DNA from: an uncultured Bacilli bacterium
Lineage (GTDB): Bacteria > Bacillota_I > Bacilli_A > RF39 > UBA660
Length of the DNA stretch: 64,000 nucleotides
Assembly: GCA_944358545.1 (NCBI GenBank)
Contig: CALVRJ010000002.1
Location: 3,187 to 67,186, forward strand
Reading direction: 5' to 3'
Shown here: piece by piece, positions 1 through 64,000 of the stretch
How the letters are laid out: each line of letters starts with the position of its first letter
How positions within the stretch are numbered: position 1 is the first letter of the stretch
Made by a program: the position numbers and the translations under genes
The notes under the pieces: generated by a model
What the model saw: only the letters and a program-made list of their open reading frames with translations
Databases searched by the model: none
What the model was told of the DNA's origin: nothing

Positions 1-1193
1 TGTTCCAGTTTATAGCCATAATCAAACATATAAGCCATATCTGTTACTTTACTTGTATTAAATGAACATAAGTTTAACTCTTTTATACTTTGTAATCTTG
101 AAAACATAGCATTCATATTAACAACATTACTTGTATCAAAATCTTCAAGCCCTTTTATTTCTTTTAAATTCTTATTATATTGAAACATACCTGCCATACT
201 CGTTACTTTTGATGTGTTAAAATTACTGACATCAATTGTTATTAATTTACTAGTTGCCGAATCCATCGTTCGATCAGAACCAGCCATACTAAACATCGAA
301 GACATTTTTGTAACATTAGATGTATCAAAGGTACTAACGTCTAATGTGGTAAGACTCATACATCCTTGAAACATGCCTTCCATATTAGTAACTTTATTTG
401 TATTAAAATTACTAACATCTAAGTATTCTAAACTGTTACATTCACAAAACATATTATACATATCTGTTACGTTACTTGTGTCAAACATGCTCAAATCTAT
501 GTCTTTAATTTTATTACAATTAGTAAACATACTCCGCATATTAGTAACTTTACTTGTGTCAAAATTACTTCCAAAAATTATTTTTTGTAAATTATTATCT
601 AAATTTTGATTTTCCCACATGGTGAACATTGCACTCATATCTGTAACATTAGATGTATCAAAACTACTTAAATCAATCTCTGTTAAACTAGTACAATTTC
701 TAAATAAATTTGTCATATTAGTCGCATTACTTGTATCATAATTATTATCAAAGTTTATTTCTTTTACTCCTCTAAAATCATAAAATATATTACTACTGTC
801 TTCATTAGCTATTACTTTTCCTTTGGCTCCAATATATAAATCATACTTTGATGAATCACTTAAATTTGGTACTACCCAAGCTTTTACGGTTCCTTTTTCT
901 TTATCTTCGGATACATTCCAGCTTTCTACGGCATTTTCTGGTACATTATTGTTATTTAAAAATGTTATGCTCACTATATTTTGTTTATAAAAGCCAGAAT
1001 GAAAGTCAGTTTGACTATTTTTATCCCACTCTTGAATTACTCTAGTTCCTTCCAAAATATTTCCTTTAACATGCAAACTTATATTTGTTGAAAATGCGGC
1101 ATATCCGGCTGTTATAACAAATAATAAACAAAATGCGGATAAAACTATTATTCTATTTAGTTTTCTTCTTCTATGTCTTCCTATTCTTCTCAT
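1..1193 (-). CDS. DUF285/BspA-like LRR surface (lipo)protein, paralog A; N-terminal ~397 codons, C-terminus beyond window start
   Basis: Minus-strand frame open from 1193 (ATG, M-R-R-I-G-R..., RBS AGGAGAA 8 nt upstream) to window edge. nt 786-1190 are near-identical to 2281-2678 of the downstream paralog. Same FDTSNVT.M..MF repeat architecture. Absent from the ORF track because its stop lies outside the window. Confidence 0.6.
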   Translation of the reverse strand, partial: MRRIGRHRRRKLNRIIVLSAFCLLFVITAGYAAFSTNISLHVKGNILEGTRVIQEWDKNSQTDFHSGFYKQNIVSITFLNNNNVPENAVESWNVSEDKEKGTVKAWVVPNLSDSSKYDLYIGAKGKVIANEDSSNIFYDFRGVKEINFDNNYDTSNATNMTNLFRNCTSLTEIDLSSFDTSNVTDMSAMFTMWENQNLDNNLQKIIFGSNFDTSKVTNMRSMFTNCNKIKDIDLSMFDTSNVTDMYNMFCECNSLEYLDVSNFNTNKVTNMEGMFQGCMSLTTLDVSTFDTSNVTKMSSMFSMAGSDRTMDSATSKLITIDVSNFNTSKVTSMAGMFQYNKNLKEIKGLEDFDTSNVVNMNAMFSRLQSIKELNLCSFNTSKVTDMAYMFDYGYKLE

Positions 1194-1213
1194 ATATAAT
1201 TCTCCTATTTTTA

Positions 1214-1244
1214 TGTACAATTTTATTGTACACCCCCCCCCCCC
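1214..1244. promoter_or_regulatory. 19-bp perfect palindrome TGTACAATTTTATTGTACA abutting a C12 homopolymer (G12 on the coding strand), in the promoter/5'UTR of paralog A
   Basis: Read directly: palindrome 1214-1232, C-run 1233-1244. It lies ~40-50 nt upstream of the start at 1193. TAAAAT/TACAAT -10-like hexamers sit between the tract and the RBS. Confidence 0.5.
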
Positions 1245-1325
1245 AGAAAAATCAAGCTTTCAGGGGGATTAATTTTTATGAGAAAATACGTCATTTTATG
1301 AGGGGGAGGGTTATATTTTGAGTAA

Positions 1326-1351
1326 ATAAAAAACTCTGAATTTAATCAGAG
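1326..1351 (-). terminator. Rho-independent terminator of the 1380..2678 gene
   Basis: Stem CTCTGA/TCAGAG (1334-1339 / 1346-1351) with a 6-nt loop, followed on the minus strand by a T-run (A-run 1326-1333 on plus). Confidence 0.5.
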
Positions 1352-1379
1352 ATTTATTCAAGGACATATTTTTTAATCT

Positions 1380-2678
1380 TTATCCACAATGACCTGTTGT
1401 TACAGATGATGTACCACTTCCGTCAAAAATTCCATTTGTATTTGCTTGAGAAATTATCCAATTTGGTCCGACATATATTTTTTGAAGTTTTGGTGATGAA
1501 GCAAACATTCTTTCCATCTTTGTTACTTTTTTTGTATTAAATGAACATAAATTTAATTCAGTTAAATTCTTATTACTTGCAAACATATGATACATATTTG
1601 TCACATTACTTGTATCAAAATTCTCGAGTCCTTTTATTTCTGACACATTACTGCATGAAAACATATTGTTCATATCTGTTACTCTCGACGTTTTAAAATT
1701 ACTTACATCTAATTCTTTTAAATTATTAATTAAACAATTTCCATTTTCATCACCATACCACATGCTGAACATAGCGTTCATCTTAGTTACATTAGTTGTA
1801 TTAAAATTACTTACATCTAGTTCAGATAAGCTCGTACATTGTGCAAACATAGCTTCCATATCAGTAACATTACTTGTGTCAAATGAACTTACATTTAACT
1901 CTGTTAAACTACTACAACTATTAAACATATGATACATATCTGTAACATTAGATGTATTAAAATTACTGAGATCTAACTCTTTTAATTCAGTAAGTCCAGC
2001 AAACATACTTCGCATGTTGGTAACATTGTCAGTAATAAAATTGTGTCCAAATTTAATATGTTCAAGTTTATTCTCTGGCGTAAGGTTTAACACACTATCC
2101 CACATACAAAACATCGCATACATACTTGTTACATTACTAGTATCAAAACTTGTTAAATCGAGCTCGGTTAAACTTGTACAATTTAGAAACATTTTAGACA
2201 TATCTATTGCATTGCTTGTATCGAAGTTATTATCAAAGCTTATTTCTTTTACTCCTCTAAAATCATAAAATACATATCCACTATTTTCATTAGCTATTAC
2301 TTTTCCTTTGGCTCCAATATACAAATCATATTTTGATGAATCACTTGAATTTGGTACTACCCAAGCTTTTACTGTTCCTTTTTCTTTATTTTCGGATACA
2401 TTCCAGCTTTCTACGGCATTTTCCGGTACATTATTGTTATTTAAAAATGTTATGCTCACTATATTCTGTTTATAAAAGTCCGAATGAAAATCTGTTTGAC
2501 TATTTTCATCCCACTTTTGAATTACTCTAGTTCCTTCTAAAATATTTCCTTTAACATGCAAACTTATATTTGTCGAAAAAGCTGCATATCCAGCTGTTAT
2601 AACAAATAATAAACAAAATGCAGATAAAACTATTATTCTATTTAGTTTTCTTCTTCTAAGTCTTCCTATTCTTCTCAT
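1380..2678 (-). CDS. DUF285/BspA-like LRR repeat surface protein, paralog B (N-terminal signal anchor)
   Basis: 432 aa with ~10 tandem ~25-aa repeats (L.ELDLSNFDTSNVT.M..MF..C.SL), typical of the DUF285 'Mycoplasma/Firmicutes' LRR-like family. Basic N-terminus plus hydrophobic anchor. Confidence 0.65.
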   Translation of the reverse strand: MRRIGRLRRRKLNRIIVLSAFCLLFVITAGYAAFSTNISLHVKGNILEGTRVIQKWDENSQTDFHSDFYKQNIVSITFLNNNNVPENAVESWNVSENKEKGTVKAWVVPNSSDSSKYDLYIGAKGKVIANENSGYVFYDFRGVKEISFDNNFDTSNAIDMSKMFLNCTSLTELDLTSFDTSNVTSMYAMFCMWDSVLNLTPENKLEHIKFGHNFITDNVTNMRSMFAGLTELKELDLSNFNTSNVTDMYHMFNSCSSLTELNVSSFDTSNVTDMEAMFAQCTSLSELDVSNFNTTNVTKMNAMFSMWYGDENGNCLINNLKELDVSNFKTSRVTDMNNMFSCSNVSEIKGLENFDTSNVTNMYHMFASNKNLTELNLCSFNTKKVTKMERMFASSPKLQKIYVGPNWIISQANTNGIFDGSGTSSVTTGHCG

Positions 2679-2692
2679 AATTCACCTCTATT

Positions 2693-2804
2693 ATGACATA
2701 AAATGTCGTTATTATAAATATAATATTTATAATAACAGATGTCAATAATTAAGCGACATTTAATATCGTGTTTTTGAAAAACTAACTATGACATAATATG
2801 TCTA
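2693..2804. promoter_or_regulatory. Divergent promoter/operator region with two copies of palindrome GACATAA(A/T)ATGTC and a 21-bp AT palindrome
   Basis: GACATAAAATGTC at 2695-2707 and GACATAATATGTC at 2790-2802, the latter overlapping the RBS of the XRE gene. TTATAAATATAATATTTATAA palindrome at 2711-2731. Confidence 0.45.
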
Positions 2805-2805
2805 G

Positions 2806-3003
2806 GTGAATAAAATGATAAAAGAGAACAGAGTAAAAAAAGGATATACTCAAGAACAACTGGCTGAACTCATTGATATTAGCTGGCGCCAACTTCAAAG
2901 AATTGAAAAAAATGAAAACAATACTAAAATATCAACCTTAAAAAAAATAATTCAAATTCTAAACATTCCCGATGATGATATATTAAAATTTTTTAAAAAA
3001 TAA
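2806..3003 (+). CDS. XRE-family HTH transcriptional regulator (small, Cro/CI-like)
   Basis: HTH_3 signature (GYTQEQLAELIDISWRQLQRIE). The track start at 2806 is GTG; ATG at 2815 with AGGTGA RBS is the likelier start. Confidence 0.7.
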   Translation: MNKMIKENRVKKGYTQEQLAELIDISWRQLQRIEKNENNTKISTLKKIIQILNIPDDDILKFFKK

Positions 3004-3047
3004 AACTATTCAAATCTGATGAAATATTCATCAAACATGAATAGTTT

Positions 3048-3497
3048 TTATTTATGATAACTTTCGTTATTATTTATTTTAAAACACCTATATATTTGTT
3101 CGAGTAAAATAACTCTAAAAAGTTGATGAGGAAAAGTAAGCTTCGAAAAAGATAAACTATAATTACTTCTTTTTATAACCTCATCAGAAAGACCATAAGA
3201 ACCACCAATTACAAACGTAATTACTGAATGAGAATTAAAAGTTTTATCGATAAATTTAGCCATAGAAACTGAATCCAGCATTTTTCCATTGATTTCTAAA
3301 GTTACGACAAACTCGTTATCTTTTATCTTTTTTAATATTTCCATTCCTTCTTTTTTCAAAGATAAATTACTATCAGAAGTATCCGGAACCTCTTCGATTA
3401 TAACTTTCGTATATTTAGAAAGTCTTTTTAAATATTCATCTATTGCTTCTCTAAAGAAATGCTCTTTAACCTTCCCTACACAAACTATCTTTATCAT
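3048..3497 (-). CDS. rlmH: 23S rRNA (pseudouridine1915-N3)-methyltransferase RlmH (SPOUT)
   Basis: ~150 aa, N-terminal MKI.VV.VGK.K...F..A..EY.KRL and SPOUT knot region. yycJ-rlmH synteny as in Bacillus. Confidence 0.75.
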   Translation of the reverse strand: MIKIVCVGKVKEHFFREAIDEYLKRLSKYTKVIIEEVPDTSDSNLSLKKEGMEILKKIKDNEFVVTLEINGKMLDSVSMAKFIDKTFNSHSVITFVIGGSYGLSDEVIKRSNYSLSFSKLTFPHQLFRVILLEQIYRCFKINNNESYHK

Positions 3498-4252
3498 ACC
3501 TCATATACCTCTGTTTTTTCATGTTGATAAGAAATTATAACTTCTGGAAGTTTTAAATGTTCCTTATCAAAAGTTTCTTTTAAACATGCAAGTGCTTTTT
3601 CCGGTGTATTATTCGACTCACTTAAATGAATCAAAACAATTCTTTTAGTCCTTGGACCAACAACCCGAGACAAATAATAAGATGTATCCTTATTTGAAAG
3701 ATGCCCAACATCACTGAGAATTCTTTGCTGAAGTCTATATGGATAAGGACCCTCTCTAAGCATCTTTACATCATGATTACTTTCAATTATATACAAATTT
3801 CGATTTCTAATCTTATCAAAAACTCTTTCGTTTAAATAGCCCGTATCCGTAATATACACTGCTGTCCTTCCTTTATGAACAAATACATAACCATTACTAT
3901 CAGCCACATCATGAGAAGTTTTAAATGTAATTACACCTAAATCCTTGACCTCCAATTCCTCCCCAATAAATTCATAATTTGGAAGATCAAATTTAAGTTC
4001 TCTAAGCATAGGTGGAGTTAAAAACACCTTTGCCCGGTGTTTTTTTGTAAAAGTCTTAAGCCCAGCTGTATGATCCGAATGCGTATGCGTTATAAATATA
4101 AAATCAATATCATCTGCATTAACACCTATCTCACTTAAAAGCTTTTCTTCCTGCGCACAACTAAGTCCAATATCAACTAAAAATTTAACCTCATCAGTTT
4201 CAAAATAACTTGAATTACCTTTACTACCTGTAGCTAACTGACAAACTTTCAT
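3494..4252 (-). CDS. MBL-fold metallo-hydrolase, YycJ/WalJ-like
   Basis: HTHSDH metal-binding motif, ~250 aa, located directly upstream of rlmH as yycJ is in Firmicutes. Confidence 0.7.
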   Translation of the reverse strand: MKVCQLATGSKGNSSYFETDEVKFLVDIGLSCAQEEKLLSEIGVNADDIDFIFITHTHSDHTAGLKTFTKKHRAKVFLTPPMLRELKFDLPNYEFIGEELEVKDLGVITFKTSHDVADSNGYVFVHKGRTAVYITDTGYLNERVFDKIRNRNLYIIESNHDVKMLREGPYPYRLQQRILSDVGHLSNKDTSYYLSRVVGPRTKRIVLIHLSESNNTPEKALACLKETFDKEHLKLPEVIISYQHEKTEVYEV

Positions 4253-5724
4253 TAATAAACTGACATCGGATTAATCCGGCAGTATTCACAACCTTTCCAT
4301 ATTTCATAATGAACATGAGGTCCAGTTGCCGCACCTGTCATTCCAACATAACCAATAACCTGACCACGTGATACAACATCTCCAACCTTAACTGCAATTC
4401 TTGACATATGACCATACAAAGTATAATAGCCATTATTGTGATTTATAATAACATGGTTACCATAACTATAATGATATCCTGCTTCTATTACTCTACCATT
4501 ATTTGTAGCATAAATGTTTGAACCATATCCTGTACCACTTATATCAAGACCACCATGTAACTCACGTCTACCATTAATCGGACTAGTTCGCCAAACATAT
4601 CCACTACTCAATGTCCAACCACTATCAGTCGGCCATCCCCAACTCGTCGTACTACCAACATCAGGAATAACTTTACTACCCTTAACAATAATTTTAGATA
4701 CAGGAGCTTTTAAAGTTTCTTTACCTTTTGGATCAACATAAACAATTGTCCCATTAATTTTTCTTTCTAGCTGTGAAACCCTATCCATTCCATTTGAACC
4801 ATCTTGAATAACCTTATCTTGTCCAACAACCATATTATCGTCGTAACGTTCCTCTGTTGAATATTGACTTTCGATATCTTCGACTACATAAGTCTCTTCA
4901 ACCACACTTATCTGAGGATTAGTTTCAGCAATCGTTAACTTTTGCCCAGGATAAAGCAAATTACTTGTACTCGTCAAAGAAGAATTAGACAGTAGAAGTT
5001 CCTCTGGACTAATTTGATTATTAAAAGCCACATTGTCAATCGTATCACCTGCATTAACCGTATACTCACTAGTATCATAATCTTTACCATATAGTAAGTA
5101 ACGTGCAAGATCATCTGCATCAGTATAAATAGTCTTGTTAACTGGAATATTCGTCTCCTTAAAAGTTATATCTTCATCGATATAAACATTTTCAATGTTC
5201 TCACCAGTTGTTTCAATCCTAACCTGATTATCATCTAAATAAGCCTTATATCTATCTTTACCAACAAAAGTTTCAATCAAAGCCTCAACAGCCTTTTTAA
5301 ATACATTTTTATCTAAAACGTATATCGTTTGAACTTTAGTTTTACCAGTCGGATTACCCTCTTCATCAGTCTCTTCCTTTTTTATCTTAAATTCATAACC
5401 TCTAATCGTAAACTCTGAATCATCGGCAATCTTCTTATAAACATCTCTAACTGAAGAAACCTTATCATCATAAGTAGTTATTTTTTTAACTTGTAAATCA
5501 GAAGGAGAGTAAACATTTTTTACCTTATATTTATTCTTATAATAAGAACCATTTGTATTTATATAGTCATCAAGTTCATCTTTAGAAGCAATAACCCCTA
5601 AAGATTTATCTTTTAAATACACCTCATAATAAACATTTGGCTCAGGTGACTTTTGATAACCAAAACCTAAACAAACGACACCTATAGTTACAATAATCAA
5701 TCCCAAAAATACAATTTTTTTCAA
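4252..5724 (-). CDS. M23 family metallopeptidase (LytM domain) with N-terminal TM anchor
   Basis: C-terminal HGGLD...H.H motifs of peptidase M23; single N-terminal TM. Confidence 0.7.
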   Translation of the reverse strand: MKKIVFLGLIIVTIGVVCLGFGYQKSPEPNVYYEVYLKDKSLGVIASKDELDDYINTNGSYYKNKYKVKNVYSPSDLQVKKITTYDDKVSSVRDVYKKIADDSEFTIRGYEFKIKKEETDEEGNPTGKTKVQTIYVLDKNVFKKAVEALIETFVGKDRYKAYLDDNQVRIETTGENIENVYIDEDITFKETNIPVNKTIYTDADDLARYLLYGKDYDTSEYTVNAGDTIDNVAFNNQISPEELLLSNSSLTSTSNLLYPGQKLTIAETNPQISVVEETYVVEDIESQYSTEERYDDNMVVGQDKVIQDGSNGMDRVSQLERKINGTIVYVDPKGKETLKAPVSKIIVKGSKVIPDVGSTTSWGWPTDSGWTLSSGYVWRTSPINGRRELHGGLDISGTGYGSNIYATNNGRVIEAGYHYSYGNHVIINHNNGYYTLYGHMSRIAVKVGDVVSRGQVIGYVGMTGAATGPHVHYEIWKGCEYCRINPMSVY

Positions 5725-5737
5725 ACCATTTCACCTT

Positions 5738-7072
5738 CTAACTATTTTCCATATTAAAGAACGAACCAGTATTTCGTTTAAAAATCATATTTACTGTTGC
5801 TGTCGGTCCATTACGGTGCTTAGCAATAATAAACTCGCTCTTACTAGTATCTTCATCTATCGCACTCTCTTTATTATAATAATCATCTCTATAAAGAAAT
5901 GCCACTATATCTGCATCCTGTTCAATAGAACCGGATTCCCTTAAATCACTAAGAAGCGGACGCTTATCTTCTCTTCCTTCAACACTACGTGAAAGCTGAG
6001 CTAAAGCCACAACTGGAATATTTAGTTCCATTGCCATCGTTTTAAGTGAACGCGAAATTTCCGAAACCTCTTGCTGTCTCTGACCCGCATATCTAGCTGA
6101 ACCACTAATAAGCTGTAAGTAATCGATTATTACAATATCAAGACCATCTTCCGAATTAGCAAGTCTTCGGCATTTAGCTCGCATTTCACTAACCGTCATT
6201 CCCGGTGTATCATCTATAAAAATCTTTGTATCGGCAAGTCTACTTATTGCTTCATTAACTCGTTTCCAATCATTGTGCTCGAGCTTTCCTGTTCTAAGCT
6301 TTGAAGATTCTATCTGACCAACAGAAGAAAGCATTCTTGTAATAAGCTGTTCAGCACCCATTTCCATATTGAATAAAGCAACACTTTTTTTAGCATTAAT
6401 TGCCATATTAACCGCCATATTAAGTGCAAAAGCAGTTTTACCCATAGCTGGTCTTGCCGCAATAATTATAAGCTCGTTCTCATGAAAACCCGAAGTAAGC
6501 TTATCGATATCATAATATCCCGTCGGTACACCCGTAATCTCGTTTTTCATAGAAGAAAGCTTTTCTAAATCAGCTTGTGCCTTAAACAAAACATCTTGAA
6601 TAGTTTTAAATTCACTACCCCTTCTGTTTTTTACAACATCGAATATCTTTTTTTCTGCCTCATCTAAAACATCGCCAATATCATCAGGTGATGAAAAACC
6701 TAAAGAAGTAATTTCTGTACCAGCTTCTATTAAGTTACGCCTCAAATATTTATCTTCGATAATTTTTATATACTGCTCGACATTAGCCGCCGTTGGAACA
6801 ATATTTACAAGCTCCGTTAAATAAGCGACTCCTCCAACTTGATTTAAAAGATTTTTCTCCTCTAAAGCATTCGTCACTGTTGTAATATCTATCGGTATCT
6901 TTTTATCATCAAGATTTTTCATCACTTCAAATATTTTTTTGTGCGAATCTAAATAAAACATATCTTTGTTTAAAGATTCAACAGCTTTTTCTAAAGCATT
7001 TTTACTTAAAAACATTGCTCCTAAAACAGACTGCTCTGCATCGATTTTTTGTGGCATAACCTTTTCGTTCAT
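5738..7072 (-). CDS. dnaB: Replicative DNA helicase DnaB
   Basis: 444 aa; Walker A AARPAMGKTAFALN, DnaB N- and C-terminal domain motifs; rplI-dnaB synteny. Confidence 0.9.
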   Translation of the reverse strand: MNEKVMPQKIDAEQSVLGAMFLSKNALEKAVESLNKDMFYLDSHKKIFEVMKNLDDKKIPIDITTVTNALEEKNLLNQVGGVAYLTELVNIVPTAANVEQYIKIIEDKYLRRNLIEAGTEITSLGFSSPDDIGDVLDEAEKKIFDVVKNRRGSEFKTIQDVLFKAQADLEKLSSMKNEITGVPTGYYDIDKLTSGFHENELIIIAARPAMGKTAFALNMAVNMAINAKKSVALFNMEMGAEQLITRMLSSVGQIESSKLRTGKLEHNDWKRVNEAISRLADTKIFIDDTPGMTVSEMRAKCRRLANSEDGLDIVIIDYLQLISGSARYAGQRQQEVSEISRSLKTMAMELNIPVVALAQLSRSVEGREDKRPLLSDLRESGSIEQDADIVAFLYRDDYYNKESAIDEDTSKSEFIIAKHRNGPTATVNMIFKRNTGSFFNMENS

Positions 7073-7080
7073 AAATTCAC

Positions 7081-7518
7081 CTACTTCACTAATCTAATTT
7101 TGAGTTTAGCTTCAACCTCTTTATGAAGTAAAACTGTTACCTCCGTTACTCCCAAAGAATTAACTGGAACATCTAATCTTATCTTTCTCTTATCGATTTC
7201 TATTCCTCTTTTTTTAAGCTCATCCACAATTTGTTTTGTACTAATAGTCCCAAAAACTTGATCACCTTTTCCAGTTTTAACCTTAAATTCCAAAGTCATA
7301 TTTTCAAGTTTTCCTTTTATTTCTCTACATTCATGCAAAACTCTCTCTGCCTCTTCAGCAGCGGCTTTATTTTGCTCATCTAAAACTTTCTTACTGCCTT
7401 TAGTTTCTAAAACCGCTAATTTATTATTTATTAAATAAGTTCCATAACCATCTTTAACGTTGATTATTTCACCTTTTTTTCCTTGTTTTTTAACATCTTT
7501 CAGTAATATTACTTTCAT
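7081..7518 (-). CDS. rplI: 50S ribosomal protein L9
   Basis: MKVILLKDVKKQGKKGEI... is the canonical L9 N-terminus. The track start at 7527 is probably 3 codons too long. Confidence 0.9.
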   Translation of the reverse strand: MKVILLKDVKKQGKKGEIINVKDGYGTYLINNKLAVLETKGSKKVLDEQNKAAAEEAERVLHECREIKGKLENMTLEFKVKTGKGDQVFGTISTKQIVDELKKRGIEIDKRKIRLDVPVNSLGVTEVTVLLHKEVEAKLKIRLVK

Positions 7519-8506
7519 AGTCACCATTCCTCACTAATTTGGTTAAATCTTCTATTACTTCAGTTTTACTCTTACCTTCTATTTGCGTAGCTGCACTAGC
7601 TGAATGACCACCGCCACCAAGCTTTCGCATCATTTCACCAACATTTATATCACCCATTGACCTCGCACTAATTCCAAGGACAGAAGGAGATATTCGGCCA
7701 ATCGCAAAAGCCGCATTAACGCCATCAAAACTAAGTAAATCATTAGCTATTAAAGATAAGAAAACTGGACTGTATATCTCATCGTCAAGCACACATACAT
7801 GCATATTATTTCCAATCTCATAACTATCTTTAAGCATTTCATATCTTCTAAGCTTCTCCGCCTTTGACTCCTTTAAAAACTTCTGCTTTAATATCAAATC
7901 GGCACCTTCCCCGACTAAATATCCTGCTGTTTCAAGTGTCTTTCTTGTTGTTTTTAAATTAAATGTGTTTGTATCAGTTTCAATTCCGGCCAAAAGCATT
8001 GTTAAAGCAACCTTACTTAATTTAAAATTATTATATTTTAAATATTCAGCTATCATCTCCGCCACACTAGATTTAGTCGCATCCTCAAACTCCATAACTG
8101 AAGAACCAATTAAATTATCCATCTTACAGTGATGATCAATTACAATAATGTTTTTCGCTTTTTCGATTATTTTCGGACTTTCCACAATTTTCATACTGTT
8201 TGTGTCCAAGACAATCACTAGTGATTTGTCATCTAATAATTTTAACACATCTTTTTCCGGAACAAAATTCAAATCAAAAGATTTACTATAAACATCTAAA
8301 GCTCTAATTAAAGAATAATTGTTATTAACCTTTGGTTTAACAATTACGACTTTCTTTCCTAAAAACTCAGTAAACTCTTTAAGTGCACAAGCACTACCCA
8401 TTCCATCTAAATCAGGTCTTGCATGTGTCATTAAAATAATTAAATCGTTATTTTTAATCTGATCCGTAAGTTTATCAAAAATCTCCATCCAAATCACCTT
8501 CAACAT
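7490..8506 (-). CDS. DHH/DHHA1 family phosphoesterase (GdpP/NrnA-like catalytic core, no sensor domains)
   Basis: DHH motif (VVIDHH), GGGH motif of DHHA1 (GGGGHSASAA). Position upstream of rplI matches yybT/gdpP synteny. Confidence 0.7.
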   Translation of the reverse strand: MLKVIWMEIFDKLTDQIKNNDLIILMTHARPDLDGMGSACALKEFTEFLGKKVVIVKPKVNNNYSLIRALDVYSKSFDLNFVPEKDVLKLLDDKSLVIVLDTNSMKIVESPKIIEKAKNIIVIDHHCKMDNLIGSSVMEFEDATKSSVAEMIAEYLKYNNFKLSKVALTMLLAGIETDTNTFNLKTTRKTLETAGYLVGEGADLILKQKFLKESKAEKLRRYEMLKDSYEIGNNMHVCVLDDEIYSPVFLSLIANDLLSFDGVNAAFAIGRISPSVLGISARSMGDINVGEMMRKLGGGGHSASAATQIEGKSKTEVIEDLTKLVRNGDYESNITERC

Positions 8507-8606
8507 ATATTATACTATAAAAAAACACATCTGTCTTCTGTTCTACAAAAATTACATAACTCATATTTATCATATTTAAATAACAACCTATTATATTTTT
8601 TATTAA

Positions 8607-8632
8607 CAAAAACATCAGTGCAATTCTGATGT
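8607..8632 (-). terminator. Rho-independent terminator downstream of the Rpn-family gene
   Basis: AAACATCAG / CTGATGTTT 9-bp stem with 7-nt loop, flanked by A/T runs. Confidence 0.5.
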
Positions 8633-8638
8633 TTATAA

Positions 8639-9490
8639 TTATGACAATTCCTTAATTTGTTTTTGAGATAAACCTGTGTTTTTGGCAATATCAGCTACTG
8701 ACATTCCATATTTAAGTAAATTCTTAGCCGTTTCAATTAAAGCGTTTTCTTTACCTATCTTAATTCCATTAGCTATTCCACGTTTTTCGCCCTCTTCTTT
8801 GCCATTGGCAAAATAAGTGTTTCTAATTTTCCTCTCATCCTCTTCTACAGATATAAAGTTTGCAAAATAATTTTCATCGTTTAACTTCTCTACTTGTTTT
8901 TGAATTTTCCTCATAAAATCATCTCCTTTCTCTGCTAGAAATTCTAATTCTTCTCTTGATGCGGTTATCATTTTCAGAAAGTTATATTCATCATCTTCAT
9001 TATAGCACCTATTATTTATTTTATCTAGGTTTACATCATAAATATCTAAGTTCCTAACTTTTAGTTTTAATGTATCTTTATTGATAACTCTGCTTACACT
9101 TATCTCTGGTTTCTTTGTACCTAAACCTACAGTTAAATTAATTTGAACAAAGTCTAAATCATTATTATATTCTTCACCTACTTTTAAATGACTTGCATAA
9201 ACAAGAGCGATATAACTAAAGTTTCGTTCATCAAGTCCTTCATAATTATGACTATTTATTTCAATATTGATAAATAGATTATCGGCTTTAATTAGAATAT
9301 CTAAATATTTACCTTTTTCATAAATATTATTTTTTGTAAGTTCAGGGGATAATATTTTAAAGGTTTTAAATTTTCTTTTGAGTAATCTTTCGGTAAATTC
9401 TTTAAGTAAAGATTCATTGCCAGGTGTGCAAAAAACTGCTTTAAATAACTTATCTATAATGAGAGGATAAAACTTTTTAATTGTACCTAT
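8639..9490 (-). CDS. Rpn-family recombination-promoting nuclease / PD-(D/E)XK 'transposase_31' protein; no canonical start codon
   Basis: Manual minus-strand translation of 8972-9490 is open and joins the 110-aa track ORF in frame (...YLDILIKADNLFINIEINSHNYEGLDERNFSYIALVYASHL...). The C-terminus (KGIANGIKIGKENALIETAKNLLKYGMSVADIAKNTGLS) is the family-typical tail. Strong RBS GGAAGGTGA at 9497-9505, but the only downstream in-frame codons are ATC/ATA (9493/9490). Confidence 0.5.
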   Translation of the reverse strand: MGTIKKFYPLIIDKLFKAVFCTPGNESLLKEFTERLLKRKFKTFKILSPELTKNNIYEKGKYLDILIKADNLFINIEINSHNYEGLDERNFSYIALVYASHLKVGEEYNNDLDFVQINLTVGLGTKKPEISVSRVINKDTLKLKVRNLDIYDVNLDKINNRCYNEDDEYNFLKMITASREELEFLAEKGDDFMRKIQKQVEKLNDENYFANFISVEEDERKIRNTYFANGKEEGEKRGIANGIKIGKENALIETAKNLLKYGMSVADIAKNTGLSQKQIKELS

Positions 9491-9564
9491 GATATCACCT
9501 TCCTTTCTTTTTTTGATGAAGTCCTTTTTTATTTTGAAAAATAAAAAAACAAATAAAATTAATC

Positions 9565-10482
9565 TTATTTGCCTTCTTTAAGTCTATCCGCTACCTCACC
9601 TATTTTTTTAAACCTATAATATAAACTAGATTTTGAAGTCTTACTTTCCGTTTCCATACTTATAATTTCCGCAAGTTCTAAAAGAGAAGCCTCCGGATAC
9701 TTTAATCTATAATCTGCCGCTATCTTTTCTTTTTCACTTAAAACATCTAAATTACCATTTTCTATAATAAAGTTTATATCTTTAACCTGATTTAAAGCCG
9801 TCTCTATTGCTCTATCAACATTAGCTTGTTCACAATTGTTAAGTCTATTTGTCATGTTTTTATGATCTCTATATATCCTTATATCCTCATAATATAAAAC
9901 AGCTTTCATCGCTCCAATCATTCTTAAAAAATCACCAATTTTCTCCGCTCCCTTAACGTAAACCATATAGTGATTTTCCCTATGCAAAATCTTACTATTT
10001 AAATTGAAACTATTAAGCAATTTCTTTATAAATTCCGCATATTCTAAAACATTTAAATTAAATTCCAAATGGTACCTAGCCGTCTTCGGGTCGTTAATAC
10101 TTCCCGATGTTAAAAATACGCCTCTTAAATAAGCTCTAGTTAAACCTTCATCGGCCCATATAAATTCTGCGGGAACAAATTCGTTTATTCCAAGATTTTT
10201 CAGTACTTTATCCTTGTTTTCTAAAACCTCTACAATATAAAGATATTTTTTATTATAATTATATCCTTTGCGCACTGTAATTTTAGGATATATTCCAAAT
10301 AAATCCTTAATTAAAGAATATATTCTTCTTGCCACCCCATTACTTTCAGTTACTACTCTAATATTACTACCATCGAAAGAAGAGCCAATAATTCCTGAAA
10401 GTTCCGAAATATTATCCGCTTTATCTAATTTTAAAGTACATACTTCTTCCTTAACTTCACTAGTAAATGACATACAAATCAC
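9565..10482 (-). CDS. whiA: DNA-binding sporulation/cell-division regulator WhiA
   Basis: 305 aa; LAGLIDADG-like N-terminal domains plus C-terminal HTH; yvcK-whiA synteny. Confidence 0.85.
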   Translation of the reverse strand: MICMSFTSEVKEEVCTLKLDKADNISELSGIIGSSFDGSNIRVVTESNGVARRIYSLIKDLFGIYPKITVRKGYNYNKKYLYIVEVLENKDKVLKNLGINEFVPAEFIWADEGLTRAYLRGVFLTSGSINDPKTARYHLEFNLNVLEYAEFIKKLLNSFNLNSKILHRENHYMVYVKGAEKIGDFLRMIGAMKAVLYYEDIRIYRDHKNMTNRLNNCEQANVDRAIETALNQVKDINFIIENGNLDVLSEKEKIAADYRLKYPEASLLELAEIISMETESKTSKSSLYYRFKKIGEVADRLKEGK

Positions 10483-11435
10483 CTCTTATCTAATAAATAT
10501 GAAAGCATATCTAAAGATACCCTTAAAGTATTATGCCTAATCGCCCCATTTTCTAAAGTGATGTAGTCATTCTCAATCGCCTCAACTTTATATTTCTTTA
10601 AATTTTCTTTGTCATATACAACCAAATCTTTTTGTTCAGCCGTCGCATAATTCTCAACTATTTTTTCATCTACTTTACCAGTATTTACAACAACTGCATC
10701 GACTTTTCTTTTTCCTAAATAACTATTTAAAAGTTTAATATGGTCACTCACCTTAAAATTATCTGTTTCTCCAGGCTGAGTCATAATATTACATACATAA
10801 ATAATTTTTGCTTTACTCTTATCAATCTCACTCTTAACCTCATCACAAAGCAAATTAGGAATTATTGAAGTAAACAAACTACCCATACTTAAAACAATCG
10901 CATCCGCATGACGAATAGCCTTTAAAACATCTAAATTAACCTTTGGGTGTTTTTTATAATAAACCTTTTTAATTCCTTTCCCACTTTCGGTTATATTATG
11001 TTCTCCAACTACAGTTGAACCATCTAGCATCTTCCCAACTAAAGTAACATTATCTTCCGTAAGCGGAATTACTTCGCCTTTTAATTTTAAAATAGAACCA
11101 ATTAAAGAAATACCATCAGAAATATTTCCTTCAGTTTCCGCTGCCCCAATCAAAAGTAAATTTCCAAGTGGATGACCATTTAAATCACTATATGTATTAA
11201 ATCTATAATCTAAAAGTCTTCTAACCGCATCCTCATTTTCCGCTAAACTAATTAAAACTTTTCTAATATCTCCAACAGCTGGCGTATTAAATTCTTTTCT
11301 AAGTCTTCCCGTACTACTGCCATCATCACACACCGAAACAATTGCTGAAATATCAAAAGGTAACTTTTTAAGACCTCTAAGTAAAGTACTAAGACCAGTT
11401 CCTCCACCTAAAACTGCAATTTTCATCTTTATCAT
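10479..11435 (-). CDS. yvcK: Gluconeogenesis factor YvcK (UPF0052, CofD-like)
   Basis: MKIAVLGGGTGLSTLLRGLK N-terminus, typical length, 4-nt overlap with whiA. Confidence 0.85.
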   Translation of the reverse strand: MIKMKIAVLGGGTGLSTLLRGLKKLPFDISAIVSVCDDGSSTGRLRKEFNTPAVGDIRKVLISLAENEDAVRRLLDYRFNTYSDLNGHPLGNLLLIGAAETEGNISDGISLIGSILKLKGEVIPLTEDNVTLVGKMLDGSTVVGEHNITESGKGIKKVYYKKHPKVNLDVLKAIRHADAIVLSMGSLFTSIIPNLLCDEVKSEIDKSKAKIIYVCNIMTQPGETDNFKVSDHIKLLNSYLGKRKVDAVVVNTGKVDEKIVENYATAEQKDLVVYDKENLKKYKVEAIENDYITLENGAIRHNTLRVSLDMLSYLLDKR

Positions 11436-12316
11436 TCCTTCCCTGAAATCGTTAAAGCCGCAATTGCCCCGTCACTAGTAGCTGTAACAATTTGATAATA
11501 ATCTTTTTTTATAATGTCTCCTGCCCCATATATTCCTTTCACATTACTTTCCATTTTATTATTGACAATTAAATAACCATTATCCATTTCTAATCCTAAA
11601 CTATTCACATAAATTAAATTTGGCTTTCCACCTATCGCATAAAAAATGCCATCTAACTGTATTTCACTTCCATTATCAAGTAAAATTCCTTCAATCTTTT
11701 CATTATAAATTAACTTAGTAACCTTAGCCGGCTTAATAATCGTTACGTTTTCCTTTGTTTTTAGTCTTTGAACCAAAACAGAAGAAGCCTTTATTTCACC
11801 CCTTACAATAAGATAGACTTTTTTAGCCAAGCTTGCCATATAAATTGCATCAGTTAAAGCTGTATCACCACCACCGATAATCGCAACAACTTTATCTTTA
11901 TAAAAACTACCATCACAAGGCGCACAAAAACTTATACCTCTAGAAGTAAATTTCTCTTCGCCCTCAAGACCAAGCTTATTTGGAATCCGGCCAGTTGCTA
12001 AAATAACATTATCCGTCATAATTTCTTCATCTTTTAACTTAACTATAAATTTCTTCTCTTTAATAATATCTAAAACTTCATTAAACTCTATTTTTATTCC
12101 TAAATCTTTTAATTGATTATTCATTTTCATCGCTAAATCAGGGCCAGCCACATTACTCACTCCAGGATAATTTTCAATCACACTTGTCTTTAAAAGCTCC
12201 CCACCCGGGGCCCCTTTATCGACAATTACAAAATCAATACCAGCTCTTTTCAAATAAATTGCCGCTGTCATACCGGCTGGACCAGCCCCAACAATTACAC
12301 ATTTGACGCGTCGCAT
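11432..12316 (-). CDS. trxB: Thioredoxin-disulfide reductase
   Basis: FAD GxGxxG (VIVGAGPAGMTAA), redox CAPC motif (CAPCDG), NADPH GGGDTAL motif. Confidence 0.8.
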   Translation of the reverse strand: MRRVKCVIVGAGPAGMTAAIYLKRAGIDFVIVDKGAPGGELLKTSVIENYPGVSNVAGPDLAMKMNNQLKDLGIKIEFNEVLDIIKEKKFIVKLKDEEIMTDNVILATGRIPNKLGLEGEEKFTSRGISFCAPCDGSFYKDKVVAIIGGGDTALTDAIYMASLAKKVYLIVRGEIKASSVLVQRLKTKENVTIIKPAKVTKLIYNEKIEGILLDNGSEIQLDGIFYAIGGKPNLIYVNSLGLEMDNGYLIVNNKMESNVKGIYGAGDIIKKDYYQIVTATSDGAIAALTISGKE

Positions 12317-13140
12317 TTAACCATCTCCTCATTATAATTTTTATTTTTTCTAAAACTCCAAACAAGTAAAACTATACCTGCTATAAACATAATAATTGAA
12401 ACAACCTGAGCCATTTTTATCGGTCCAAACATCAAACTATCGGTCCTAAGTCCTTCGATAAAAAATCTTTCAAAACCATACCACATCAAATAAAAACTTG
12501 TCAAATAACCTATTTTCATAAATTTTCTATGTCTAATTAATATCATAATTATAAATCCAATCAAACACCAAAGAGACTCATACAAAAACGTTGGGATATA
12601 ATAATTACCACCTATATTCATTCCCTCGATAATAAATTTTGGAAGATGCAAACTTTCTAAATAACTTAAAGTTGTAATCGGACCATGAGCTTCGCCATTA
12701 AAGAAATTACCCCACCGGCCAATCGCTTGACCTACAATCGCCCCGACAACAATAAAATCAAGCATTTTTAAACTACTAACCTTATTATTGTGACACATTA
12801 TTAAAATACAAATAAGTGCGGCAATTATTCCCCCGTGAATAGCTAAGCCACCTTCCCAAACTTTAAATATATCCAAAGGATTATCTTTATAATAATCAAA
12901 ATTAAATATTACAAAATATATTCTAGCGCCTATTATTCCAAAAACAATTCCGAAAAAAAGCAAATTAATCGTAAAATTTTCTGAAATACCATGTCTTTTA
13001 GCTTCTCTAATAACCAAATTTGAACCAAGTAAAATTCCAATAAAAAGACATATTGAATAAATATGAATTGAAATAAACCCTAAATTAATCACTGGATCCA
13101 TAAAGTTCCGCCTTTCCCTTATCGATAATATCATCGACAA
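12295..13140 (-). CDS. lgt: Prolipoprotein diacylglyceryl transferase
   Basis: Lgt signature GQAIGRWGNFFNGEAHG, 7 TM helices. Confidence 0.85.
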   Translation of the reverse strand: MSMILSIRERRNFMDPVINLGFISIHIYSICLFIGILLGSNLVIREAKRHGISENFTINLLFFGIVFGIIGARIYFVIFNFDYYKDNPLDIFKVWEGGLAIHGGIIAALICILIMCHNNKVSSLKMLDFIVVGAIVGQAIGRWGNFFNGEAHGPITTLSYLESLHLPKFIIEGMNIGGNYYIPTFLYESLWCLIGFIIMILIRHRKFMKIGYLTSFYLMWYGFERFFIEGLRTDSLMFGPIKMAQVVSIIMFIAGIVLLVWSFRKNKNYNEEMVKCDASNV

Positions 13141-13513
13141 TAATATTCATAATTGAAATTAAAACTGAGGCAATTAAAGCAAACCAAATACCATAAATTT
13201 CAAAATGACCAGCTAAAATTAAACTGACAATTTTTAAAATAAATAAATTTATAAAAGGATAAAAAAGTCCCATTGTAAGTCCTGTAATTGGAATAGTAAG
13301 CCACACTAAAAAAGGCTTTATCGTTTTATTTAAAAGAAAAACTAAAATTGCTGCTAAAATTCCCCATAGTCCATAATTAGTATTATCGATATAAAGCGTA
13401 TTTTCAAAAACGATTGACGTTCCCATTAAAATAAGCGTGTACCCGACAATCTTAATTATTAAATCAAATATCTTATATACAAATAAAGTAGTTTTTACCT
13501 TTTTACTAGCCAT
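13085..13513 (-). CDS. DUF360/YvlD-like 4-TM membrane protein (phage-holin-4-like fold)
   Basis: 142 aa with four hydrophobic helices; lgt-yvoD-like synteny. Confidence 0.45.
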   Translation of the reverse strand: MASKKVKTTLFVYKIFDLIIKIVGYTLILMGTSIVFENTLYIDNTNYGLWGILAAILVFLLNKTIKPFLVWLTIPITGLTMGLFYPFINLFILKIVSLILAGHFEIYGIWFALIASVLISIMNIIVDDIIDKGKAELYGSSD

Positions 13514-13749
13514 CTTTTATAATAGGAAAACCTATTATCCTCCCTTCTTCTCTAATCAGAAAAGCCTTAACGGTTATACCTATTATACCATATTCAAAGA
13601 AAAATAAAAAAAATATAACTTTTTCAAAATAAAAAAAGGAAATTAAAGAAAAACATCGTATATATATCTATAGAGATGAATAATCAAGTAACCTAAAACT
13701 TCCAAAACGATACAAGCTAGTTACCATTATTCATCTTTAAATAAATTTG

Positions 13750-13779
13750 TAAAAAAAGAGCCAATAATTATTCGCTCTT
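13750..13779 (-). terminator. uvrB terminator overlapping the stop codon
   Basis: AAGAGC(GAATAATTATTG)GCTCTT hairpin followed by T7 on the minus strand. Confidence 0.5.
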
Positions 13780-15720
13780 CATTTCAAATAAAACATCCCT
13801 AAGTTCCATCGCTCTTTCAAAGTCTAAATTCTTCGCAGCTTCCTTCATTTCTCTTTCAATATTATTCATAAGTTCTTGCTTATCTTTCTTACTCATCTTT
13901 TCCTTCTTCGCTTCAGGAGCTTTTTGTTTATTAGTAACCACATCTCTAATCTCTTTAACAATAGTTTTTGGTACAATTCCATGTTCCTTATTATAAACTT
14001 CCTGAATTCTTCTTCTTCTCTCTGTCTCACTAATAGCTGCCTTCATTGAATCACTCATTATATCCGCATACATAATAACTCTACCATTCGCATTTCTGGC
14101 TGCCCTTCCTATTGTCTGAATTAAACTTCTCTCACTACGTAAAAATCCTTGTTTATCCGCATCTAATATTGCAATTAAACTAACTTCCGGAATATCGATT
14201 CCTTCTCTAAGCAGGTTAATTCCGACAACCACATCATATTTACCAAGTCTTAAATCACGAATAATTTCTAATCTCTCTAAAGTTTTAATCTCATTGTGCA
14301 AATAAGCAACTTTAATATCTAATTTTTTCAAGTAAGCCGTAAGCTCTTCGGCCATTCTGATTGTCAAAGTCGTAATCAAAGTACGTTCATTCTTTTCAAT
14401 CTGTTTATTAATCTGACTTACTAAATCATCAATTTGATTTTCCGTCGGCTTAACCTCAATTTTTGGATCAAGTAAACCTGTCGGCCTAATAATTTGTTCA
14501 ACAACTTTATGATGACATTTTTCAAGCTCATAATCTCCAGGCGTCGCTGAAACATATATCGCATAATCAATCTTTTTCTCAAACTCATCAAACTTAAGTG
14601 GTCTATTATCTAATGCACTAGGAAGTCTAAAACCATAATCTACTAGAGATTGCTTTCGCATCCGGTCTCCATTATACATAGCTCTAACCTGTGGTAAAGT
14701 AACATGAGATTCATCAACAACTAATAAAAAATCATCGCCAAAAAAATCAATTAATGTCGTTGGTGTCTCACCAGGACCTCTCAAAGCTAAATGTCTTGAA
14801 TAATTTTCCACACCTCTACAAAAACCAGTTTCTGAAAGCATCTCTATATCGTAATTAGTTCTTTCCTTAAGTCTCTGATATTCAAGCAATTTATTTTCAC
14901 TTTGAAACTTTTCAAGCTGTTCTTCTAACTCTTTTTTTATTCTTTCAATTGCTATCTTTAACTTACCCTCACTAGTTACAAAGTGACTAGCCGGAAATAA
15001 AGTATAAGTCTTTTTATCATCAGTAATCGTTCCAGTAACCAAATCAAATTCACAAATTCTATCGATTTCGTCTCCAAAAAATTCAATTCTAACCCCCTTA
15101 GAATGCTGACCAATTGGAATAATTTCTAAAACATCCCCTCTTACTCTAAAAGTTCCTCTCTTCAAATCTATATTATTTCGCTCATAAAGCATATCGATTA
15201 ACTTTTCAATTATCTTATCTCTATCGACATTTTCCCCAACACTAAAAAATAGCGTTTTATCTTTATAATCTTCAATTTCCCCAATACCATAAATACAAGA
15301 AACTGAAGCTACAACAATAACATCTTTTCTCGAAATTAAAGCTGCAGTTGCCGCGTGTCTAAGTTCATCTATTTCATCATTAATCGATGCATCCTTTTCA
15401 ATATAAGTATCAGTCTTAGCTACATAAGCTTCCGGCTGATAATAATCATAATATGAAACAAAGTACTCGACGGCGTTTTCCGGAAATAATTCCTTTAATT
15501 CCGCATATAACTGTCCAGCTAAAGTTTTATTATGAGCTAAAACTAAAGTAGGCTTCTGAACTCTTTCGATTACATTGGCAATTGTAAAAGTTTTACCAGT
15601 ACCCGTCGCCCCAAGTAATACTTGATTTTTCTTACCTTCTTCAATTCCTTCTACTAATTTATCTATTGCCTGTGGCTGATCACCACTAGGTTTAAACTTT
15701 GAATGAATCTTAAATTTCAT
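13768..15720 (-). CDS. uvrB: Excinuclease ABC subunit B (intact)
   Basis: 650 aa; Walker A GATGTGKT, helicase motifs, C-terminal UVR domain ([13 protein letters not shown]). Confidence 0.95.
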
Positions 15721-15837
15721 CTAATAAACGCCTCCTTATTATGATTACTATCAACCACAAAATTCGTTACAAAATAGCCTCAAATTCGTTGCCTAAATTA
15801 AAAAAATTAACTTTTAATTATCAAAATTCTCGTTGCA

Positions 15838-15858
15838 ACACATAAAAGTCACAAACTT
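15838..15858. repeat. Left copy of exact 21-bp direct repeat ACACATAAAAGTCACAAACTT (candidate attL core)
   Basis: Identical 21-mer at 43995-44015; sits between the uvrB start and the integrase genes. Confidence 0.6.
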
Positions 15859-15968
15859 ACTAAAAAACACTAAGCAAACTTAAATAATATTAAACAAACT
15901 AAATAATCTAAGTAACTTCAAACTATTATGTATTTTAACATTTATAAAAATATAAGACAACCATTACA

Positions 15969-17270
15969 CTATACTAAATGTAGCTTTTTAAATACTTTAT
16001 CAAAATTCGTTGCAATATCAACAACACTTTTATTTTCGTTTAAAGGCTTAACAACATCTATATAACTATTTAAAGTATCAGATAAATCAATAACAATACT
16101 ACTTTTATCATAATAAACATCTGTTGTTATTATTGTAGAACCATGCCCTAACATAGCCGACACAGCTTTCACACTAAAGCCTTCATTTAAAAGTCTAGTT
16201 GCATAAGTATGTCTTAAATCGTGAAATCTAATATTTGGAAGATTATTTTCCTTAAGTAATTTCTTAAAATATTTATAATAAAAGCTCTTACTTCTTGGAT
16301 GACCATAAGTTGAACAACATATATAATTTAAATCCAAAAAGGGATTATTTTTATCATTAATTCTTCTACTTCTATTTCTTTCATACTTTTTACGTTCTTC
16401 CACTATTGCATTAAAAACTATATCTGGAATATTTAAAATTCTATCACTATTTTTAGTCTTTAAAGGTATTTCCTGTTTTGTATAAGTTTTCAATTTAAAT
16501 TCTTTTTTATTAGAATTCGAAACTACCCCTAATTGTCTACAAACATGTAATTTTTTATTTACAAAATCCACATCAGAATATTTTAAACCATTTATTTCTT
16601 GTTTTCTAAGCCCCATAATAACAGCAAATAAAACCTGTAAATATATGGGCGTTTCTTTGCTCTTTTCAACCAAAGTAAACACTTGCTCATCATTTAAAAC
16701 CTTAGTTGTGTCAATTTTCAAAAATCCATATTTTCCATAATCAACATTTTTAGATAAATAAATATTTTCTGATGGATCAGAACTAATTAAATCATTTTTC
16801 CTTGCAAATTGTAAAGCACCTTTTAATACTACTCTAAGCAATCTCGCAACAGACTTATGCTTTTCAGCTACTTTATCATAAATGGATTTTATATTATCAG
16901 TATTTATTTGACATAAATTAATATTTTTAAAAAATACATCTAAATAATTATAAACAATATTCTTATAAGACATATAACTATTATAAGTTATTTTAGGTTT
17001 CATAATGTTTTCAAGCCAATAATCAAAAAAATCAATAGCTTTAATTTTATTTTCCACAACATAAGTATGAGTTTCAAGTTGTAAAATTACCTTATTTCTC
17101 TCTTTATTAGCCTCGCTTTTTAAATCAAAACCACTGTGTTGCTTTATTGTAACAGTATCATCTGAAAAAAATAATTTAACTCTAAATCCATATTTATCTT
17201 TTATATTAGTAACAGAATAAACAACATAATTCACATAAGTTTTATACAATAATTTTTCAAGCATTAGCAT
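15969..17270 (-). CDS. Tyrosine site-specific recombinase / integrase 1
   Basis: C-terminal R..HDLRHTYAT...LGH...Y catalytic motifs of the phage integrase family. Confidence 0.8.
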   Translation of the reverse strand: MLMLEKLLYKTYVNYVVYSVTNIKDKYGFRVKLFFSDDTVTIKQHSGFDLKSEANKERNKVILQLETHTYVVENKIKAIDFFDYWLENIMKPKITYNSYMSYKNIVYNYLDVFFKNINLCQINTDNIKSIYDKVAEKHKSVARLLRVVLKGALQFARKNDLISSDPSENIYLSKNVDYGKYGFLKIDTTKVLNDEQVFTLVEKSKETPIYLQVLFAVIMGLRKQEINGLKYSDVDFVNKKLHVCRQLGVVSNSNKKEFKLKTYTKQEIPLKTKNSDRILNIPDIVFNAIVEERKKYERNRSRRINDKNNPFLDLNYICCSTYGHPRSKSFYYKYFKKLLKENNLPNIRFHDLRHTYATRLLNEGFSVKAVSAMLGHGSTIITTDVYYDKSSIVIDLSDTLNSYIDVVKPLNENKSVVDIATNFDKVFKKLHLV

Positions 17271-18462
17271 TTACATCAAATAAATTGTTCATGAATGACA
17301 ATATTTTTTCATCGTCATCCATAACTTCACAATAATATTTAAAAGTAGTATGAATAGATTGATGGCCTAAAAAAGCTGATATTTTTGCAAGATTTTCGCC
17401 AACATTAATTGAAGAATTTTCCAATAATATTGTTGCACACATATGTCTTAAAGCATGAACAGTTATATGAGGTAAACTCAAATCATTACATACTTTTTTT
17501 ATATGTGCATTTAATGAAGTTAATGAATGTGGTCTTCCATCAACACCACAGCTAACATAATCATTATCAACATATTTTTCTTGAAATATTTGTTTATTAA
17601 TATTTACTAATTCACTACGTTTAGATAACTCTTCTAAAACTAAGTTAGGTACTCTAATTGTTCTAAAACTATTTGAAGTTTTCGGATAATGTTCCACCAA
17701 ACGATTTTCAATAACTTTAGACGAACCTTTTATTCGTTTTCCACTTTTAACCAATTGTCTTTCAATTCTCAAAGTTTTATTCTGTAAATCAAAATCGCTA
17801 AATTTTAATGCTAATATTTCACCTTTTCTTAAACCGCAAAATAAAGCTAATAATATTTCTAAATACCAATTAGATTCACTCTCTACCTTCAAAAATTTCA
17901 TTAATTGTTTAGTATTTAATATTTTTATTTTAGGTTTTATCCTTGGATAAGTTTTAGTATCTAAAGCAATATTTTTAGTTACTATTTTTTTCTTTACAGC
18001 AAATTTAAAAGCCATAATTAAAATACTACGAACACCTTGTGCCCCATAATCCACCATTTTTGAAATTTTTAAAAGAAGCTCATCCAAATATGAAGTTGTT
18101 ACCAAACTTAATTTCACATCGTAGTCAATATTAGAAAATATTAAATTATAAATCATATATGCAGAAACAATCTCCGTAGAAAATTCTACTTTTGAAGAAT
18201 AAATTTCTTCAAACCAATAAGTTAAGTAATTTTTAAAAGTTATATCCTTATCTATTTCTTTTTTTTGACTTTTCAACTGTTCCTTAAATTCCCTTTCATG
18301 TTCATAATAAGCAATATCAGATTCTTCCTCAGTTTTATAACCTTTTTTCTTTTTATAAATTGTTTCACCATTTGGTCCAACAACTTTATATCTATGACAC
18401 CATGAAGAATATTCATAAAAAGATATACCGTTTTTTCCTTTATAAATTTTACCTCTACTCAT
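17257..18462 (-). CDS. Tyrosine site-specific recombinase / integrase 2 (overlaps integrase 1 by 14 nt)
   Basis: HALRHMCAT...LGHQSIHTTFKYY catalytic box; N-terminal SAM-like domain. Confidence 0.8.
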   Translation of the reverse strand: MSRGKIYKGKNGISFYEYSSWCHRYKVVGPNGETIYKKKKGYKTEEESDIAYYEHEREFKEQLKSQKKEIDKDITFKNYLTYWFEEIYSSKVEFSTEIVSAYMIYNLIFSNIDYDVKLSLVTTSYLDELLLKISKMVDYGAQGVRSILIMAFKFAVKKKIVTKNIALDTKTYPRIKPKIKILNTKQLMKFLKVESESNWYLEILLALFCGLRKGEILALKFSDFDLQNKTLRIERQLVKSGKRIKGSSKVIENRLVEHYPKTSNSFRTIRVPNLVLEELSKRSELVNINKQIFQEKYVDNDYVSCGVDGRPHSLTSLNAHIKKVCNDLSLPHITVHALRHMCATILLENSSINVGENLAKISAFLGHQSIHTTFKYYCEVMDDDEKILSFMNNLFDVNANA

Positions 18463-18471
18463 AAATTCACC

Positions 18472-18684
18472 CTATTCTAAATCATTTAACCAATTATCAA
18501 AAGATTTCTTAGGAATTTTGTAAAGCTTACCTATCTTTAACACTTTAAAAGGTTTTTGTGTTTTAAAGATTGCATGTATCCAACTATACGCCGTACTTCT
18601 ACCTAATCCCAACATCTTTTGAATGTCTACAACGTCATAGAACAATAAATTACTATTCATGTGGTCACACCATAAAAATAACAA
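18472..18684 (-). CDS. Excisionase/AlpA-like HTH_17 DNA-binding protein
   Basis: 70 aa, DVVDIQKMLGLGRSTAYSWI helix-turn-helix, immediately upstream of the integrases. Confidence 0.5.
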   Translation of the reverse strand: MLFLWCDHMNSNLLFYDVVDIQKMLGLGRSTAYSWIHAIFKTQKPFKVLKIGKLYKIPKKSFDNWLNDLE

Positions 18685-18713
18685 TTATTCATAAAATAAA
18701 CAAAGGTGCAAAT

Positions 18714-18926
18714 TCATTGTTTTGCACCTTTGACATTCTTAAAATGCTGTATTGAATATTTAAAATAAGGTTTATCGTCAAATATTTTATTCATATTAAC
18801 GTCATAATCAGAACATTTATTAATAAAAGATATAACTTTATTTAATGTTTTTACTTCGTTTTTTTCTCTAACTATCATTTTAATTTGTTGTACCTTTTCC
18901 ACAACAACTAAATATTCTTTCATCAC
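18714..18926 (-). CDS. Hypothetical 70-aa protein translationally coupled (ATGA overlap) to mazF; candidate downstream antitoxin
   Basis: 4-nt overlap with the mazF stop; no recognizable domain. Confidence 0.35.
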   Translation of the reverse strand: MMKEYLVVVEKVQQIKMIVREKNEVKTLNKVISFINKCSDYDVNMNKIFDDKPYFKYSIQHFKNVKGAKQ

Positions 18927-19258
18927 ATACCTCCTAAACTCAAAGAAATAACAATAGCTCTATTTATTTCTTTAATTTTTTTATCTGATAACTTACATAC
19001 AAAGAGTTTTAATCTACTTTTATCAATAGCACGTATTTGTTCTAATAAAACATTAGAAGAATATTTAATAAAATTATTCGGCTTTAAATAAACATGTGTT
19101 GGCAAATTAAGAATTTTAGAAGTAATTGGAGCTACAATAGTTGTCGGACTATATCTGTTTCCGACGTTATTTTGAATTATAACAACTGGTCTTGTTCCAC
19201 CTTGTTCACTTCCCTTGACAGGATCTAAATTAGCATAATATATTTCACCTTTTTTCAT
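18923..19258 (-). CDS. mazF: MazF/PemK-family endoribonuclease toxin
   Basis: GEIYYANLDPVKGSEQGGTRPVVIIQNNVGNRYSPTTIVAPITS is the classic PemK/MazF core. Start placed at ATG 19258 (RBS AAGGGGA 7 nt upstream) rather than the track's 19309. Confidence 0.75.
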   Translation of the reverse strand: MKKGEIYYANLDPVKGSEQGGTRPVVIIQNNVGNRYSPTTIVAPITSKILNLPTHVYLKPNNFIKYSSNVLLEQIRAIDKSRLKLFVCKLSDKKIKEINRAIVISLSLGGM

Positions 19259-19728
19259 TAACATTCCCCTTTCAAAAACATCACAAATAAAATATGTAAA
19301 AAAAAACAATAAGAATAATAAAATCCTATTGTTTGTAAATAATCATAATTAAAATTTTCCTCCTCGCCCTAATTAGGGATTTATCAAACGACTAATTGCT
19401 AATTAGTTCCATAGGAATTTCACCTCAACTGTGGTTCTCACAGAGCCGTTCCGATTGATTGAGTCTATCGCTAAACGGAAGTATCATTATACTTTTAATT
19501 TGTCATCGCAAAATTAAGAGCAACTTAATTTTTATAACCAAATATTTATCGCTAACTATTTAATATAGATTACTGCGTATTTGTTAACGTGCTATAATTA
19601 AAAGAACGTATTTGATAAATGCTATTTGATTATCAAAGAACAAACTTATTTCTAAAAAAGAAACAAGTAAAAGGAACTTATCCTTCCAATTGTTTCCTAA
19701 ATAAAGAGTGATTTAACAGACACAAATT

Positions 19729-20202
19729 TTATTTTTTTAATATTTTTTTCAAGTTTTCTAACGCTCGTTTTAAAACAATATGAACAGATTGTTGTGTAGC
19801 ATTCTCTTCTTCAGCTATTTCTCTCTCGGTTTTCTCTTGAAAATAATATTTTTTAATCCTTCTTTTTTGTACATTGGGCAATTTATCTATTGCTTTTTTT
19901 AGCTCTTCAAAAGCACATTTATTAATAACCTCATCTTCTAAACTTATGGACTTATTAATAGCACGACTATTTAAATTATTTTCAAATATTTCAGAATGTT
20001 CAATATGGTTATCATATTCATTCATTTCTGATAAATCTTCTAACTCAAATTTATCTAAAGCATTAAAAATCTCTTCACTTATTTCTACCTTTTGAATAAT
20101 TCCACGACTATCTTTAAAAGACACTATATAAACCTTACAAACATTATCTATTTCAAGTCTATACGGATTATCCTTATACCTTCTTCTTTTAGGTCTTTGC
20201 AA
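19729..20202 (-). CDS. Sigma-70 family region-4 protein (Tn916 Orf7-like conjugative-element regulator)
   Basis: C-terminal region 4 HTH (EREIAEEENATQQSVHIVLKRALENLKK); divergent N-terminus. Confidence 0.55.
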   Translation of the reverse strand: MQRPKRRRYKDNPYRLEIDNVCKVYIVSFKDSRGIIQKVEISEEIFNALDKFELEDLSEMNEYDNHIEHSEIFENNLNSRAINKSISLEDEVINKCAFEELKKAIDKLPNVQKRRIKKYYFQEKTEREIAEEENATQQSVHIVLKRALENLKKILKK

Positions 20203-20607
20203 CTTTTATACCTCCTATCAACTAACTTTTTTCGTAAATTGATAGGAGGAGATCTAATTTTTAGATATAAAAAAAAACGCAAGAACAGAACAAAATCTGA
20301 ACTTGCATCATGAAAAAAACAGTAATAGTCCCTTTTTATTCCAAAGAGACTATACTGCATAAATAAATTCTCCCCGAAATATTGGGGTATATTATATATT
20401 TTAAATTACAAACATATTATACTTTTGCACTAAATATATAATTGTTTGATTAAACGTTAACAAAGTATAACCAACAATGACACTTTTTTAAATTAGAACA
20501 ATAAACTTATAATTATAAACATTTTTTGTAAACAAATAACCAATTATATGATATAATCTAAAATTACATCAACAATCAAAACAAACTTAAATCATTATTA
20601 TAAAAAA

Positions 20608-20685
20608 CTAATAAAAATAAAAATAAAAATAAATTATAAATTATAAATTATTAATAATTAATAATTAATAATTAATAATTAAGAA
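20608..20685. repeat. Cluster of A/T microsatellites: (ATAAAA)3, (TTATAAA)2-3, (TTAATAA)4-5
   Basis: Read directly in the 580-bp intergenic region between the sigma gene and the bacteriocin operon. Confidence 0.6.
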
Positions 20686-20732
20686 CACCCAAAAATAAAC
20701 ACTTTAAATTAATTTAACAATACAATCTTTTA

Positions 20733-20772
20733 ATCATTTCATATAAAAAATACCAGGAAACAAAATTCATGG
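20733..20772 (-). terminator. Bidirectional rho-independent terminator ending the bacteriocin operon after the signal peptidase gene
   Basis: ATACCA/TGGTAT stem (20740-20745 / 20760-20765), 14-nt loop, T7 on plus and T-run on minus. Confidence 0.5.
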
Positions 20773-20782
20773 TATTTTTTTA

Positions 20783-21220
20783 TTAAATTTTTAAAATCAT
20801 TTTCCCTTTAACTTGATTTAAAGAAATTGTACCAAAGTTTCTTCCATCATAAGAATAAGGACGATTATCTCCTAAAACAAGTATTTTGTTGTTTTCAACA
20901 GTAACACTAAAATCATCTGTAAAATTTCTTTCAAACGGTTCCTTAATTTTTTTATTGTCAATAAACAACTTATTTTTATTAAATTCAACTTTATCTCCAG
21001 GTAATCCTATAATTCGTTTAACATACAATTTGTTATCCACTTTAACTATAACTATATCAAAATAATTAAGTTTAATATTATTCTTTTTATATAAAACAAT
21101 ATCATTATTATGCAAATTAGGTTTCATAGAATTACCATCAACTTTAAAAAGGCCAAAGGAAAAACAAAAATATAAAACAATTGCTAAAAATATTAAATAT
21201 ATTATTAATGAAATTTTTTT
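20783..21220 (-). CDS. Signal peptidase I (S26); true N-terminus extends upstream of the track ATG with no canonical start
   Basis: Track ORF 20783-21127 has box D/E (VKRIIGLPGD, VLGDNRPYSYDGRNFG). The codon immediately upstream of the track ATG is Ser, giving the catalytic S-M. The frame stays open to ~21244, encoding a basic/hydrophobic signal anchor (IKNKKISLIIYLIFLAIVLYFCFSFGLFKVDGNSM), with only ATA/ATT as possible starts. Confidence 0.65.
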   Translation of the reverse strand, partial: KKISLIIYLIFLAIVLYFCFSFGLFKVDGNSMKPNLHNNDIVLYKKNNIKLNYFDIVIVKVDNKLYVKRIIGLPGDKVEFNKNKLFIDNKKIKEPFERNFTDDFSVTVENNKILVLGDNRPYSYDGRNFGTISLNQVKGKMILKI

Positions 21221-21225
21221 ATTTT

Positions 21226-21855
21226 TTATAAATGCAATATGGCATCACATTCTTGAGCTAATTGTTCATTATGAGTTACCATAATTATAGTTTTTCCTTG
21301 TTTATTTAACTGTTTTAAAATACTCATAACTTTTCTTGCATTAGAATTGTCTAAATTTCCAGTTGGTTCATCAGCTAAAATAATATCTCCTTTTTTTAAC
21401 ATAATACGAGCCAAAGCTACTCTTTGCTGCTCACCTCCAGATAAAGTATAAACCTTCTTATTATTATAAGATGCCAAACCTACTTTGTCTAAAGCTTCTG
21501 ATACTTTTTCTTTTTTTTCTTTCAACGGAATTTTTTCATATTCCAAAGCCAAAAGCAAATTATACTCAACACTTTCATCATCTATTAAAGCATAATTTTG
21601 AAATAAATAGTTTATATTGTTACGGATATATTCATTTACTTGTTTTTCTTTTAACATAGCAACATCTTTTCCGTTAAACAATACTTCTCCAGTATAATCA
21701 AAATCTAATAAACCAATTATATTTAATAAAGTACTTTTACCACAACCACTTTTTCCAACAATAGCCACAAATTCACCATTATTTATTTTATAAGATAAAT
21801 CTGTGAATATAATCTTTTCACCAAAAGATTTACTTACTTTCTTTAATTCAATCAT
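21226..21855 (-). CDS. ABC transporter ATP-binding protein (bacteriocin export/immunity)
   Basis: Walker A GKSGCGKST, signature LSGGEQQR, Walker B IILADEPTG. Confidence 0.85.
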   Translation of the reverse strand: MIELKKVSKSFGEKIIFTDLSYKINNGEFVAIVGKSGCGKSTLLNIIGLLDFDYTGEVLFNGKDVAMLKEKQVNEYIRNNINYLFQNYALIDDESVEYNLLLALEYEKIPLKEKKEKVSEALDKVGLASYNNKKVYTLSGGEQQRVALARIMLKKGDIILADEPTGNLDNSNARKVMSILKQLNKQGKTIIMVTHNEQLAQECDAILHL

Positions 21856-24019
21856 TTGCTCCTCCTTTTAAATCAATATAAACTTTATTAAACTTATATT
21901 TCTGAATTACAAATATAGATATTAAACAATCAATTATCAAAAACAACGATACAGATATAATAAACAAAATAATATTAAGTAAATTTAAAATTAAAAGAAT
22001 AAAGAAAGATATAACTAAGGCAATAACAGTATACAAAATATTTCTCTTCATTATTGGTTCAAAAATTTTAAATTTATCAAATCCTAACAAATATTTCACT
22101 ACAACAGACTGTTGTTCACTTTTAACATATAATGAAAATACTTCAATAGAAATTATAAAGTAAACCAAAACAATCAAAGCAACTCCTAAACACACTACTA
22201 ACATTATTAACCTTGCACGTTGAATTTCGTCATTAAAATAATCTTTAAATGACATAAAATTACTTTGGCCAATCAAATTACTCAAACCAGCTTTTTTTAC
22301 ATCATCTAATACATAATCTAAAGTATTACTATTAACTTTTATTTTTAACCCCGTTGTTAATGAATTGCCAAATACGCTAATTCCTCTAGAACTTTCAATA
22401 TAGGATAATTTTATTGAATCATCAACAACACGTAATCTAGGATTTTTAACATATTTAACACTTAAATCTAGTCTATACGAATTAAAAGATTGATCATCAT
22501 ATAAATACGCTTTAAATTCAAGAGGTATATTATATTTTTCATAATCTTTTTTAGAATCTTCTAAATAATACTTTTTAAATTTTGGAACGATATTTTTTTC
22601 GCTTTTAGCAAACAAGAAAAATACTCCATCAATATTATCAATATCTACCAATTGACCATTTAAATTATATATTTTTATATTCTCTTTTTTTAAATAATTT
22701 CTATCAACAGAAGCATAATCAAAATATTTACCTTCACTTTCCCATTTTTTTATTCTTCTTTCTTCATCAGGTTTTACTTTTACATAATTACTAAATTGAG
22801 AATAAAATGTGGATAGCCTTTTATCATTATATATAATGTTATATAAATTAGCTTGTTTATCATAATCATATATTTCAGGTGAATCAGCATTAAAATCTTT
22901 TATAATTCCATAATCCAATAACTCTTTAGAATTATTATAAACTTTTAACGATGAATTTAAAGATGAAATAGAATTTCCTAATAAAGAAATGCCAACAATC
23001 ATCATTATAGTCATTAAAAGCTTTAATTTAGCACTTGTTTTGCCAATCTTTATTGCAACATTTTGTTTTTTTATAATATTAGAAGTGCGATAACTTTTTA
23101 AAATAAGATTAACACAAAGCATATTCAAAAAATAAGTAATTAACAATAACAAACATGTAATAATCAGCAAGAATAAGAACTGTAAAAGATTCATATTACT
23201 TGCTAAAATCAATGCTAAAATTAAAATAATAATTGAAAAAATAATATATATTTTTAGTTTATTTTTTATCATAATATTAGAAATTTTTATTTTGTCAAAA
23301 CCTAACAACTTCATACAACCAATTTTTTTAGAATTATAATAAGTATCATAAATTTCAAAAACAAAATAAAATATCATTATAAATATAATACTAAATACCA
23401 ACAATATAAATGTTTCGGTTTGCAAATCTGTAATTGATAAGCTGGTAGATATATCTTTATCAACAATTTTTTTTATTTGATTACTAAAATTAACAAAATC
23501 ATCGTAATTCTTGTAATAAACCAAATATTCACCATAATAATTTCCTTTTTCATTTATTAATGTCGAAAAAGTATAAAAATTATATTTGTCATTTTCCAAA
23601 AAATCTTTTATTAAAAAAACTTGTTTACTATCTTGATGATTATATGTAGAAATAAAAGAATCATCTGTTATTTTTTTATTTAATGACACAACTTTAAATT
23701 TTTTACTAATAATTTTTTTTATTTTGTTAATATTATCTAAAGAAACATAAACATTTTTTATAGAACCATCTTTACCAGAAATGTTTGATTTAGCTAAAAC
23801 AACTTTATTATCTTGTGCTAATTTTGCCACTTCTTTCATAGATTTATCATTAATAACGATATCATCGCTATAATTAATTCTAATGGAATCTCTACTATAT
23901 CCAAAAAAGTTCAAATATTGACTCGATTGAGAAAAATTTAGAAAAAGAATAGAAATAATTATTGCTACCAATATACATAAAATAGGTATTATTCTAGTTA
24001 CATATTTCAAAAAAACCAC
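21848..24019 (-). CDS. Bacteriocin-associated large integral membrane protein (Lcn972 ORF2-like, FtsX-like permease)
   Basis: 723 aa, N-terminal TM, large extracellular domain, two clusters of 3-4 TM helices; sits between the bacteriocin and ABC ATPase as in the lactococcin 972 operon. Confidence 0.6.
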   Translation of the reverse strand: MVFLKYVTRIIPILCILVAIIISILFLNFSQSSQYLNFFGYSRDSIRINYSDDIVINDKSMKEVAKLAQDNKVVLAKSNISGKDGSIKNVYVSLDNINKIKKIISKKFKVVSLNKKITDDSFISTYNHQDSKQVFLIKDFLENDKYNFYTFSTLINEKGNYYGEYLVYYKNYDDFVNFSNQIKKIVDKDISTSLSITDLQTETFILLVFSIIFIMIFYFVFEIYDTYYNSKKIGCMKLLGFDKIKISNIMIKNKLKIYIIFSIIILILALILASNMNLLQFLFLLIITCLLLLITYFLNMLCVNLILKSYRTSNIIKKQNVAIKIGKTSAKLKLLMTIMMIVGISLLGNSISSLNSSLKVYNNSKELLDYGIIKDFNADSPEIYDYDKQANLYNIIYNDKRLSTFYSQFSNYVKVKPDEERRIKKWESEGKYFDYASVDRNYLKKENIKIYNLNGQLVDIDNIDGVFFLFAKSEKNIVPKFKKYYLEDSKKDYEKYNIPLEFKAYLYDDQSFNSYRLDLSVKYVKNPRLRVVDDSIKLSYIESSRGISVFGNSLTTGLKIKVNSNTLDYVLDDVKKAGLSNLIGQSNFMSFKDYFNDEIQRARLIMLVVCLGVALIVLVYFIISIEVFSLYVKSEQQSVVVKYLLGFDKFKIFEPIMKRNILYTVIALVISFFILLILNLLNIILFIISVSLFLIIDCLISIFVIQKYKFNKVYIDLKGGAND

Positions 24020-24067
24020 CTCTTACAACAAAAAGTGGAGAATAAGAAATTCTCCACGACATTATTC

Positions 24068-24406
24068 TTACTCTCTCCAGTAGCCTCTGACTTCAGCATA
24101 ATCATCAAACAAACTTCCATAATCTCTATGCGTTATAGAACGAGTTGATTTCTTTGCCCAGTCAGAATAAGTACCCCCAGCTCCAGATCTAGCATAAACT
24201 TGTTTCTGGTAATTGTAGGCAGCTGGAGCACCGTTAGACATTGTGCCTTCAATCCAATTTCCTTGTAAAGATGTACCAGCAGCAGTATCCATATGGAAAA
24301 CGTTATTAGGTCCCAAGTTATAGCCAGCTAATGCTGTTGCTAAACCAGAAACTGTTACGACAACTGCAAATGCAAGAGTAGTCACATACTTTTTCATTGT
24401 ACTCAC
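24068..24406 (-). CDS. Lactococcin-972-family bacteriocin precursor (Sec signal peptide plus ~80-aa mature domain)
   Basis: N-terminal signal peptide (MKKYVTTLAFAVVVTVSGLATALA|G); mature part Gly/Ala/Tyr/Trp-rich with G-rich segment plus WAK motif. Canonical operon context. Locally elevated GC. Confidence 0.55.
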   Translation of the reverse strand: MSTMKKYVTTLAFAVVVTVSGLATALAGYNLGPNNVFHMDTAAGTSLQGNWIEGTMSNGAPAAYNYQKQVYARSGAGGTYSDWAKKSTRSITHRDYGSLFDDYAEVRGYWRE

Positions 24407-24582
24407 CTCCTTGTCTTTTTAGATTTCTATTATAAAAATAATAGACAAATTAAGGAGATGTAATGGTTGCAAATATAACCAGTAACAACAACAAGAAGAA
24501 CAACAATCACATCATAATGCAATATTAATTAATAAAATATTACAATTAAATAATAACATAACGCAAGAAATTAAAACAAATA

Positions 24583-24681
24583 TTTGCTCGAAAAAACAGT
24601 AACTGTGCTTAAACGCTTTTTATTTTAACAATTTGTTTATAATACAAGCGTTCGAGCAAAAAAACATAGCATTCGAACAAA
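24583..24681. promoter_or_regulatory. Operator-like inverted repeats between bacteriocin operon and divergent XRE gene
   Basis: TTTGCTCGAA (24583-24592) and its exact reverse complement TTCGAGCAAA (24651-24660), a third half-site ATTCGAACAAA (24671-24681), and palindrome ACAGTAACTGT (24596-24606). Confidence 0.45.
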
Positions 24682-24854
24682 ATAAATAAAATGTTTGTTA
24701 TTTTTTATCATCCTTATTATTTTTTTATAGCACACTCTTAAATATTTTAAAGTAAATAAAAACAAATAACAAAATCCAAAAATATTTTAGCACAATTAGA
24801 ACCAAAAATCAATTGGTAAATTTTGCACCACTAGAATAATAAATAGGTGGTCAT

Positions 24855-25295
24855 ATGACATATTTTTCTAAAAAAATTCGTGATACAAGAATAGACAATG
24901 ATTCAACACAAGAACAGATGGCAAACATCTTAGGAATAGCAAGAAGCAGATATAAAAATTATGAAATTGAAAGAAATATGATGCCATTATTTATAATTGT
25001 TAAGTTTGCAAATCATTTTAATTTAAGCTTAGATTTTTTATTTAATCTATCAAATAAAAAATATTGTAATTCTAATATAAATTATAATAATGACCTTTCA
25101 GCTAAATTAATTAAGCAAATAAGACAAGAGAAAAATCTTTCACAAGAAAAATTTGGAAAAATACTTGGATTACCACAACGCACATATTCAAGTTATGAAA
25201 ACAACGAAAGAACATTAACCATAGAAATACTACTCAAAATAGCAAAAATCACGCATTATTCCCTTGATTACCTCACAGGGCGAGTAAACAATTAA
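24855..25295 (+). CDS. XRE-family regulator with two tandem HTH_3 domains
   Basis: Two Cro/CI-type HTH segments (TQEQMANILGIARSRYKNYE and SQEKFGKILGLPQRTYSSYE). Confidence 0.7.
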   Translation: MTYFSKKIRDTRIDNDSTQEQMANILGIARSRYKNYEIERNMMPLFIIVKFANHFNLSLDFLFNLSNKKYCNSNINYNNDLSAKLIKQIRQEKNLSQEKFGKILGLPQRTYSSYENNERTLTIEILLKIAKITHYSLDYLTGRVNN

Positions 25296-25377
25296 AAAAT
25301 ATAATTTAGAAAGTTAAAAATCTAATATAAAAAAACGCAAAAAGTAAAACAAACTATAAATTTTACTTTTTGCGTTT

Positions 25378-26805
25378 TTATGTTATTCCATAACCATATA
25401 TATCTTTACTATTTATTTTATAATTTCTTTCTTTAACTTGATCACCAGAATTTCCCTCAATTGTATAAACCATATTGTTTTCAACTTTCTCAACAATTCC
25501 AACATGGTCTGCTCGGCCATCTTGTTGCCAATCAAAGAAAATAATATCTCCAGACTTTGGAATATATCCCCTATCTCGCCATCTAGACATAGATTTAAAC
25601 CAAGGCACACCTTGATTTGTACATGAAGAAAACCTAGGAACAATTACATTTAAATTACCAGATTGATTAGCTACCCAGCTTACAAATATCGCACACCACT
25701 CTACTCTCTGTTGAAATCCATACCATGACCAAAATTTTTGCCCACCTTTATTTCCAATTTCATTCTTTGCAATTTGAACCATATCGCTATTTCCTAATGA
25801 TTTTCCAAAAATTACATTTTTCCATAAAGATTTGTATTTTTCGTTTGTTAGCTCATAAAACTGTTTCTTTTGATCAATATTAAACATATTTAAATTCATA
25901 ATTTCTTCAGGTGATTTACCATCTATCCTAATCGTAAGCATTTTTATAGCTCTTCCATCTTCAGACTGTCTATCACTAATAGATGATGTAATAACGTTCA
26001 TCTCCCAAAAAATGGACTTTAAAATTTCAACCTTATTATCATCCATTGTAACAACTTCCGTTGCAACTTGTCCATTAGCTACTTTTACTGCATAAATTGA
26101 AAGTACATCTTCCCACGAAGCCATATTGGAAACAATTTCATAATCATCGTGAGGAGTTGTATTTTGAATTTCTAATATTTTATTATTTAAATCTATTTTT
26201 ATTTCTTCAACAACTTGACTTATAGTTTTCTCATTATTCATATTCTCACTTGAAAAGAAAATACCAAATACTGAATTAAGCAATATAGCAATTAAAGTTA
26301 TAACTAAAATTATTACAACAGCAATAACTCCAAATATTCCAAGAGGAACTATCATATTTTTCAATTTAAGAACATTAGCTTTTAAAGCACTATAAAACCT
26401 AGATTTTTTTTGTAAGTTTTTCTTTTTAGATTTAGTATTCTTTAAAGATAATAGTTTTTGTTTTACATATCCTTTTGCCTTATTAGGATTACTTTTAGAT
26501 TTACTTTTAAAGCTAAATTTGTTTTTCAATTTATTAGATTTAGAGTTTACTTGAGTATTATTAATTTCTTCTTTTAATTGATTTAATCGTTTTTTTTGTT
26601 TCTTAGCTAAGCTTTTAGATTGATATTTAAATACAGGTCTTATTGTATCCTTTATATACCCAATACTTTGTTCATTAACATTCTCATCGGTATATTCACT
26701 TTTTTCCTTAACATATTCTAATGCTTCCTTAGTCTTCTCGGCAACAATAAGACCTTTATCCAATAATTTTATTTTTTTTTTAGGTTTCTCTTTTATATCA
26801 GACAT
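25378..26805 (-). CDS. Conjugative-element peptidoglycan hydrolase with C-terminal CHAP domain (Tn916 Orf14 / TcpG analogue)
   Basis: N-terminal K-rich region plus TM; C-terminal CHAP Cys (EWCAIFVSW) and His (DHVGIVEKV). Confidence 0.7.
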   Translation of the reverse strand: MSDIKEKPKKKIKLLDKGLIVAEKTKEALEYVKEKSEYTDENVNEQSIGYIKDTIRPVFKYQSKSLAKKQKKRLNQLKEEINNTQVNSKSNKLKNKFSFKSKSKSNPNKAKGYVKQKLLSLKNTKSKKKNLQKKSRFYSALKANVLKLKNMIVPLGIFGVIAVVIILVITLIAILLNSVFGIFFSSENMNNEKTISQVVEEIKIDLNNKILEIQNTTPHDDYEIVSNMASWEDVLSIYAVKVANGQVATEVVTMDDNKVEILKSIFWEMNVITSSISDRQSEDGRAIKMLTIRIDGKSPEEIMNLNMFNIDQKKQFYELTNEKYKSLWKNVIFGKSLGNSDMVQIAKNEIGNKGGQKFWSWYGFQQRVEWCAIFVSWVANQSGNLNVIVPRFSSCTNQGVPWFKSMSRWRDRGYIPKSGDIIFFDWQQDGRADHVGIVEKVENNMVYTIEGNSGDQVKERNYKINSKDIYGYGIT

Positions 26806-29137
26806 CTAAGACTTCACTCGGTTTAGTTGTCATTAATTTATAAAGCTTTGTATTCTTAGGAAAATCATTTTCAAAAGGAACTAAAATGCTACCAATTCTA
26901 ATAAGGCCATGTCCTGCAGCCACATTAGTAATATAACTCATTTGAAGTTCAGAAATATTTAATAATTTGGCTAATTCAACTCTGTCTGTTGCGGCTTGAT
27001 TAAGCATAACAATAAATTCAGAATTTGCAAGCATCGTTCTTGCAGTATGACTTTGTAATAAATCATCGACATTCTGTGTTATCCCAGTCGCACATGCTCC
27101 ATATTTTCTAACACGTTTCCATAAAGTAAACAAGAAATTTGCCGAATACTCATGTTGAAATAACAAATATATTTCATCAATAAAAATATAAGTAGTTCTG
27201 CCTTTAGACCTATTTTTTGTTATTCTATTTAAAATACTATCTAATATAACTAACATTCCAAGTGATTGAAGTTGTTTACCCAAGTCTAAAATATCATAAC
27301 AAATTAATCTATTATTTGTATCTACATTAGTCTGTTTAGCAAAAGTATTCAAACTACCATTAGTAAATAATTCAATAGCAAGAGCTATACTCTTTGCTTC
27401 GGGTTCAGTTTGTTTCATTAACTCATCATGAAAATCTTGTAATGTTGGTGGTGTACCTTGATAATTTCCCTGCTGATAAAACCTATAAACATTTGCCGTA
27501 CATCTATCAATTATTGATTTTGCTTGTGGATTTAAATTGTTTTTTCCAATCAATTGCTCACAAAGTGATAATAAGAATTCAGACTTTAAAATAACTGGAT
27601 TTGCTCCATCACCATAATCTTTATTAAGATCCATCGCATTTATATGATTATTACTTGTTGATGATATTTTTATAACCTCACCATGTAAAGCATTTACTAA
27701 ATTACCATATTCCCTTTCAGGATCTATTATAATTATATCAGCATTTGGATTTTTAAGCATAGTGTTAACAATTTCATTTTTGGCTACAAAAGATTTACCA
27801 CTACCTGGAACACCTAAAATAAATGAATTTCCATTTAGTAAACTACCTCTATCAGCTAATATCATATTTTTACTAATCACATTTTGACCGTAATATACAC
27901 CATGAGGATGGTTAATTTCCTGCACTCTAAATGGCATAAAAACAGCAAGTGATTCTGTAGTTAAAGTTCTTAATGAATCTATTTTTTTAACACCGTAAGG
28001 AATTACAGTATTAAGTCCATCCATTTGTTGCCACTTTAATACTGCCAGCTGACATAAATGTTTTCTAGCGGTTGCAAGTAAAGCTTCGGTATCATTATCT
28101 AACTCTTTTTTACTATTTGCCGTATGCACAAAAGTTAAAGTGGATAAAAACATTCTTTGATCTCTAGTTGTTAAATCCTCTAAAAATTCTTTACTTTCTT
28201 TTCTTTGAAGTTCTAAATCATAAGGAATAACTGCACTAAAATTGTTTTTATCATTTTGTCTTCGTTGCCAATTTGTAATATTGCTTTCAACCCCAAGTCT
28301 TCTGTTTTCTACCTCACGAATTGCTTCATCCAAAGGAATTGGTAAAACATCTATGCTCATCATCATATTTTTATTTATATCAGTAAGTTCTGATACCATC
28401 GAATCTTTAATAAATGAAGCATATTCTTTTAAAAACAAAACTCTACCATATTTATTACCAAACATAAAATAATCCTTTTCAAAACTAAAACTATCTGGAC
28501 ATATATAATCTTTAAAACTATGCCCTTTTTTCATGTTAGATAATACATCAAAACTAAAGTAATTCTCTTCGCCAATTCTAAAAAAATCATAAAATACTTT
28601 TAATCTATTAACAGAATTCGTTCTAATACATTTAGAACCTAATTCAGCTAAACGATTAGATAACTCCACTTCAATTCTATTAAAATAATTTCTTGCCTCT
28701 TCTAAACTATTTTTATTTACAGTAATTGTTATATATTTTTCTTGAACAATATTATTAAAGTCAGATACTTTATTTTTAAGCATATCATTATACTCTCTTC
28801 GATATTCATCAAGACTATCATTAACATAATCAGATAACATATTCTTTTCAAAATCTTGTTTGTTAATATAATGATTATTTATTGTAATTTTTGTTATCGC
28901 ACTAGTATCAAATCCATTTAAAACTTCACTATATTTTAAAAACATTGCTTCTTTATCATTTTTAGAAGCAACGGCATAATTTACATCAGTAAACTTATAA
29001 GATACAGAATACTTATTTTCTCCAACTAAAAAAATTCCATCTTCAAACATTTTTTGAACTGGAATAACATCTTGAACTCCTTTAGGTACAATATATTTTT
29101 CATGTTCATTGTTTTTTATTTTTTTGAATAGATTCAT
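26798..29137 (-). CDS. VirB4-family conjugal transfer ATPase (TcpF / Orf16 / PrgJ-like)
   Basis: 779 aa, Walker A GVPGSGKS, Walker B IIIDPERE, AAA_10-like architecture. Confidence 0.8.
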   Translation of the reverse strand: MNLFKKIKNNEHEKYIVPKGVQDVIPVQKMFEDGIFLVGENKYSVSYKFTDVNYAVASKNDKEAMFLKYSEVLNGFDTSAITKITINNHYINKQDFEKNMLSDYVNDSLDEYRREYNDMLKNKVSDFNNIVQEKYITITVNKNSLEEARNYFNRIEVELSNRLAELGSKCIRTNSVNRLKVFYDFFRIGEENYFSFDVLSNMKKGHSFKDYICPDSFSFEKDYFMFGNKYGRVLFLKEYASFIKDSMVSELTDINKNMMMSIDVLPIPLDEAIREVENRRLGVESNITNWQRRQNDKNNFSAVIPYDLELQRKESKEFLEDLTTRDQRMFLSTLTFVHTANSKKELDNDTEALLATARKHLCQLAVLKWQQMDGLNTVIPYGVKKIDSLRTLTTESLAVFMPFRVQEINHPHGVYYGQNVISKNMILADRGSLLNGNSFILGVPGSGKSFVAKNEIVNTMLKNPNADIIIIDPEREYGNLVNALHGEVIKISSTSNNHINAMDLNKDYGDGANPVILKSEFLLSLCEQLIGKNNLNPQAKSIIDRCTANVYRFYQQGNYQGTPPTLQDFHDELMKQTEPEAKSIALAIELFTNGSLNTFAKQTNVDTNNRLICYDILDLGKQLQSLGMLVILDSILNRITKNRSKGRTTYIFIDEIYLLFQHEYSANFLFTLWKRVRKYGACATGITQNVDDLLQSHTARTMLANSEFIVMLNQAATDRVELAKLLNISELQMSYITNVAAGHGLIRIGSILVPFENDFPKNTKLYKLMTTKPSEVLDV

Positions 29138-29480
29138 CTGATTTCTCCCTTCTATTTAATAACTCATAATAATAATTTGTTGGTCTAAAAGTTAATTGCT
29201 TAGGAACTAATAGCTCAGATCTAATCCATGCTAAAACAAACTTTTCAGCTGACATTCCATTATAATTAAAGAAGCCAAGAAAAGCAAAAGGAAAAGCTCC
29301 AAGCATACATATCCATGAACTAATTTCTGTCCCCACTAAATTGTTAAATAATATATATAAAAATAAAGCTACAACACAAGCAAGTAAAGAAAAAACAAAT
29401 TGCCTAACAGTCAAACCAAAATAAATATTTTCTTTATAATTTCTTATCTCTTTATTTATTTTAACTTCCATAAGAAACAC
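29106..29480 (-). CDS. Small conjugation membrane protein (PrgI/Orf17-like, 2 TM)
   Basis: 124 aa, two TM helices, directly upstream of VirB4 as in Tn916/pCF10 modules. Confidence 0.45.
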   Translation of the reverse strand: MFLMEVKINKEIRNYKENIYFGLTVRQFVFSLLACVVALFLYILFNNLVGTEISSWICMLGAFPFAFLGFFNYNGMSAEKFVLAWIRSELLVPKQLTFRPTNYYYELLNRREKSDESIQKNKKQ

Positions 29481-29765
29481 CTACCTTTCAACATTTTTAT
29501 TATTTTTTTTTTGCAACACTTCACTAAGTACATCAATTAAATCAGGATAGCTTAACTTGGCAAGTTCAATTGCTCCGTTTAATCTTCGTAATCTTTGTTC
29601 TAAATAATAATTACTTTTATTAGCTCGTTTACAAAAATGAGAATAACTTTCTTTAATTTTATTAATTTCTGATTCATCTAACAAAACACGTACACCATAT
29701 TCAAGTAAGTAATAAAATGACTCTATTACAGTGCCTTTATTCTTTTTTAACATTTCTTTATCCAT
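29481..29765 (-). CDS. Hypothetical 94-aa protein
   Basis: ORF with coding-like composition inside the T4SS operon; no recognizable motif. Confidence 0.35.
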   Translation of the reverse strand: MDKEMLKKNKGTVIESFYYLLEYGVRVLLDESEINKIKESYSHFCKRANKSNYYLEQRLRRLNGAIELAKLSYPDLIDVLSEVLQKKNNKNVER

Positions 29766-29794
29766 TATAATACCTTTCCTTCCATAACATCTAT

Positions 29795-30631
29795 TTATAA
29801 TCCCATCATTTCTTTTATTATTCTATCTGCTAATTTAACAGTTCCAACAAGTACAAGCATATTAAAAATAAGTTCACCAACATAGCTCCATACTTGTGTA
29901 ATAGGACTAGCCGTCGTATCAACTACAGGTGGAGCAGAAGCAAATAGCGAAAAAATAATACATGCAAGAACAATAATTGCTCCTTCCAAACAAACACCAA
30001 CATAACTCTTCAAGAAGTTCTGCCCAATACTTTGTGTTGGTTCACCGGCAAAACAAGAAAGAGGAATAGGAGCAATAGCCGTATAAATATATATTTTAAA
30101 GAATCTTGCATATACAGTTAAAATCATAATAAAAGATAAAACTAAAATTACCAATCCGGCTATCAATGTAATTGCCCAAAGTGGTATAGATTCAAAGAAC
30201 CCCATATTTTCTATTGTAGATATAAGATCTTGTGGTAAACTGCTTTTACTTGAAAACAGAACGTCAGATGTACTCATAATTTTATCAATAACTCCTTGAA
30301 CAATATCAAATATAGCAAGCATTAATTTTAATCCGTAAGTCACTATTCCTTTAGATATTACAAATCTAATAAAAAGTCTAAACATGTGTTCTGGTCTTTT
30401 TACTTCTTCATAAGTATTACAAGTTTTTATAACTCCAACTAAAAAAAATAGAACTAATAAACCATAGCCTATTCCTTGCATAGCAGTATAAATATTATTG
30501 ATTACATCCCATATTCCGCCACCTTTAAAAGTTTGAGGCGACTCTGTAATTAACTTCCAAATAGTTGCAAGATTATCATTCCAGGTATCAAGAGCATTCT
30601 GAAGGTTTTGAACAATCCAGTTATCAGACAT
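29795..30631 (-). CDS. VirB6/TrbL-like polytopic conjugation membrane protein
   Basis: 278 aa, 5-6 TM helices, position in the T4SS operon. Confidence 0.5.
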   Translation of the reverse strand: MSDNWIVQNLQNALDTWNDNLATIWKLITESPQTFKGGGIWDVINNIYTAMQGIGYGLLVLFFLVGVIKTCNTYEEVKRPEHMFRLFIRFVISKGIVTYGLKLMLAIFDIVQGVIDKIMSTSDVLFSSKSSLPQDLISTIENMGFFESIPLWAITLIAGLVILVLSFIMILTVYARFFKIYIYTAIAPIPLSCFAGEPTQSIGQNFLKSYVGVCLEGAIIVLACIIFSLFASAPPVVDTTASPITQVWSYVGELIFNMLVLVGTVKLADRIIKEMMGL

Positions 30632-30642
30632 TTATTATTCTC

Positions 30643-30954
30643 CTACTTTAAAATAATATCTAAAATTGGTTGTATAAAAACCATTATAATTCCCCCACCA
30701 ACAGACAAAAAGCCATCAGTTCTTTGTGTCGCATCATGACTACGAATTGAAATTCCAATTTGCATAACACCAAAACCTGTAAAAATAACACCTATTGCCC
30801 TAACAAAACTAAATATAAAGTTTGTCAAATTATCTACAACAGTAATCGGATCATCTGCTGCAAACACAGAACCTCTCGTCCAAAACATCAATGAAATAGC
30901 AAACGTAATAAACTTATATAAACTTAAAAATTTATTTTTTCTCACTTTTCTCAC
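30643..30954 (-). CDS. Small T4SS membrane protein (TcpD/Orf19-like)
   Basis: 103 aa, signal anchor plus 2 TM helices. Confidence 0.4.
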   Translation of the reverse strand: MRKVRKNKFLSLYKFITFAISLMFWTRGSVFAADDPITVVDNLTNFIFSFVRAIGVIFTGFGVMQIGISIRSHDATQRTDGFLSVGGGIIMVFIQPILDIILK

Positions 30955-32758
30955 CTTCTTTATTTCTATTTATATAATCATCAATTTCTTCAGATGAAAT
31001 CACTGTATAATTTGATTCATTATCCATGCTAATACTTTCATTTTCTTCGCTATTATTTTCATCAAAACTTATAACTATCGAAGCAACTTCATTGTCAGTT
31101 TTTCCATGCACATATATACCACCTTCTCCATCAGCAGAAAATTTAATATTAGGGTGCTTTAAAATATTATATTTATTATCTTTAACTGGTCTTTCGCCTC
31201 TTATAAAAAGCAAAGCATAATTATTATCAAGCATTCTTACCTCATCAGGTGTCATAAGTTCTCTGCCACTTAATTGATAATTAGTAGAATAATTACCAGA
31301 CCTGCCAGATGTCTTTCCATGGGTATCTAAATCTATTGTTTCTTTTCCAAGAAGTTCACTAATATATTTATGTGTAGATTGCTCATTCCCACCTAAATAA
31401 AGTAACTCATCACAATTACCAACAATAGATTCCCATTGCTTTTCAAATAAAGCTTTTAATTGAGCTAAATTCTGTAATATGATTGAAACTGACACATTCC
31501 TACTTCTCATAGTAGACAATATTTTTTCAAAATCATCTGGTAAACTTACATTGGCAAATTCATCCATTACAAAGTGAACATGCATAGATAAACTTCCACC
31601 ATATTTATTATCTGCTAAGAAAAAAAGTTGTTGGAACAGCTGAGTATATAAAATACTTACTAAAAAATTAAAAGAAGTATCATTATCTGGAATTAAAGCA
31701 AATAAAGCAACTTTCTTTTCACCTAGTGAAGATAAATCTAATTCATCTACCATAGTTAAAGAAGCCATACTTTCAAGATTAAATTTTTCAAGTCTACTTG
31801 CCAACGTTATTTGTATCGACTTCAACGTTTTACCAGAACCTGAACGATAATTTTTATAATATTTAACAGCTATATGATTCGGATATTCTTCTTCTAATTT
31901 TTCAAACAAAATATCTAACGGACTTAAATACATATCATCATCCTCTTTTACTTCACCTGCTCTAAGCATTTCAAGAACCATGCTAAAGTTTTGTTCATCT
32001 TCTGGAGCTTCATATTTTAGATAAAAAATTAATGCAAGTAATAACATGCTCGCTGCAGTATCCCAAAATGGATCATTAGTAGAAGAAGCTTTTGGAGTTG
32101 TAGCTTTAAACAAATTGGTAACTAATTTTTGAACATCATTATCATCTCTAAGATATACAAAAGGATTATAACAATGACTTTTATCCATATTTATTAAATC
32201 TAAAACCTTTACCTCATAACCAAATTTTTCTAAAAGATTTCCTGTATCTCTCAAAAGCTCACCTTTAGGATCTAAAACAACATATGAACAATTACATTGC
32301 ATTATATTAGGTTTACAATAAAATCTAGTTTTCCCTGCACCACTTCCGCCAATAACTAAAGTATTCAAATTTCTACGATGTATTCTTCCATCTAATCCAA
32401 TACAAACATTATTTGTTAATATTTTGTTATTCAAATCAGAATTTTGCTTATATTTTTTATTTATACTTCTCGCATTACCCCACTTTGCCGAACCATATTC
32501 TACCTTTCTTCTATAGTTCTTCTTTGATGACAAAATAATTCCATAGACAATTACATATACACAAAGACATACTGCAATCGTTTTAAAAGTGCTTTCACAC
32601 AACACTATTTTAAATGGATTACTTAAAATGTTTGAAAAATTATTTACTATTCCTACTAATCCATGATTAGATATAGGTGCGATTAATAATGCAAACCATA
32701 AAACAAATACAAACCCAAACAAGAATAACAAAAGCTGTTCTTTATAACTATTGTTCAT
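30932..32758 (-). CDS. Type IV coupling protein (VirD4/TraG/TcpA-like)
   Basis: N-terminal 2 TM helices; Walker A GGSGAGKT; Walker B VMDEFAN. Confidence 0.8.
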   Translation of the reverse strand: MNNSYKEQLLLFLFGFVFVLWFALLIAPISNHGLVGIVNNFSNILSNPFKIVLCESTFKTIAVCLCVYVIVYGIILSSKKNYRRKVEYGSAKWGNARSINKKYKQNSDLNNKILTNNVCIGLDGRIHRRNLNTLVIGGSGAGKTRFYCKPNIMQCNCSYVVLDPKGELLRDTGNLLEKFGYEVKVLDLINMDKSHCYNPFVYLRDDNDVQKLVTNLFKATTPKASSTNDPFWDTAASMLLLALIFYLKYEAPEDEQNFSMVLEMLRAGEVKEDDDMYLSPLDILFEKLEEEYPNHIAVKYYKNYRSGSGKTLKSIQITLASRLEKFNLESMASLTMVDELDLSSLGEKKVALFALIPDNDTSFNFLVSILYTQLFQQLFFLADNKYGGSLSMHVHFVMDEFANVSLPDDFEKILSTMRSRNVSVSIILQNLAQLKALFEKQWESIVGNCDELLYLGGNEQSTHKYISELLGKETIDLDTHGKTSGRSGNYSTNYQLSGRELMTPDEVRMLDNNYALLFIRGERPVKDNKYNILKHPNIKFSADGEGGIYVHGKTDNEVASIVISFDENNSEENESISMDNESNYTVISSEEIDDYINRNKEGEKSEKK

Positions 32759-32763
32759 AACAA

Positions 32764-33549
32764 TTACCTAGAATATCCTCGGCTTCTATTAATAGTAACT
32801 CTTTGCAAATACTCATCAATGCCTTCATTAATTTTGTTTACAATATTTTTTATTTCAACTAAATCTTTTCGGGCTTCTATACTAGAATTATTTATAAATG
32901 TCTTTGGAAGTTCATCAAAAGAATATGAAGACACATCTAAATCATGAATTTTGCATAAAATATAAGCAATTGATGTAACTTTAAAATTATCCATTTCTTT
33001 ATCATAACTTGAAGTATATTCCAATCTTGCAAGTTCAAATGCTAATGATTTAAAAATCATATTATAGTCCATTCCCCTTCGAATATAAATAATATTCTTA
33101 TTATCACCAACTGTTTCATGACTAGCATTTAAATTAGAATCATCAAAGCCATCAACAGCTTTTATTTCCGCTAAATTATTATGCAAAAAAGCTTTTAATA
33201 GCGTTCTGTTATCATATTTTGTTTTTTTGTTTTTAGCATTTGTTTGGGAAATATCATACATTTCTTTAGAATGATAATCCATAATCTCTTTTTCACCATC
33301 AAAAACTGGTTCTAAAATATATATCGGTTTTGCCTTTTTTGATATCTTAATACTTTCTCTCTCCCAAGCTAAACTATCTTTTATAAGAGTTGCCTTAGGC
33401 ATTTGTGATGCTATTAAAATGGCATTTGCTGTAGAATACTTATAAAACTTTGCTTGAACATCTAAAAAATCTTTAAATGATATAGATTTGTTCTGCAAAT
33501 TTATTATTGCCTCATTTATTATTTTATATAATTCGTTATTATCTTTCAT
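32764..33549 (-). CDS. Hypothetical 261-aa ICE protein
   Basis: ORF within the transfer operon; no diagnostic motif recognized. Confidence 0.35.
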   Translation of the reverse strand: MKDNNELYKIINEAIINLQNKSISFKDFLDVQAKFYKYSTANAILIASQMPKATLIKDSLAWERESIKISKKAKPIYILEPVFDGEKEIMDYHSKEMYDISQTNAKNKKTKYDNRTLLKAFLHNNLAEIKAVDGFDDSNLNASHETVGDNKNIIYIRRGMDYNMIFKSLAFELARLEYTSSYDKEMDNFKVTSIAYILCKIHDLDVSSYSFDELPKTFINNSSIEARKDLVEIKNIVNKINEGIDEYLQRVTINRSRGYSR

Positions 33550-34315
33550 GGCTAGATTTCTCCTTATCTAATAAATTTTCTTCTTTTTTATTTACAAGTG
33601 ATTCTTTTATTTTCCTTAATTTTTTTCTAACAGACTCTTTCTTTTTAGTACCAATTTCTGAGCTTTTTTTGTTCTTCAAGGAAGGTTCGGACTGATTTTT
33701 TTTTACTTTGTTTTCAGACTTGTTTTTAGATTGATTGGAAAATAAATCTTTCATTATTTCCTCATCACTTTTATCTTTGTTTTTATTTTTTGAAGGCTTT
33801 GACAATATATCATCCACAATATCATCATCTTTAGTTCTAACATTTTTACCATGAGTTTTCTTATTATAATCTTTAGGACTATCGTTTTCATGCTCTACAG
33901 TTGTCTCTTTATAAGTTGAAAATTTATATCTATTTATTATGCGATTAATTCTTGCAGCGTCTTCGGCCCTTACCATAAAATCAATCATTCCATCTTTGTC
34001 TTGATGTTTTTTATCAATTAATAAAGCATATAATATTCCATATCTTTTAGCAACTTGTTGAAAAAATTTTAATTCTTCTTTTCTTACCGAAAACACTTTT
34101 AAAGGTCTACCTGACTTTAGTAATTTTTCAAGTTTAGTTTTTCCTTTAGTCTGTTTCTTCCCACGATAAATAGCATAAAGTAAAGCAGCAATATTTTTTG
34201 CTGCCACTCCTGTTAATCTCAAAGTAACTTCTGTTCCTTGCAAGCTCATTCTTACAACCGATTCAGCTGCCTCTCCTGAATTCATTTCTATCAACTTCCT
34301 TTCTATTTTCTTCAT
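33539..34315 (-). CDS. Hypothetical protein with ~120-aa Lys-rich low-complexity tail (relaxosome accessory candidate, PcfB/DUF3801-like?)
   Basis: N-terminal ~130 aa globular, then a K/N/S-rich tail; immediately downstream of the relaxase. Confidence 0.35.
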   Translation of the reverse strand: MKKIERKLIEMNSGEAAESVVRMSLQGTEVTLRLTGVAAKNIAALLYAIYRGKKQTKGKTKLEKLLKSGRPLKVFSVRKEELKFFQQVAKRYGILYALLIDKKHQDKDGMIDFMVRAEDAARINRIINRYKFSTYKETTVEHENDSPKDYNKKTHGKNVRTKDDDIVDDILSKPSKNKNKDKSDEEIMKDLFSNQSKNKSENKVKKNQSEPSLKNKKSSEIGTKKKESVRKKLRKIKESLVNKKEENLLDKEKSSHER

Positions 34316-35576
34316 CTTGTTTTTTTATATTATTTTCAATCATTGATTTTCTTTTTTCAATTTCGTAAAGTAGCTTAACCTCTCTACGTAAATCATTTAT
34401 TTCTTTACTTAATCGACTATTTTCAAGTTGATATGTTACCAAATCTTCTTTACTAGTAGTCTTCTTTATCTTATAATTTAACTTCTCTTTTCTATCTAAT
34501 AAAGTATCTAGTTGCTTTTCTTTCTTTGTTTTAAATTTAATAAAATCTACATCAGTAATTATATTATTATTTCCAAGTAATTCCGTTTGTTTCATTAGAT
34601 TATCAAACTCTTTTAAATCAGATCTAATTTCTGGAATTAATTTATAATTTAAATTCTTTTTAGGAAACACTTCAAGCAAATAACAATAATACATAAATAA
34701 TCCGTAAATTCCTTTATTTCTGTTTTTCATTTTAAAAAAGTTTTCTACAGGTGTTCTCCCTTTTTTAATAAAATTTTCTTCAATTCTTTTTATTATATTT
34801 GCTTTACTATACTCATTACCAAATGTTCTAGAAACCCTAACTTTAAACCCGTCTAGCTTTCTTCTTATACTAAATATCTTATTAATGATAGTAACTTCAT
34901 ATCCCATTGAATTTAATTTATTTAAAAAGTCTTTATACGAATAAGAATTTAAAATAGCCGCATCAAGATCATCTTTTATCATTTGATAATAATCAGAAGA
35001 ATTAACATATTTTTTATAAAAGTTTTCATACTTAAATCCTGCTTTACTCTTCTTTTCAGTAAGTATACTTAATCCATATTCTGCACATAAATCGTCCGAA
35101 AGTCTTCTTAATCTAGCATAATTAATATTGTTATCATAATATTTTTTTCCATCTTTAAAGGAAACTGAATTAATAACAAAATGGTTATGAATGTGTTTAG
35201 TATTTTGGTGAGTACTAATAACAACTTCAAATCTATCTCCCCACATTTCGTTAGCAAGTTGAACACCTATTTTATGAGCAAGTTCCGGAGTAACTTCACC
35301 TTCCGCAAAAGACTGATAAGCATGGAATCCTAAAATACCGCCTTCTTTTTTATATGACTTTTTAGTTAAAATCATTTCCTTATAAGCCGTCTCAACAGAA
35401 CAATTAAGTGCAGAAACATAACATTCCTTTTCTGATTTTAAATCTATAAGTTCCTTATCATGCAAATTAAAAAACTCTTCACCATAAGAAGAGTTTCTCG
35501 TTTTTTCAATATTAGTTGTATATTCTATAACATGATCTAATCTTTTGTTAATTTTCCATATTTTTGTAGTAGCCAT
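34263..35576 (-). CDS. Conjugative relaxase (MobA/VirD2 Relaxase domain, MOBP-like)
   Basis: Histidine triad HQNTKHIHNHFVIN (H.D/N..H.H.H); N-terminal Tyr region; C-terminal coiled-coil. Confidence 0.65.
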   Translation of the reverse strand: MATTKIWKINKRLDHVIEYTTNIEKTRNSSYGEEFFNLHDKELIDLKSEKECYVSALNCSVETAYKEMILTKKSYKKEGGILGFHAYQSFAEGEVTPELAHKIGVQLANEMWGDRFEVVISTHQNTKHIHNHFVINSVSFKDGKKYYDNNINYARLRRLSDDLCAEYGLSILTEKKSKAGFKYENFYKKYVNSSDYYQMIKDDLDAAILNSYSYKDFLNKLNSMGYEVTIINKIFSIRRKLDGFKVRVSRTFGNEYSKANIIKRIEENFIKKGRTPVENFFKMKNRNKGIYGLFMYYCYLLEVFPKKNLNYKLIPEIRSDLKEFDNLMKQTELLGNNNIITDVDFIKFKTKKEKQLDTLLDRKEKLNYKIKKTTSKEDLVTYQLENSRLSKEINDLRREVKLLYEIEKRKSMIENNIKKQDEENRKEVDRNEFRRGS

Positions 35577-35608
35577 ATATCACCACCCTAAATAACAAAA
35601 ATATAATA

Positions 35609-37078
35609 TTATTCATAAAAGAAAAAGTTTATTTCATCAGTACCAATAATGGAATCTATATTTTCTATTTCAGTTTCATTTATCAATACAGATTCATCAA
35701 TCTTAAAAGGAAGCCAAGAAGAATTCCATAATTCTTCTTTACAACCATAAACTTTTTTAGCTAATAAAGTAGAGTATTCTTTATCTCTGTTAAACTTTAA
35801 AGTTATACGCTGCAAACACATATTTATGTCATCTGTATTAGGTATTTCTTTAAATTTATTTCTAATACTTTCTATATAATAATCTATCTTATCAGTACAA
35901 AAGCTAAGTAACTTACTTAATATCCCTGAACAAGCCATATATGATTTAGGATTTCTAATTAATATATCGGTAGTTATACTGATTAATTGTTCCAAACATT
36001 CTGGTTCTTCTTCTAAATCTTTCAATTTTTTTTCATAGAAATTTACAAGCATTTTTTTTACAAAACTACTGTTTGGATTTTTCAAAGAAAACTGTCTTAT
36101 TTTTAATAACCAGTTTAAAATACTTTTATCTTCAACTATCAAAAACAAACTATTCAATTTATCTTGTTTAATAGAATTAGATATAACATCATCACAAACA
36201 AAAGTCTTTTTAGTATTAAATTTCATGTTTAATTCTGATAAAACTTCTGATAAAATTTTCAAAATCTTTTCTAAATCAGATTTACTATTTGAAAAAATTC
36301 TATAATCATCTCTAAATCGTATTATCTTATAATCATATATATCTTTTAATCTTTCAGATAATAACATATCTGCATATCCTAAAACTATTTCGGCAATAAA
36401 ATCCATTAATACACTTCCCTGAGGAATACCATTTGTTTGTCCATATGACATACATTGTATTCTCTCATCAATGATATTACCTATTATAGGGTCAAAGCGA
36501 TGGTCTTTCGCATATAATTTATCATGTATTGCCCACGAAATAGAATGAGTATATATAGAACTATAGCAATTTTCAATATCCGCATGAGCCATATATTTAT
36601 AATTCAAAGATAATTGTATACTTCGATTTTCAATGTTCTCTAACCAATTATCTATTATATTTGCAGTAGAACTTTTATCATTATCCGAATCAAAAGGAAT
36701 ACTATAACATTCAATATTACATAAATTTCTAAATTGTTTTAATCGTTCTGTTATAATTTTCCAATTATCAGGTTTTGTTATTTCATAAACTAAATCTATA
36801 TATAAAATTGGATGTATTATTTGCAGTTGTCGCCAAGTATATTTACCATCCTTGTTCGACATATAATTGTAATTAACATTCTCACATTTTTTAACTTGTT
36901 TTATTAAGTCTTTATCAAGTTTACATGAAAGATCATAAAAATATTTACATTCTGACATTTTTAATAAAGCACCAAAATCAAAATATTTTGGCAAATCAAT
37001 CGAACAATAATTAGAACCTTCTAGGAAAAAAAGCTTTGCTTGATTAGCCTCCATATCTATAACGCTTAATCTTTCCAT
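35609..37078 (-). CDS. Reverse transcriptase-like protein (Abi/unknown-group, putative defence RT) embedded in the mob operon
   Basis: RT palm motifs: A (MAHADIENCYSSI), B (GIPQGSVLMDFIAEIVL), C-like (IIRFRDDYRIF). No maturase/X or endonuclease domain and no canonical YADD. Confidence 0.6.
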   Translation of the reverse strand: MERLSVIDMEANQAKLFFLEGSNYCSIDLPKYFDFGALLKMSECKYFYDLSCKLDKDLIKQVKKCENVNYNYMSNKDGKYTWRQLQIIHPILYIDLVYEITKPDNWKIITERLKQFRNLCNIECYSIPFDSDNDKSSTANIIDNWLENIENRSIQLSLNYKYMAHADIENCYSSIYTHSISWAIHDKLYAKDHRFDPIIGNIIDERIQCMSYGQTNGIPQGSVLMDFIAEIVLGYADMLLSERLKDIYDYKIIRFRDDYRIFSNSKSDLEKILKILSEVLSELNMKFNTKKTFVCDDVISNSIKQDKLNSLFLIVEDKSILNWLLKIRQFSLKNPNSSFVKKMLVNFYEKKLKDLEEEPECLEQLISITTDILIRNPKSYMACSGILSKLLSFCTDKIDYYIESIRNKFKEIPNTDDINMCLQRITLKFNRDKEYSTLLAKKVYGCKEELWNSSWLPFKIDESVLINETEIENIDSIIGTDEINFFFYE

Positions 37079-37131
37079 ATTACCACCTCGACAAGTATTA
37101 TATCACTCATCATTTGTCTTTTCATTGTCTT

Positions 37132-37446
37132 TTATATTAAAAATTCTTTTTTTATATCTATAATAAATTTGTTCAACTTTTCTGTTTCTTTGTTATATGA
37201 ATCTCTATCTATATAATTTAAATGATTGGCTTTCTTTGCAATTTGATTTAAATTATTTCCTATATATCTAAGTTGTTTAATTGCCTCATAAAACCTATCA
37301 TCAGGTTTTTCTCTCGGCTGAAAATTCATTATTAAATTACGTAATAAAGTAGCCTCATTTAAACCGGTTTTTTTAGCTTGTTTTTTTAACTGTGTAGCTT
37401 CTTCTCTATTAAGCCATATTTGTTTTTTTATATTTCTTTTTCTCAT
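37132..37446 (-). CDS. mobC: MobC-family relaxosome accessory protein
   Basis: FYEAIKQLRYIGNNLNQIAKKANHLN is the MobC signature (L..IGNNLNQIA). Start placed at ATG 37446 (MRKRNIKK...). Confidence 0.6.
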   Translation of the reverse strand: MRKRNIKKQIWLNREEATQLKKQAKKTGLNEATLLRNLIMNFQPREKPDDRFYEAIKQLRYIGNNLNQIAKKANHLNYIDRDSYNKETEKLNKFIIDIKKEFLI

Positions 37447-37544
37447 TTTATTACATTTCCACCTTTCAAACTTAAATTTCCCACATATATAAACCATAAT
37501 TTTATTAGAATATTACGGGAGTAAATATTCAGTGCTTGCTAGGA

Positions 37545-37578
37545 CAAAAATTCAGACCTAAAAAAATCTGAATTTAAT
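37545..37578 (-). terminator. Hairpin AAATTCAGA(N11)TCTGAATTT plus T-run: terminator after the primase-like gene and/or oriT-associated inverted repeat upstream of mobC
   Basis: 9-bp stem read directly; T-run on the minus strand; ~90 nt upstream of mobC. Confidence 0.4.
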
Positions 37579-37598
37579 CCTTAAACACACTGAAAAAA

Positions 37599-38540
37599 TC
37601 ATCGGCTTTCTCTATCTATGTTCCTCTTTACATAACATAAAAAATCATTAAAATCTTTACAAATTACAGCTGGCTTATCAAACACTTCATATCCGCCTGA
37701 TAAAACATTGCTTATCGCTTTAGCTGATAACCTACCTACATCATCATTATCTAAATGTAAAATAATCCTTTTTATATTTGGATTATTTTTTAAATAATTA
37801 AGTAATGACGAAGGCAAATTACTATACCTAAGATTATTTGGAACATAAACTCCACCAAATGATAACAAGTTATATTTATGCCAGTCAATATTACTCATTT
37901 TTAATATAGTAGCATAAGATAACAAGTCAATTGCACTTTCAAACAAATGTAGATCTTTATTCTTCACGTCAGAACTAATTCTAAATGAATACTCTTTACA
38001 GCTTCCAGTTACTTCCTTAATAAATCTATGTTGTCCGGTGCCTCTGCACATTGCATATTTTGGCACTTTATTTTCATTATATCCAACAAAAACTACATTA
38101 TTATTAACATCTTGATAAATAAGACTATTATTTATACATTCATTAATAATTGAATCATCAATACCTCTTTTAGTTAAATACTTTATTGCTACATCGTTAT
38201 TTTTAGCTTTAACTGGTAACTTAAACATTGTTTTATTAACTTCTGGACACTTAGAAATATCTAGATTCTGAACCATATTAATTTTATCTAATATTATTTT
38301 CATAGAATCCATAAAACTATAACCTCTAACTTTAATTAAATAATCTAATGCGCTCTTTCCACCAATGCTTTTTGAAAACCAATACCACATACCATTAGAA
38401 ATCTTTAAACTATCATGAGTCTTTGTCGTATAGTTTCCTCTACAAACAACAATCAGTTCATCTGGCTCAAAGTTCTGCAAATATGTTAGTAAATCGATTT
38501 GTTTTACTTTTTGAATTGTATTTTTTGAATAATAAGGCAT
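37599..38540 (-). CDS. DUF3991 plus Toprim domain protein (putative conjugative primase)
   Basis: Toprim acidic motif IILHLDNDDVG; preceding ESAIDLLSY region typical of DUF3991 proteins of Firmicutes ICEs. Confidence 0.5.
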   Translation of the reverse strand: MPYYSKNTIQKVKQIDLLTYLQNFEPDELIVVCRGNYTTKTHDSLKISNGMWYWFSKSIGGKSALDYLIKVRGYSFMDSMKIILDKINMVQNLDISKCPEVNKTMFKLPVKAKNNDVAIKYLTKRGIDDSIINECINNSLIYQDVNNNVVFVGYNENKVPKYAMCRGTGQHRFIKEVTGSCKEYSFRISSDVKNKDLHLFESAIDLLSYATILKMSNIDWHKYNLLSFGGVYVPNNLRYSNLPSSLLNYLKNNPNIKRIILHLDNDDVGRLSAKAISNVLSGGYEVFDKPAVICKDFNDFLCYVKRNIDRESR

Positions 38541-38545
38541 AATTA

Positions 38546-38770
38546 TTATCTTTCCAATTCTTTCTTTTTGGCTTTTTCATTAAATAATGTTTCAATATAT
38601 TCCTTAATATTAATCTCTTTAATAGCTTCTGAATCAAGGACATATTCGCCACTATAATATTTTTCTTTCACAATGTTAATAGCATCCTTCAAAGACTTGG
38701 ATTTAACTTCAACAACATCTTGTAAAATTTCCTCTATTTCTATTTTGTATGTTTTCATTTTATCCTCCAA
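38546..38770 (-). CDS. Hypothetical 74-aa protein
   Basis: ORF only. Confidence 0.3.
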   Translation of the reverse strand: MEDKMKTYKIEIEEILQDVVEVKSKSLKDAINIVKEKYYSGEYVLDSEAIKEINIKEYIETLFNEKAKKKELER

Positions 38771-38820
38771 TCTAAAAAAGTGCTTTAATTATATACAATC
38801 AAAACACTTTATACATGTTT

Positions 38821-39117
38821 TCAAATTTTTTCATTTAAACCTTTAATAAATATTTCCTTAAGTTCAATATCGTATTTTCTTTGTTTCACATCTAATAACA
38901 ATATAAGATTATTCACCTCTTCCATTGTAAGTGAACATGCTTCTTTATCTTCTAATACTTTTCGTATACGTGGATAATTATTTAATATTAATTCTTCTTT
39001 TTTGCAATAATAATTATATTGTTTGTTTTTCCTTTTTAGTTCACATAATACATCAGAAAAAAACTCGGCAAAACATTTATTGATTGCATAATCTTTTATA
39101 AAACTTTTTTTCATCAC
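38821..39117 (-). CDS. Hypothetical 98-aa protein
   Basis: ORF only. Confidence 0.3.
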   Translation of the reverse strand: MMKKSFIKDYAINKCFAEFFSDVLCELKRKNKQYNYYCKKEELILNNYPRIRKVLEDKEACSLTMEEVNNLILLLDVKQRKYDIELKEIFIKGLNEKI

Positions 39118-39202
39118 ATTGCCCCACTTTCAATATTAATTTTATACAAAACAATTAAATATTTACAATGTGCAAATAAATAAGTCTACATTATTGACAA
39201 AA

Positions 39203-39538
39203 CTATCTTTCTTGTTCATTTTCTTTATATTTAGTAGATAAAAAAGTAACCTTCTCCGCAATTACTTCCATAACAATTCTATTATTTTCATCGTTATTGT
39301 AAGTTTGAAGACGACCTTTAATACCAACAAGATCACCTTTCTTACAATATTCAGCCGTATTAGTAGCAATTCCTTGCCACAATTTACAATTTACAAAGTC
39401 AGTTTCATACTCACCATCTTCATTTTTAAAAGACCTTGGCACTGCCAATGTTACATTTGTATACTTCTTTCCGCTTTCAGTTTCATAAACCTCTGGTTCA
39501 TTTGCTAAACGTCCTACTAAAACTACCTGATTTAACAT
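39203..39538 (-). CDS. ssb: Single-stranded DNA-binding protein (plasmid/ICE type, no acidic tail)
   Basis: OB-fold N-terminus MLNQVVLVGRLANEPE...; 111 aa. Confidence 0.75.
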   Translation of the reverse strand: MLNQVVLVGRLANEPEVYETESGKKYTNVTLAVPRSFKNEDGEYETDFVNCKLWQGIATNTAEYCKKGDLVGIKGRLQTYNNDENNRIVMEVIAEKVTFLSTKYKENEQER

Positions 39539-39683
39539 TTACATCACAACCTTTCCTTTTTTATTTAAAAGTGTTCAATCATTTTATTAGTTTTTAAATA
39601 GAAGCTTTTTTCAAAAACATTTTCCTATCTACGCATATAAAAGTAATAACTTCCTACCTAAGTTTTCATCTCCTTAAGAATTT

Positions 39684-40325
39684 TTAATATTTCTCTTTTG
39701 AATTTAAGTAATTAATATAAATAGTTTGCTCTGTATCGTTATTTTTGGTACAAGTAATTAACGTTAAAGTACTTTTATTTGAATTACGTTGTATTTTTAC
39801 TTTGCCAGTTTTTTTCACGTTATAAATGTTATCTAAAATATACTCATATTTTATTCCAGAATAATAAATATACACTTTAGCACCTGTTTTTAATTTATAT
39901 AAATTTTTAAAATAAGATATATTACTAGTTCCAGAATGTGCTGCCAAAATCAAATTTCCTTTATCAACATCAGGAAATTGTGAACCTTCAATAATTTGGA
40001 TTCCTTTATCAACATCATTTCTAAAAGAATTAAAATCTACAAGTCCTGTTTTTAATAAAACAGAAGGTATTTCTAACACTGCAATATAAACATTTTCTGA
40101 TTGACTATTTACATTTTTAATTTCTGTATTTGATTTATTATTTTGCTTGAAAAAAGCGTCTACAGATTTCTCATTTTCAATTAAAGGTTCTTCATATTTA
40201 TAAAGATTATAGGTATATAACGTTATTCCAATAAGAAGTAAAAAAAGGCCTAATAGTAATAGACCTTTTGAATTCTTATTCTTTTTTACTTTTATTTCTT
40301 CTTTTTTTAACTTCATCATAAACAA
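39684..40325 (-). CDS. Sortase (probably class B) dedicated to the adjacent adhesin
   Basis: N-terminal TM, catalytic His (LILAAHSG) and TLITC Cys motif. Confidence 0.7.
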   Translation of the reverse strand: MFMMKLKKEEIKVKKNKNSKGLLLLGLFLLLIGITLYTYNLYKYEEPLIENEKSVDAFFKQNNKSNTEIKNVNSQSENVYIAVLEIPSVLLKTGLVDFNSFRNDVDKGIQIIEGSQFPDVDKGNLILAAHSGTSNISYFKNLYKLKTGAKVYIYYSGIKYEYILDNIYNVKKTGKVKIQRNSNKSTLTLITCTKNNDTEQTIYINYLNSKEKY

Positions 40326-41841
40326 TAATTCCTATTCCAGCAGCACATATAATAACAGCGATTATATTACCAATGTTAGATTGATTTTTTTGAGTATTAG
40401 GTACATTAACAATTTGTTCATTGGTCATTGTAGCTTTAACTATTTCACCATTTTCTTTGATTTCAAAATAAACTTTTTCATCTGATAATTTATAACCAGT
40501 AGCAGGATTACGTTCTATAATATAATATTTTTGACCAGCGAGTAAATCTGTAATGACAATCTTTCCATTCTCATCTGTTACTCCTTGATAAACGAGTCTA
40601 TCATCTTCTGTGAAAATCATTATCTCAGTGTTTGGAATAACATTACCATTGGTAAAGTCAAGTTTTGTAAACTCGAGTGTCCCTTTTGGTAAATAGTTTT
40701 GAATGTCTAATTTTTTAATAATCTTACCATTCACTAAATCATTTTTAGTTGTTTCAAAATAATATTTTTCATTACTTACCATATTTCCTTGTGCTGATTT
40801 ACCTTCAACTAAGAAATATTTACCGTAATACATATTTTCAAGTTTAACAAATCCAAGTTTATCTGTTGTTAAAGTATCAATAAGATCATATTTTTTATAA
40901 ATAACTTTACCAGTACTATCAACTATATCTTCATTTGCATAAATTGCAAATTCAACTTCAGGTAAATTTATTGTTTCATAACTATAACTGCCATTAGAAT
41001 AAACAATTTTTTCGCCTTTCTTATTAATTTCAACAGAACCACCATTAGATTTAATTTTTATTTCAAAATTTAACGGATTACTAATTCTTAATGTAGCTAA
41101 TGTTTGAGAACTCTCTTTATAGTAAATCAAATTAACTTGATTATCATAGTTTTTCTTAACAAACTTAAGAGTTTCTTCACCAATAAAATTATCATCTAAT
41201 TTAATATCTAAATTATTAACATTAACTGATACTTTGTTTTGTCCATTATAATTAAGACTAAATTGATTTAATACTTTGTTTGTATCGTTTAAAACAATTT
41301 CATCACCCATGTTAGCTTCAATTTTATCATTTGCAAAACTAGGTAAAGAACTATAATTATTCACCAAATTTAAAATATCATTCTTTTCTTTAGTTAAATC
41401 AATTTCTGTACCACCATTTCGTTCTGTGGTATATTTTGTTTCTACATTTCTTGCTTTTTCCCAAATAAGTTGTTGAGCAGCCATATAATATTTATCTGTT
41501 TGATGACCAGGGTATTCATAACCGAAATAACCAACTTTTTCAATAAAATCTTCTTGTTCATCCGAAAGACCAACTACACTCCAATCAGTTGTTGAATTGT
41601 ATGTGTGATCAGTTATTTGAACTAATGGTTCAATACAATAAGCTAACTTTTCATTTAAATAAAACTTGTTAGCGTGTCCAGTCATTATCTTACCGGTATC
41701 TTTATCTTTCTGATAATAATAAGCCCCATCTATTACTTCTTTTGTAAACTGTGAATCATTCTCCGCTGCCTTAACTGTATTAGCCGAACCAACTGAAAAA
41801 ATTGGTAACAAAGCTAAAATAATTCCTAATAATTTTTTCAT
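40276..41841 (-). CDS. Sortase-anchored surface adhesin: thioester domain plus 2 Cna-B/prealbumin-like domains (TIE-protein-like)
   Basis: Signal peptide from MKKLLGIILALLPIFSV. Cys in AYCIEP and Gln in AAQQLIWE match the thioester [YF]C / TQxA(I/V)W pair. Two TDENGKIV...GQKYY.IE-type Cna B repeats. C-terminal VPNTQ-hydrophobic-KKRRNK sorting signal. Track start 41889 lies inside an upstream terminator hairpin. Confidence 0.5.
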   Translation of the reverse strand: MKKLLGIILALLPIFSVGSANTVKAAENDSQFTKEVIDGAYYYQKDKDTGKIMTGHANKFYLNEKLAYCIEPLVQITDHTYNSTTDWSVVGLSDEQEDFIEKVGYFGYEYPGHQTDKYYMAAQQLIWEKARNVETKYTTERNGGTEIDLTKEKNDILNLVNNYSSLPSFANDKIEANMGDEIVLNDTNKVLNQFSLNYNGQNKVSVNVNNLDIKLDDNFIGEETLKFVKKNYDNQVNLIYYKESSQTLATLRISNPLNFEIKIKSNGGSVEINKKGEKIVYSNGSYSYETINLPEVEFAIYANEDIVDSTGKVIYKKYDLIDTLTTDKLGFVKLENMYYGKYFLVEGKSAQGNMVSNEKYYFETTKNDLVNGKIIKKLDIQNYLPKGTLEFTKLDFTNGNVIPNTEIMIFTEDDRLVYQGVTDENGKIVITDLLAGQKYYIIERNPATGYKLSDEKVYFEIKENGEIVKATMTNEQIVNVPNTQKNQSNIGNIIAVIICAAGIGIIVYDEVKKRRNKSKKE

Positions 41842-41871
41842 AAATAATTTCTTCCTTTCTAATTCTTCAAT

Positions 41872-41896
41872 AAAAAAAGCGATTACCAAGATCGCT
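41872..41896 (-). terminator. Hairpin AGCGAT(N7)ATCGCT plus T7 between the par genes and the adhesin gene
   Basis: Read directly; T-run on the minus strand. Confidence 0.4.
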
Positions 41897-42139
41897 CATG
41901 TCTAACACTTATAGCAAATATAAACAAACATTTTAATACTATTAATACAAGTGATAATAATAATTTACAAACTGAAAAAATGACAATACCAAATATGCTA
42001 AAAATATTCTTAATCATATAAAACAACTCCTTTGAGTTTATATTAAATCACAATATATATTTTTTACAAGTATATAGATATTCTTTCAGTTGGTATTTAA
42101 TAATTAATATATAATTATATTTAGTAAAATTTACTCCCA

Positions 42140-43090
42140 CTATCTTTCCATCTGATGTCTTTCTTTTTGCTTTTTACAGTAATATTCAACTGCTTTAATT
42201 ACAAATTCCTCTTTTTCTTTTTCAGAAACCAAATTTTGTGGAAGTATATTTCTTAAACGATTCATATTGATTTTTAGTTTTTGAACTTGATTAGGTTTTT
42301 CAATATTTAAAATGTTTTCAATTGTTGAATAATCTAATTTACTTTTTTGACTTAATTCTTTTAACTGAATTGCCTGACTTAATGAAGGTGTAATCAAACT
42401 ACATTCTATAAAATCAGACAACATCGTTTGCTCTTCTTTTGATAAAAACGAAATTTCAACAGCCGGTCGTAAAGCTATACTCGGAGTATTACCTAAAACA
42501 TTATTATCAACAAATTTTAAAATGTCAGGTATAAGCTCTGTTAAACGAATATATCTTTGAACTTGTCTACCACTTTCACCAAATTCTTTACCTACAAGTT
42601 CAGCACTACTAAACTTATCGACCACTGGTCGCAAAGTTAAGATATCTTTTTTACCTTGATGCTTTATTGCCTCCAGTTTCATTTTATAAGCAAATGCTCT
42701 CTCGCTAGGGAGTATCTTTTCCCTTTGCATATTACTATCGACCATAATAATAGTTGCTTCATCATCGGTTAACTCCCGAATAATACACGGCATAGTTGTC
42801 TTTCCAGCAATTTCACTTGCTCTTTTTCTTCGATGACCAGAAATCATTTCATATCTACCGTTTTTTGGACGTATTATAGCAGGTACTAAAACACCACTTT
42901 CTCTTATACTATCAGCCATCTCAAATAATTCATCATTATCATTGACTTTAAATGGATGATTTTCAAATGAATCAATTTCAGATAAATTTACATCTACTAT
43001 CTTTTGAGCATTATTATATATGCGTTCTTCTTCCGTTGAAAATAAATCATCTAACTTGTTCAATCTTTCCGACAAATCGTTCTTTTTCAT
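42140..43090 (-). CDS. parB: ParB/KorB-like partition protein
   Basis: ParB box II ISGHRRKRA; overlaps parA. Confidence 0.7.
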   Translation of the reverse strand: MKKNDLSERLNKLDDLFSTEEERIYNNAQKIVDVNLSEIDSFENHPFKVNDNDELFEMADSIRESGVLVPAIIRPKNGRYEMISGHRRKRASEIAGKTTMPCIIRELTDDEATIIMVDSNMQREKILPSERAFAYKMKLEAIKHQGKKDILTLRPVVDKFSSAELVGKEFGESGRQVQRYIRLTELIPDILKFVDNNVLGNTPSIALRPAVEISFLSKEEQTMLSDFIECSLITPSLSQAIQLKELSQKSKLDYSTIENILNIEKPNQVQKLKINMNRLRNILPQNLVSEKEKEEFVIKAVEYYCKKQKERHQMER

Positions 43091-43868
43091 TGCTTATCAC
43101 CTCCAAAGCAAGAGAACAATATGCTTCAGATACCGGATTTTTTCTATCATAAGATAAAATACTTTTACCATAAATAGAAGATTCTGCGGTTTTTATAGCA
43201 ATTGGTATTTTTGATTTAAAAATATTTAATTGTGAACCGTATTCACTATGCAATAATTCATCTACGTTTTTAGATAAATTAGTTCTACGATCAAACAATG
43301 TCAATAAAACACCAGCAATTGATAAATTAGGATTTATTTGTCTTCTAACTTTATTGATAGTTTGTATTAATTGTGTCATTCCACGAAGTGCCAAATATTG
43401 ACTTTGAACAGGAATTATAACTTCATCTGAAGTAGCTAATGCATTAACAGTAATCATTCCCAACGATGGTGAACAATCAATCAAAATATAATCATATTTT
43501 TTCTTCAAATCATATATACATCTTTTTAATGTATACTCCCTACTCATGGCGTTAACTAAAGACATTTCCATAGCTGATAAATCCAAATTTGCGGGAATCA
43601 AATCTAGTCTTTCCTTATGATGTAATATAGCTTTATCAAAATATATAAGCTTATCATTCATAGATTGTTCCATTAAATCAGCTAAAGTTAAAGGTAATTC
43701 ATCCGAGTTATACCATCCCATATAAGTTGTTAAGTCTCCTTGAGGATCTGTATCAACTAATAAAACCTTTTTTCCAGCATTAACCAAAGCTACACCTAAA
43801 TTAAATACTGTTGTTGTTTTACCAACACCACCTTTCTGATTAACAACAGCAATAATTTTACCGTCCAT
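43047..43868 (-). CDS. parA: ParA/Soj family partition ATPase
   Basis: Deviant Walker A NQKGGVGKTT; 273 aa. Confidence 0.85.
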   Translation of the reverse strand: MDGKIIAVVNQKGGVGKTTTVFNLGVALVNAGKKVLLVDTDPQGDLTTYMGWYNSDELPLTLADLMEQSMNDKLIYFDKAILHHKERLDLIPANLDLSAMEMSLVNAMSREYTLKRCIYDLKKKYDYILIDCSPSLGMITVNALATSDEVIIPVQSQYLALRGMTQLIQTINKVRRQINPNLSIAGVLLTLFDRRTNLSKNVDELLHSEYGSQLNIFKSKIPIAIKTAESSIYGKSILSYDRKNPVSEAYCSLALEVISNEKERFVGKIEQVR

Positions 43869-43886
43869 TTTTATCCCTCCTTTCCA

Positions 43887-43919
43887 TAAAAAAAAGCCAT
43901 CTTAAAAAATAAAATGGCT
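43887..43919 (-). terminator. Hairpin AGCCAT(N13)ATGGCT plus T8 immediately upstream of parA
   Basis: Read directly; would block read-through from the uvrB-fragment promoter. Confidence 0.4.
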
Positions 43920-43994
43920 ATGTACACAAGCAAAATATGTTAAAAAGGTAAATACCATCGTTACCAAAATTAAATTTTTAATTATACTTTCGCC

Positions 43995-44015
43995 ACACAT
44001 AAAAGTCACAAACTT
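43995..44015. repeat. Right copy of 21-bp direct repeat ACACATAAAAGTCACAAACTT (candidate attR core)
   Basis: Exact match to 15838-15858. Confidence 0.6.
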
Positions 44016-44116
44016 TTTGTGTCCATCTAGTATTATTAAGTTTTTTTAATGTTTTTTAATACTTTTTTAGGGATTATCAAACATCAAAAAGTCTTAAAAA
44101 TCAACGGTTTTTAATG

Positions 44117-44395
44117 TTAAACATAGTATGAAACGAAATATTCGACCGCATTTTCAGGAAATAATTCCTTAAGCTCTGCGTATAACTGTCCAGCAAGCGT
44201 CTTATTATGAGCTAAAACTAAAGTTGGTTTTTGAACCCTTTCAATCACATTGGCAATCGTAAAAGTCTTTCCAGTACCTGTTGCTCCAAGTAATACTTGA
44301 CTTTTCTTACCTTCTTCAATCCCTTCCACTAATTTATCTATCGCCTGTGGCTGATCACCACTAGGTTTAAACTTTGAATGAATCTTAAATTTCAT
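44117..44395 (-). pseudogene. uvrB': Duplicated, diverged uvrB 5' fragment (codons 1-91, then stop)
   Basis: 92-aa ORF identical in protein to UvrB residues 1-91 except N32S. At nt level, the first ~58 nt are identical to 15663-15720, then ~85-90% identity with mostly synonymous changes. Walker A retained; RBS AAAGGTGA. Confidence 0.8.
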
Positions 44396-44469
44396 AATAT
44401 CACCTTTTCAAAAACACAAAAAATATTCTATCATTTTTTTCTATGATTAACAACAGAAAGAGATTAAAA

Positions 44470-45210
44470 TTACTTTAACCTCTTTACTCCTTTAAATATA
44501 TAATTATTATTGTTATCTATCTTTTTAAACTCATATTCATAAACGCTACCTTTATCTATATAATCGCTAGGCTTAATATCTCTTGAACCATTACTATCTT
44601 CTTCATAATAATCAATTAAATTCTTTTTATCAATATTTGTAAAAACAGAAACATGACTATAATAATCATTCCAATCATTATAAACAAAGAAAGATTTTTC
44701 TTTTATATAAAGCCTATCATTTTCTTTATAAGCAGACGTTATTTCCCGGTAAAATCTTTCATATCCCATATCACCGCATCCACCAGCATCTTCATAACGC
44801 TTTAAATCACCATTATATTTAAAACCGCAAATATCACCTGACATTATTAAAACATCTTCTGGTTTGTATTCAGTCTCTCCTAAAGTAAGCTTTATATGAT
44901 TTATAACATCATCTTCTTTAATGTAATCACTTAAACCATCATTTAAAACTTTATTATCTTTTAAATAATCCATAATTCCCATCGCAATCTTATATTTATT
45001 ACTTAACTTCTTTTTACCATATAAATCATCGAGTAAAATTGCATTATCACTTGGATTAGCCATCTTATACAACTTTTGAACAAGCTTATCATTTACATTT
45101 AAATTAATTATATCTTGCTTGTCATTATCTTTATTTAAAGAAAAAATAATAAAACCTTCTAAAACAATTAGAATTACTATAACTAAAATTAAAATTAACT
45201 TTTTCTTCAT
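44470..45210 (-). CDS. Hypothetical secreted/membrane-anchored protein (246 aa)
   Basis: N-terminal TM/signal; no motif recognized. Confidence 0.35.
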   Translation of the reverse strand: MKKKLILILVIVILIVLEGFIIFSLNKDNDKQDIINLNVNDKLVQKLYKMANPSDNAILLDDLYGKKKLSNKYKIAMGIMDYLKDNKVLNDGLSDYIKEDDVINHIKLTLGETEYKPEDVLIMSGDICGFKYNGDLKRYEDAGGCGDMGYERFYREITSAYKENDRLYIKEKSFFVYNDWNDYYSHVSVFTNIDKKNLIDYYEEDSNGSRDIKPSDYIDKGSVYEYEFKKIDNNNNYIFKGVKRLK

Positions 45211-45221
45211 TGAATTTACCC

Positions 45222-46712
45222 CTAACTTCTATAATATATTGCCCTCTTGCCAAAAAGATTATACATTTTTTGGAATTGACTTCTTCCATATTTTACAATT
45301 TTTCCATTATAAGGATCTGATACATACACATATTTACTATTAAAACCAACAATTACAACACTGTGCAGATTACAAATCCAATTAATTTTTTGACCAGTCT
45401 CTTTGTAAATCCATGAAGTACATACACTTGTATTTCTTAAATTAATCGAAACCCATACTTGTACAGGTATACCACCTTTTACAAGCTCTAAAACTTGCGT
45501 TAAACTATGTCCTGTATAATCAATCATTCCAGATTTATATTGATTAGCCACATCGATAATCGGCTTTTGAAAAACACCGTATCCATTCTTTGCCCGTGGA
45601 TCACCAACAAATTCAATTTCCGGATTACCACCATAAAGAACATCGTTCTCCCAATAAGGACCTTTGCCTTTTTTTAGCCTATTTACAATATCTTCTGGAG
45701 AAACATTAACATTATAATACTTTAAAAGCGTATAAAGAGCAACACTCTCACAACCATTCGGATAATTAGGGAACTGCGAATATGTCGGAAAATTATTAAT
45801 CATATATGTTATATCTCTTTGTTTAATCGTTATCTTTCTCTCTTGAGTCGTAGAATTTCCAAGTGTATCCGCTGCCGTATAATAAATCACATAATTACCT
45901 GGAGTATTATAATCAACCTTAGAATCATCTATACTAAATTCAACACTTCCAAACCTTTCATCAACCGCTTCCACACCTTTATTTAAATCTGGCTTACTAC
46001 CTGTATAAACACTTAAATTAGAAAGCCCTGAAAAAGTTGGTGGTTCCTTATCCTCTTTTATCGTCAGTTTTGTTTCTTTTTTTGTTTGGTTTCCATATTT
46101 ATCTTTAGCAATTATCGAAACTGTCTGTTCACCTACCGTCTTTTGAATCTCTATCTTTTGCAAACTAACCTTTGACAAATCATCGACTTTAACCACAAAA
46201 TCCTTTGCTCTTGGCATCTCTTCGTCTATATAAACTTCTAAATCTTTAACTTCTAAAGTTGGTGGAGTAGTATCTTTAATTGTTACTATAACTTCAAATT
46301 TTTGATCATCAATTGTTAAAGTAACCTTATGCTTACCAATTTTTTTAAGCGATTTAAGATTAGGACTAACCTTAACTTTCTTATAACTATTTTTCTTTAA
46401 AATATCATTAAGTGTTATATCTTTTCCATATTCAATTACAATTTTATCTTTAATATTTTTTGCAATATCACTTCGAACATAAAAAGTATACCCTATAAAA
46501 ACACTTATTAAAATCAAAATAATAATTAAAACTACAATAACAATATTTAAAATTTTATTATGTTTTTTGAATCTTTTTTCTTTTAAATTATTATCATTTG
46601 CTTCTTTTTTAATATATTTACTTTCTGCATTACTAATTTCTTTACTATTTTTAACATTGATATTTCTTTTACTTTGTTTCTTTTTTTCTTTCTTACTAAC
46701 TTTCTTACTCAC
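45222..46712 (-). CDS. Membrane-anchored protein with Ig-like repeats and C-terminal C39-like (YvpB-type) cysteine peptidase domain
   Basis: K-rich N-terminus plus TM; C-terminal ...PNGCESVALYTLLKYY... papain-like Cys motif and downstream His. Confidence 0.45.
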   Translation of the reverse strand: MSKKVSKKEKKKQSKRNINVKNSKEISNAESKYIKKEANDNNLKEKRFKKHNKILNIVIVVLIIILILISVFIGYTFYVRSDIAKNIKDKIVIEYGKDITLNDILKKNSYKKVKVSPNLKSLKKIGKHKVTLTIDDQKFEVIVTIKDTTPPTLEVKDLEVYIDEEMPRAKDFVVKVDDLSKVSLQKIEIQKTVGEQTVSIIAKDKYGNQTKKETKLTIKEDKEPPTFSGLSNLSVYTGSKPDLNKGVEAVDERFGSVEFSIDDSKVDYNTPGNYVIYYTAADTLGNSTTQERKITIKQRDITYMINNFPTYSQFPNYPNGCESVALYTLLKYYNVNVSPEDIVNRLKKGKGPYWENDVLYGGNPEIEFVGDPRAKNGYGVFQKPIIDVANQYKSGMIDYTGHSLTQVLELVKGGIPVQVWVSINLRNTSVCTSWIYKETGQKINWICNLHSVVIVGFNSKYVYVSDPYNGKIVKYGRSQFQKMYNLFGKRAIYYRS

Positions 46713-46777
46713 TTTACTTCTCCCTACTATACCATCATTATACTATAAAATGGATAAAAAAAATCATTTTTCATGAT

Positions 46778-47305
46778 TTAATTTTTGACGCCAATTAACT
46801 TTAAAAAACTATTTTTAGATTTTAAATTACATTTTATAAGTGCATAAGAACTAAATAAAAATACAACCATATAACCCCATACCAAAATAACACTATTGTA
46901 ATAAATATAATAAACCGCATAAAATAAACCCTTAATTAACGAAGAAATTTTTAAATATTTAACATCTGGAACCCACAAACAATAAACACCTATAATCGAT
47001 GCCATCGTTGGAAATAAAGAAATAAGTCCATCAAAAGTGATCACACAATTAAAAATAACTATAAATTCAAAAAACAAAAACAACATAAAATAAGCTTTTT
47101 TACTAAAAATTTCTCTATCGGCAAATAAATATGTTCTTATAAAATTTATAACCCCTAAAAAAGTACCAGTTAAAGCTCCAAGCGTCATACAATAAAGCGA
47201 TTCACATAAACAACTTATTGAATAAACTTGTAAAGCTTTTTTTCTATTTTTTATTAAAACACTTAAACAAATTGTAATAAAAGTAATCGTGCTAAATAAT
47301 ATCAT
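46778..47305 (-). CDS. Hypothetical polytopic membrane protein (175 aa)
   Basis: 5 predicted TM helices. Confidence 0.35.
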   Translation of the reverse strand: MILFSTITFITICLSVLIKNRKKALQVYSISCLCESLYCMTLGALTGTFLGVINFIRTYLFADREIFSKKAYFMLFLFFEFIVIFNCVITFDGLISLFPTMASIIGVYCLWVPDVKYLKISSLIKGLFYAVYYIYYNSVILVWGYMVVFLFSSYALIKCNLKSKNSFLKLIGVKN

Positions 47306-47454
47306 ATCCTATCACCTAATAAACACAGTATAACATAAAAAATCATAAATTTAATTTCCATATTCTTATCTTTTACACATATTAACGTAATTATTTCGAA
47401 AAATATATGTTTTTTTGTAAAAAATTGTTATAATCAATTTAGGAAGTATGATAT

Positions 47455-48780
47455 ATGAAGAAGAAAAAAAGAAGAAAAAGAATTATTAAACTGTTTTTAT
47501 TTATTACAATTATTATTTTAATTATTTTAGGTTTATTTTTTGTATCCAAAAATTTTCTAACCAAAACCCATCTTTTAGAAACCATAAATTATCAAAACTA
47601 TGGTCATATAACCTATTATGACATTTATGGAATTCACCTAAACTTTAAAGGAAATTTTCAAAATAAAGACAATGCCCAAAACTTAAAGCTAGTCTTAACC
47701 GATGGTCAAAACGACATCAAAATTCCATGGAAACTAACGCAAAATGGAAATGAATATGAATTTGCGACAAGTAATTATATAAATGACGGCATAAATCTTG
47801 AAAAATTAAACCAAGGTACCTACTATCTTTTAATAAAAGGAAAACTAAACGAAGAAAATATATATTATTCACTAAAAAATAATACTGAATATAAAAATTT
47901 AGAATACTATTCCCTTACAAAAAACGGAAAAAATAATAAGATTGATATAAACTGGGATAAATTTAATAAAAATTCTATTTTAAGCTTTAACATAAAAGAA
48001 ACAACTTTGCCAAATAACGTTTATGATTTTACTATTGACCCAGGCCACGATGCCAATGATGCTGGTAAACTCGCCTGTTCCAATGGAAGCCCAGTTACTA
48101 ATAGTGGCCTTTGCCGTAGTGGAACTCTTTATAAAGAATCAGACGTCAACCTTGCTTTAGCCAAAGAAATAAAAAAACAATTAGAAAACCTAGGGTATAA
48201 AGTCAAAATGACTAGAGAAAACAAAACAGACACCGTCAAATCATATGGTCATATGGGTGCAGCAACTACCGCCAATGATACTAAATCCAAATTTAATTTA
48301 GCTATTCATCACAATTCATCAGGTATCATCGGTGGCTCTAGCTCACTTAAAGGATTAGAACTTTATATTGCCAATGATACTAAATTAGACCTTGCTAAAC
48401 TATTCGTCAAAAATATAACTAAATATGCAAATACAACAACTTCTCCAAAAGACCTAGACAAAGTAACCGATGGCATATATCAAAGATTCTTTACAGAAGA
48501 TGAAATAGCTGAAGAACAAAACCCACCAGCCAATAAAAATACCAACACCATCTACTACTATTTCTTAAGAGAAGTTGGAGGTATTGCCACCCACGCTTAT
48601 AATGATGGCAGATATGAAAATATGGATGAAAATCCTTACTATAATTCTAACAACACAGCTGAAAGCTATCTATTTGAAATGGGATATTTAGATAACGTTC
48701 AAGATTTAAGAAATATACAGAGCAATAAAGAAGGATATGCTAAAGGTGTAGTTACTGCTCTTCAAGAATACTTAAAATAA
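47455..48780 (+). CDS. N-acetylmuramoyl-L-alanine amidase (Amidase_3) with N-terminal anchor and beta-rich spacer
   Basis: IDPGHDANDAG zinc-binding motif and LAIHHNS...E of the Amidase_3 fold. Confidence 0.65.
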   Translation: MKKKKRRKRIIKLFLFITIIILIILGLFFVSKNFLTKTHLLETINYQNYGHITYYDIYGIHLNFKGNFQNKDNAQNLKLVLTDGQNDIKIPWKLTQNGNEYEFATSNYINDGINLEKLNQGTYYLLIKGKLNEENIYYSLKNNTEYKNLEYYSLTKNGKNNKIDINWDKFNKNSILSFNIKETTLPNNVYDFTIDPGHDANDAGKLACSNGSPVTNSGLCRSGTLYKESDVNLALAKEIKKQLENLGYKVKMTRENKTDTVKSYGHMGAATTANDTKSKFNLAIHHNSSGIIGGSSSLKGLELYIANDTKLDLAKLFVKNITKYANTTTSPKDLDKVTDGIYQRFFTEDEIAEEQNPPANKNTNTIYYYFLREVGGIATHAYNDGRYENMDENPYYNSNNTAESYLFEMGYLDNVQDLRNIQSNKEGYAKGVVTALQEYLK

Positions 48781-48807
48781 AAATCAAAGCCTAAAAACTT
48801 TGATTTT

Positions 48808-49773
48808 TTACTTTATAAAAGTTGCCTTTATCAATTTAACCTTATTGGCAATCAAACTACCATCCAAATTATCCTCTTTAGTTAAATCAGTTGATAAATA
48901 TTTTTTGTTATCATCAGCAAAAACAGTTGCTACCGGTTTGTTTATTTCAGAGCCAAGTAAAATACTACCTATTAAATTAGCCCCAGATGAAATACCAACA
49001 CCTATACCTAACTCTTTAGAAACCCTTCTAGCCATTTGTATAGCATCTTCATCATCGATTAAAATAACCTTATCGATTAAATTTTTATCCACAAGTTTAG
49101 GTATAAAATCATCACCAATACCTTCAATTTTATGTGGACCAATTATTTTTCCACCAGAAATTAAAGGCATATTCTTTGGTTCAATCGCGCAAGTAATCAT
49201 CTCTTTAAAATTTTCCTTTAACCTCTTGCTAGTCCCAAGTAACGTTCCACCAGTTCCAACACCTGATACAAAACCACCTATTTCTTCAGAAACTTGCTTT
49301 AATATCTCCGCCCCAGTTGTTTCATAATGAGCAAGTATATTATTTTCGTTACTAAACTGATCAGGATAAAAAGCCCCATCTTTTAAAGCCATTTTTCTAG
49401 CTTCCTCAAGACACTTACTAAATCCTCCGTCCTCTCTACTTATTAAACTAACCTTCGCACCATATCCTTCCATTAATTTTCTTCTTTCAATTGATGCCCA
49501 GTCAGGCATAAAAATATGCACAGGATAACCATAATAACTTCCGAGTGCCGCAAGAGAAATACCTGTATTCCCACTTGTAGCTTCAACTATCTCCATTCCT
49601 TCTTTAAGTTTTCCACATTTTTTAGCTTCATTAATCATATAATAAGCAACCCGATCCTTAATACTTCCCGTTAAATTAAACATCTCAAGTTTCACATAAA
49701 CCGAATTCTTTTTGCCTAAATACTCATAGTCTATCTTTACCATCGGTGTATTTCCAATTACTTTATTTAACAT
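48808..49773 (-). CDS. cysK: Cysteine synthase / O-acetylserine sulfhydrylase family PLP enzyme
   Basis: PLP-lysine motif GSIKDRVA, GTGGT loop, ~320 aa. Confidence 0.8.
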   Translation of the reverse strand: MLNKVIGNTPMVKIDYEYLGKKNSVYVKLEMFNLTGSIKDRVAYYMINEAKKCGKLKEGMEIVEATSGNTGISLAALGSYYGYPVHIFMPDWASIERRKLMEGYGAKVSLISREDGGFSKCLEEARKMALKDGAFYPDQFSNENNILAHYETTGAEILKQVSEEIGGFVSGVGTGGTLLGTSKRLKENFKEMITCAIEPKNMPLISGGKIIGPHKIEGIGDDFIPKLVDKNLIDKVILIDDEDAIQMARRVSKELGIGVGISSGANLIGSILLGSEINKPVATVFADDNKKYLSTDLTKEDNLDGSLIANKVKLIKATFIK

Positions 49774-49956
49774 CTATACCACTCTTTTCTATCTATATTC
49801 TATTAAAAAAACAAAATCGTTGTTAATATAAACATCTATTCTTATAAAACAAACTATTACTTAAAAAGTAATTTTTTGCAAAAATAATCTTTTTTTGTCA
49901 CATTTGTAAATAAAATGTCAAATTTACAAAAAACTTTTAAAATACATTTTGCAAAA

Positions 49957-50835
49957 TTATCTTCGTCTTACCTTTATCGTATCATTTTCAGTTAGTTTAC
50001 CAATTAACAAAGATGAATTATCATCGTGATTTTTAAAATTCTCTTGAACCTTTTCTTCATCATAATTCGCGTAACAATACTTACAAAAATGCCGGCAAGA
50101 ATTATACACTCCAATATCTACCATTTCGGCACATCCACATTTTCTAGCTTGCCATTTTCTAAATTTTTTTCCAGTTAATTTATAAGCTATTTCCTTAGAA
50201 ACACAAACATCACCTGAAAAACCATATTTAACTAAATTATCGTCTTCATAACAAGTTTGAATACTCATTCCATTTTCTTTTGCAATTTTACTAAAATTTA
50301 TTGCAATCTTCTTTTTCATCTCATCAACAATATTCTTTAACCTTAAATACTTCATATTTTTCTGAACATTTTTATAATCATCAACAAAAGAAATAATAAT
50401 ATGTTTAACATAACCATTTAAAATTTCACATAAATGTTCAAAAGCTTTTATATGATAATCCAAAGTATACCTATCATTAATTAAAATTGGATCATATCTT
50501 ACATATAAATTATCTATTCCAACCAAATCCTTTAACTTCTTAATCGCCAAAATTATTTTTCCTTTCGAAATAACATTAGGTTCCACATCTTTCTTATAAG
50601 GAGTTAACGTTACTTGAAATATAATTGGCTTATCAATTTCCTTTAAACAGTTTAAAATTGGTATTGGATTTTTTGTACAAAACACAATTAAATCAACATC
50701 TTCAAAATAAATTCTACTTATAAGTTTTGGATAAAAGGGATTTCTTACATCTACAAATCCTTCCTTATACCTATTCATAAACCACTTACTATAAAAAGCT
50801 ACTACATCAGTTCGTCCACTAACATTTAAAATCAT
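49957..50835 (-). CDS. DUF1848 family protein with C-terminal Cys cluster
   Basis: CGCAEM...CRHFCKYCYAN Cys-rich C-terminus typical of DUF1848. Confidence 0.45.
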   Translation of the reverse strand: MILNVSGRTDVVAFYSKWFMNRYKEGFVDVRNPFYPKLISRIYFEDVDLIVFCTKNPIPILNCLKEIDKPIIFQVTLTPYKKDVEPNVISKGKIILAIKKLKDLVGIDNLYVRYDPILINDRYTLDYHIKAFEHLCEILNGYVKHIIISFVDDYKNVQKNMKYLRLKNIVDEMKKKIAINFSKIAKENGMSIQTCYEDDNLVKYGFSGDVCVSKEIAYKLTGKKFRKWQARKCGCAEMVDIGVYNSCRHFCKYCYANYDEEKVQENFKNHDDNSSLLIGKLTENDTIKVRRR

Positions 50836-50917
50836 AAACCCACATCCATATTATTATAACAAAATTAAAAAGTTGTCGAAAATACATTATCGACAACTAA
50901 TTTTATTCATAAACTAA

Positions 50918-51085
50918 TTATCCTGCATTTGAATATGTATCACAAGAACAACCATCACTCAAATCTACAGCACAACTGCCATCTGGGTCCATTGCATAAA
51001 TACTACAAGATAACTCATCATGATTACAATCAATTTCATTAAAAGAATCAGTTAAAACTTTATCTGCAGATAAAATCACTCTCAT
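50918..51085 (-). CDS. 55-aa Cys/Asp-rich peptide, translationally coupled to upstream rSAM-SPASM gene (candidate ranthipeptide/sactipeptide-like RiPP precursor)
   Basis: Not in the ORF track (under 60 aa). ATG at 51083-51085 overlaps the rSAM TGA stop (ATGA). RBS GAGGAGGTG 6 nt upstream. Sequence MRVILSADKVLTDSFNEIDCNHDELSCSIYAMDPDGSCAVDLSDGCSCDTYSNAG has 5 Cys, each near Asp. Confidence 0.45.
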   Translation of the reverse strand: MRVILSADKVLTDSFNEIDCNHDELSCSIYAMDPDGSCAVDLSDGCSCDTYSNAG

Positions 51086-52314
51086 TTTTTCACCTCCTCA
51101 AGTAAACTATTTATATATTTAATAGAATTATCAATATATGGAGGACATTCATTAATTTGATTTCTAACACATCCACCTTGACATACAGGTAAAAAAACAC
51201 AGTTAATACATTTATCAGATAAATTTTCATAAATATTCATTTCTGAATTTTTACCACAAGCAAAATCACTTATCTTTCCTATTTTTTTATCAAAATTCCA
51301 AAAATGATGTTCACAAATGTATATATTCCCAAATATATCCAAAAAAAATGACTGATTATTTTGAACACCACAAAATATATTTCTTCTTCTTGGTAACGAA
51401 AAATTTCGATATTTACTAATTTTTTTAAAAATTTGCTCATTTATATTTATCTGTTCTTCAGTAGTAAATGCAAACTTTTGCTTATTTGTATCATCTATTA
51501 TGTATGAATAATAACAAACAAAATTCTTATATTTTTTAAATCTTGTAAAAAAATATGAAAAAATTTCATCAGCCTCCATATAATTAACCTTCGATAAATT
51601 AATTCTGACATCAACTTTAATTTTGTTTTCAAGAATTTTTTCAATACACTGTATCAAATTGTCAAAAACATTCTCATTTGACATATAGTTCTTACGTTTA
51701 TCATGCCTCTCATACAAACCATCAAATGTAAGCTGTATCATTTTTACTTTCCAAACGCTCTTCAGTAAATTTATATTTATTTTATTTAATAACAAGCCAT
51801 TTGTTATTATAGTTGACGAAAAATCAACTTTATATTCTAATAATTTATTTGAAATATAATCAATCGCATCCATTTTCATTAATGGTTCTCCGCCAAACCA
51901 AATGATTTCAATTTTCCTATTTTTAGAGTTACTCAATATAAAATCAATAATCTTTTCATAGTTTTCTTGACTTGATACAGTTTTTTTAAATCCCATACTA
52001 GCCTGATAACAATAATAACATCTAGCATTACATTGTTGAGTTAAAGCAATAGTAAAAGTAACTTTATTTTTTGAAGTTTTAATATATTGTTCTCGAGATT
52101 TTAAAACATCATTAAGTTCATCAACATCATCATCTACCAATATTCCATTATCTTTTAAAATATCTAGTTCTTTTTTTTCTATTAAATTAAATTTCAAATT
52201 TTTCAATCTATTATAATAATCCATATCAAACTCAATCAAAGAACCCCGTAATGTATTCCATATTACTGCTTTTTTTGAATTATTTGCAGTATAATTAAAA
52301 ATAGACAATTTCAT
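51082..52314 (-). CDS. Radical SAM enzyme with SPASM domain and N-terminal RRE-like extension (peptide-modifying maturase candidate)
   Basis: CNARCYYC (CxxxCxxC) ~100 aa from the N-terminus; C-terminal CGV...CINCVFLPVCQGGCVRNQ auxiliary-cluster cysteines. Likely start is ATG 52314, 2 nt after the gltX stop (the track's 52350 lies inside gltX). Confidence 0.7.
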   Translation of the reverse strand: MKLSIFNYTANNSKKAVIWNTLRGSLIEFDMDYYNRLKNLKFNLIEKKELDILKDNGILVDDDVDELNDVLKSREQYIKTSKNKVTFTIALTQQCNARCYYCYQASMGFKKTVSSQENYEKIIDFILSNSKNRKIEIIWFGGEPLMKMDAIDYISNKLLEYKVDFSSTIITNGLLLNKININLLKSVWKVKMIQLTFDGLYERHDKRKNYMSNENVFDNLIQCIEKILENKIKVDVRINLSKVNYMEADEIFSYFFTRFKKYKNFVCYYSYIIDDTNKQKFAFTTEEQININEQIFKKISKYRNFSLPRRRNIFCGVQNNQSFFLDIFGNIYICEHHFWNFDKKIGKISDFACGKNSEMNIYENLSDKCINCVFLPVCQGGCVRNQINECPPYIDNSIKYINSLLEEVKK

Positions 52315-52315
52315 T

Positions 52316-53743
52316 TTATTTATCTGCACCCTCCAACTTTTTGATTCCAAATTTAATTCTTTTCAACGTTTCTTCTTTACCTAACAGATAAGCAATTTCC
52401 ACAGCACCACCAGGAGTTTTTTCTTTTCCAGATAATGCAACTCTAACAGGCCATAAAAATTGTCCTGTTTTAAAATTTATTTTATTTGGAACACTTAATA
52501 ATAAATCATGTAATTTTTCAAAAGAATTCCAATCCCTAAATTGGTTTAGCTGTTTATATGCAATAATTAATGATTGCTTAGCATTATCAAAATTTGTTTT
52601 CATCTTTTTATTTTCATATAAATCAATCATATAATCAGGTAAAGTCTCAAAAAAATCAATCATTTCTGGAATATCAGTTAATACTTCTGTCCGTTTTTGA
52701 ATTATTTTACTTAACTCATAAACATCAATATTTTTTTGAATCCATTTACTATAATATTTCTTTGCTAGTGACATAAAATGATTAATATCCATATTTCTAA
52801 TATAAACACCATTCATCCATTTTAATTTTTCTATATCAAAAATAGCAGGTGATTTTGATATTCCTTTTACATCAAAAATTTTTATTAATTCATTTAATGA
52901 ATATATTTCATTTTCACCTTTCGGCGACCAACCTAATAATACAATATAGTTTAAAATTGCTTCCGGCAAATACCCTTTATTTAAAAGATCGTTAAATGAT
53001 GCATCTCCATTTCTTTTACTTAATTTACTATGTTCATCTTTCATAACAGGAGCCAAATGTATATATTTTGGAATTTTCCATCCAAAATCATTATATATAA
53101 TATTATACTTAGGGGTAGACGACAAATATTCGTTACCTCTAATAACATAATTAATATGCATTAAATGATCATCAACTACATTAGCAAAATTATATGTTGG
53201 AAAACCATCAGATTTTAAAAGGACACCTTCATCTAATAGTTTTTTTTCGTTTTTTATTTTGCCATAAACCTCATCCTCAAATTCTACAAAACCATCATCA
53301 CTAATGGTTTGACGAATTACAGGCACCTCACCATCTTCTATTTTTTTCAAAACTTCTTTTTTGCTAAGTAATTTACATGGATCCTTTATATTTTGTGAAG
53401 TGCCATCATCATTTTTACAAAAACAATAATGAGCTCCGCCTAAATCAATCAATTTCTTTGCATATTTTTTATAAATTGACAATCTTTCTGACTGAACATA
53501 TGGACCGTATGGACCGCCTTTTTTTGGACCTTCATCATATTTAATATTCATAGCATCAAGAGATTCATAAATAACATCCATAGCACCGTTTACAAGTCTT
53601 TTTTGATCAGTATCCTCTATTCGTAATATAAAATTTCCATTATTGTGTCTTGCTATCAAATATGCATATAAAGCTGTTCTTAAATTTCCAATATGCATAT
53701 ATCCTGTAGGACTTGGAGCAAATCTTGTTCTTACTTTATCCAT
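52316..53743 (-). CDS. gltX: Glutamate--tRNA ligase
   Basis: HIGN (HMGN-type) and KLSKR (KMSKS) class I motifs, 475 aa. Confidence 0.9.
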   Translation of the reverse strand: MDKVRTRFAPSPTGYMHIGNLRTALYAYLIARHNNGNFILRIEDTDQKRLVNGAMDVIYESLDAMNIKYDEGPKKGGPYGPYVQSERLSIYKKYAKKLIDLGGAHYCFCKNDDGTSQNIKDPCKLLSKKEVLKKIEDGEVPVIRQTISDDGFVEFEDEVYGKIKNEKKLLDEGVLLKSDGFPTYNFANVVDDHLMHINYVIRGNEYLSSTPKYNIIYNDFGWKIPKYIHLAPVMKDEHSKLSKRNGDASFNDLLNKGYLPEAILNYIVLLGWSPKGENEIYSLNELIKIFDVKGISKSPAIFDIEKLKWMNGVYIRNMDINHFMSLAKKYYSKWIQKNIDVYELSKIIQKRTEVLTDIPEMIDFFETLPDYMIDLYENKKMKTNFDNAKQSLIIAYKQLNQFRDWNSFEKLHDLLLSVPNKINFKTGQFLWPVRVALSGKEKTPGGAVEIAYLLGKEETLKRIKFGIKKLEGADK

Positions 53744-53919
53744 TTTTACACCTCACTCGTAATAATTTCCTTATAAAACTTATTATATCACATTTAGTAA
53801 AACTTTGTTATTCAAATTAAATGATTTTAAAAAAAATATATTTAAAAATTTGATTTAATCCAAAATCTTACTTTTTTATAATATATAAAAGTTATTTTAT
53901 TTGATAAACAAAAAACAAA

Positions 53920-54402
53920 TTAAATAACTTGTTTTTTCCCTATATTTCTCTTTAAAATACTTATGGCAGCCTCATGATAACTAATTCCGCCAGAAGACGC
54001 GCAATAATCTTTCAACACATAAACATCATAACCATTTTCGAACAAGTCAAAAGCCGTCGATAGCACACACGCATCAGTATCCACTCCAGCTAAATAAATT
54101 TCTGAAATTTTATTTTCCATAATATAGTCTCTAAACTCGTCATTAAAAACCGAATATTTTCCTTTTTCTAAAACTTTGTTATCCAAAGTATCAATCACAA
54201 TCTCACAATCATTTTTATCCATACATCGTTTATAATTCATTTTTTTTACAAAATAACTGTCAGAATAATTTATAAACTTTGTAAAAACAATTTTATCAAA
54301 ATAATCATTATTCAATAAATCTCTTATCTTATCAATTAAGAAATTTGTATTTTCATTTATAAAAGCTTTTTGCATATCTATAACTAATAATAATTTTTTC
54401 AT
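53920..54402 (-). CDS. Isochorismatase-family cysteine hydrolase
   Basis: MKKLLLVIDMQKAF N-terminus and catalytic Cys region (DTDACV). Confidence 0.6.
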   Translation of the reverse strand: MKKLLLVIDMQKAFINENTNFLIDKIRDLLNNDYFDKIVFTKFINYSDSYFVKKMNYKRCMDKNDCEIVIDTLDNKVLEKGKYSVFNDEFRDYIMENKISEIYLAGVDTDACVLSTAFDLFENGYDVYVLKDYCASSGGISYHEAAISILKRNIGKKQVI

Positions 54403-54483
54403 ATTCTAATCACCATTTTATTAACCTAACATTATTATATCACGTCTAACCTAAAAATTAAAAAAAACGAATCAAAAATCGCT

Positions 54484-55221
54484 TTATTTAAGTTTATCAT
54501 ACACTTCATCACTAACTGGTTCAAGCCACTCATTAGAAGTATTCTCACCTGGAAGTTCGATAGCCAAATGACTAAACCATCCATCCTTACCAGCACCGTG
54601 CCAATGTTTAACATTAGCTGGAACGACCACAACATCACCAGGCATTAATTTTTGAGCTTCTTCGCCTTCTCTTTGATACCAGCCCTGACCATCTACAGCA
54701 ATTAAAATCTGTCCGCCACCTTTCGTTGCTTTATGAATATGCCAGTTATTTCTACACCCAGGTTCAAAAGTCACATTTGCAATAAATAGTGGATCATCTG
54801 TCTTAGTTAATGGTTTTAAATAACTTTGACCGACAAAATATTTCGAATAAGCATCATTAGGCGCACCTAATCCAAACATTCCACCACCTTTTACTTCTTC
54901 CTCACCTGTATAAACTTCTTTCATAACTCTAAAAGCAGCCCAAGCATTTGGCCAACCAGCATAAAAAGCCGCATGCGTAATTATCTCAGCCATCTCGTCT
55001 CTTGTAATTCCATTCTTTTTTGCGTTTTCCATATGACTCTTAAAAGAACTATCAAACAAACCTTTACTCATAAGACAAACAATTGTTACTAGACTTCTAT
55101 CTCTAAGTGAAAGCTTATCCTCTCTTGACCAAACCTCGCCAAATAAAACATCATCGTTAAGTTCAGCAAATTTAGGTGCAATATCACCCAAATTATCTCT
55201 TCCCGCAGTTTGTTTAACCAT
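54484..55221 (-). CDS. Carboxymuconolactone decarboxylase (AhpD-like) domain fused to cupin domain
   Basis: N-terminal CMD fold region; C-terminal cupin His cluster (NNWHIH...H). Confidence 0.5.
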   Translation of the reverse strand: MVKQTAGRDNLGDIAPKFAELNDDVLFGEVWSREDKLSLRDRSLVTIVCLMSKGLFDSSFKSHMENAKKNGITRDEMAEIITHAAFYAGWPNAWAAFRVMKEVYTGEEEVKGGGMFGLGAPNDAYSKYFVGQSYLKPLTKTDDPLFIANVTFEPGCRNNWHIHKATKGGGQILIAVDGQGWYQREGEEAQKLMPGDVVVVPANVKHWHGAGKDGWFSHLAIELPGENTSNEWLEPVSDEVYDKLK

Positions 55222-55224
55222 TTA

Positions 55225-55686
55225 TCAATCACCTAATCCTTTCAACCATTTTTCAAATTTTTCTTTTTCACAAAGCTTATTTCCATCAAACTTTAAACTT
55301 ATTGCATCTTTTATTCTTGAACCACTTTTTTCAGCAATATCATCTATTGTATGACCAAGCCATCCTCCGTTAGTTACTAAAGGAATAATCGTTTTATCTT
55401 TTAAATTATATTTATTTAAGAAAGTATTTACTGGACTTGCAACCGTATACCACCATACTGGTGTCCCTAAAATTAATTCATCGTACTTTGAAATATCCAA
55501 ATCCATAATTTCTGGTTGATAATTATTCTTAGTATCGTCTACTGCTCTTTCAACAACCTCATCATAATTATCACTATAAGCCTCCACTGGTTTTATTTCT
55601 AAAATATCATATCCATATTTTTCTTTAATTTTTGAAACCAATTCTTTTGTATGACCCGAATAAGAATAAAAAACGACCGCTCTCAT
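55225..55686 (-). CDS. Flavodoxin-like protein
   Basis: VVFYSYSGHTK FMN-binding start, 153 aa. Confidence 0.65.
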   Translation of the reverse strand: MRAVVFYSYSGHTKELVSKIKEKYGYDILEIKPVEAYSDNYDEVVERAVDDTKNNYQPEIMDLDISKYDELILGTPVWWYTVASPVNTFLNKYNLKDKTIIPLVTNGGWLGHTIDDIAEKSGSRIKDAISLKFDGNKLCEKEKFEKWLKGLGD

Positions 55687-56036
55687 TTTTTCATCTTTCC
55701 TTCATATAAATTGATTTTATAATTAAGATAATCTAGTGTCTCCTTTTTCTCTTCAATTTCCGAAACCAACACCTCTTTTTGTTTCTTTAAAATATCGAGC
55801 CTTTTCGGAAGTGTCTTATCTCCTTCTCGGCTATACTTTGTAAACTTTAAAATATCATTTAAAGAAAGTCCAGCATTTTTCATACATAAAATAAATTTAA
55901 TCTCATTAATATTATCATCAGTATAATTACGCCTTCCAGATACTTTTGAAACGTTGCTTAATAGACCTATCTTTTCATAATATCTTAGAGTATCAAGTGA
56001 TAAATCAAACTCTTTAGCTACTTCGCCTATTGTCAT
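55683..56036 (-). CDS. MerR-family transcriptional regulator
   Basis: MTIGEVAKEFDLSLDTLRYYEKIGLL HTH. Confidence 0.75.
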   Translation of the reverse strand: MTIGEVAKEFDLSLDTLRYYEKIGLLSNVSKVSGRRNYTDDNINEIKFILCMKNAGLSLNDILKFTKYSREGDKTLPKRLDILKKQKEVLVSEIEEKKETLDYLNYKINLYEGKMKK

Positions 56037-56099
56037 ATCTTGCCTCCTACACTTAAATTATATAACTTAGACTAAACTCTAAGTCAAGAAAAAAATTAC

Positions 56100-56723
56100 T
56101 TAATTTTTATAAACCTTCAAATTAAGTAATTTAATCACCCATATCAAATAAACAATCGAAATTAAAAAGCCACCAATCACATCACTCGCGTAATGTACAC
56201 CTAAATATATTCTACTAAAACCAATAAGTAAAATTAAAAATCCGAGTAAAAACATTATAATATACTTTATTTCCTTATCATCTACCTTCGTAAATACAAA
56301 ATACATAAGAAGTCCATAATAAGCCATACTTACCATTGAATGTCCAGACGGAAAACTATAGCCAGATTCTTCAATTAAAAAATCTTCAAGCGGTCTATCC
56401 CGCTGAATAATTCCTTTAAAAATTAAATTAAGCAAAATCGAAACAAACAAATTTATAAGAATAATTAGACCCATCTTTTTATCTTTACTAAAAATTAAAA
56501 TAATTAAACTAAGCAAAAGTAAAATAATTGGATTGCAAAAATTAGTAATAAATAACATAATAAAAGTCAAATAATCACTTCGCAAATTATTTACAACTAA
56601 ATCGTGCATAAAAACATCGATATTCATAATATCATTATTATATACATTTTCTGTTATACTAACTAAAACAAACACAATAATAAATAAAACAAACCAAATC
56701 CAAAACTTCTTTACTTTACTCAT
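56100..56723 (-). CDS. PAP2-family phosphatase (membrane)
   Basis: PSGHS and SR...H motifs, 6 TM helices. Confidence 0.7.
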   Translation of the reverse strand: MSKVKKFWIWFVLFIIVFVLVSITENVYNNDIMNIDVFMHDLVVNNLRSDYLTFIMLFITNFCNPIILLLLSLIILIFSKDKKMGLIILINLFVSILLNLIFKGIIQRDRPLEDFLIEESGYSFPSGHSMVSMAYYGLLMYFVFTKVDDKEIKYIIMFLLGFLILLIGFSRIYLGVHYASDVIGGFLISIVYLIWVIKLLNLKVYKN

Positions 56724-56796
56724 ATGTTTTCCACCTATTTTTTAATATAACACAAATTTAAAAAACAATAAATAAAAAAATAGATGCTTGACACAT

Positions 56797-57822
56797 CTAC
56801 TTGTTTGGATCAACTAAAATTTTAATTGCTGAATCGTTACCTGAAGTAAGTCTTTCATAAGATTTTTGAACTTCATCTAAAGAAACAATATCAGATAAAA
56901 ATTTCATAACTGAAATACGTTTATGACTCATTAAATCAATAACCATTTCAAATTCGCGTTTTGTATAAGCAATTGAACCTTTCACTGTCAATTCCTTAGT
57001 TACGGCTAAAACTGAATAAAAATTAATTGGACCCGTTGCCACTCCAGCCAAAACCAAAGTTCCACCAGCCTTAGAAGCCATAACCGCACTATTTACAGCC
57101 GAACTATTACCTGAAGCATCAATTACAACATCAAAACCACCATTACTCTTTGCCATAAGTGTTTGCATAATATTTTCATCTTTCGCATTAAACCACTCAT
57201 CAGCAACCTCAAGTTCAACAGATTTTTTTCCGCGTTCCTCATTTACTTCCATCAAAGCTAAATAACTAGCTCCTTGTAATTTGGCAAAAAGACCAGACAT
57301 AAGTCCAATAATTCCACCACCAATTACTAAAACCTTATCTCCAGCTTTGACATTACCTAAATGAACAGCGTGCAAACCTACAGAAGCTGGCTCTACCATC
57401 GCCACTTCCTCATCTCTAATATTATCCGGAACTTTAATTACCATATCTGGTCTAATTGCAATTCTCTGCGTTAATCCTCCAGGGTTATCTAAAGAAAGTC
57501 CTAAAGCATGTGTCCAAGTTTCCGTACAATACTGAATATTACCACTTAAACAAGCCTCGCACTTTCCACAAGGTGACACTGGTAAAGCAGATATTCTATC
57601 TCCTACCTTCAAATCACTTCTTGAACCAGGATCGACAACTCGTGCACATATTTCGTGACCCATAACTAAACCTACTGGGCTTCCTGCATCCCAGTTATGA
57701 ATATCGGAACCACAAATACCACTTAAAATAATATCTGCAATAACCTTATTACCCTCGCTTTTTACTTCGGCAACCTCTGTCGTTTCTATTAATTTTTTTC
57801 CTTTAATTGCTGCTGCTTTCAT
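56797..57822 (-). CDS. Zn-dependent medium-chain alcohol/polyol dehydrogenase
   Basis: GHE motif, structural-zinc Cys cluster (CGKCEAC), Rossmann GGGIIG. Start moved to MKAAAIKG. Confidence 0.8.
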   Translation of the reverse strand: MKAAAIKGKKLIETTEVAEVKSEGNKVIADIILSGICGSDIHNWDAGSPVGLVMGHEICARVVDPGSRSDLKVGDRISALPVSPCGKCEACLSGNIQYCTETWTHALGLSLDNPGGLTQRIAIRPDMVIKVPDNIRDEEVAMVEPASVGLHAVHLGNVKAGDKVLVIGGGIIGLMSGLFAKLQGASYLALMEVNEERGKKSVELEVADEWFNAKDENIMQTLMAKSNGGFDVVIDASGNSSAVNSAVMASKAGGTLVLAGVATGPINFYSVLAVTKELTVKGSIAYTKREFEMVIDLMSHKRISVMKFLSDIVSLDEVQKSYERLTSGNDSAIKILVDPNK

Positions 57823-57959
57823 ATACCTATCCTCCTTACTTAAATTATAACACATAACCTAAAAAGAACAGTTATAAAATAAAACTGTTCACCATTCTTT
57901 ACACAAAATATACTTTTTTAATGTCTTCAAAATTAAAAGGCAGTATAAATATACTTGCC

Positions 57960-58424
57960 TTACTTAACTTTAAAAATAGTTCTAAATATTTTTCTAACAA
58001 TTGGTCCAGCAAAAAATATTTGATAGAAAAATGCCATTGGGAAATTTAAAATAACAGTCTTAACCCATAAAACTAAAAATATATCCCATGAATAATCCGC
58101 AAATAAAAGTGTTGCAATAAAACTCATTAATGGGCACATAAAACATACAGTCAATGAAGAAATCATTAAAGTTATAAATATAGGTTGACTTTTTTTAACA
58201 TCTAAAGTTTTAAAAGTAAAATATTTAGTTAATTTTCCAATTACAAAAAATTCAGCAATAAAAGCAATCACCATCATAATTGGAATTTCCTTAAATCCCA
58301 TAATAAATAATTTAGCACTCATTTCTCCAGTATTTAAATACACGTTATAAGTAACCATTGCATAAACCATAAATAAAACCATTATTAAAGTAAAAATAAC
58401 ATCTTGAAATTTTGTTTGTGGCAT
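57960..58424 (-). CDS. Hypothetical membrane protein (154 aa, 4 TM)
   Basis: ORF plus hydrophobicity only. Confidence 0.35.
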   Translation of the reverse strand: MPQTKFQDVIFTLIMVLFMVYAMVTYNVYLNTGEMSAKLFIMGFKEIPIMMVIAFIAEFFVIGKLTKYFTFKTLDVKKSQPIFITLMISSLTVCFMCPLMSFIATLLFADYSWDIFLVLWVKTVILNFPMAFFYQIFFAGPIVRKIFRTIFKVK

Positions 58425-58552
58425 ACTAATTAACTCCTTTTACCGCAAAGTAAAACAACATCAAATACATGTTGCTTTACCAAACAAATTTAGACAACTT
58501 CCAAAGTATACCACAAATAATTTTTTTTCGTAATACCCAAATTTAAAAAAAT

Positions 58553-59179
58553 TTAATTTTCTTCGTATGCCTTTTGAACAGTTATATTACTATCAACTAA
58601 AGAAACAAACTTCTTAAAATCATCATCACTGCCAACAACCATACCATAGTGATAAGGAACAACAACTTTAGGCTTCATTTTATTAATAAATTTTGCTGCC
58701 TCTTCTGCATTCATCGTATAAGTCCCCCCAATCGGTACCATCGCCACTTCACAAATAATACTTTCATTCTCCACTAAAGCATCTGTATCTCCTGCAATAT
58801 AATAAATAATTCCATCTATTTCCATTACATAACCAACCCAATTATATTCCTTCAAATGATATGGCTTATCCATATTATAAGCTGGAACACACATAAAATT
58901 CATATCATCCAAATCATATGTCTCATTCGGCTTAACTGTCACAATATTCTCTTCAGCAAACCCCATTTCAATACAATCATCATATATATCTTCTGGACCA
59001 ATTATTTTTGTATACCTATTCTTTAAATTTAAAATAGTTTCTTTATCAAAATGATCATAATGAGGATGAGTTATAAAAATATAATCTGCATCACTACTTT
59101 TTCCACGTTTGATTGGATCAAAATAAATAACTTTATAACCATCAAACTTAATACTACTTTGTATATTAACCTCAAACAT
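58553..59179 (-). CDS. MBL-fold metallo-hydrolase
   Basis: HPHYDH motif. Confidence 0.6.
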   Translation of the reverse strand: MFEVNIQSSIKFDGYKVIYFDPIKRGKSSDADYIFITHPHYDHFDKETILNLKNRYTKIIGPEDIYDDCIEMGFAEENIVTVKPNETYDLDDMNFMCVPAYNMDKPYHLKEYNWVGYVMEIDGIIYYIAGDTDALVENESIICEVAMVPIGGTYTMNAEEAAKFINKMKPKVVVPYHYGMVVGSDDDFKKFVSLVDSNITVQKAYEEN

Positions 59180-59268
59180 AAAAATATCACCTCTTATAAA
59201 AATATTTTATCACAAAAAAGTTTTTTTCACTCAAAAATATGATATACTTATAATAAAGGAGGCTGTCT

Positions 59269-60849
59269 ATGAAAAATAGAGTTAAAAATTTTAACAAATT
59301 ATTAAACACTTTAGTTAATAATTTACCATTTACAATCATCCCTGTGATTATTTACTTTCTATTACTAGGAGGAGTTTTAAGTTGTTCAAGCATCCTAAAC
59401 AGTTCATTTTTTAGTACATTTAGCGTTGTTTGTTTAATTTTAATTCCTAATAACTTTTTAATTGAAAGCTTAAATACCGATAAAACAACTAAAAAAGTAT
59501 CCTTATTTATATCCGTTGTTTTAGCTCTTACAATCGGTATTATGAGCAACTTTGGAAGTGAAATATTCCTAAGTAAACTACTTCATATATGTATAGGTTA
59601 TGCCTTAACATTATTCTTCATTAGTGTTTACTTAAATTACAAAAACAGCAACAATGAATTTGGTAATTATCTTTTAAAAACATTATCATCATTTATTAAA
59701 ATTACCATAAACTATTTTGCTTTAGCATTTGGAGTATTATTTATTACTTTAGCATTTAATTATTTAATATTAAATGACATTGACTTTTTAAGTGTATTAA
59801 GTTTGCAAACTATTGTCTTTGGTTGTTACTACTTACCTAGTTTAATATATCGCTTATATAAACCAGAAAAAGAAGCAGAAGATTTCTTTAAAACATTAAT
59901 AAGTTATATTTTAATACCTATAGTGGCAATAATATTTATAATTGTATACTTATATATATTAAAGTTACTAATTACATTAAATTTACCAGGAAATCAAGTA
60001 TTTGAATTAATTACAATATTCTTCTTAATTGCAATGCCTGTATGGACAATGAGTAAACATTTAAAATTAAATAAAACTGAAAGCAAACTTGCATTTTATT
60101 TTCCATACTTATTTGTTCCTTTAATTTTCATCCAAATATATTGCTTAAGTATTAGAGTTGTAAATTATGGTTTAACAACTGCTCGCTATTTATGTATAGC
60201 CTTTGTCTTACTTGAAATTATATATTACATTTTATATTTCACAGATTCAAAAAAATGTGGACAAATATTATTGTTTATGGCAGGATTTGCTTTTGTAACC
60301 TATAGTATTCCATACATTAATATGTATGACTTATCTAATCAAAATCAATACAACCGTTTAAATAAATACTTAGAAATAGAAAACCCATCAGATGATGAAC
60401 TTCAAGCTTTAAGTAGTTCATACTATTACTTATACTTTAATGTTGAAGGAAAAAATTATTTAAACGATATAAACATCAATAAGAGTTATATTGAAAGTAT
60501 TTCTAATACATATTACAGTGGCAATAATAATTATTATAATACTGATGAATTAGAACTTAATTTTGATGTTAAGGATTACACAAATGCCAGAATAGTTAAC
60601 GGTAACATCGAAAACAATAATGTAAATATCCTACAAGATAACCAAACAATATTAACATTCACAAACACAGAAAGTTTTTACCAATACATAAGTAACAGAG
60701 AAAATTTACAAAATTATTTAACAAAAAATAACAAAATAGAAATTAACAACAATAACACACTAATACTCACAAAGTTAGAATTCACATACAATGACAACAC
60801 AGAAGAAGTAAATAATTTTACGTTCCAAGGTATATTATTAACAAAATAA
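59269..60849 (+). CDS. Polytopic membrane protein with Asn-rich C-terminal extracellular domain (526 aa)
   Basis: ~10 TM helices, then a low-complexity N/Y-rich tail; RBS AAGGAGG upstream. Confidence 0.45.
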   Translation: MKNRVKNFNKLLNTLVNNLPFTIIPVIIYFLLLGGVLSCSSILNSSFFSTFSVVCLILIPNNFLIESLNTDKTTKKVSLFISVVLALTIGIMSNFGSEIFLSKLLHICIGYALTLFFISVYLNYKNSNNEFGNYLLKTLSSFIKITINYFALAFGVLFITLAFNYLILNDIDFLSVLSLQTIVFGCYYLPSLIYRLYKPEKEAEDFFKTLISYILIPIVAIIFIIVYLYILKLLITLNLPGNQVFELITIFFLIAMPVWTMSKHLKLNKTESKLAFYFPYLFVPLIFIQIYCLSIRVVNYGLTTARYLCIAFVLLEIIYYILYFTDSKKCGQILLFMAGFAFVTYSIPYINMYDLSNQNQYNRLNKYLEIENPSDDELQALSSSYYYLYFNVEGKNYLNDININKSYIESISNTYYSGNNNYYNTDELELNFDVKDYTNARIVNGNIENNNVNILQDNQTILTFTNTESFYQYISNRENLQNYLTKNNKIEINNNNTLILTKLEFTYNDNTEEVNNFTFQGILLTK

Positions 60850-60863
60850 AAAACTAAATTAAA

Positions 60864-60911
60864 AATCAAGGGAAAACAAAATGAGTTATGAACGGAACCC
60901 TTGATTTTTTT
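60864..60911 (+). terminator. Rho-independent terminator of the 59269..60849 gene
   Basis: AATCAAGGG / CCCTTGATT 9-bp stem with T7. Confidence 0.55.
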
Positions 60912-60989
60912 CAATATCAAGTAATAGAAGGTCAGTAAAAACCTTCTTTTATTGTGCTTTAATAGGATTAAGTAATCCCTTTATAAGCA

Positions 60990-61330
60990 TAACTCTAGCT
61001 TATAATTAAATTTTCTATAACCACAAACACAATGTTTAATCTGTTTGATTAAATTATTCATATCTTCTGTAATACCGCTTAAAATATTCATAATCAAAAG
61101 CATTAATAATATACCTTTCCATATTTCTGAAAGTTCTTAAAGACTTGAAGATATATTATCTGAATGATGATAAATAATATTTAAAAACTTCTTTTTATCA
61201 CAAGTATCTATAGATTTTAAAATGCCTTGGTAAATTTGATAAGTTTCATAGAATTGTTTATCGGTATTAATTAAATAAGTGACAATTTGAGTTTAAGAAT
61301 TTTCTTTTCTAAAATCAGTTAAATAATAAT
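60990..61330 (-). pseudogene. Degenerate ISL3-family transposase C-terminal remnant
   Basis: Minus-strand frames, broken by stops and frameshifts, encode ...SGITEDMNNLIKQIKHCVCGYRKFNYKL..., matching the ISL3 C-terminal motif NGPIEGINNKIKVIKRTAYGYRNFENFR. Confidence 0.35.
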
Positions 61331-61448
61331 TAAATTTTTCCTCCATATATGCTAAAAAAAACACCTCCTATCGGAAGTGTATTACAATATTTTCTTGAAC
61401 ATTTTTTATTAATGATACTTCATGAAGTAAAACCAAAACATTGATATC

Positions 61449-63368
61449 TTATTCTTTATCAATTGTAAACGTAACTTGATATTTATTGCCTAAATCAAGC
61501 TCGTCTAAATTAATTTTATAACCACATTGTCCAATCTGATTTGCACAGTCTCTAATTAATTTAACAACTTGAATAAAAGGTTGATTAGTCTGTGGACCAG
61601 GTGCAGCTTTAACAGGTGTCGGAATTGAACTAGCCATAGTTTCCGAACCAGCTATATCATTAGTTTCTTGGTAAATATCTGTATTTGGAATACTATCTAC
61701 ATATGATATACTATCAGTATTATTAACTTGTTGCGTGAAACTTGGCTGTACATTATTCACATTTGGTACCATATTAACTGGTTCTGCTTGAACCTCGTTT
61801 ACTGGTTGTGCAGTAAAGTTTGGCTGTACATTATTCACATTTGGTACTGTATTAACTGGGTCTGCTTGAACCTCGTTTACTGATTGTGCAGTAAAGTTTG
61901 GTTGTACATTATTCACATTTAGTGCCATATTAACTGGCTCTGCTTGAACCTCGTTTACTGATTGTGCAGTAAAGTTTGGCTGTACATTATTCACATTTGG
62001 TACCATATTAACCGGTTCTGCTTGAACCTCGTTTACTGATTGTGCAGTAAAGTTTGGCTGTACATTACTCATATTTGGTACCATATTAACCGGCTCTACT
62101 TGAACCTCGTTTACTGGTTGTACAGTAAAGCTTGGCTGTGAGTTACTCATATTTGGTACCATATTAACCGGCTCTGCTTGAACCTCGTTTACTGGTTGTG
62201 CAGTAAAACTTGGCTGTACATTATTCACATTTGGTACTGTATTAACTGGCTCTGATGAAGTATTACTTACTGATGAAATATTATTTGAATTACCTTCGGC
62301 AAAACCATTAGGCTGATTAAATCTTTTAAGTGCATCTGCCACTGCTATTCCAATTCCATTTGAACTTTGCGTTTGAGTTGAGGCTTGTTGTTCTGACTCA
62401 CTTGGAGTAGAAACACTTTGAATATTCGGCTCCTTTTTAAACATACTATCAAATGTTACACCTGCATTAACTGGAGTGGGTGTAGGTGTTGTTGAAGCAT
62501 TTTCAGGAATTTTAGAAAAATTAACAAACTTCCCATCTTCTCTTACTGGTTCAGGTGTAGGCTCCGGTGAAGTAATAATAGGAGACACTGGTGTATTCGC
62601 ATCTTGTTTCATTAACTGTGAAATATCCTTATGTTCCTCAGCTGGCGCATTAATATCTTGCGCCTCCCTCATAATTTTATCTATATCCATCATATTATTA
62701 CCCCTTTCATCATCAAACAAACTTTCAATATTATTATTGTCTGTTTGAACCTGATTATTCTTTTCTTCTTTTAATTTAACAATTTCATTATCTGTTTGTT
62801 TAACAGTAAGCCTTTCATCTATAATCCGATGCAACATCTTAACCTGATCGGCTTTATTATTAAGACGAAGTAAAGAACGAGCATGTCTTTCCGAAATCTT
62901 ATTTTCTAAAAGTGCTTCTTGAACTTCATCATCTAAATTTAAAAGTCTTACCTTATTCGCAATAGTCGACTGAGATTTTCCAAGCTTTTTCGCAAGCTCT
63001 TCTTGTGTTATATATCCCATATCCAAAATTCTTTTATATGAAACAGCCTCTTCAATCGGACTAAGCTGTTGTCTTTGAACGTTTTCTAGTAAAGCAATCT
63101 CTTCACTATCACGATCAGATAAATTTACAATAACCGCAGGGATAGTCGTGCGTCCAGCCATCACACTTGCCTTATAACGTCTCTCACCAGCAATAATTTC
63201 ATATTTTCCATTAATCGGTCTTACAACAATTGGCTGAATAACCCCATATTTACGAATAGATTCTGAAAGTTCTTCAAGCTTATCCTCATCAAACTTAAGA
63301 CGAGGTTGAAACCTATTTGGAAAAATATCATCAATATTAATTACCGCTAGTTTTCCAGATTCGTACAC
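61449..63368 (-). CDS. ParB/Noc-like N-terminal domain protein with long internal repeat region
   Basis: ParB box IAGERRYKA near the N-terminus; HTH region; 26-aa x ~6.5 tandem repeats; conserved C-terminal ~50 aa. rsmG-adjacent, as noc/spo0J would be. Confidence 0.6.
   Translation of the reverse strand: MYESGKLAVINIDDIFPNRFQPRLKFDEDKLEELSESIRKYGVIQPIVVRPINGKYEIIAGERRYKASVMAGRTTIPAVIVNLSDRDSEEIALLENVQRQQLSPIEEAVSYKRILDMGYITQEELAKKLGKSQSTIANKVRLLNLDDEVQEALLENKISERHARSLLRLNNKADQVKMLHRIIDERLTVKQTDNEIVKLKEEKNNQVQTDNNNIESLFDDERGNNMMDIDKIMREAQDINAPAEEHKDISQLMKQDANTPVSPIITSPEPTPEPVREDGKFVNFSKIPENASTTPTPTPVNAGVTFDSMFKKEPNIQSVSTPSESEQQASTQTQSSNGIGIAVADALKRFNQPNGFAEGNSNNISSVSNTSSEPVNTVPNVNNVQPSFTAQPVNEVQAEPVNMVPNMSNSQPSFTVQPVNEVQVEPVNMVPNMSNVQPNFTAQSVNEVQAEPVNMVPNVNNVQPNFTAQSVNEVQAEPVNMALNVNNVQPNFTAQSVNEVQADPVNTVPNVNNVQPNFTAQPVNEVQAEPVNMVPNVNNVQPSFTQQVNNTDSISYVDSIPNTDIYQETNDIAGSETMASSIPTPVKAAPGPQTNQPFIQVVKLIRDCANQIGQCGYKINLDELDLGNKYQVTFTIDKE
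61735..62255. repeat. 78-bp tandem repeat, ~6.5 near-identical copies, in-frame within the ParB-like gene
   Basis: Unit ggctgtacattattcacatttggtaccatattaactggttctgcttgaacctcgtttactggttgtgcagtaaagttt read repeatedly with point variants. Confidence 0.8.
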
Positions 63369-63483
63369 AAACTACCCCTCCCTTCCTTATTCTTCTAATA
63401 TCATAATACTATGAATTAGAAAATAATTCAACCAAAAATAAATTATTTAATTTTTTTAGTAAACAAATTTACATAAAAAAAGC

Positions 63484-64000
63484 CTATAACGGCTTCTTTT
63501 TCATATCGGAATATTTTCGAGGATATTTTAAGCTTATGTCTCCTACTCTTTTTATTAAAACTAAATTTCTTATTCCAGCTTCCTTTGGAAGTTCAAAACA
63601 AATAACCTTTTCTAACTTAGAACTTAAAACATCTAAAACTCTATTACTAACTGAAATATCATCTTGTCCCTTCATCGCCACAAAAAACTTATTAATTTTA
63701 ACCATTGGCATACTATACTCCATTAAAATAGAAAGTTTTGCGACCGCCCTAGCTGTAACTAAATCAAACATCTCTCTGTTATCTTTTGCATAATCTTCTG
63801 CTCTAGCATGAACTAAATTAACATCGTTAAGTCCAAGCTCAAAAACAACTTCCTTTAGAAAATTAATTCTTTTATTTAAAGCATCAACTAAAGTAAGCTT
63901 AATATTAGGATAAAATATTTTTATAACAATTCCAGGAAAACCAGCACCCGTCCCAATATCACACATACTTTCAATTTTTGCAAAATCAATCGCTTTAACT
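63484..64000 (-). CDS. rsmG: 16S rRNA m7G527 methyltransferase RsmG (GidB); 3' portion, N-terminus beyond window end
   Basis: SAM motif DIGTGAGFPGI; frame open to the window edge. Confidence 0.7.
   Translation of the reverse strand, partial: VKAIDFAKIESMCDIGTGAGFPGIVIKIFYPNIKLTLVDALNKRINFLKEVVFELGLNDVNLVHARAEDYAKDNREMFDLVTARAVAKLSILMEYSMPMVKINKFFVAMKGQDDISVSNRVLDVLSSKLEKVICFELPKEAGIRNLVLIKRVGDISLKYPRKYSDMKKKPL

Follow-up and report, generated by a model that had tools for sequence, protein, structure and literature searches.

Mobile elements that insert at gene ends

In the Firmicutes, ICEs and IMEs that use a tyrosine integrase insert at the end of a housekeeping gene and restore it (PMC5704250). 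One of the two flanking repeats holds the gene end, which leaves the encoded product as it was or very nearly so (PMC5704250). Use of the 5' end is rarer and is exemplified by IMEs that target ebfC or tatD (PMC5704250). Also described are the "Tyr duo" mobilizable transposons MTnPi1-3 of Prevotella, and CIMEs, cis-mobilizable elements that have kept attL and attR and lost the genes for integration and transfer (PMC5704250).

The window, the whole 64-kb stretch of DNA analyzed here, appears to hold a further case. The preferred reading, with a probability of roughly 0.9, is that a 28.7-kb ICE was inserted in uvrB at codons 88-92 by site-specific recombination, and that a 92-codon fragment at its far end is the cut-off native start of the gene. 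As with the ebfC and tatD types, the insertion is site-specific in a conserved gene and the target is kept intact. The locus differs from them in certain respects: i) the target is uvrB; ii) a long stretch is replaced, which takes in the promoter, the ribosome-binding site and about 88 codons; iii) two recombinases are present instead of one; and iv) the repeat is merely 88% identical because the surrogate gene start comes from another species. With lambda-type integrases the locus shares short direct repeats in both arms, about 100-400 bp from the core, and a small HTH gene beside int. Unlike them, it has two paralogous integrases and an arm that carries a functional gene segment.

Two tandem, distantly related tyrosine recombinase genes (30% identity; 76/80 loci) are shared with the "Tyr duo" elements; Tn554 TnpA/TnpB and XerC/XerD are further comparable systems. 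The MTnPi target is short and degenerate (TTAC N5 AA), whereas the uvrB family uses a single conserved gene motif; since one specific uvrB site is used across the family, it is not filed as MTnPi-type. Integrases of Tn916 and CTnDOT tolerate non-identical overlap ("coupling") sequences. A possible likeness to them is seen in a sister species, where the two junctions do not agree within the presumed overlap, the left being ICE-type and the right host-type; unlike these systems the family has a single specific target, and the heterology could also stem from later mutation or from a crossover at nt 262-264. Two related contigs, as opposed to the window itself, recall CIMEs, one with a 4-kb integrase-less insert (L025) and one with a decayed remnant (L020).

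In reviews and surveys of ICEs and IMEs and in full-text literature searches, uvrB was not found as the target of an ICE, IME or prophage; two candidate papers concern plasmid uvr genes instead. Gene-end targeting with restoration is an already known mechanism. What is new here is the target, uvrB, with the unusually long promoter-including segment and the tandem recombinase pair.

The displaced uvrB start

A direct repeat of 278 nt on the minus strand (15443-15720 and 44118-44395; 245/278, 88% identity) exceeds every other repeat in the region by far (BLAST E about 1e-91). The genes, promoter-like sites, arms, hairpin, repeats and cores placed below are likewise on the minus strand. One copy begins the intact uvrB (13768-15720), which encodes 650 aa with the complete UvrB domain set. 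The other makes up the fragment, ORF 44117-44395, which has a GGTG ribosome-binding site before its ATG and runs for 92 codons to a TAA that sits in the right arm of the ICE (44117-44119). Homology starts at the ATG, and the sequences upstream of both ATGs are unrelated. A first-pass annotation of this DNA had reported that the fragment repeats the uvrB start, with a near-identical 5' stretch followed by mostly silent changes, and this is borne out. There is a single mismatch in nt 1-57 (nt 54; 56/57) and about 85% identity beyond, and of the codon differences 29 are synonymous and 2 are not (N32S, and D/V at the junction codon 92). It is plausible that a 92-aa Walker-A peptide is made from the fragment. 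The G+C content of the window is 27.9%.

According to the preferred reading, the insertion would have split uvrB and left the native promoter and first ~88 codons stranded at the far end of the ICE as the 92-codon ORF. The near end would have brought its own promoter, ribosome-binding site and surrogate first ~88 codons. Because the surrogate is in frame with host codons ~89-650, full-length UvrB is still encoded. Transcription of uvrB would now start from the ICE-borne promoter, IntA and IntB may act jointly on the core, and excision of the ICE would restore the native gene. The ICE spans 15460..44121 (28,662 bp). Counting one 13-bp core, its length is 28,675 bp, the same as the distance between the two copies of the 278-nt repeat.

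Empty sites and the native gene end

Two element-free contigs of the same species, from two cohorts (L016 and L017), carry the upstream host genes found in the window and then an uninterrupted uvrB. They were traced through a UvrB protein-cluster variant that has S32, as the fragment does, and runs on into the body of the gene. Their uvrB nt 1-269 match the fragment copy with 1 mismatch, while the start of the intact gene shows 30 mismatches to them in 261 nt. From nt 270 on they follow the window from 15451 down to 14029 (4 mismatches in nt 271-1692), and the host-derived uvrB body is 99.7% identical to them over the portion that those contigs cover. Both 21-bp repeats discussed below, the surrogate copy and everything between the uvrB cores are absent. 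By their 2 differences in nt 1-270, L016 and L017 are not the direct ancestor of the window's strain.

Since these contigs join the fragment copy straight to the uvrB body, the fragment is the native uvrB start of the host, and it is the ICE that contributes ~261 nt at the start of the intact gene, along with the promoter and the ribosome-binding site there. The first-pass annotation had taken the fragment for a surrogate 5' end carried by a mobile element and had proposed checking which copy is native. The principle of an element-borne surrogate stands, as does the displacement of the fragment to the outside, but the fragment is the native copy; the polarity is flipped by the empty sites and by the identity break against L018 described below, an outcome that the annotation had allowed for.

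The native coding segment (nt 1-261; 44135..44395) forms the body of the fragment ORF. The native promoter and ribosome-binding region (44396..44469), contiguous with the upstream host genes in L016 and L017, would now drive only the fragment, and contains a predicted extended -10 promoter-like site (TTGTTA-17-TAGAAT with TG; 44453-44425). At the other end, both the empty-site and the sister-species comparisons delimit the surrogate segment (nt 1-261; 15460..15720), an in-frame fusion to the host gene. Together with the host-derived remainder (nt 275-1953; 13768..15446) it forms the intact 650-aa UvrB.

Crossover site and target motif

The crossover interval is given by a shared imperfect core, GTTTCATAYTATG (uvrB nt 262-274), at 15447-15459 and 44122-44134, as delimited by sequence switches. 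In the species of the window, nt 261 is the last position at which the native copy and the surrogate are unlike, and there the empty site agrees with the native copy; at nt 270, and again from nt 275 on, it agrees with the intact gene. The attL core, GTTTCATACTATG (nt 262-274; 44122..44134), is where native sequence gives way to ICE sequence, the empty site matching the fragment to nt 261-269 and diverging from nt 270/275. The attR core, GTTTCATATTATG (nt 262-274; 15447..15459), is defined by the corresponding switch. In L018 and L020, from the sister species, host-type sequence begins at nt 264-265, and metagenome pairs in which one ICE sits in widely differing hosts place the switch at nt 264 or earlier. 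In a distant relative, GCA_011262095.1, the junction-side identity block is TTTGTTTCTTATTAT and the element arm diverges directly past the second Tyr codon. These comparisons suggest a uvrB-side switch at about nt 262-264.

The cores of the sister species differ from one another: L020 has GTTTCTTAC at attL and GTCAGTTAT at attR, and L018 has GTTAGCTAC at attR. The left junction there is ICE-type, TTTC(A/T)TA, and the right junction has a host-type AGY serine codon. To account for such mismatched junctions, the overlap would have to tolerate mismatches, the crossover would have to lie at its leftmost edge (nt 262-264), or the sequences would have to have changed afterwards. The predicted excision junction attP is ...GAGTACTTTGTTTCATACTATGTTTAACATT..., preceded by the ICE promoter arm, and the restored attB is predicted as ...GAATATTTCGTTTCATATTATGATTATTATC....

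The crossover codons 88-92 lie in the conserved motif FVSYY|DYYQ at the base of the UvrB beta-hairpin. In alignment with solved structures (B. subtilis 2D7D and B. caldotenax 1D9X), Y90 Y91 D92 Y93 Y94 Q95 of the window correspond to Y92 Y93 D94 Y95 Y96 Q97. The target is one of the most conserved uvrB codon strings, which fits a broad host range.

Origin of the surrogate

The same ICE occupies the same site in a sister species (L018 and L019), where 4000 of 4000 nt are identical up to the uvrB ATG. Past the ATG, identity between the window and these contigs is 263/269 (97.8%) in uvrB nt 1-269, 83.8% in the rest of uvrB and 78.6% in the downstream host DNA. This break in identity marks the boundary between ICE and chromosome and, as judged from the sequences on its two sides, indicates that the ICE moved recently between species.

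The surrogate matches the 5' end of the intact gene of L020 at 261/261 positions, the element-free native sister-species gene of L021 at 260/261, and the displaced fragments of the sister species at about 96%. The window's native copy is just 82-86% identical to L020, L021 and the sister-species fragments. The contigs L021 and L022 had been considered as ICE remnants, until their native promoter was also seen in L025, whose 4-kb insert at this uvrB site lacks an integrase. They are now taken to be the uvrB of the sister species without the element, a group II intron lying further upstream. The P' arm of the L025 insert is homologous to that of the window's ICE, and L020 carries a decayed remnant.

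As the surrogate is the uvrB start of the sister species, its differences from the native copy are almost all silent. By the Nei-Gojobori method, native and surrogate give dS = 0.80 and dN = 0.014, and the rest of uvrB in the two species gives dS = 1.4-1.5 and dN = 0.04. On these rates the silent divergence is the ordinary between-species divergence of working uvrB genes under purifying selection. The dN/dS comparison of the two copies had been proposed in the first-pass annotation, which read the silent changes as the mark of a target-gene mimic; that reading falls away.

RecA-dependent homologous recombination, with the 270-nt surrogate acting as a homology arm, is an alternative, although it is improbable. 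Surrogates are mosaic and differ between otherwise identical ICEs (3/261, against 0/4000 in the ICE), a difference which means that some exchange with host copies also occurs. In the sister species the surrogate shares 96-100% identity with native copies, close enough to permit homologous exchange, and the L020 fragment is less like the native L021 gene than is the intact 5' end of L020. Against this route, the native copy in the window continues without a break as far as nt 261, and only the final 13 nt of homology contain the switch; the break point is shared by 87/121 fragment clusters; it is found again in hosts with 70-77% identical UvrB, where homologous recombination would be very inefficient; and the recombinase pair and the HTH_17 gene are conserved beside the site. 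Site-specific insertion is preferred on these grounds.

The ICE arms and the 21-bp repeats

The left arm (15721..15968), between uvrB and intA, is 100% identical in L018 and L019, and its layout is kept in L009, L012 and L024. It contains an AAGGAGG ribosome-binding site (15731-15737), a predicted promoter-like TTGTCT-17-TAAAAT (15960-15932) and two GYAACGAATTT motifs (15760-15770 and 15782-15792), a third copy of which lies inside intA (16003-16013). The right arm (P'; 43869..44121) runs from the core to parA; it is absent in the empty sites and homologous to the P' arms of L020 and L025. A terminator-like hairpin is found just upstream of parA (43895..43919), and a similar hairpin, AGCCATCTTAAATAAATAAGATGGCT, precedes parA in L023.

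Each arm holds an exact copy of a 21-bp repeat, AAGTTTGTGACTTTTATGTGT, which occurs exactly twice in the 64 kb, both times on the minus strand, and 0 times in shuffled sequence. The left copy (15838-15858) is 118 nt upstream of the uvrB ATG and 379 nt from its junction core, and it is recognizable in L009, L010 and L012. The right copy (43995..44015) is 106 nt from the core and 101 nt from the fragment stop codon, in accord with the distance of about 100 bp first reported for it, and overlaps a promoter-like GTGACT-17-TATAAT facing parA. In GCA_011262095.1 each of the two arms carries, at the equivalent position, a copy of a 31-nt sequence of its own, TAATAAATTTGTGGCCGAAATTCGTTTTTAT. The repeats are fixed in position and co-vary between the two arms, as would be expected of arm-type sites, and they are probably integrase arm-binding sites. 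An Arm-DNA-binding domain (PF14657) is recorded for some IntA homologues, not for the window protein. Alternatively, the 21-bp repeats could be the operator of a regulator.

The first-pass annotation had treated these repeats as the ends of the element, and explained the fragment beyond them by successive integrations or by one attachment site reaching from the repeat to the start of uvrB. The repeat is indeed exact, direct and unique to the two ends. Yet the cores are 379 nt and 106 nt away from the repeats, which are both internal to the ICE; the empty sites lack both repeats and the surrogate; the break against L018 is at nt ~262-270, away from the repeats; and the distant relative has its own co-varying repeat inside both arms. 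With the core mapped, neither successive integrations nor a spanning site is needed, and attachment at the 21-bp repeats is very improbable.

In this geometry the near-identical first 57 nt of the two uvrB copies would be the attachment core, a role that is rejected. In its favor, the 56/57 identity is unmatched: at the nucleotide level, 0 of 1627 other 57-nt uvrB windows are as similar between the two species. The stretch, however, holds just ~10 synonymous sites, with 1 difference against ~5.7 expected (Poisson p about 0.02), and the crossover maps to nt 262-274. In GCA_011262095.1 there are mismatches throughout nt 1-57. The first 57 nt of the sister species' native copies (the L025 fragment and L021) are those of the surrogate, so the near-identity belongs to the genes of the species and is not specific to the ICE.

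The reverse polarity, with the intact 5' end native and the fragment an element-borne decoy or relic, has nothing but the symmetry of the repeat for it, and is hardly credible given the L016 and L017 empty sites and an intact 5' end that travels with the ICE into a species with a 16% diverged uvrB body. A simple local duplication of the uvrB start, independent of the ICE and offered earlier as a fallback, would account for a gene start in direct repeat, but is just as hard to credit with dS about 0.8 and dN about 0.014 between the copies, one of which is identical to the gene of another species, and a complete ICE in the 28.7 kb between them. With site-specific insertion of an ICE, the puzzling gene fragment is explained as a normal scar.

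Gene content of the ICE

Genes were called from Pfam and NCBIfam matches, together with precomputed Pfam results on L002. From the fragment side, which parA adjoins, the ICE encodes ParA (43047-43868), ParB (42140-43090) and a SpaA/thioester adhesin with LPXTG (40276-41889), alongside which a sortase is present. There follow a reverse transcriptase (35609-37078), a MobA/VirD2-type relaxase (34263-35576; PF03432, 1e-40), a coupling protein (30932-32758; T4SS-DNA_transf, 5.6e-63), PrgI (29106-29480), a VirB4-like ATPase (26798-29137; TraG P-loop/AAA_10) and a CHAP hydrolase (25378-26805). SSB, primase-like and MobC-like genes also lie within the ICE. An ABC ATPase with a 7-TM protein as cargo (21226-24019), a sigma-like gene (19729-20202) and the PemK toxin of a toxin pair (18923-19309) come next. 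The sole Rfam match in the entire window is a pemK leader motif (19409-19490).

The uvrB-proximal end carries a candidate excisionase, an HTH_17 protein (18472..18684; PF12728, E = 4.5e-8) found at the same position in L010 and L018, and the tyrosine recombinases IntB (17257..18462, 401 aa; PF00589, E = 1e-17) and IntA (15969..17270, 433 aa; PF00589, E = 3e-23, plus a SAM-like domain). IntA and IntB are 30% identical paralogues, and the catalytic motifs GLRK, H(D/A)LRH, LGH and a C-terminal Y are present in both (pairwise alignment, by eye). H350, R353, H376 and Y386 are invariant across 21 homologues.

The element is classed as an ICE by its own recombinases, by a relaxase, coupling protein and type IV secretion ATPase, and by its chromosomal place between attL and attR, at a site that is empty in relatives. 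No prophage genes (capsid, terminase, tail, lysis) were found among the Pfam matches of its ORFs. The predicted attP/attL junction gave 0 matches in a scan of viral contigs, and no excised circle or transfer was observed.

A coupling to the SOS response, with the ICE under a LexA-controlled native uvrB promoter, was considered and is unsupported here, a Cheo near-match being seen in one distant host only. At <=2 mismatches, a Cheo box (CGAAC-N4-GTTCG) was found neither in the native promoter nor in the two ICE arms, and at <=1 mismatch the entire 64-kb window has none.

A uvrB-targeting family

More than 1300 IntA homologues were found at E <= 1e-10. Tandem recombinases lie 220-260 bp upstream of uvrB in all 5 homologue contexts, which span 75% to 53% identity; the downstream genes vary among the hosts. 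A metagenome scan with an IntA alignment gave at least 383 confirmed loci. Among the best 80 of these, mostly from human gut, uvrB lies just downstream on the same strand in 61, and 76 have an IntB-like gene immediately upstream of IntA. Of the 19 loci negative for uvrB, 15 end within 500 nt; the other 4 have extra cargo after intA, not another target, and one of them (L098) has uvrB 2.7 kb downstream. A scan of a genome collection with IntA gave one useful match (93%), a 4-kb contig of Candidatus Coprosoma intestinipullorum without a junction. The complete arrangement recurs on a single contig of GCA_011262095.1, where fragment, ParA, ..., IntB, IntA and uvrB follow one another over about 35.5 kb and IntA is 53% identical to that of the window. 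A large family of ICEs that target uvrB, not found in the literature searched, occurs in Bacillota of chicken and human gut; all its members insert at the same uvrB codons, which specify conserved tyrosines at the beta-hairpin base.

It is possible, although rather unlikely, that the surrogate does more than patch the gene and the family takes control of host nucleotide excision repair by swapping the promoter, ribosome-binding site and first 88 residues of UvrB, that it places the Walker-A peptide and the ICE genes behind the native promoter, and that the recombinases tolerate mismatched overlaps. Mismatch-tolerant tandem recombinases, if real, would give a very broad host range at one codon-level target.

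In several metagenome pairs the recombinase end, arm and surrogate are 97-100% identical, and G+C differs beyond them. The next 300 UvrB residues of the same pairs are just 70-77% identical at the protein level. Near-identical ICE sides joined to such divergent UvrB sequences mean that chimeric UvrB proteins occur in distantly related hosts. The 5' end and promoter of an annotated uvrB may be foreign in these genomes, and near-identical ICE ends beside divergent uvrB bodies provide a clean marker of transfer between genera.

The displaced gene starts can be recognized as well. Most of the proteins matched in a search with the 92-aa fragment are short N-terminal pieces of UvrB, and 87 of 121 cluster representatives of such fragments are cut at the motif, 75 right after YFVSYY and 12 after YYDY. 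Short "UvrB" ORFs of about 90-105 aa in these genomes mark an ICE boundary, not a pseudogene. The cut fragments have 42 distinct N-termini and many different tails, and several are located on contigs of 100-480 kb.

Organization of the element arms

The left arm of the ICE, which lies between intA and the surrogate start of uvrB, carries a promoter-like piece, GGTTGTCTTATATTTTTATAAATGTTAAAATAC, directly 3' of the intA stop codon (window 15932-15960, minus strand). This piece is about 88-90% identical to the native uvrB promoter of the sister species; the counterparts are at 3884-3935 in the element-free contig L021, and at 4922-4979 and 9178-9226 in L025, where the uvrB site is occupied. Because of this identity, the arm looks like a captured uvrB promoter and 5' coding region that have been split by about 190 nt of inserted, ICE-specific sequence. 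Three exact copies of the motif GYAACGAATTT form a cluster on the minus strand, two in the left arm (15760-15770 and 15782-15792) and the third within the 3' end of intA (16003-16013). The whole window has seven copies vs 4.5 expected, which by count alone is not significant. Paired equivalents, GCAACGAATTT or ACACGAATTT, are present in two contigs of relatives (L009 and L012) and in L024, from the element of a distant relative.

At the other end, a terminator-like hairpin is located immediately upstream of parA (43895-43919, minus strand). It is kept in L023, also from the distant relative's element (at about 5500), where the IntA identity is only 53%. The hairpin would halt or modulate transcription that runs on into the ICE from the native uvrB promoter. 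Many UvrB fragments of 102 aa (P0157, P0176, P0180, P0195, P0218, P0241 and others), which come from different hosts, share a related C-terminal tail of 12 residues, for example RNTSKTILFSTF and SNTLKTLLFQHF. Hence, in one subfamily of these uvrB-inserting elements the right arm is conserved and read in frame.

Element-free and otherwise occupied uvrB sites

In the element-free contigs of the same species, L016 and L017, which are from two different cohorts, codon K356 of uvrB has been converted from AAA to the stop codon TAA. The change is at uvrB nt 1066 (nt 5402-5404 of L016, equivalent to about 14655 of the window). Thus, the ICE-free uvrB alleles found for the window species are all truncated, to 355 aa.

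In the sister species contig L025, the same uvrB site holds a 4-kb insert (5280-9255) without any recombinase. It encodes CYTH, HhH-GPD and Maf proteins and a 506-aa guanylate-kinase-like P-loop protein; a role of this cargo in defence or nucleotide metabolism is possible. The right arm of the insert is homologous to that of the window ICE, including the 21-bp-repeat-like sequence. In L025 the repeat reaches as far as the native promoter. The insert looks like a CIME-type derivative. Another sister species contig, L020, has a decayed ICE remnant of ~3.8 kb (1-4000), which separates the fragment from intact uvrB and encodes part of ParA, a DUF5684 protein and an IntA truncated to 344 aa. The element-free uvrB of the sister species (L021/L022) is preceded, at a distance of about 300 nt, by a reverse transcriptase of the group II intron type (RVT_1 and GIIM; 2425-3696).

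Reverse transcriptase and cargo genes

The window ICE has a 489-aa reverse transcriptase (35609-37078, minus strand) flanked by the MobC-like and relaxase genes, and in L002/L003 it is conserved at the same position. Its top matches are to the antiviral Drt4/Drt3b and AbiA models, every one below the cut-off, and an Rfam search of the whole window found no group II intron RNA.

An Rfam pemK RNA motif (55.7 bits; 19409-19490, minus strand) is located upstream of the PemK/MazF toxin gene of the ICE (18923-19309). The ICE cargo includes an ABC ATPase and a 723-aa membrane protein (21226-24019, minus strand); the latter has weak similarity to bacteriocin-associated 7-TM immunity proteins. A short S26 signal peptidase is encoded close by (20783-21127).

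Follow-up and report, generated by a model that had tools for sequence, protein, structure and literature searches.

A gltX-linked radical SAM/SPASM enzyme and a conserved Cys/Asp-rich peptide: a candidate thioether RiPP cassette of uncultured gut Bacilli

Does the 55-codon open reading frame lying immediately behind a radical SAM gene, in a transcription unit shared with glutamyl-tRNA synthetase, encode a substrate of the neighbouring enzyme, and which modification would it receive? This question is raised by a locus within a 64,000-nucleotide stretch of DNA (hereafter the window) from an uncultured Bacilli bacterium, which a sequence-only reading proposed to be a candidate undescribed RiPP locus. 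That proposal is upheld, since no curated family of NCBIfam or Pfam claims either the enzyme or the peptide and no description of either protein was found in the searchable literature. In the same way, literature on ranthipeptides in Erysipelotrich taxa, or on radical SAM enzymes together with glutamyl-tRNA synthetase, yielded nothing relevant. The cassette looks like a real, uncurated and narrowly distributed RiPP family, kin to the known thioether-crosslinked class, with a putative chemistry. A probability of roughly 0.6 is given here to the reading in which the locus encodes a radical SAM-modified, thioether-cross-linked RiPP.

All the genes first described at the locus were confirmed from the sequence, and all lie on the minus strand (Table 1).

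Table 1. Features of the cassette and its surroundings, in window positions.
Feature	Position	Strand	Basis or remark
gltX (glutamate--tRNA ligase)	52316..53743	(-)	heads the transcription unit that holds the cassette
Radical SAM/SPASM peptide maturase, 410 aa	51082..52314	(-)	Pfam Radical_SAM + Fer4_12
N-terminal RRE-like winged-helix domain, ~aa 1-82	52069..52314	(-)	AF2 model
CX3CX2C radical-SAM cluster motif (C95, C99, C102; CNARCYYC)	52009..52032	(-)	invariant in a 70-sequence alignment
SPASM cysteines C315-x18-C334, C369xxC372x5C378x3C382, C390	51145..51372	(-)	sequence motif
Shine-Dalgarno GAGGAGGTG	51091..51099	(-)	5 nt ahead of the peptide ATG; sequence reading
Precursor peptide gene (putative), 55 aa + stop	50918..51085	(-)	present at all orthologous loci
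Putative leader, ~aa 1-19	51029-51085	(-)	part of the precursor peptide gene
Acidic core, aa 20-55, five Cx2[D/Y] motifs	50921-51028	(-)	part of the precursor peptide gene
Terminator-like hairpin, 9-bp stem, 10-nt loop, then UUUUUAAUUUU	50861..50898	(-)	20 nt 3' of the peptide stop
DUF1848 gene	49957-50835	(-)	Pfam, 291 bits

The gltX product is recognized by TIGR00464 (456.6 bits for a cut-off of 290) and by the Pfam domains tRNA-synt_1c and Anticodon_2, and a promoter-like site, whose -10 is of the extended type, precedes its unit (53811-53782). The gltX stop TAA (52318-52316) is separated by 1 nt from the ATG of the radical SAM gene (52314-52312), as read from the sequence. The boundary initially placed at 52350 corresponds to an in-frame TTG upstream, within gltX; the ATG at 52314 is retained as the start because homologues measure 404-422 aa. 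At its other end, the TGA of this gene (51084-51082) shares bases with the ATG of the peptide gene (51085-51083). Both this overlap and the ribosome binding site are present in the sequence as first described, and the translation of the small open reading frame is identical to the one given then. An RBS of the AGGAGGTG/AGGAG type precedes the peptide gene at all six other loci inspected. The frame is not unannotated everywhere, contrary to its first description: 93 public contigs carry a gene call, albeit a nameless one, for precisely this 55-aa sequence.

The 3' end of the cassette is marked by a terminator-like hairpin (RNA fold z-score -2.7), which a consensus terminator scanner, reporting no terminator on the window cassette, overlooked because its loop exceeds 8 nt. 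A similar hairpin with a T-run is found 3' of the peptide gene at three other loci (L008, L010 and L098). The gene encoding a DUF1848 protein does follow the peptide gene, as noted previously, but it lies outside the cassette and is absent from seven of the nine lineages compared. It was rejected as a cassette member on account of the hairpin with its U-run and a promoter-like site, both of which lie between the two genes. Only the window and L001 have a DUF1848 gene in the vicinity of the cassette, and the L001 copy is split and lies 0.6 kb off, behind ygjV.

Conservation of the small frame beside orthologous enzymes was the main check suggested for this locus. The small frame recurs directly 3' of the orthologous radical SAM gene in nine of nine lineages (the window, L001, L002, L005, L008, L010, L012, L094 and L098), whose enzymes share 42-78% identity. 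The two genes are always side by side, in many cases with an overlap, and genomes gain or lose them as a pair. The dN/dS ratio of the peptide gene is 0.16 between the window and L001 and 0.09 between L002 and L094, for dS of 0.8-1.2. On these sequence comparisons, the peptide is under purifying selection. Its conservation at all orthologous loci, the dN/dS values and the retained RBS place the small frame beyond chance. The peptide family is small (12 clusters among 5.8 billion proteins), and in other MAGs the small frames found beside radical SAM enzymes of about 30% identity (L017, L036, L055 and L083) likewise encode peptides rich in Cys and Asp that contain numerous CxxD/Y motifs. The location of the precursor downstream of its maturase, initially considered unusual, is real but unremarkable per se, since neighbouring radical SAM families show both orders.

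The enzyme shows the hallmarks of a peptide maturase. The CxxxCxxC motif and the SPASM cysteines that had been pointed out are present and invariant in 70 sequences, the seven SPASM cysteines being invariant also in 15 orthologues. They follow the pattern CX9-18GX4C ... CX2CX5CX3C ... C of proteins with two auxiliary clusters, C334 lying within GNIYIC (G-x4-C). No eighth conserved SPASM cysteine was found in the orthologue or 70-sequence alignments, as is also the case for CteB, SuiB and TigE (PMC10878394). The enzyme matches Pfam Radical_SAM with 61 bits. The Pfam SPASM profile is silent on the full enzyme as well as on the isolated fragment, so that the SPASM assignment rests on the motif and on the structural match. 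In keeping with the partial TIM barrel of radical SAM enzymes, the AF2 model (pLDDT 90.7) has a fold like those of CteB, anSME and SuiB. Its top Foldseek match is CteB (5WHY/5WGG; TM 0.69 over 445 columns), followed by TigE, with anSME and SuiB among the next. The best match of a PDB sequence search is CteB again (E = 4e-18), and SkfB is also among the PDB matches. With CteB, the Foldseek alignment extends over the whole length and takes in the N-terminal region. There, the model shows strands at residues 7-11, 15-20 and 25-30, then helices at 31-38, 47-55 and 66-79, with a pLDDT of about 96 over residues 7-79. Pfam profiles run on the whole enzyme or on the isolated N-terminal fragment did not detect an RRE. 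The modelled structure nevertheless indicates that the enzyme carries an N-terminal PqqD-like RRE of three strands and three helices; the RRE-like region proposed earlier is thus present in the model, but spans about 80 aa and not the ~100 first estimated. Taken with its motifs, the model identifies the protein as an RRE-bearing radical SAM/SPASM RiPP maturase of the sacti/ranthipeptide-synthase type, with a putative thioether activity.

The leading NCBIfam matches of the enzyme are CefB (169.5 bits), TIGR04463 (149.2 bits) and PapB (114.8 bits), all far under their cut-offs, and the top models (CefB, TIGR04463, geopeptide, Clo7bot and PapB) are maturases for Cys-rich peptides. Membership of the CefB (NF038107) and TIGR04463 families was rejected, their cut-offs being 600 and 525 bits. 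The same is true for the PapB family (NF047865), which requires 340 bits and whose peptide motif is CX3D, not Cx2[D/Y], and for QhpD (TIGR03906; 50.5 bits for 453 required, with no dehydrogenase subunit genes nearby). The enzyme does not classify as an anaerobic sulfatase maturase, the non-peptide alternative considered from the outset: it reaches 63.3 bits with TIGR03942, whose cut-off is 349, it possesses an RRE, which runs counter to that assignment, and no sulfatase gene was found in any locus examined. The SCIFF maturase model TIGR03974 (cut-off 425 bits), which the sequence-only reading put forward as a test, is outside the best 25 NCBIfam families, which extend down to a score of 48 bits. 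The peptide was likewise rejected as a SCIFF precursor: the SCIFF consensus has six Cys within about 45 aa and is encoded upstream of its maturase, whereas the window family has no NCBIfam match, an acidic core with 3-5 Cys and a gene downstream of the enzyme.

It could be asked whether the small frame encodes a protein independent of the enzyme, such as an acidic metal-binding protein, the radical SAM enzyme acting on GluRS, Rel, tRNA or another target. The cassette is always found amid gltX, rel, tyrS, trpS, metS and tRNA-Glu, and no linked protease or exporter accompanies it, as would be expected from such a situation. It adjoins gltX in eight of the nine lineages, with two arrangements, its operon partner being gltX in one and a short rel gene in the other. 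The second (arrangement B) separates the peptide gene from gltX by a terminator and then a strong promoter that serves gltX on its own; the co-transcription with gltX claimed for this locus is found in the first arrangement and not in the second. The adjacency to gltX is nevertheless striking. The 19 loci bearing gltX all belong to the orthologous radical SAM family, only L012/L013 being without gltX in view, and across the 79 loci of the wider radical SAM family no gltX is found. GluRS proteins encoded at cassette loci are 63-85% identical, so that much of the synteny is explicable by shared ancestry. Moreover, sibling genomes have kept gltX in the identical slot while the cassette is missing, which makes the cassette accessory. 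A functional tie to gltX is weakened by the separate promoter of arrangement B, the GluRS identities and the sibling genomes. The first and last of these, together with the constant adjacency of the two cassette genes, their joint gain and loss, and an enzyme from the RiPP maturase radiation with a leader-binding RRE, make an independent protein highly improbable.

In its distribution, the cassette resembles an accessory trait, confined to a small group of uncultured gut Bacilli with kinship to Erysipelotrichaceae; the taxonomy of the carriers is inferred from the nearest named GluRS. A scan of GTDB genomes retrieved at least one orthologue (L014, same as L005) among the matches listed. No regulator, protease or exporter proper to the cassette was found at the cassette loci, and no leader cleavage site in the peptide. 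A C39_2 peptidase encoded in the window (45222-46712) was rejected as leader protease, as it is not kept near the cassette elsewhere.

The peptide itself brings the main indication about the chemistry. It had been credited with two CxxD motifs; it actually has three CxxD (C20, C38 and C46) and two CxxY (C27 and C48). Residues C27, Y30, G36, C38, D44, G45, C46, C48 and D49 are invariant across loci, and two of the four invariant cysteines carry Tyr, not Asp, at +3. In the peptide family, the +3 position holds D, E or Y for 60 of 64 cysteines (94%), the other offsets giving 8-48% (8% at +4), with p = 0.0006-0.04 in per-peptide permutations. Where acceptor positions are substituted, only D, Y, F or H is seen (P0131, P0132 and P0275), and no Lys or Arg occurs in the core. 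Such a Cx2[D/Y] register hints at small thioether rings, between three and five in number.

These rings could in principle be sactionine links, the Cys sulfur being joined to the alpha-carbon of the +3 residue. Sactisynthases have the same RRE, radical SAM and SPASM architecture, SkfB being among the PDB matches, and an attack on the alpha-carbon is blind to the side chain and hence fits Asp, Tyr, Phe and His acceptors. But if the side chain were irrelevant, the +3 position should drift, while 94% of cases show D, E, Y, F or H there, and the nearest enzymes by sequence and structure, CteB and PapB, make non-alpha thioethers. Furthermore, known sactipeptides typically have nested hairpin topologies, not i/i+3 rings. 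A sactipeptide thus seems rather unlikely.

The second-best fold match, TigE, is a cyclopropylglycine synthase with an identical 7-Cys layout (PMC10878394). The chemistry is consequently not fixed by the fold and the SPASM motifs. SPASM maturases of the same fold also include SuiB, which makes a Lys-Trp C-C link (PMC10878394). The modification might therefore be a C-C or C-O link at Tyr30/Tyr51, a cyclopropyl group at Val/Ile40 or an epimerisation, the cysteines serving as disulfides or metal ligands. Tyr30, Tyr51 and V/I at position 40 are conserved, and an acidic core of DxxDG type with four Cys could hold a metal. In TvgB and TigE, the Tyr of a GYW motif ligates auxiliary cluster I, and the precursors carry TVGG/TIGSVS repeats (PMC10878394). 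There is no GYW in the 410 aa of the window enzyme and no such repeat in the peptide, and assignment as a cyclopropylglycine synthase was rejected. Models of the cyclophane or streptide type reach just 49-57 bits, and phenol-dependent chemistry is ruled out by the replacement of Tyr30 or Tyr51 by Phe or His. As the strict Cys(+3) register would also be left unexplained, a modification other than a thioether appears quite unlikely.

Under the thioether reading, the following mechanism can be proposed, in which the peptide is the putative substrate. The two genes would form a RiPP cassette driven from housekeeping operons (gltX here, short rel in other lineages), the 55-aa peptide being made from a strong RBS by translational coupling to the enzyme gene. 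Its N-terminus, M-[ERK]-[VIEL]-[LI]-[IFK], would dock on the RRE as a beta-strand, and the enzyme would put intramolecular thioether cross-links into the acidic C-terminal core. The donor Cys would probably be bound at the open iron site of auxiliary cluster I while the 5'-deoxyadenosyl radical takes a hydrogen from the residue at +3 of this Cys. This could result in three to five 4-residue rings (C20-D23, C27-Y30, C38-D41, C46-D49 and C48-Y51), with Asp, Tyr, Phe, His and occasionally Glu as acceptors. A beta-thioether, as in ranthipeptides, is favoured over an alpha-thioether because all these acceptors except Glu give a stabilised C-beta radical. Thioether formation, the ring topology and the attacked carbon are presumed, as is the Cys-to-Asp chemistry proposed at first for this peptide, and the precise i-to-i+3, C-beta topology is put forward tentatively, as somewhat less than an even chance. 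Against this reading, C46-D49 and C48-Y51 would overlap, a sterically demanding arrangement, the register departs from the CX3D of PapB, sequence profiles did not pick up the RRE, and the enzyme lies under the cut-off of every curated thioether-synthase model. No ranthipeptide precedent for Tyr or Phe acceptors was found to cite.

Several characterized systems resemble this cassette in part. PapB, the experimentally characterised enzyme whose NCBIfam model scores highest here, joins Cys to the C-beta of Asp by thioethers within CX3D motifs, and the open site on its auxiliary cluster I binds the substrate (PMC10177961). Like the window cassette, PapB/PapA (freyrasin, Paenibacillus polymyxa) associates a radical SAM/SPASM enzyme with repeated Cys...Asp motifs and several small rings (PMC10177961). 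However, PapA has six CX3D motifs, whereas the window peptide has three to five with Cx2 spacing and also Tyr, Phe or His acceptors, and the match to the PapB model begins at residue 86 of the window protein. Streptococcal NxxcB/NxxcA provides the i/i+3 spacing, with a Cys-Asn beta-thioether beside a carbonyl-bearing side chain (PMC8326336), but with reversed polarity (acceptor Asn upstream of Cys), one link and shp/rgg quorum-sensing control; no close sequence relationship between NxxcB and the window enzyme was seen. QhpD, also a radical SAM/SPASM enzyme, introduces Cys-Asp (C-beta) and Cys-Glu (C-gamma) thioethers within QhpC, the small Cys/acid-rich gamma-subunit of quinohemoprotein amine dehydrogenase, a cell-retained, non-antibiotic product (PMC8326336). 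By contrast, the window peptide lacks the Trp that a CTQ cofactor would require, and no qhpA or qhpB lies nearby. The CefB ('Cys-every-fifth') and TIGR04463 ('rSAM_vs_C_rich') profiles span nearly the full enzyme, N-terminal domain included, and define families with very Cys-rich short partner peptides; but the enzyme scores at most a third of their cut-offs and the window peptide matches no model. No literature was found on these two families, themselves uncharacterised.

The SCIFF systems of Clostridia, CteB/CteA and Tte1186/Tte1186a, share the RRE, radical SAM and 7-Cys SPASM architecture, a short Cys-rich precursor, the lack of a linked protease or exporter, and housekeeping neighbours, the latter having been taken as an argument against an antibiotic role (PMC8326336). 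They differ by an enzyme of about 20% identity (CteB), by a dissimilar peptide encoded upstream of the enzyme whereas the window peptide is acidic and downstream, by a Thr acceptor (C-gamma) with one link alone proven, and by a near-universal distribution in Clostridia where the window family is tiny and patchy. By analogy, the product might be an intracellular, cross-linked, acidic mini-protein slaved to the translation or stringent-response machinery, a physiological rather than antibiotic RiPP, which would bind or mimic at GluRS or Rel, or buffer Zn/Fe. This would account for the siting in the gltX operon, in the short-rel operon or by tRNA-Glu(CUC), but such a role is regarded as improbable.

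Uncharacterised radical SAM RiPP cassettes with Cys-rich peptides are known by the thousand; the significance of this one is modest and nothing at the locus demands new biology. If the thioether chemistry were confirmed, the ranthipeptide/sactipeptide class would gain a further, new family of precursors as well as a new ring register, from Cys to the +3 residue with Asp and aromatic acceptors. To our knowledge, uncultured low-GC gut Bacilli are missing from most RiPP surveys. The enzyme could also serve as a catalyst for very small, contiguous or overlapping thioether rings, a use to which PapB has already been put (PMC12373016). Finally, the embedding in gltX and rel operons without exporter or protease parallels the question of what use SCIFF-type peptides are to their producers, and the cassette would offer a second, far smaller system in which to ask it.

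The radical SAM/SPASM (rSAM) gene and the 55-codon ORF that follows it form a cassette which, like all the genes of the locus from gltX to the DUF1848 gene, is read from the minus strand (see the table of features). The layout proposed by the sequence-only reading is borne out: the rSAM gene lies directly behind gltX with a single nucleotide between TAA and ATG, its stop overlaps the start of the ORF as ATGA, a ribosome-binding site precedes this start at 5 nt, the peptide translation is exact and the DUF1848 gene comes next. The upper limit of the rSAM gene had been misplaced, 52350 being an in-frame TTG inside gltX; the ATG start used here is supported by homologues of 404-422 aa, which all start with MKLS. 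A predicted hairpin and T-rich UUUUUAAUUUU separate the peptide gene from the DUF1848 gene, which is therefore excluded from the cassette, and the transcription unit would thus be gltX-rSAM-peptide.

Positions of the features in the window and in the loci of relatives (L001, L002, etc.)
Locus	Feature	Position	Strand	Remark
Window	rsmG/gidB	63484-63966	-	
Window	ParB/Noc-like protein, 639 aa	61449-63368	-	
Window	gltX	52316-53743	-	TIGR00464, 457 bits
Window	radical SAM protein gene, 410 aa	51082-52314	-	ATG 52314, 1 nt after gltX TAA stop
Window	Shine-Dalgarno GAGGAGGTG	5 nt upstream of peptide ATG	-	sequence reading
Window	55-codon peptide ORF	50918-51085	-	start overlaps rSAM stop as ATGA
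Window	9-bp hairpin, then UUUUUAAUUUU	50861-50898	-	downstream of peptide gene
Window	DUF1848 gene	49957-50835	-	downstream of peptide gene
Window	PALP-family gene, looks like cysteine synthase (cysK/cysM)	48808-49773	-	two genes downstream of peptide
Window	496-aa protein, Ig-like and Peptidase_C39_2 domains	45222-46712	-	4 kb downstream of peptide gene
Window	conjugative element	19400-44000	-	7 kb from cassette
Window	ParB/ParA	42140-43868	-	conjugative element
Window	group-II-intron-type reverse transcriptase	35609-37078	-	conjugative element
Window	MobA/VirD2 relaxase	34263-35576	-	conjugative element
Window	T4SS coupling protein	30932-32758	-	conjugative element
Window	pemK RNA motif	19409-19490	-	conjugative element
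L005	short Rel-type protein, HD + RelA_SpoT + TGS	3531-4967		478-491 aa
L008	same	3539-5014		478-491 aa
L098	same	3301-4743		478-491 aa
L002	tRNA-Glu(CUC), own promoter	6410-6485		directly after peptide gene
L094	tRNA-Glu(CUC), own promoter	6192-6267		directly after peptide gene
L017	Cys/Asp-rich small ORF	7242-7349		beside ~30%-identical rSAM
L036	Cys/Asp-rich small ORF	7218-7352		beside ~30%-identical rSAM
L055	Cys/Asp-rich small ORF	7286-7375		beside ~30%-identical rSAM
L083	Cys/Asp-rich small ORF	5810-5968		beside ~30%-identical rSAM

Comparison of sequences indicates that the small ORF is a genuine gene. When 5.8 billion proteins are searched with the rSAM, its orthologues (P0001-P0016, 41-100% identity) stand apart as a compact group, the next homologues reaching only ~34%. 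Conservation of the small ORF downstream of orthologous rSAMs is found in 9/9 lineages whose contigs were then fetched: an ORF of 36-58 codons, preceded by a AGGAGGTG-type RBS in the loci of relatives, directly follows the rSAM gene, overlapping it or lying 1-46 nt apart. Alignment of 13 sequences (A4) reveals nine invariant positions (C27, Y30, G36, C38, D44, G45, C46, C48 and D49), and the Nei-Gojobori dN/dS of the peptide gene is 0.16 between the window and L001 and 0.09 between L002 and L094 (dS 0.8-1.2). The ORF, initially thought to be unannotated, is indeed unnamed but has been gene-called on 93 public contigs. The peptide family is very small: it forms 12 clusters at 90% identity, and among 1.84 billion representatives scanned exhaustively with HMMER, 6 match at E <= 1e-10.

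The Cys residues of the peptide were initially described as flanked by Asp, with two CxxD motifs. Asp does occur at Cys, but there are three CxxD, and the motif has to be amended to Cx2[D/Y], Asp or Tyr occupying the +3 position of 5/5 Cys (C20NHD, C27SIY, C38AVD, C46SCD and C48DTY). Across 14 family members, D, E or Y is found at Cys+3 for 60/64 Cys, versus a share of 8-48% at other offsets (per-peptide permutation p = 0.0006-0.04). Among natural homologues, substitutions at the acceptor position are confined to D, Y, F and H; for example, P0132 has CTIY in place of the Cx[VI]D of others, P0131 has CDSH and P0275 has CGHF. The peptide core is strongly acidic and contains no Lys or Arg.

The nearest NCBIfam models of the rSAM protein are CefB (169.5 bits), TIGR04463 (149), geopeptide (134), Clo7bot (131) and PapB (115), all scores being far below the curated cut-offs; by sequence, the enzyme thus falls closest to the maturases of Cys-rich peptides. 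Its top 25 NCBIfam matches do not include the SCIFF maturase model. The possibility that it is an anaerobic sulfatase maturase, raised by the sequence-only reading, is rejected, the model score being 63 bits for a cut-off of 349. Among PDB sequences the enzyme matches CteB best. For its AlphaFold2 model (mean pLDDT 90.7), computed from an alignment of 70 sequences, the best Foldseek matches are CteB (5WHY/5WGG), TigE, anSME and SuiB, CteB covering the whole chain (TM ~0.69, 445 columns). Residues 7-79 are modelled as three strands and three helices (pLDDT ~96), the topology described for the RRE, the leader-binding domain, of CteB, TigE and SuiB (PMC10878394). The predicted N-terminal domain thus has RRE topology, as had been proposed, over ~80 aa rather than ~100 aa; Pfam sequence profiles give no match to it. 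Both expected cysteine motifs are present: CNARCYYC (C95/99/102) and the full SPASM set of seven cysteines. As these seven are the only conserved SPASM cysteines, auxiliary cluster I would have one iron with an open site, as in CteB, PapB and Tte1186, where the open iron binds a substrate Cys (PMC10177961, PMC10878394). The rSAM sequence lacks the GYW motif of cyclopropylglycine synthases.

We infer that the peptide would carry three to five i-to-i+3 thioether rings. C-beta links (ranthipeptide type) would be favoured over C-alpha links (sactionine) because the acceptors Asp, Tyr, Phe and His all have a beta-methylene that gives a stabilised radical. Precedents are the Asp C-beta link of PapB, whose motif is CX3D instead of Cx2[D/Y], the Cys-Asp and Cys-Glu links of QhpD and the i/i+3 Cys-Asn link of NxxcB (PMC10177961, PMC8326336).

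The cassette is found in two arrangements. In arrangement A (window, L001, L002-4, L094-97), the order is gltX-rSAM-peptide, and 1-6 nt separate the first two genes. In arrangement B (L005-7/L014, L008-9, L098), a gene encoding a short Rel-type protein immediately precedes the rSAM gene, overlapping it in L008, and gltX follows the peptide gene; L010 has tyrS...rSAM-peptide-gltX. These Rel-type proteins are below the ~700-750 aa of full-length Rel and have no ACT/RRM Pfam match in the gene tables. In arrangement B, the ~100-nt spacer before gltX consists of a hairpin and T-run, then a TTGACA...TGnTAnAAT promoter, a sequence indicating that the cassette is transcribed with rel and not with gltX. 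Co-transcription with gltX, as first proposed, therefore holds for arrangement A but not for arrangement B and is lineage-specific.

A tblastn search with GluRS, the gltX product, finds gltX in 19 loci, every one of the orthologous rSAM family (the only orthologous loci without it, L012/L013, are on truncated contigs), and within 6 kb in 0/79 loci of the broader rSAM family, which supports an adjacency specific to the orthologous family. However, the adjacency says less about function than it might seem to at first sight. The GluRS proteins of cassette loci are 63-85% identical, so the genomes are related, and one rearrangement suffices to explain both arrangements. Furthermore, in the sibling genome locus L103, the same slot lacks the cassette (LytR-metS-gltX-ADI-OTC-CK, compared with LytR-rel-rSAM-peptide-gltX-ADI-OTC-CK in L005), metS replacing the rel-rSAM-peptide block; the cassette, also absent from the sibling L101, is therefore accessory. 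In L002 and L094 it is sandwiched between gltX and a tRNA-Glu(CUC) gene, which may be a coincidence or a hint of a Glu-tRNA link. No protease, exporter or regulator conserved beside the cassette was found in the lineages examined; the C39_2 peptidase, considered as leader peptidase, is specific to the window and near the cassette in no other lineage.

In L001 (7546-8430), DUF1848 is split into ORFs of 201 and 55 aa, which may reflect a frameshift or a pseudogene, and a ygjV-like gene lies between it and the peptide gene. The gltX gene of B. subtilis shares an operon with cysE-cysS; the neighbourhood that includes the cysteine-synthase-like gene of the window may thus be the remnant of a gltX-cys cluster. 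Besides the genes listed in the table, the conjugative element carries a sigma-70 region-4 protein, a CHAP peptidase, a VirB4/TraG-type ATPase, DUF3801, DUF3991/Toprim, a sortase and a SpaA-fold surface protein. The rsmG/gidB and ParB/Noc-like genes suggest a location of the window near the chromosomal origin; neither rRNA nor tRNA genes were found within its 64 kb. The nearest named GluRS are those of a "Bacilli bacterium" MAG (67%) and of Erysipelotrichaceae, Longicatena, Amedibacillus and Merdibacter (~60%); the one orthologue among the GTDB matches listed is labelled "uncultured Firmicutes bacterium". Most of the samples are gut metagenomes.

In other MAGs, of Bacilli, Mollicutes and Eubacteriales, the small ORFs sampled beside rSAMs ~30% identical to the window enzyme are likewise rich in Cys and Asp and contain many CxxD/Y motifs; CSCDGY occurs in one of them. 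None of these rSAMs is above any curated cut-off, and no match to curated families was found for the small ORFs of L017, L036, L055 and L083 (e.g., MKVIERNILNEQKNNSVIAMCDCDDSCQADCFCWD and ...CSCDGYCTRLFDCTFDND), which, joined to the shared motifs, suggests a wider uncurated superfamily.

Judged by its architecture and probable mechanism, the cassette is of the sacti/ranthipeptide RiPP type. It does not qualify as a member of the SCIFF, PapB, CefB, TIGR04463, QhpD, anSME or cyclopropyl synthase groups, the peptide has no match among curated models, and the searchable literature, with subscription-journal genome-mining papers outside its scope, holds no description of it. The proposal of a candidate undescribed RiPP locus is thus supported, with amendments on DUF1848, gltX coupling and the motif. 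In a class where new families are common, this is a conserved, uncurated RiPP family with a ring register that is probably unusual and a curious tendency to reside in housekeeping operons.
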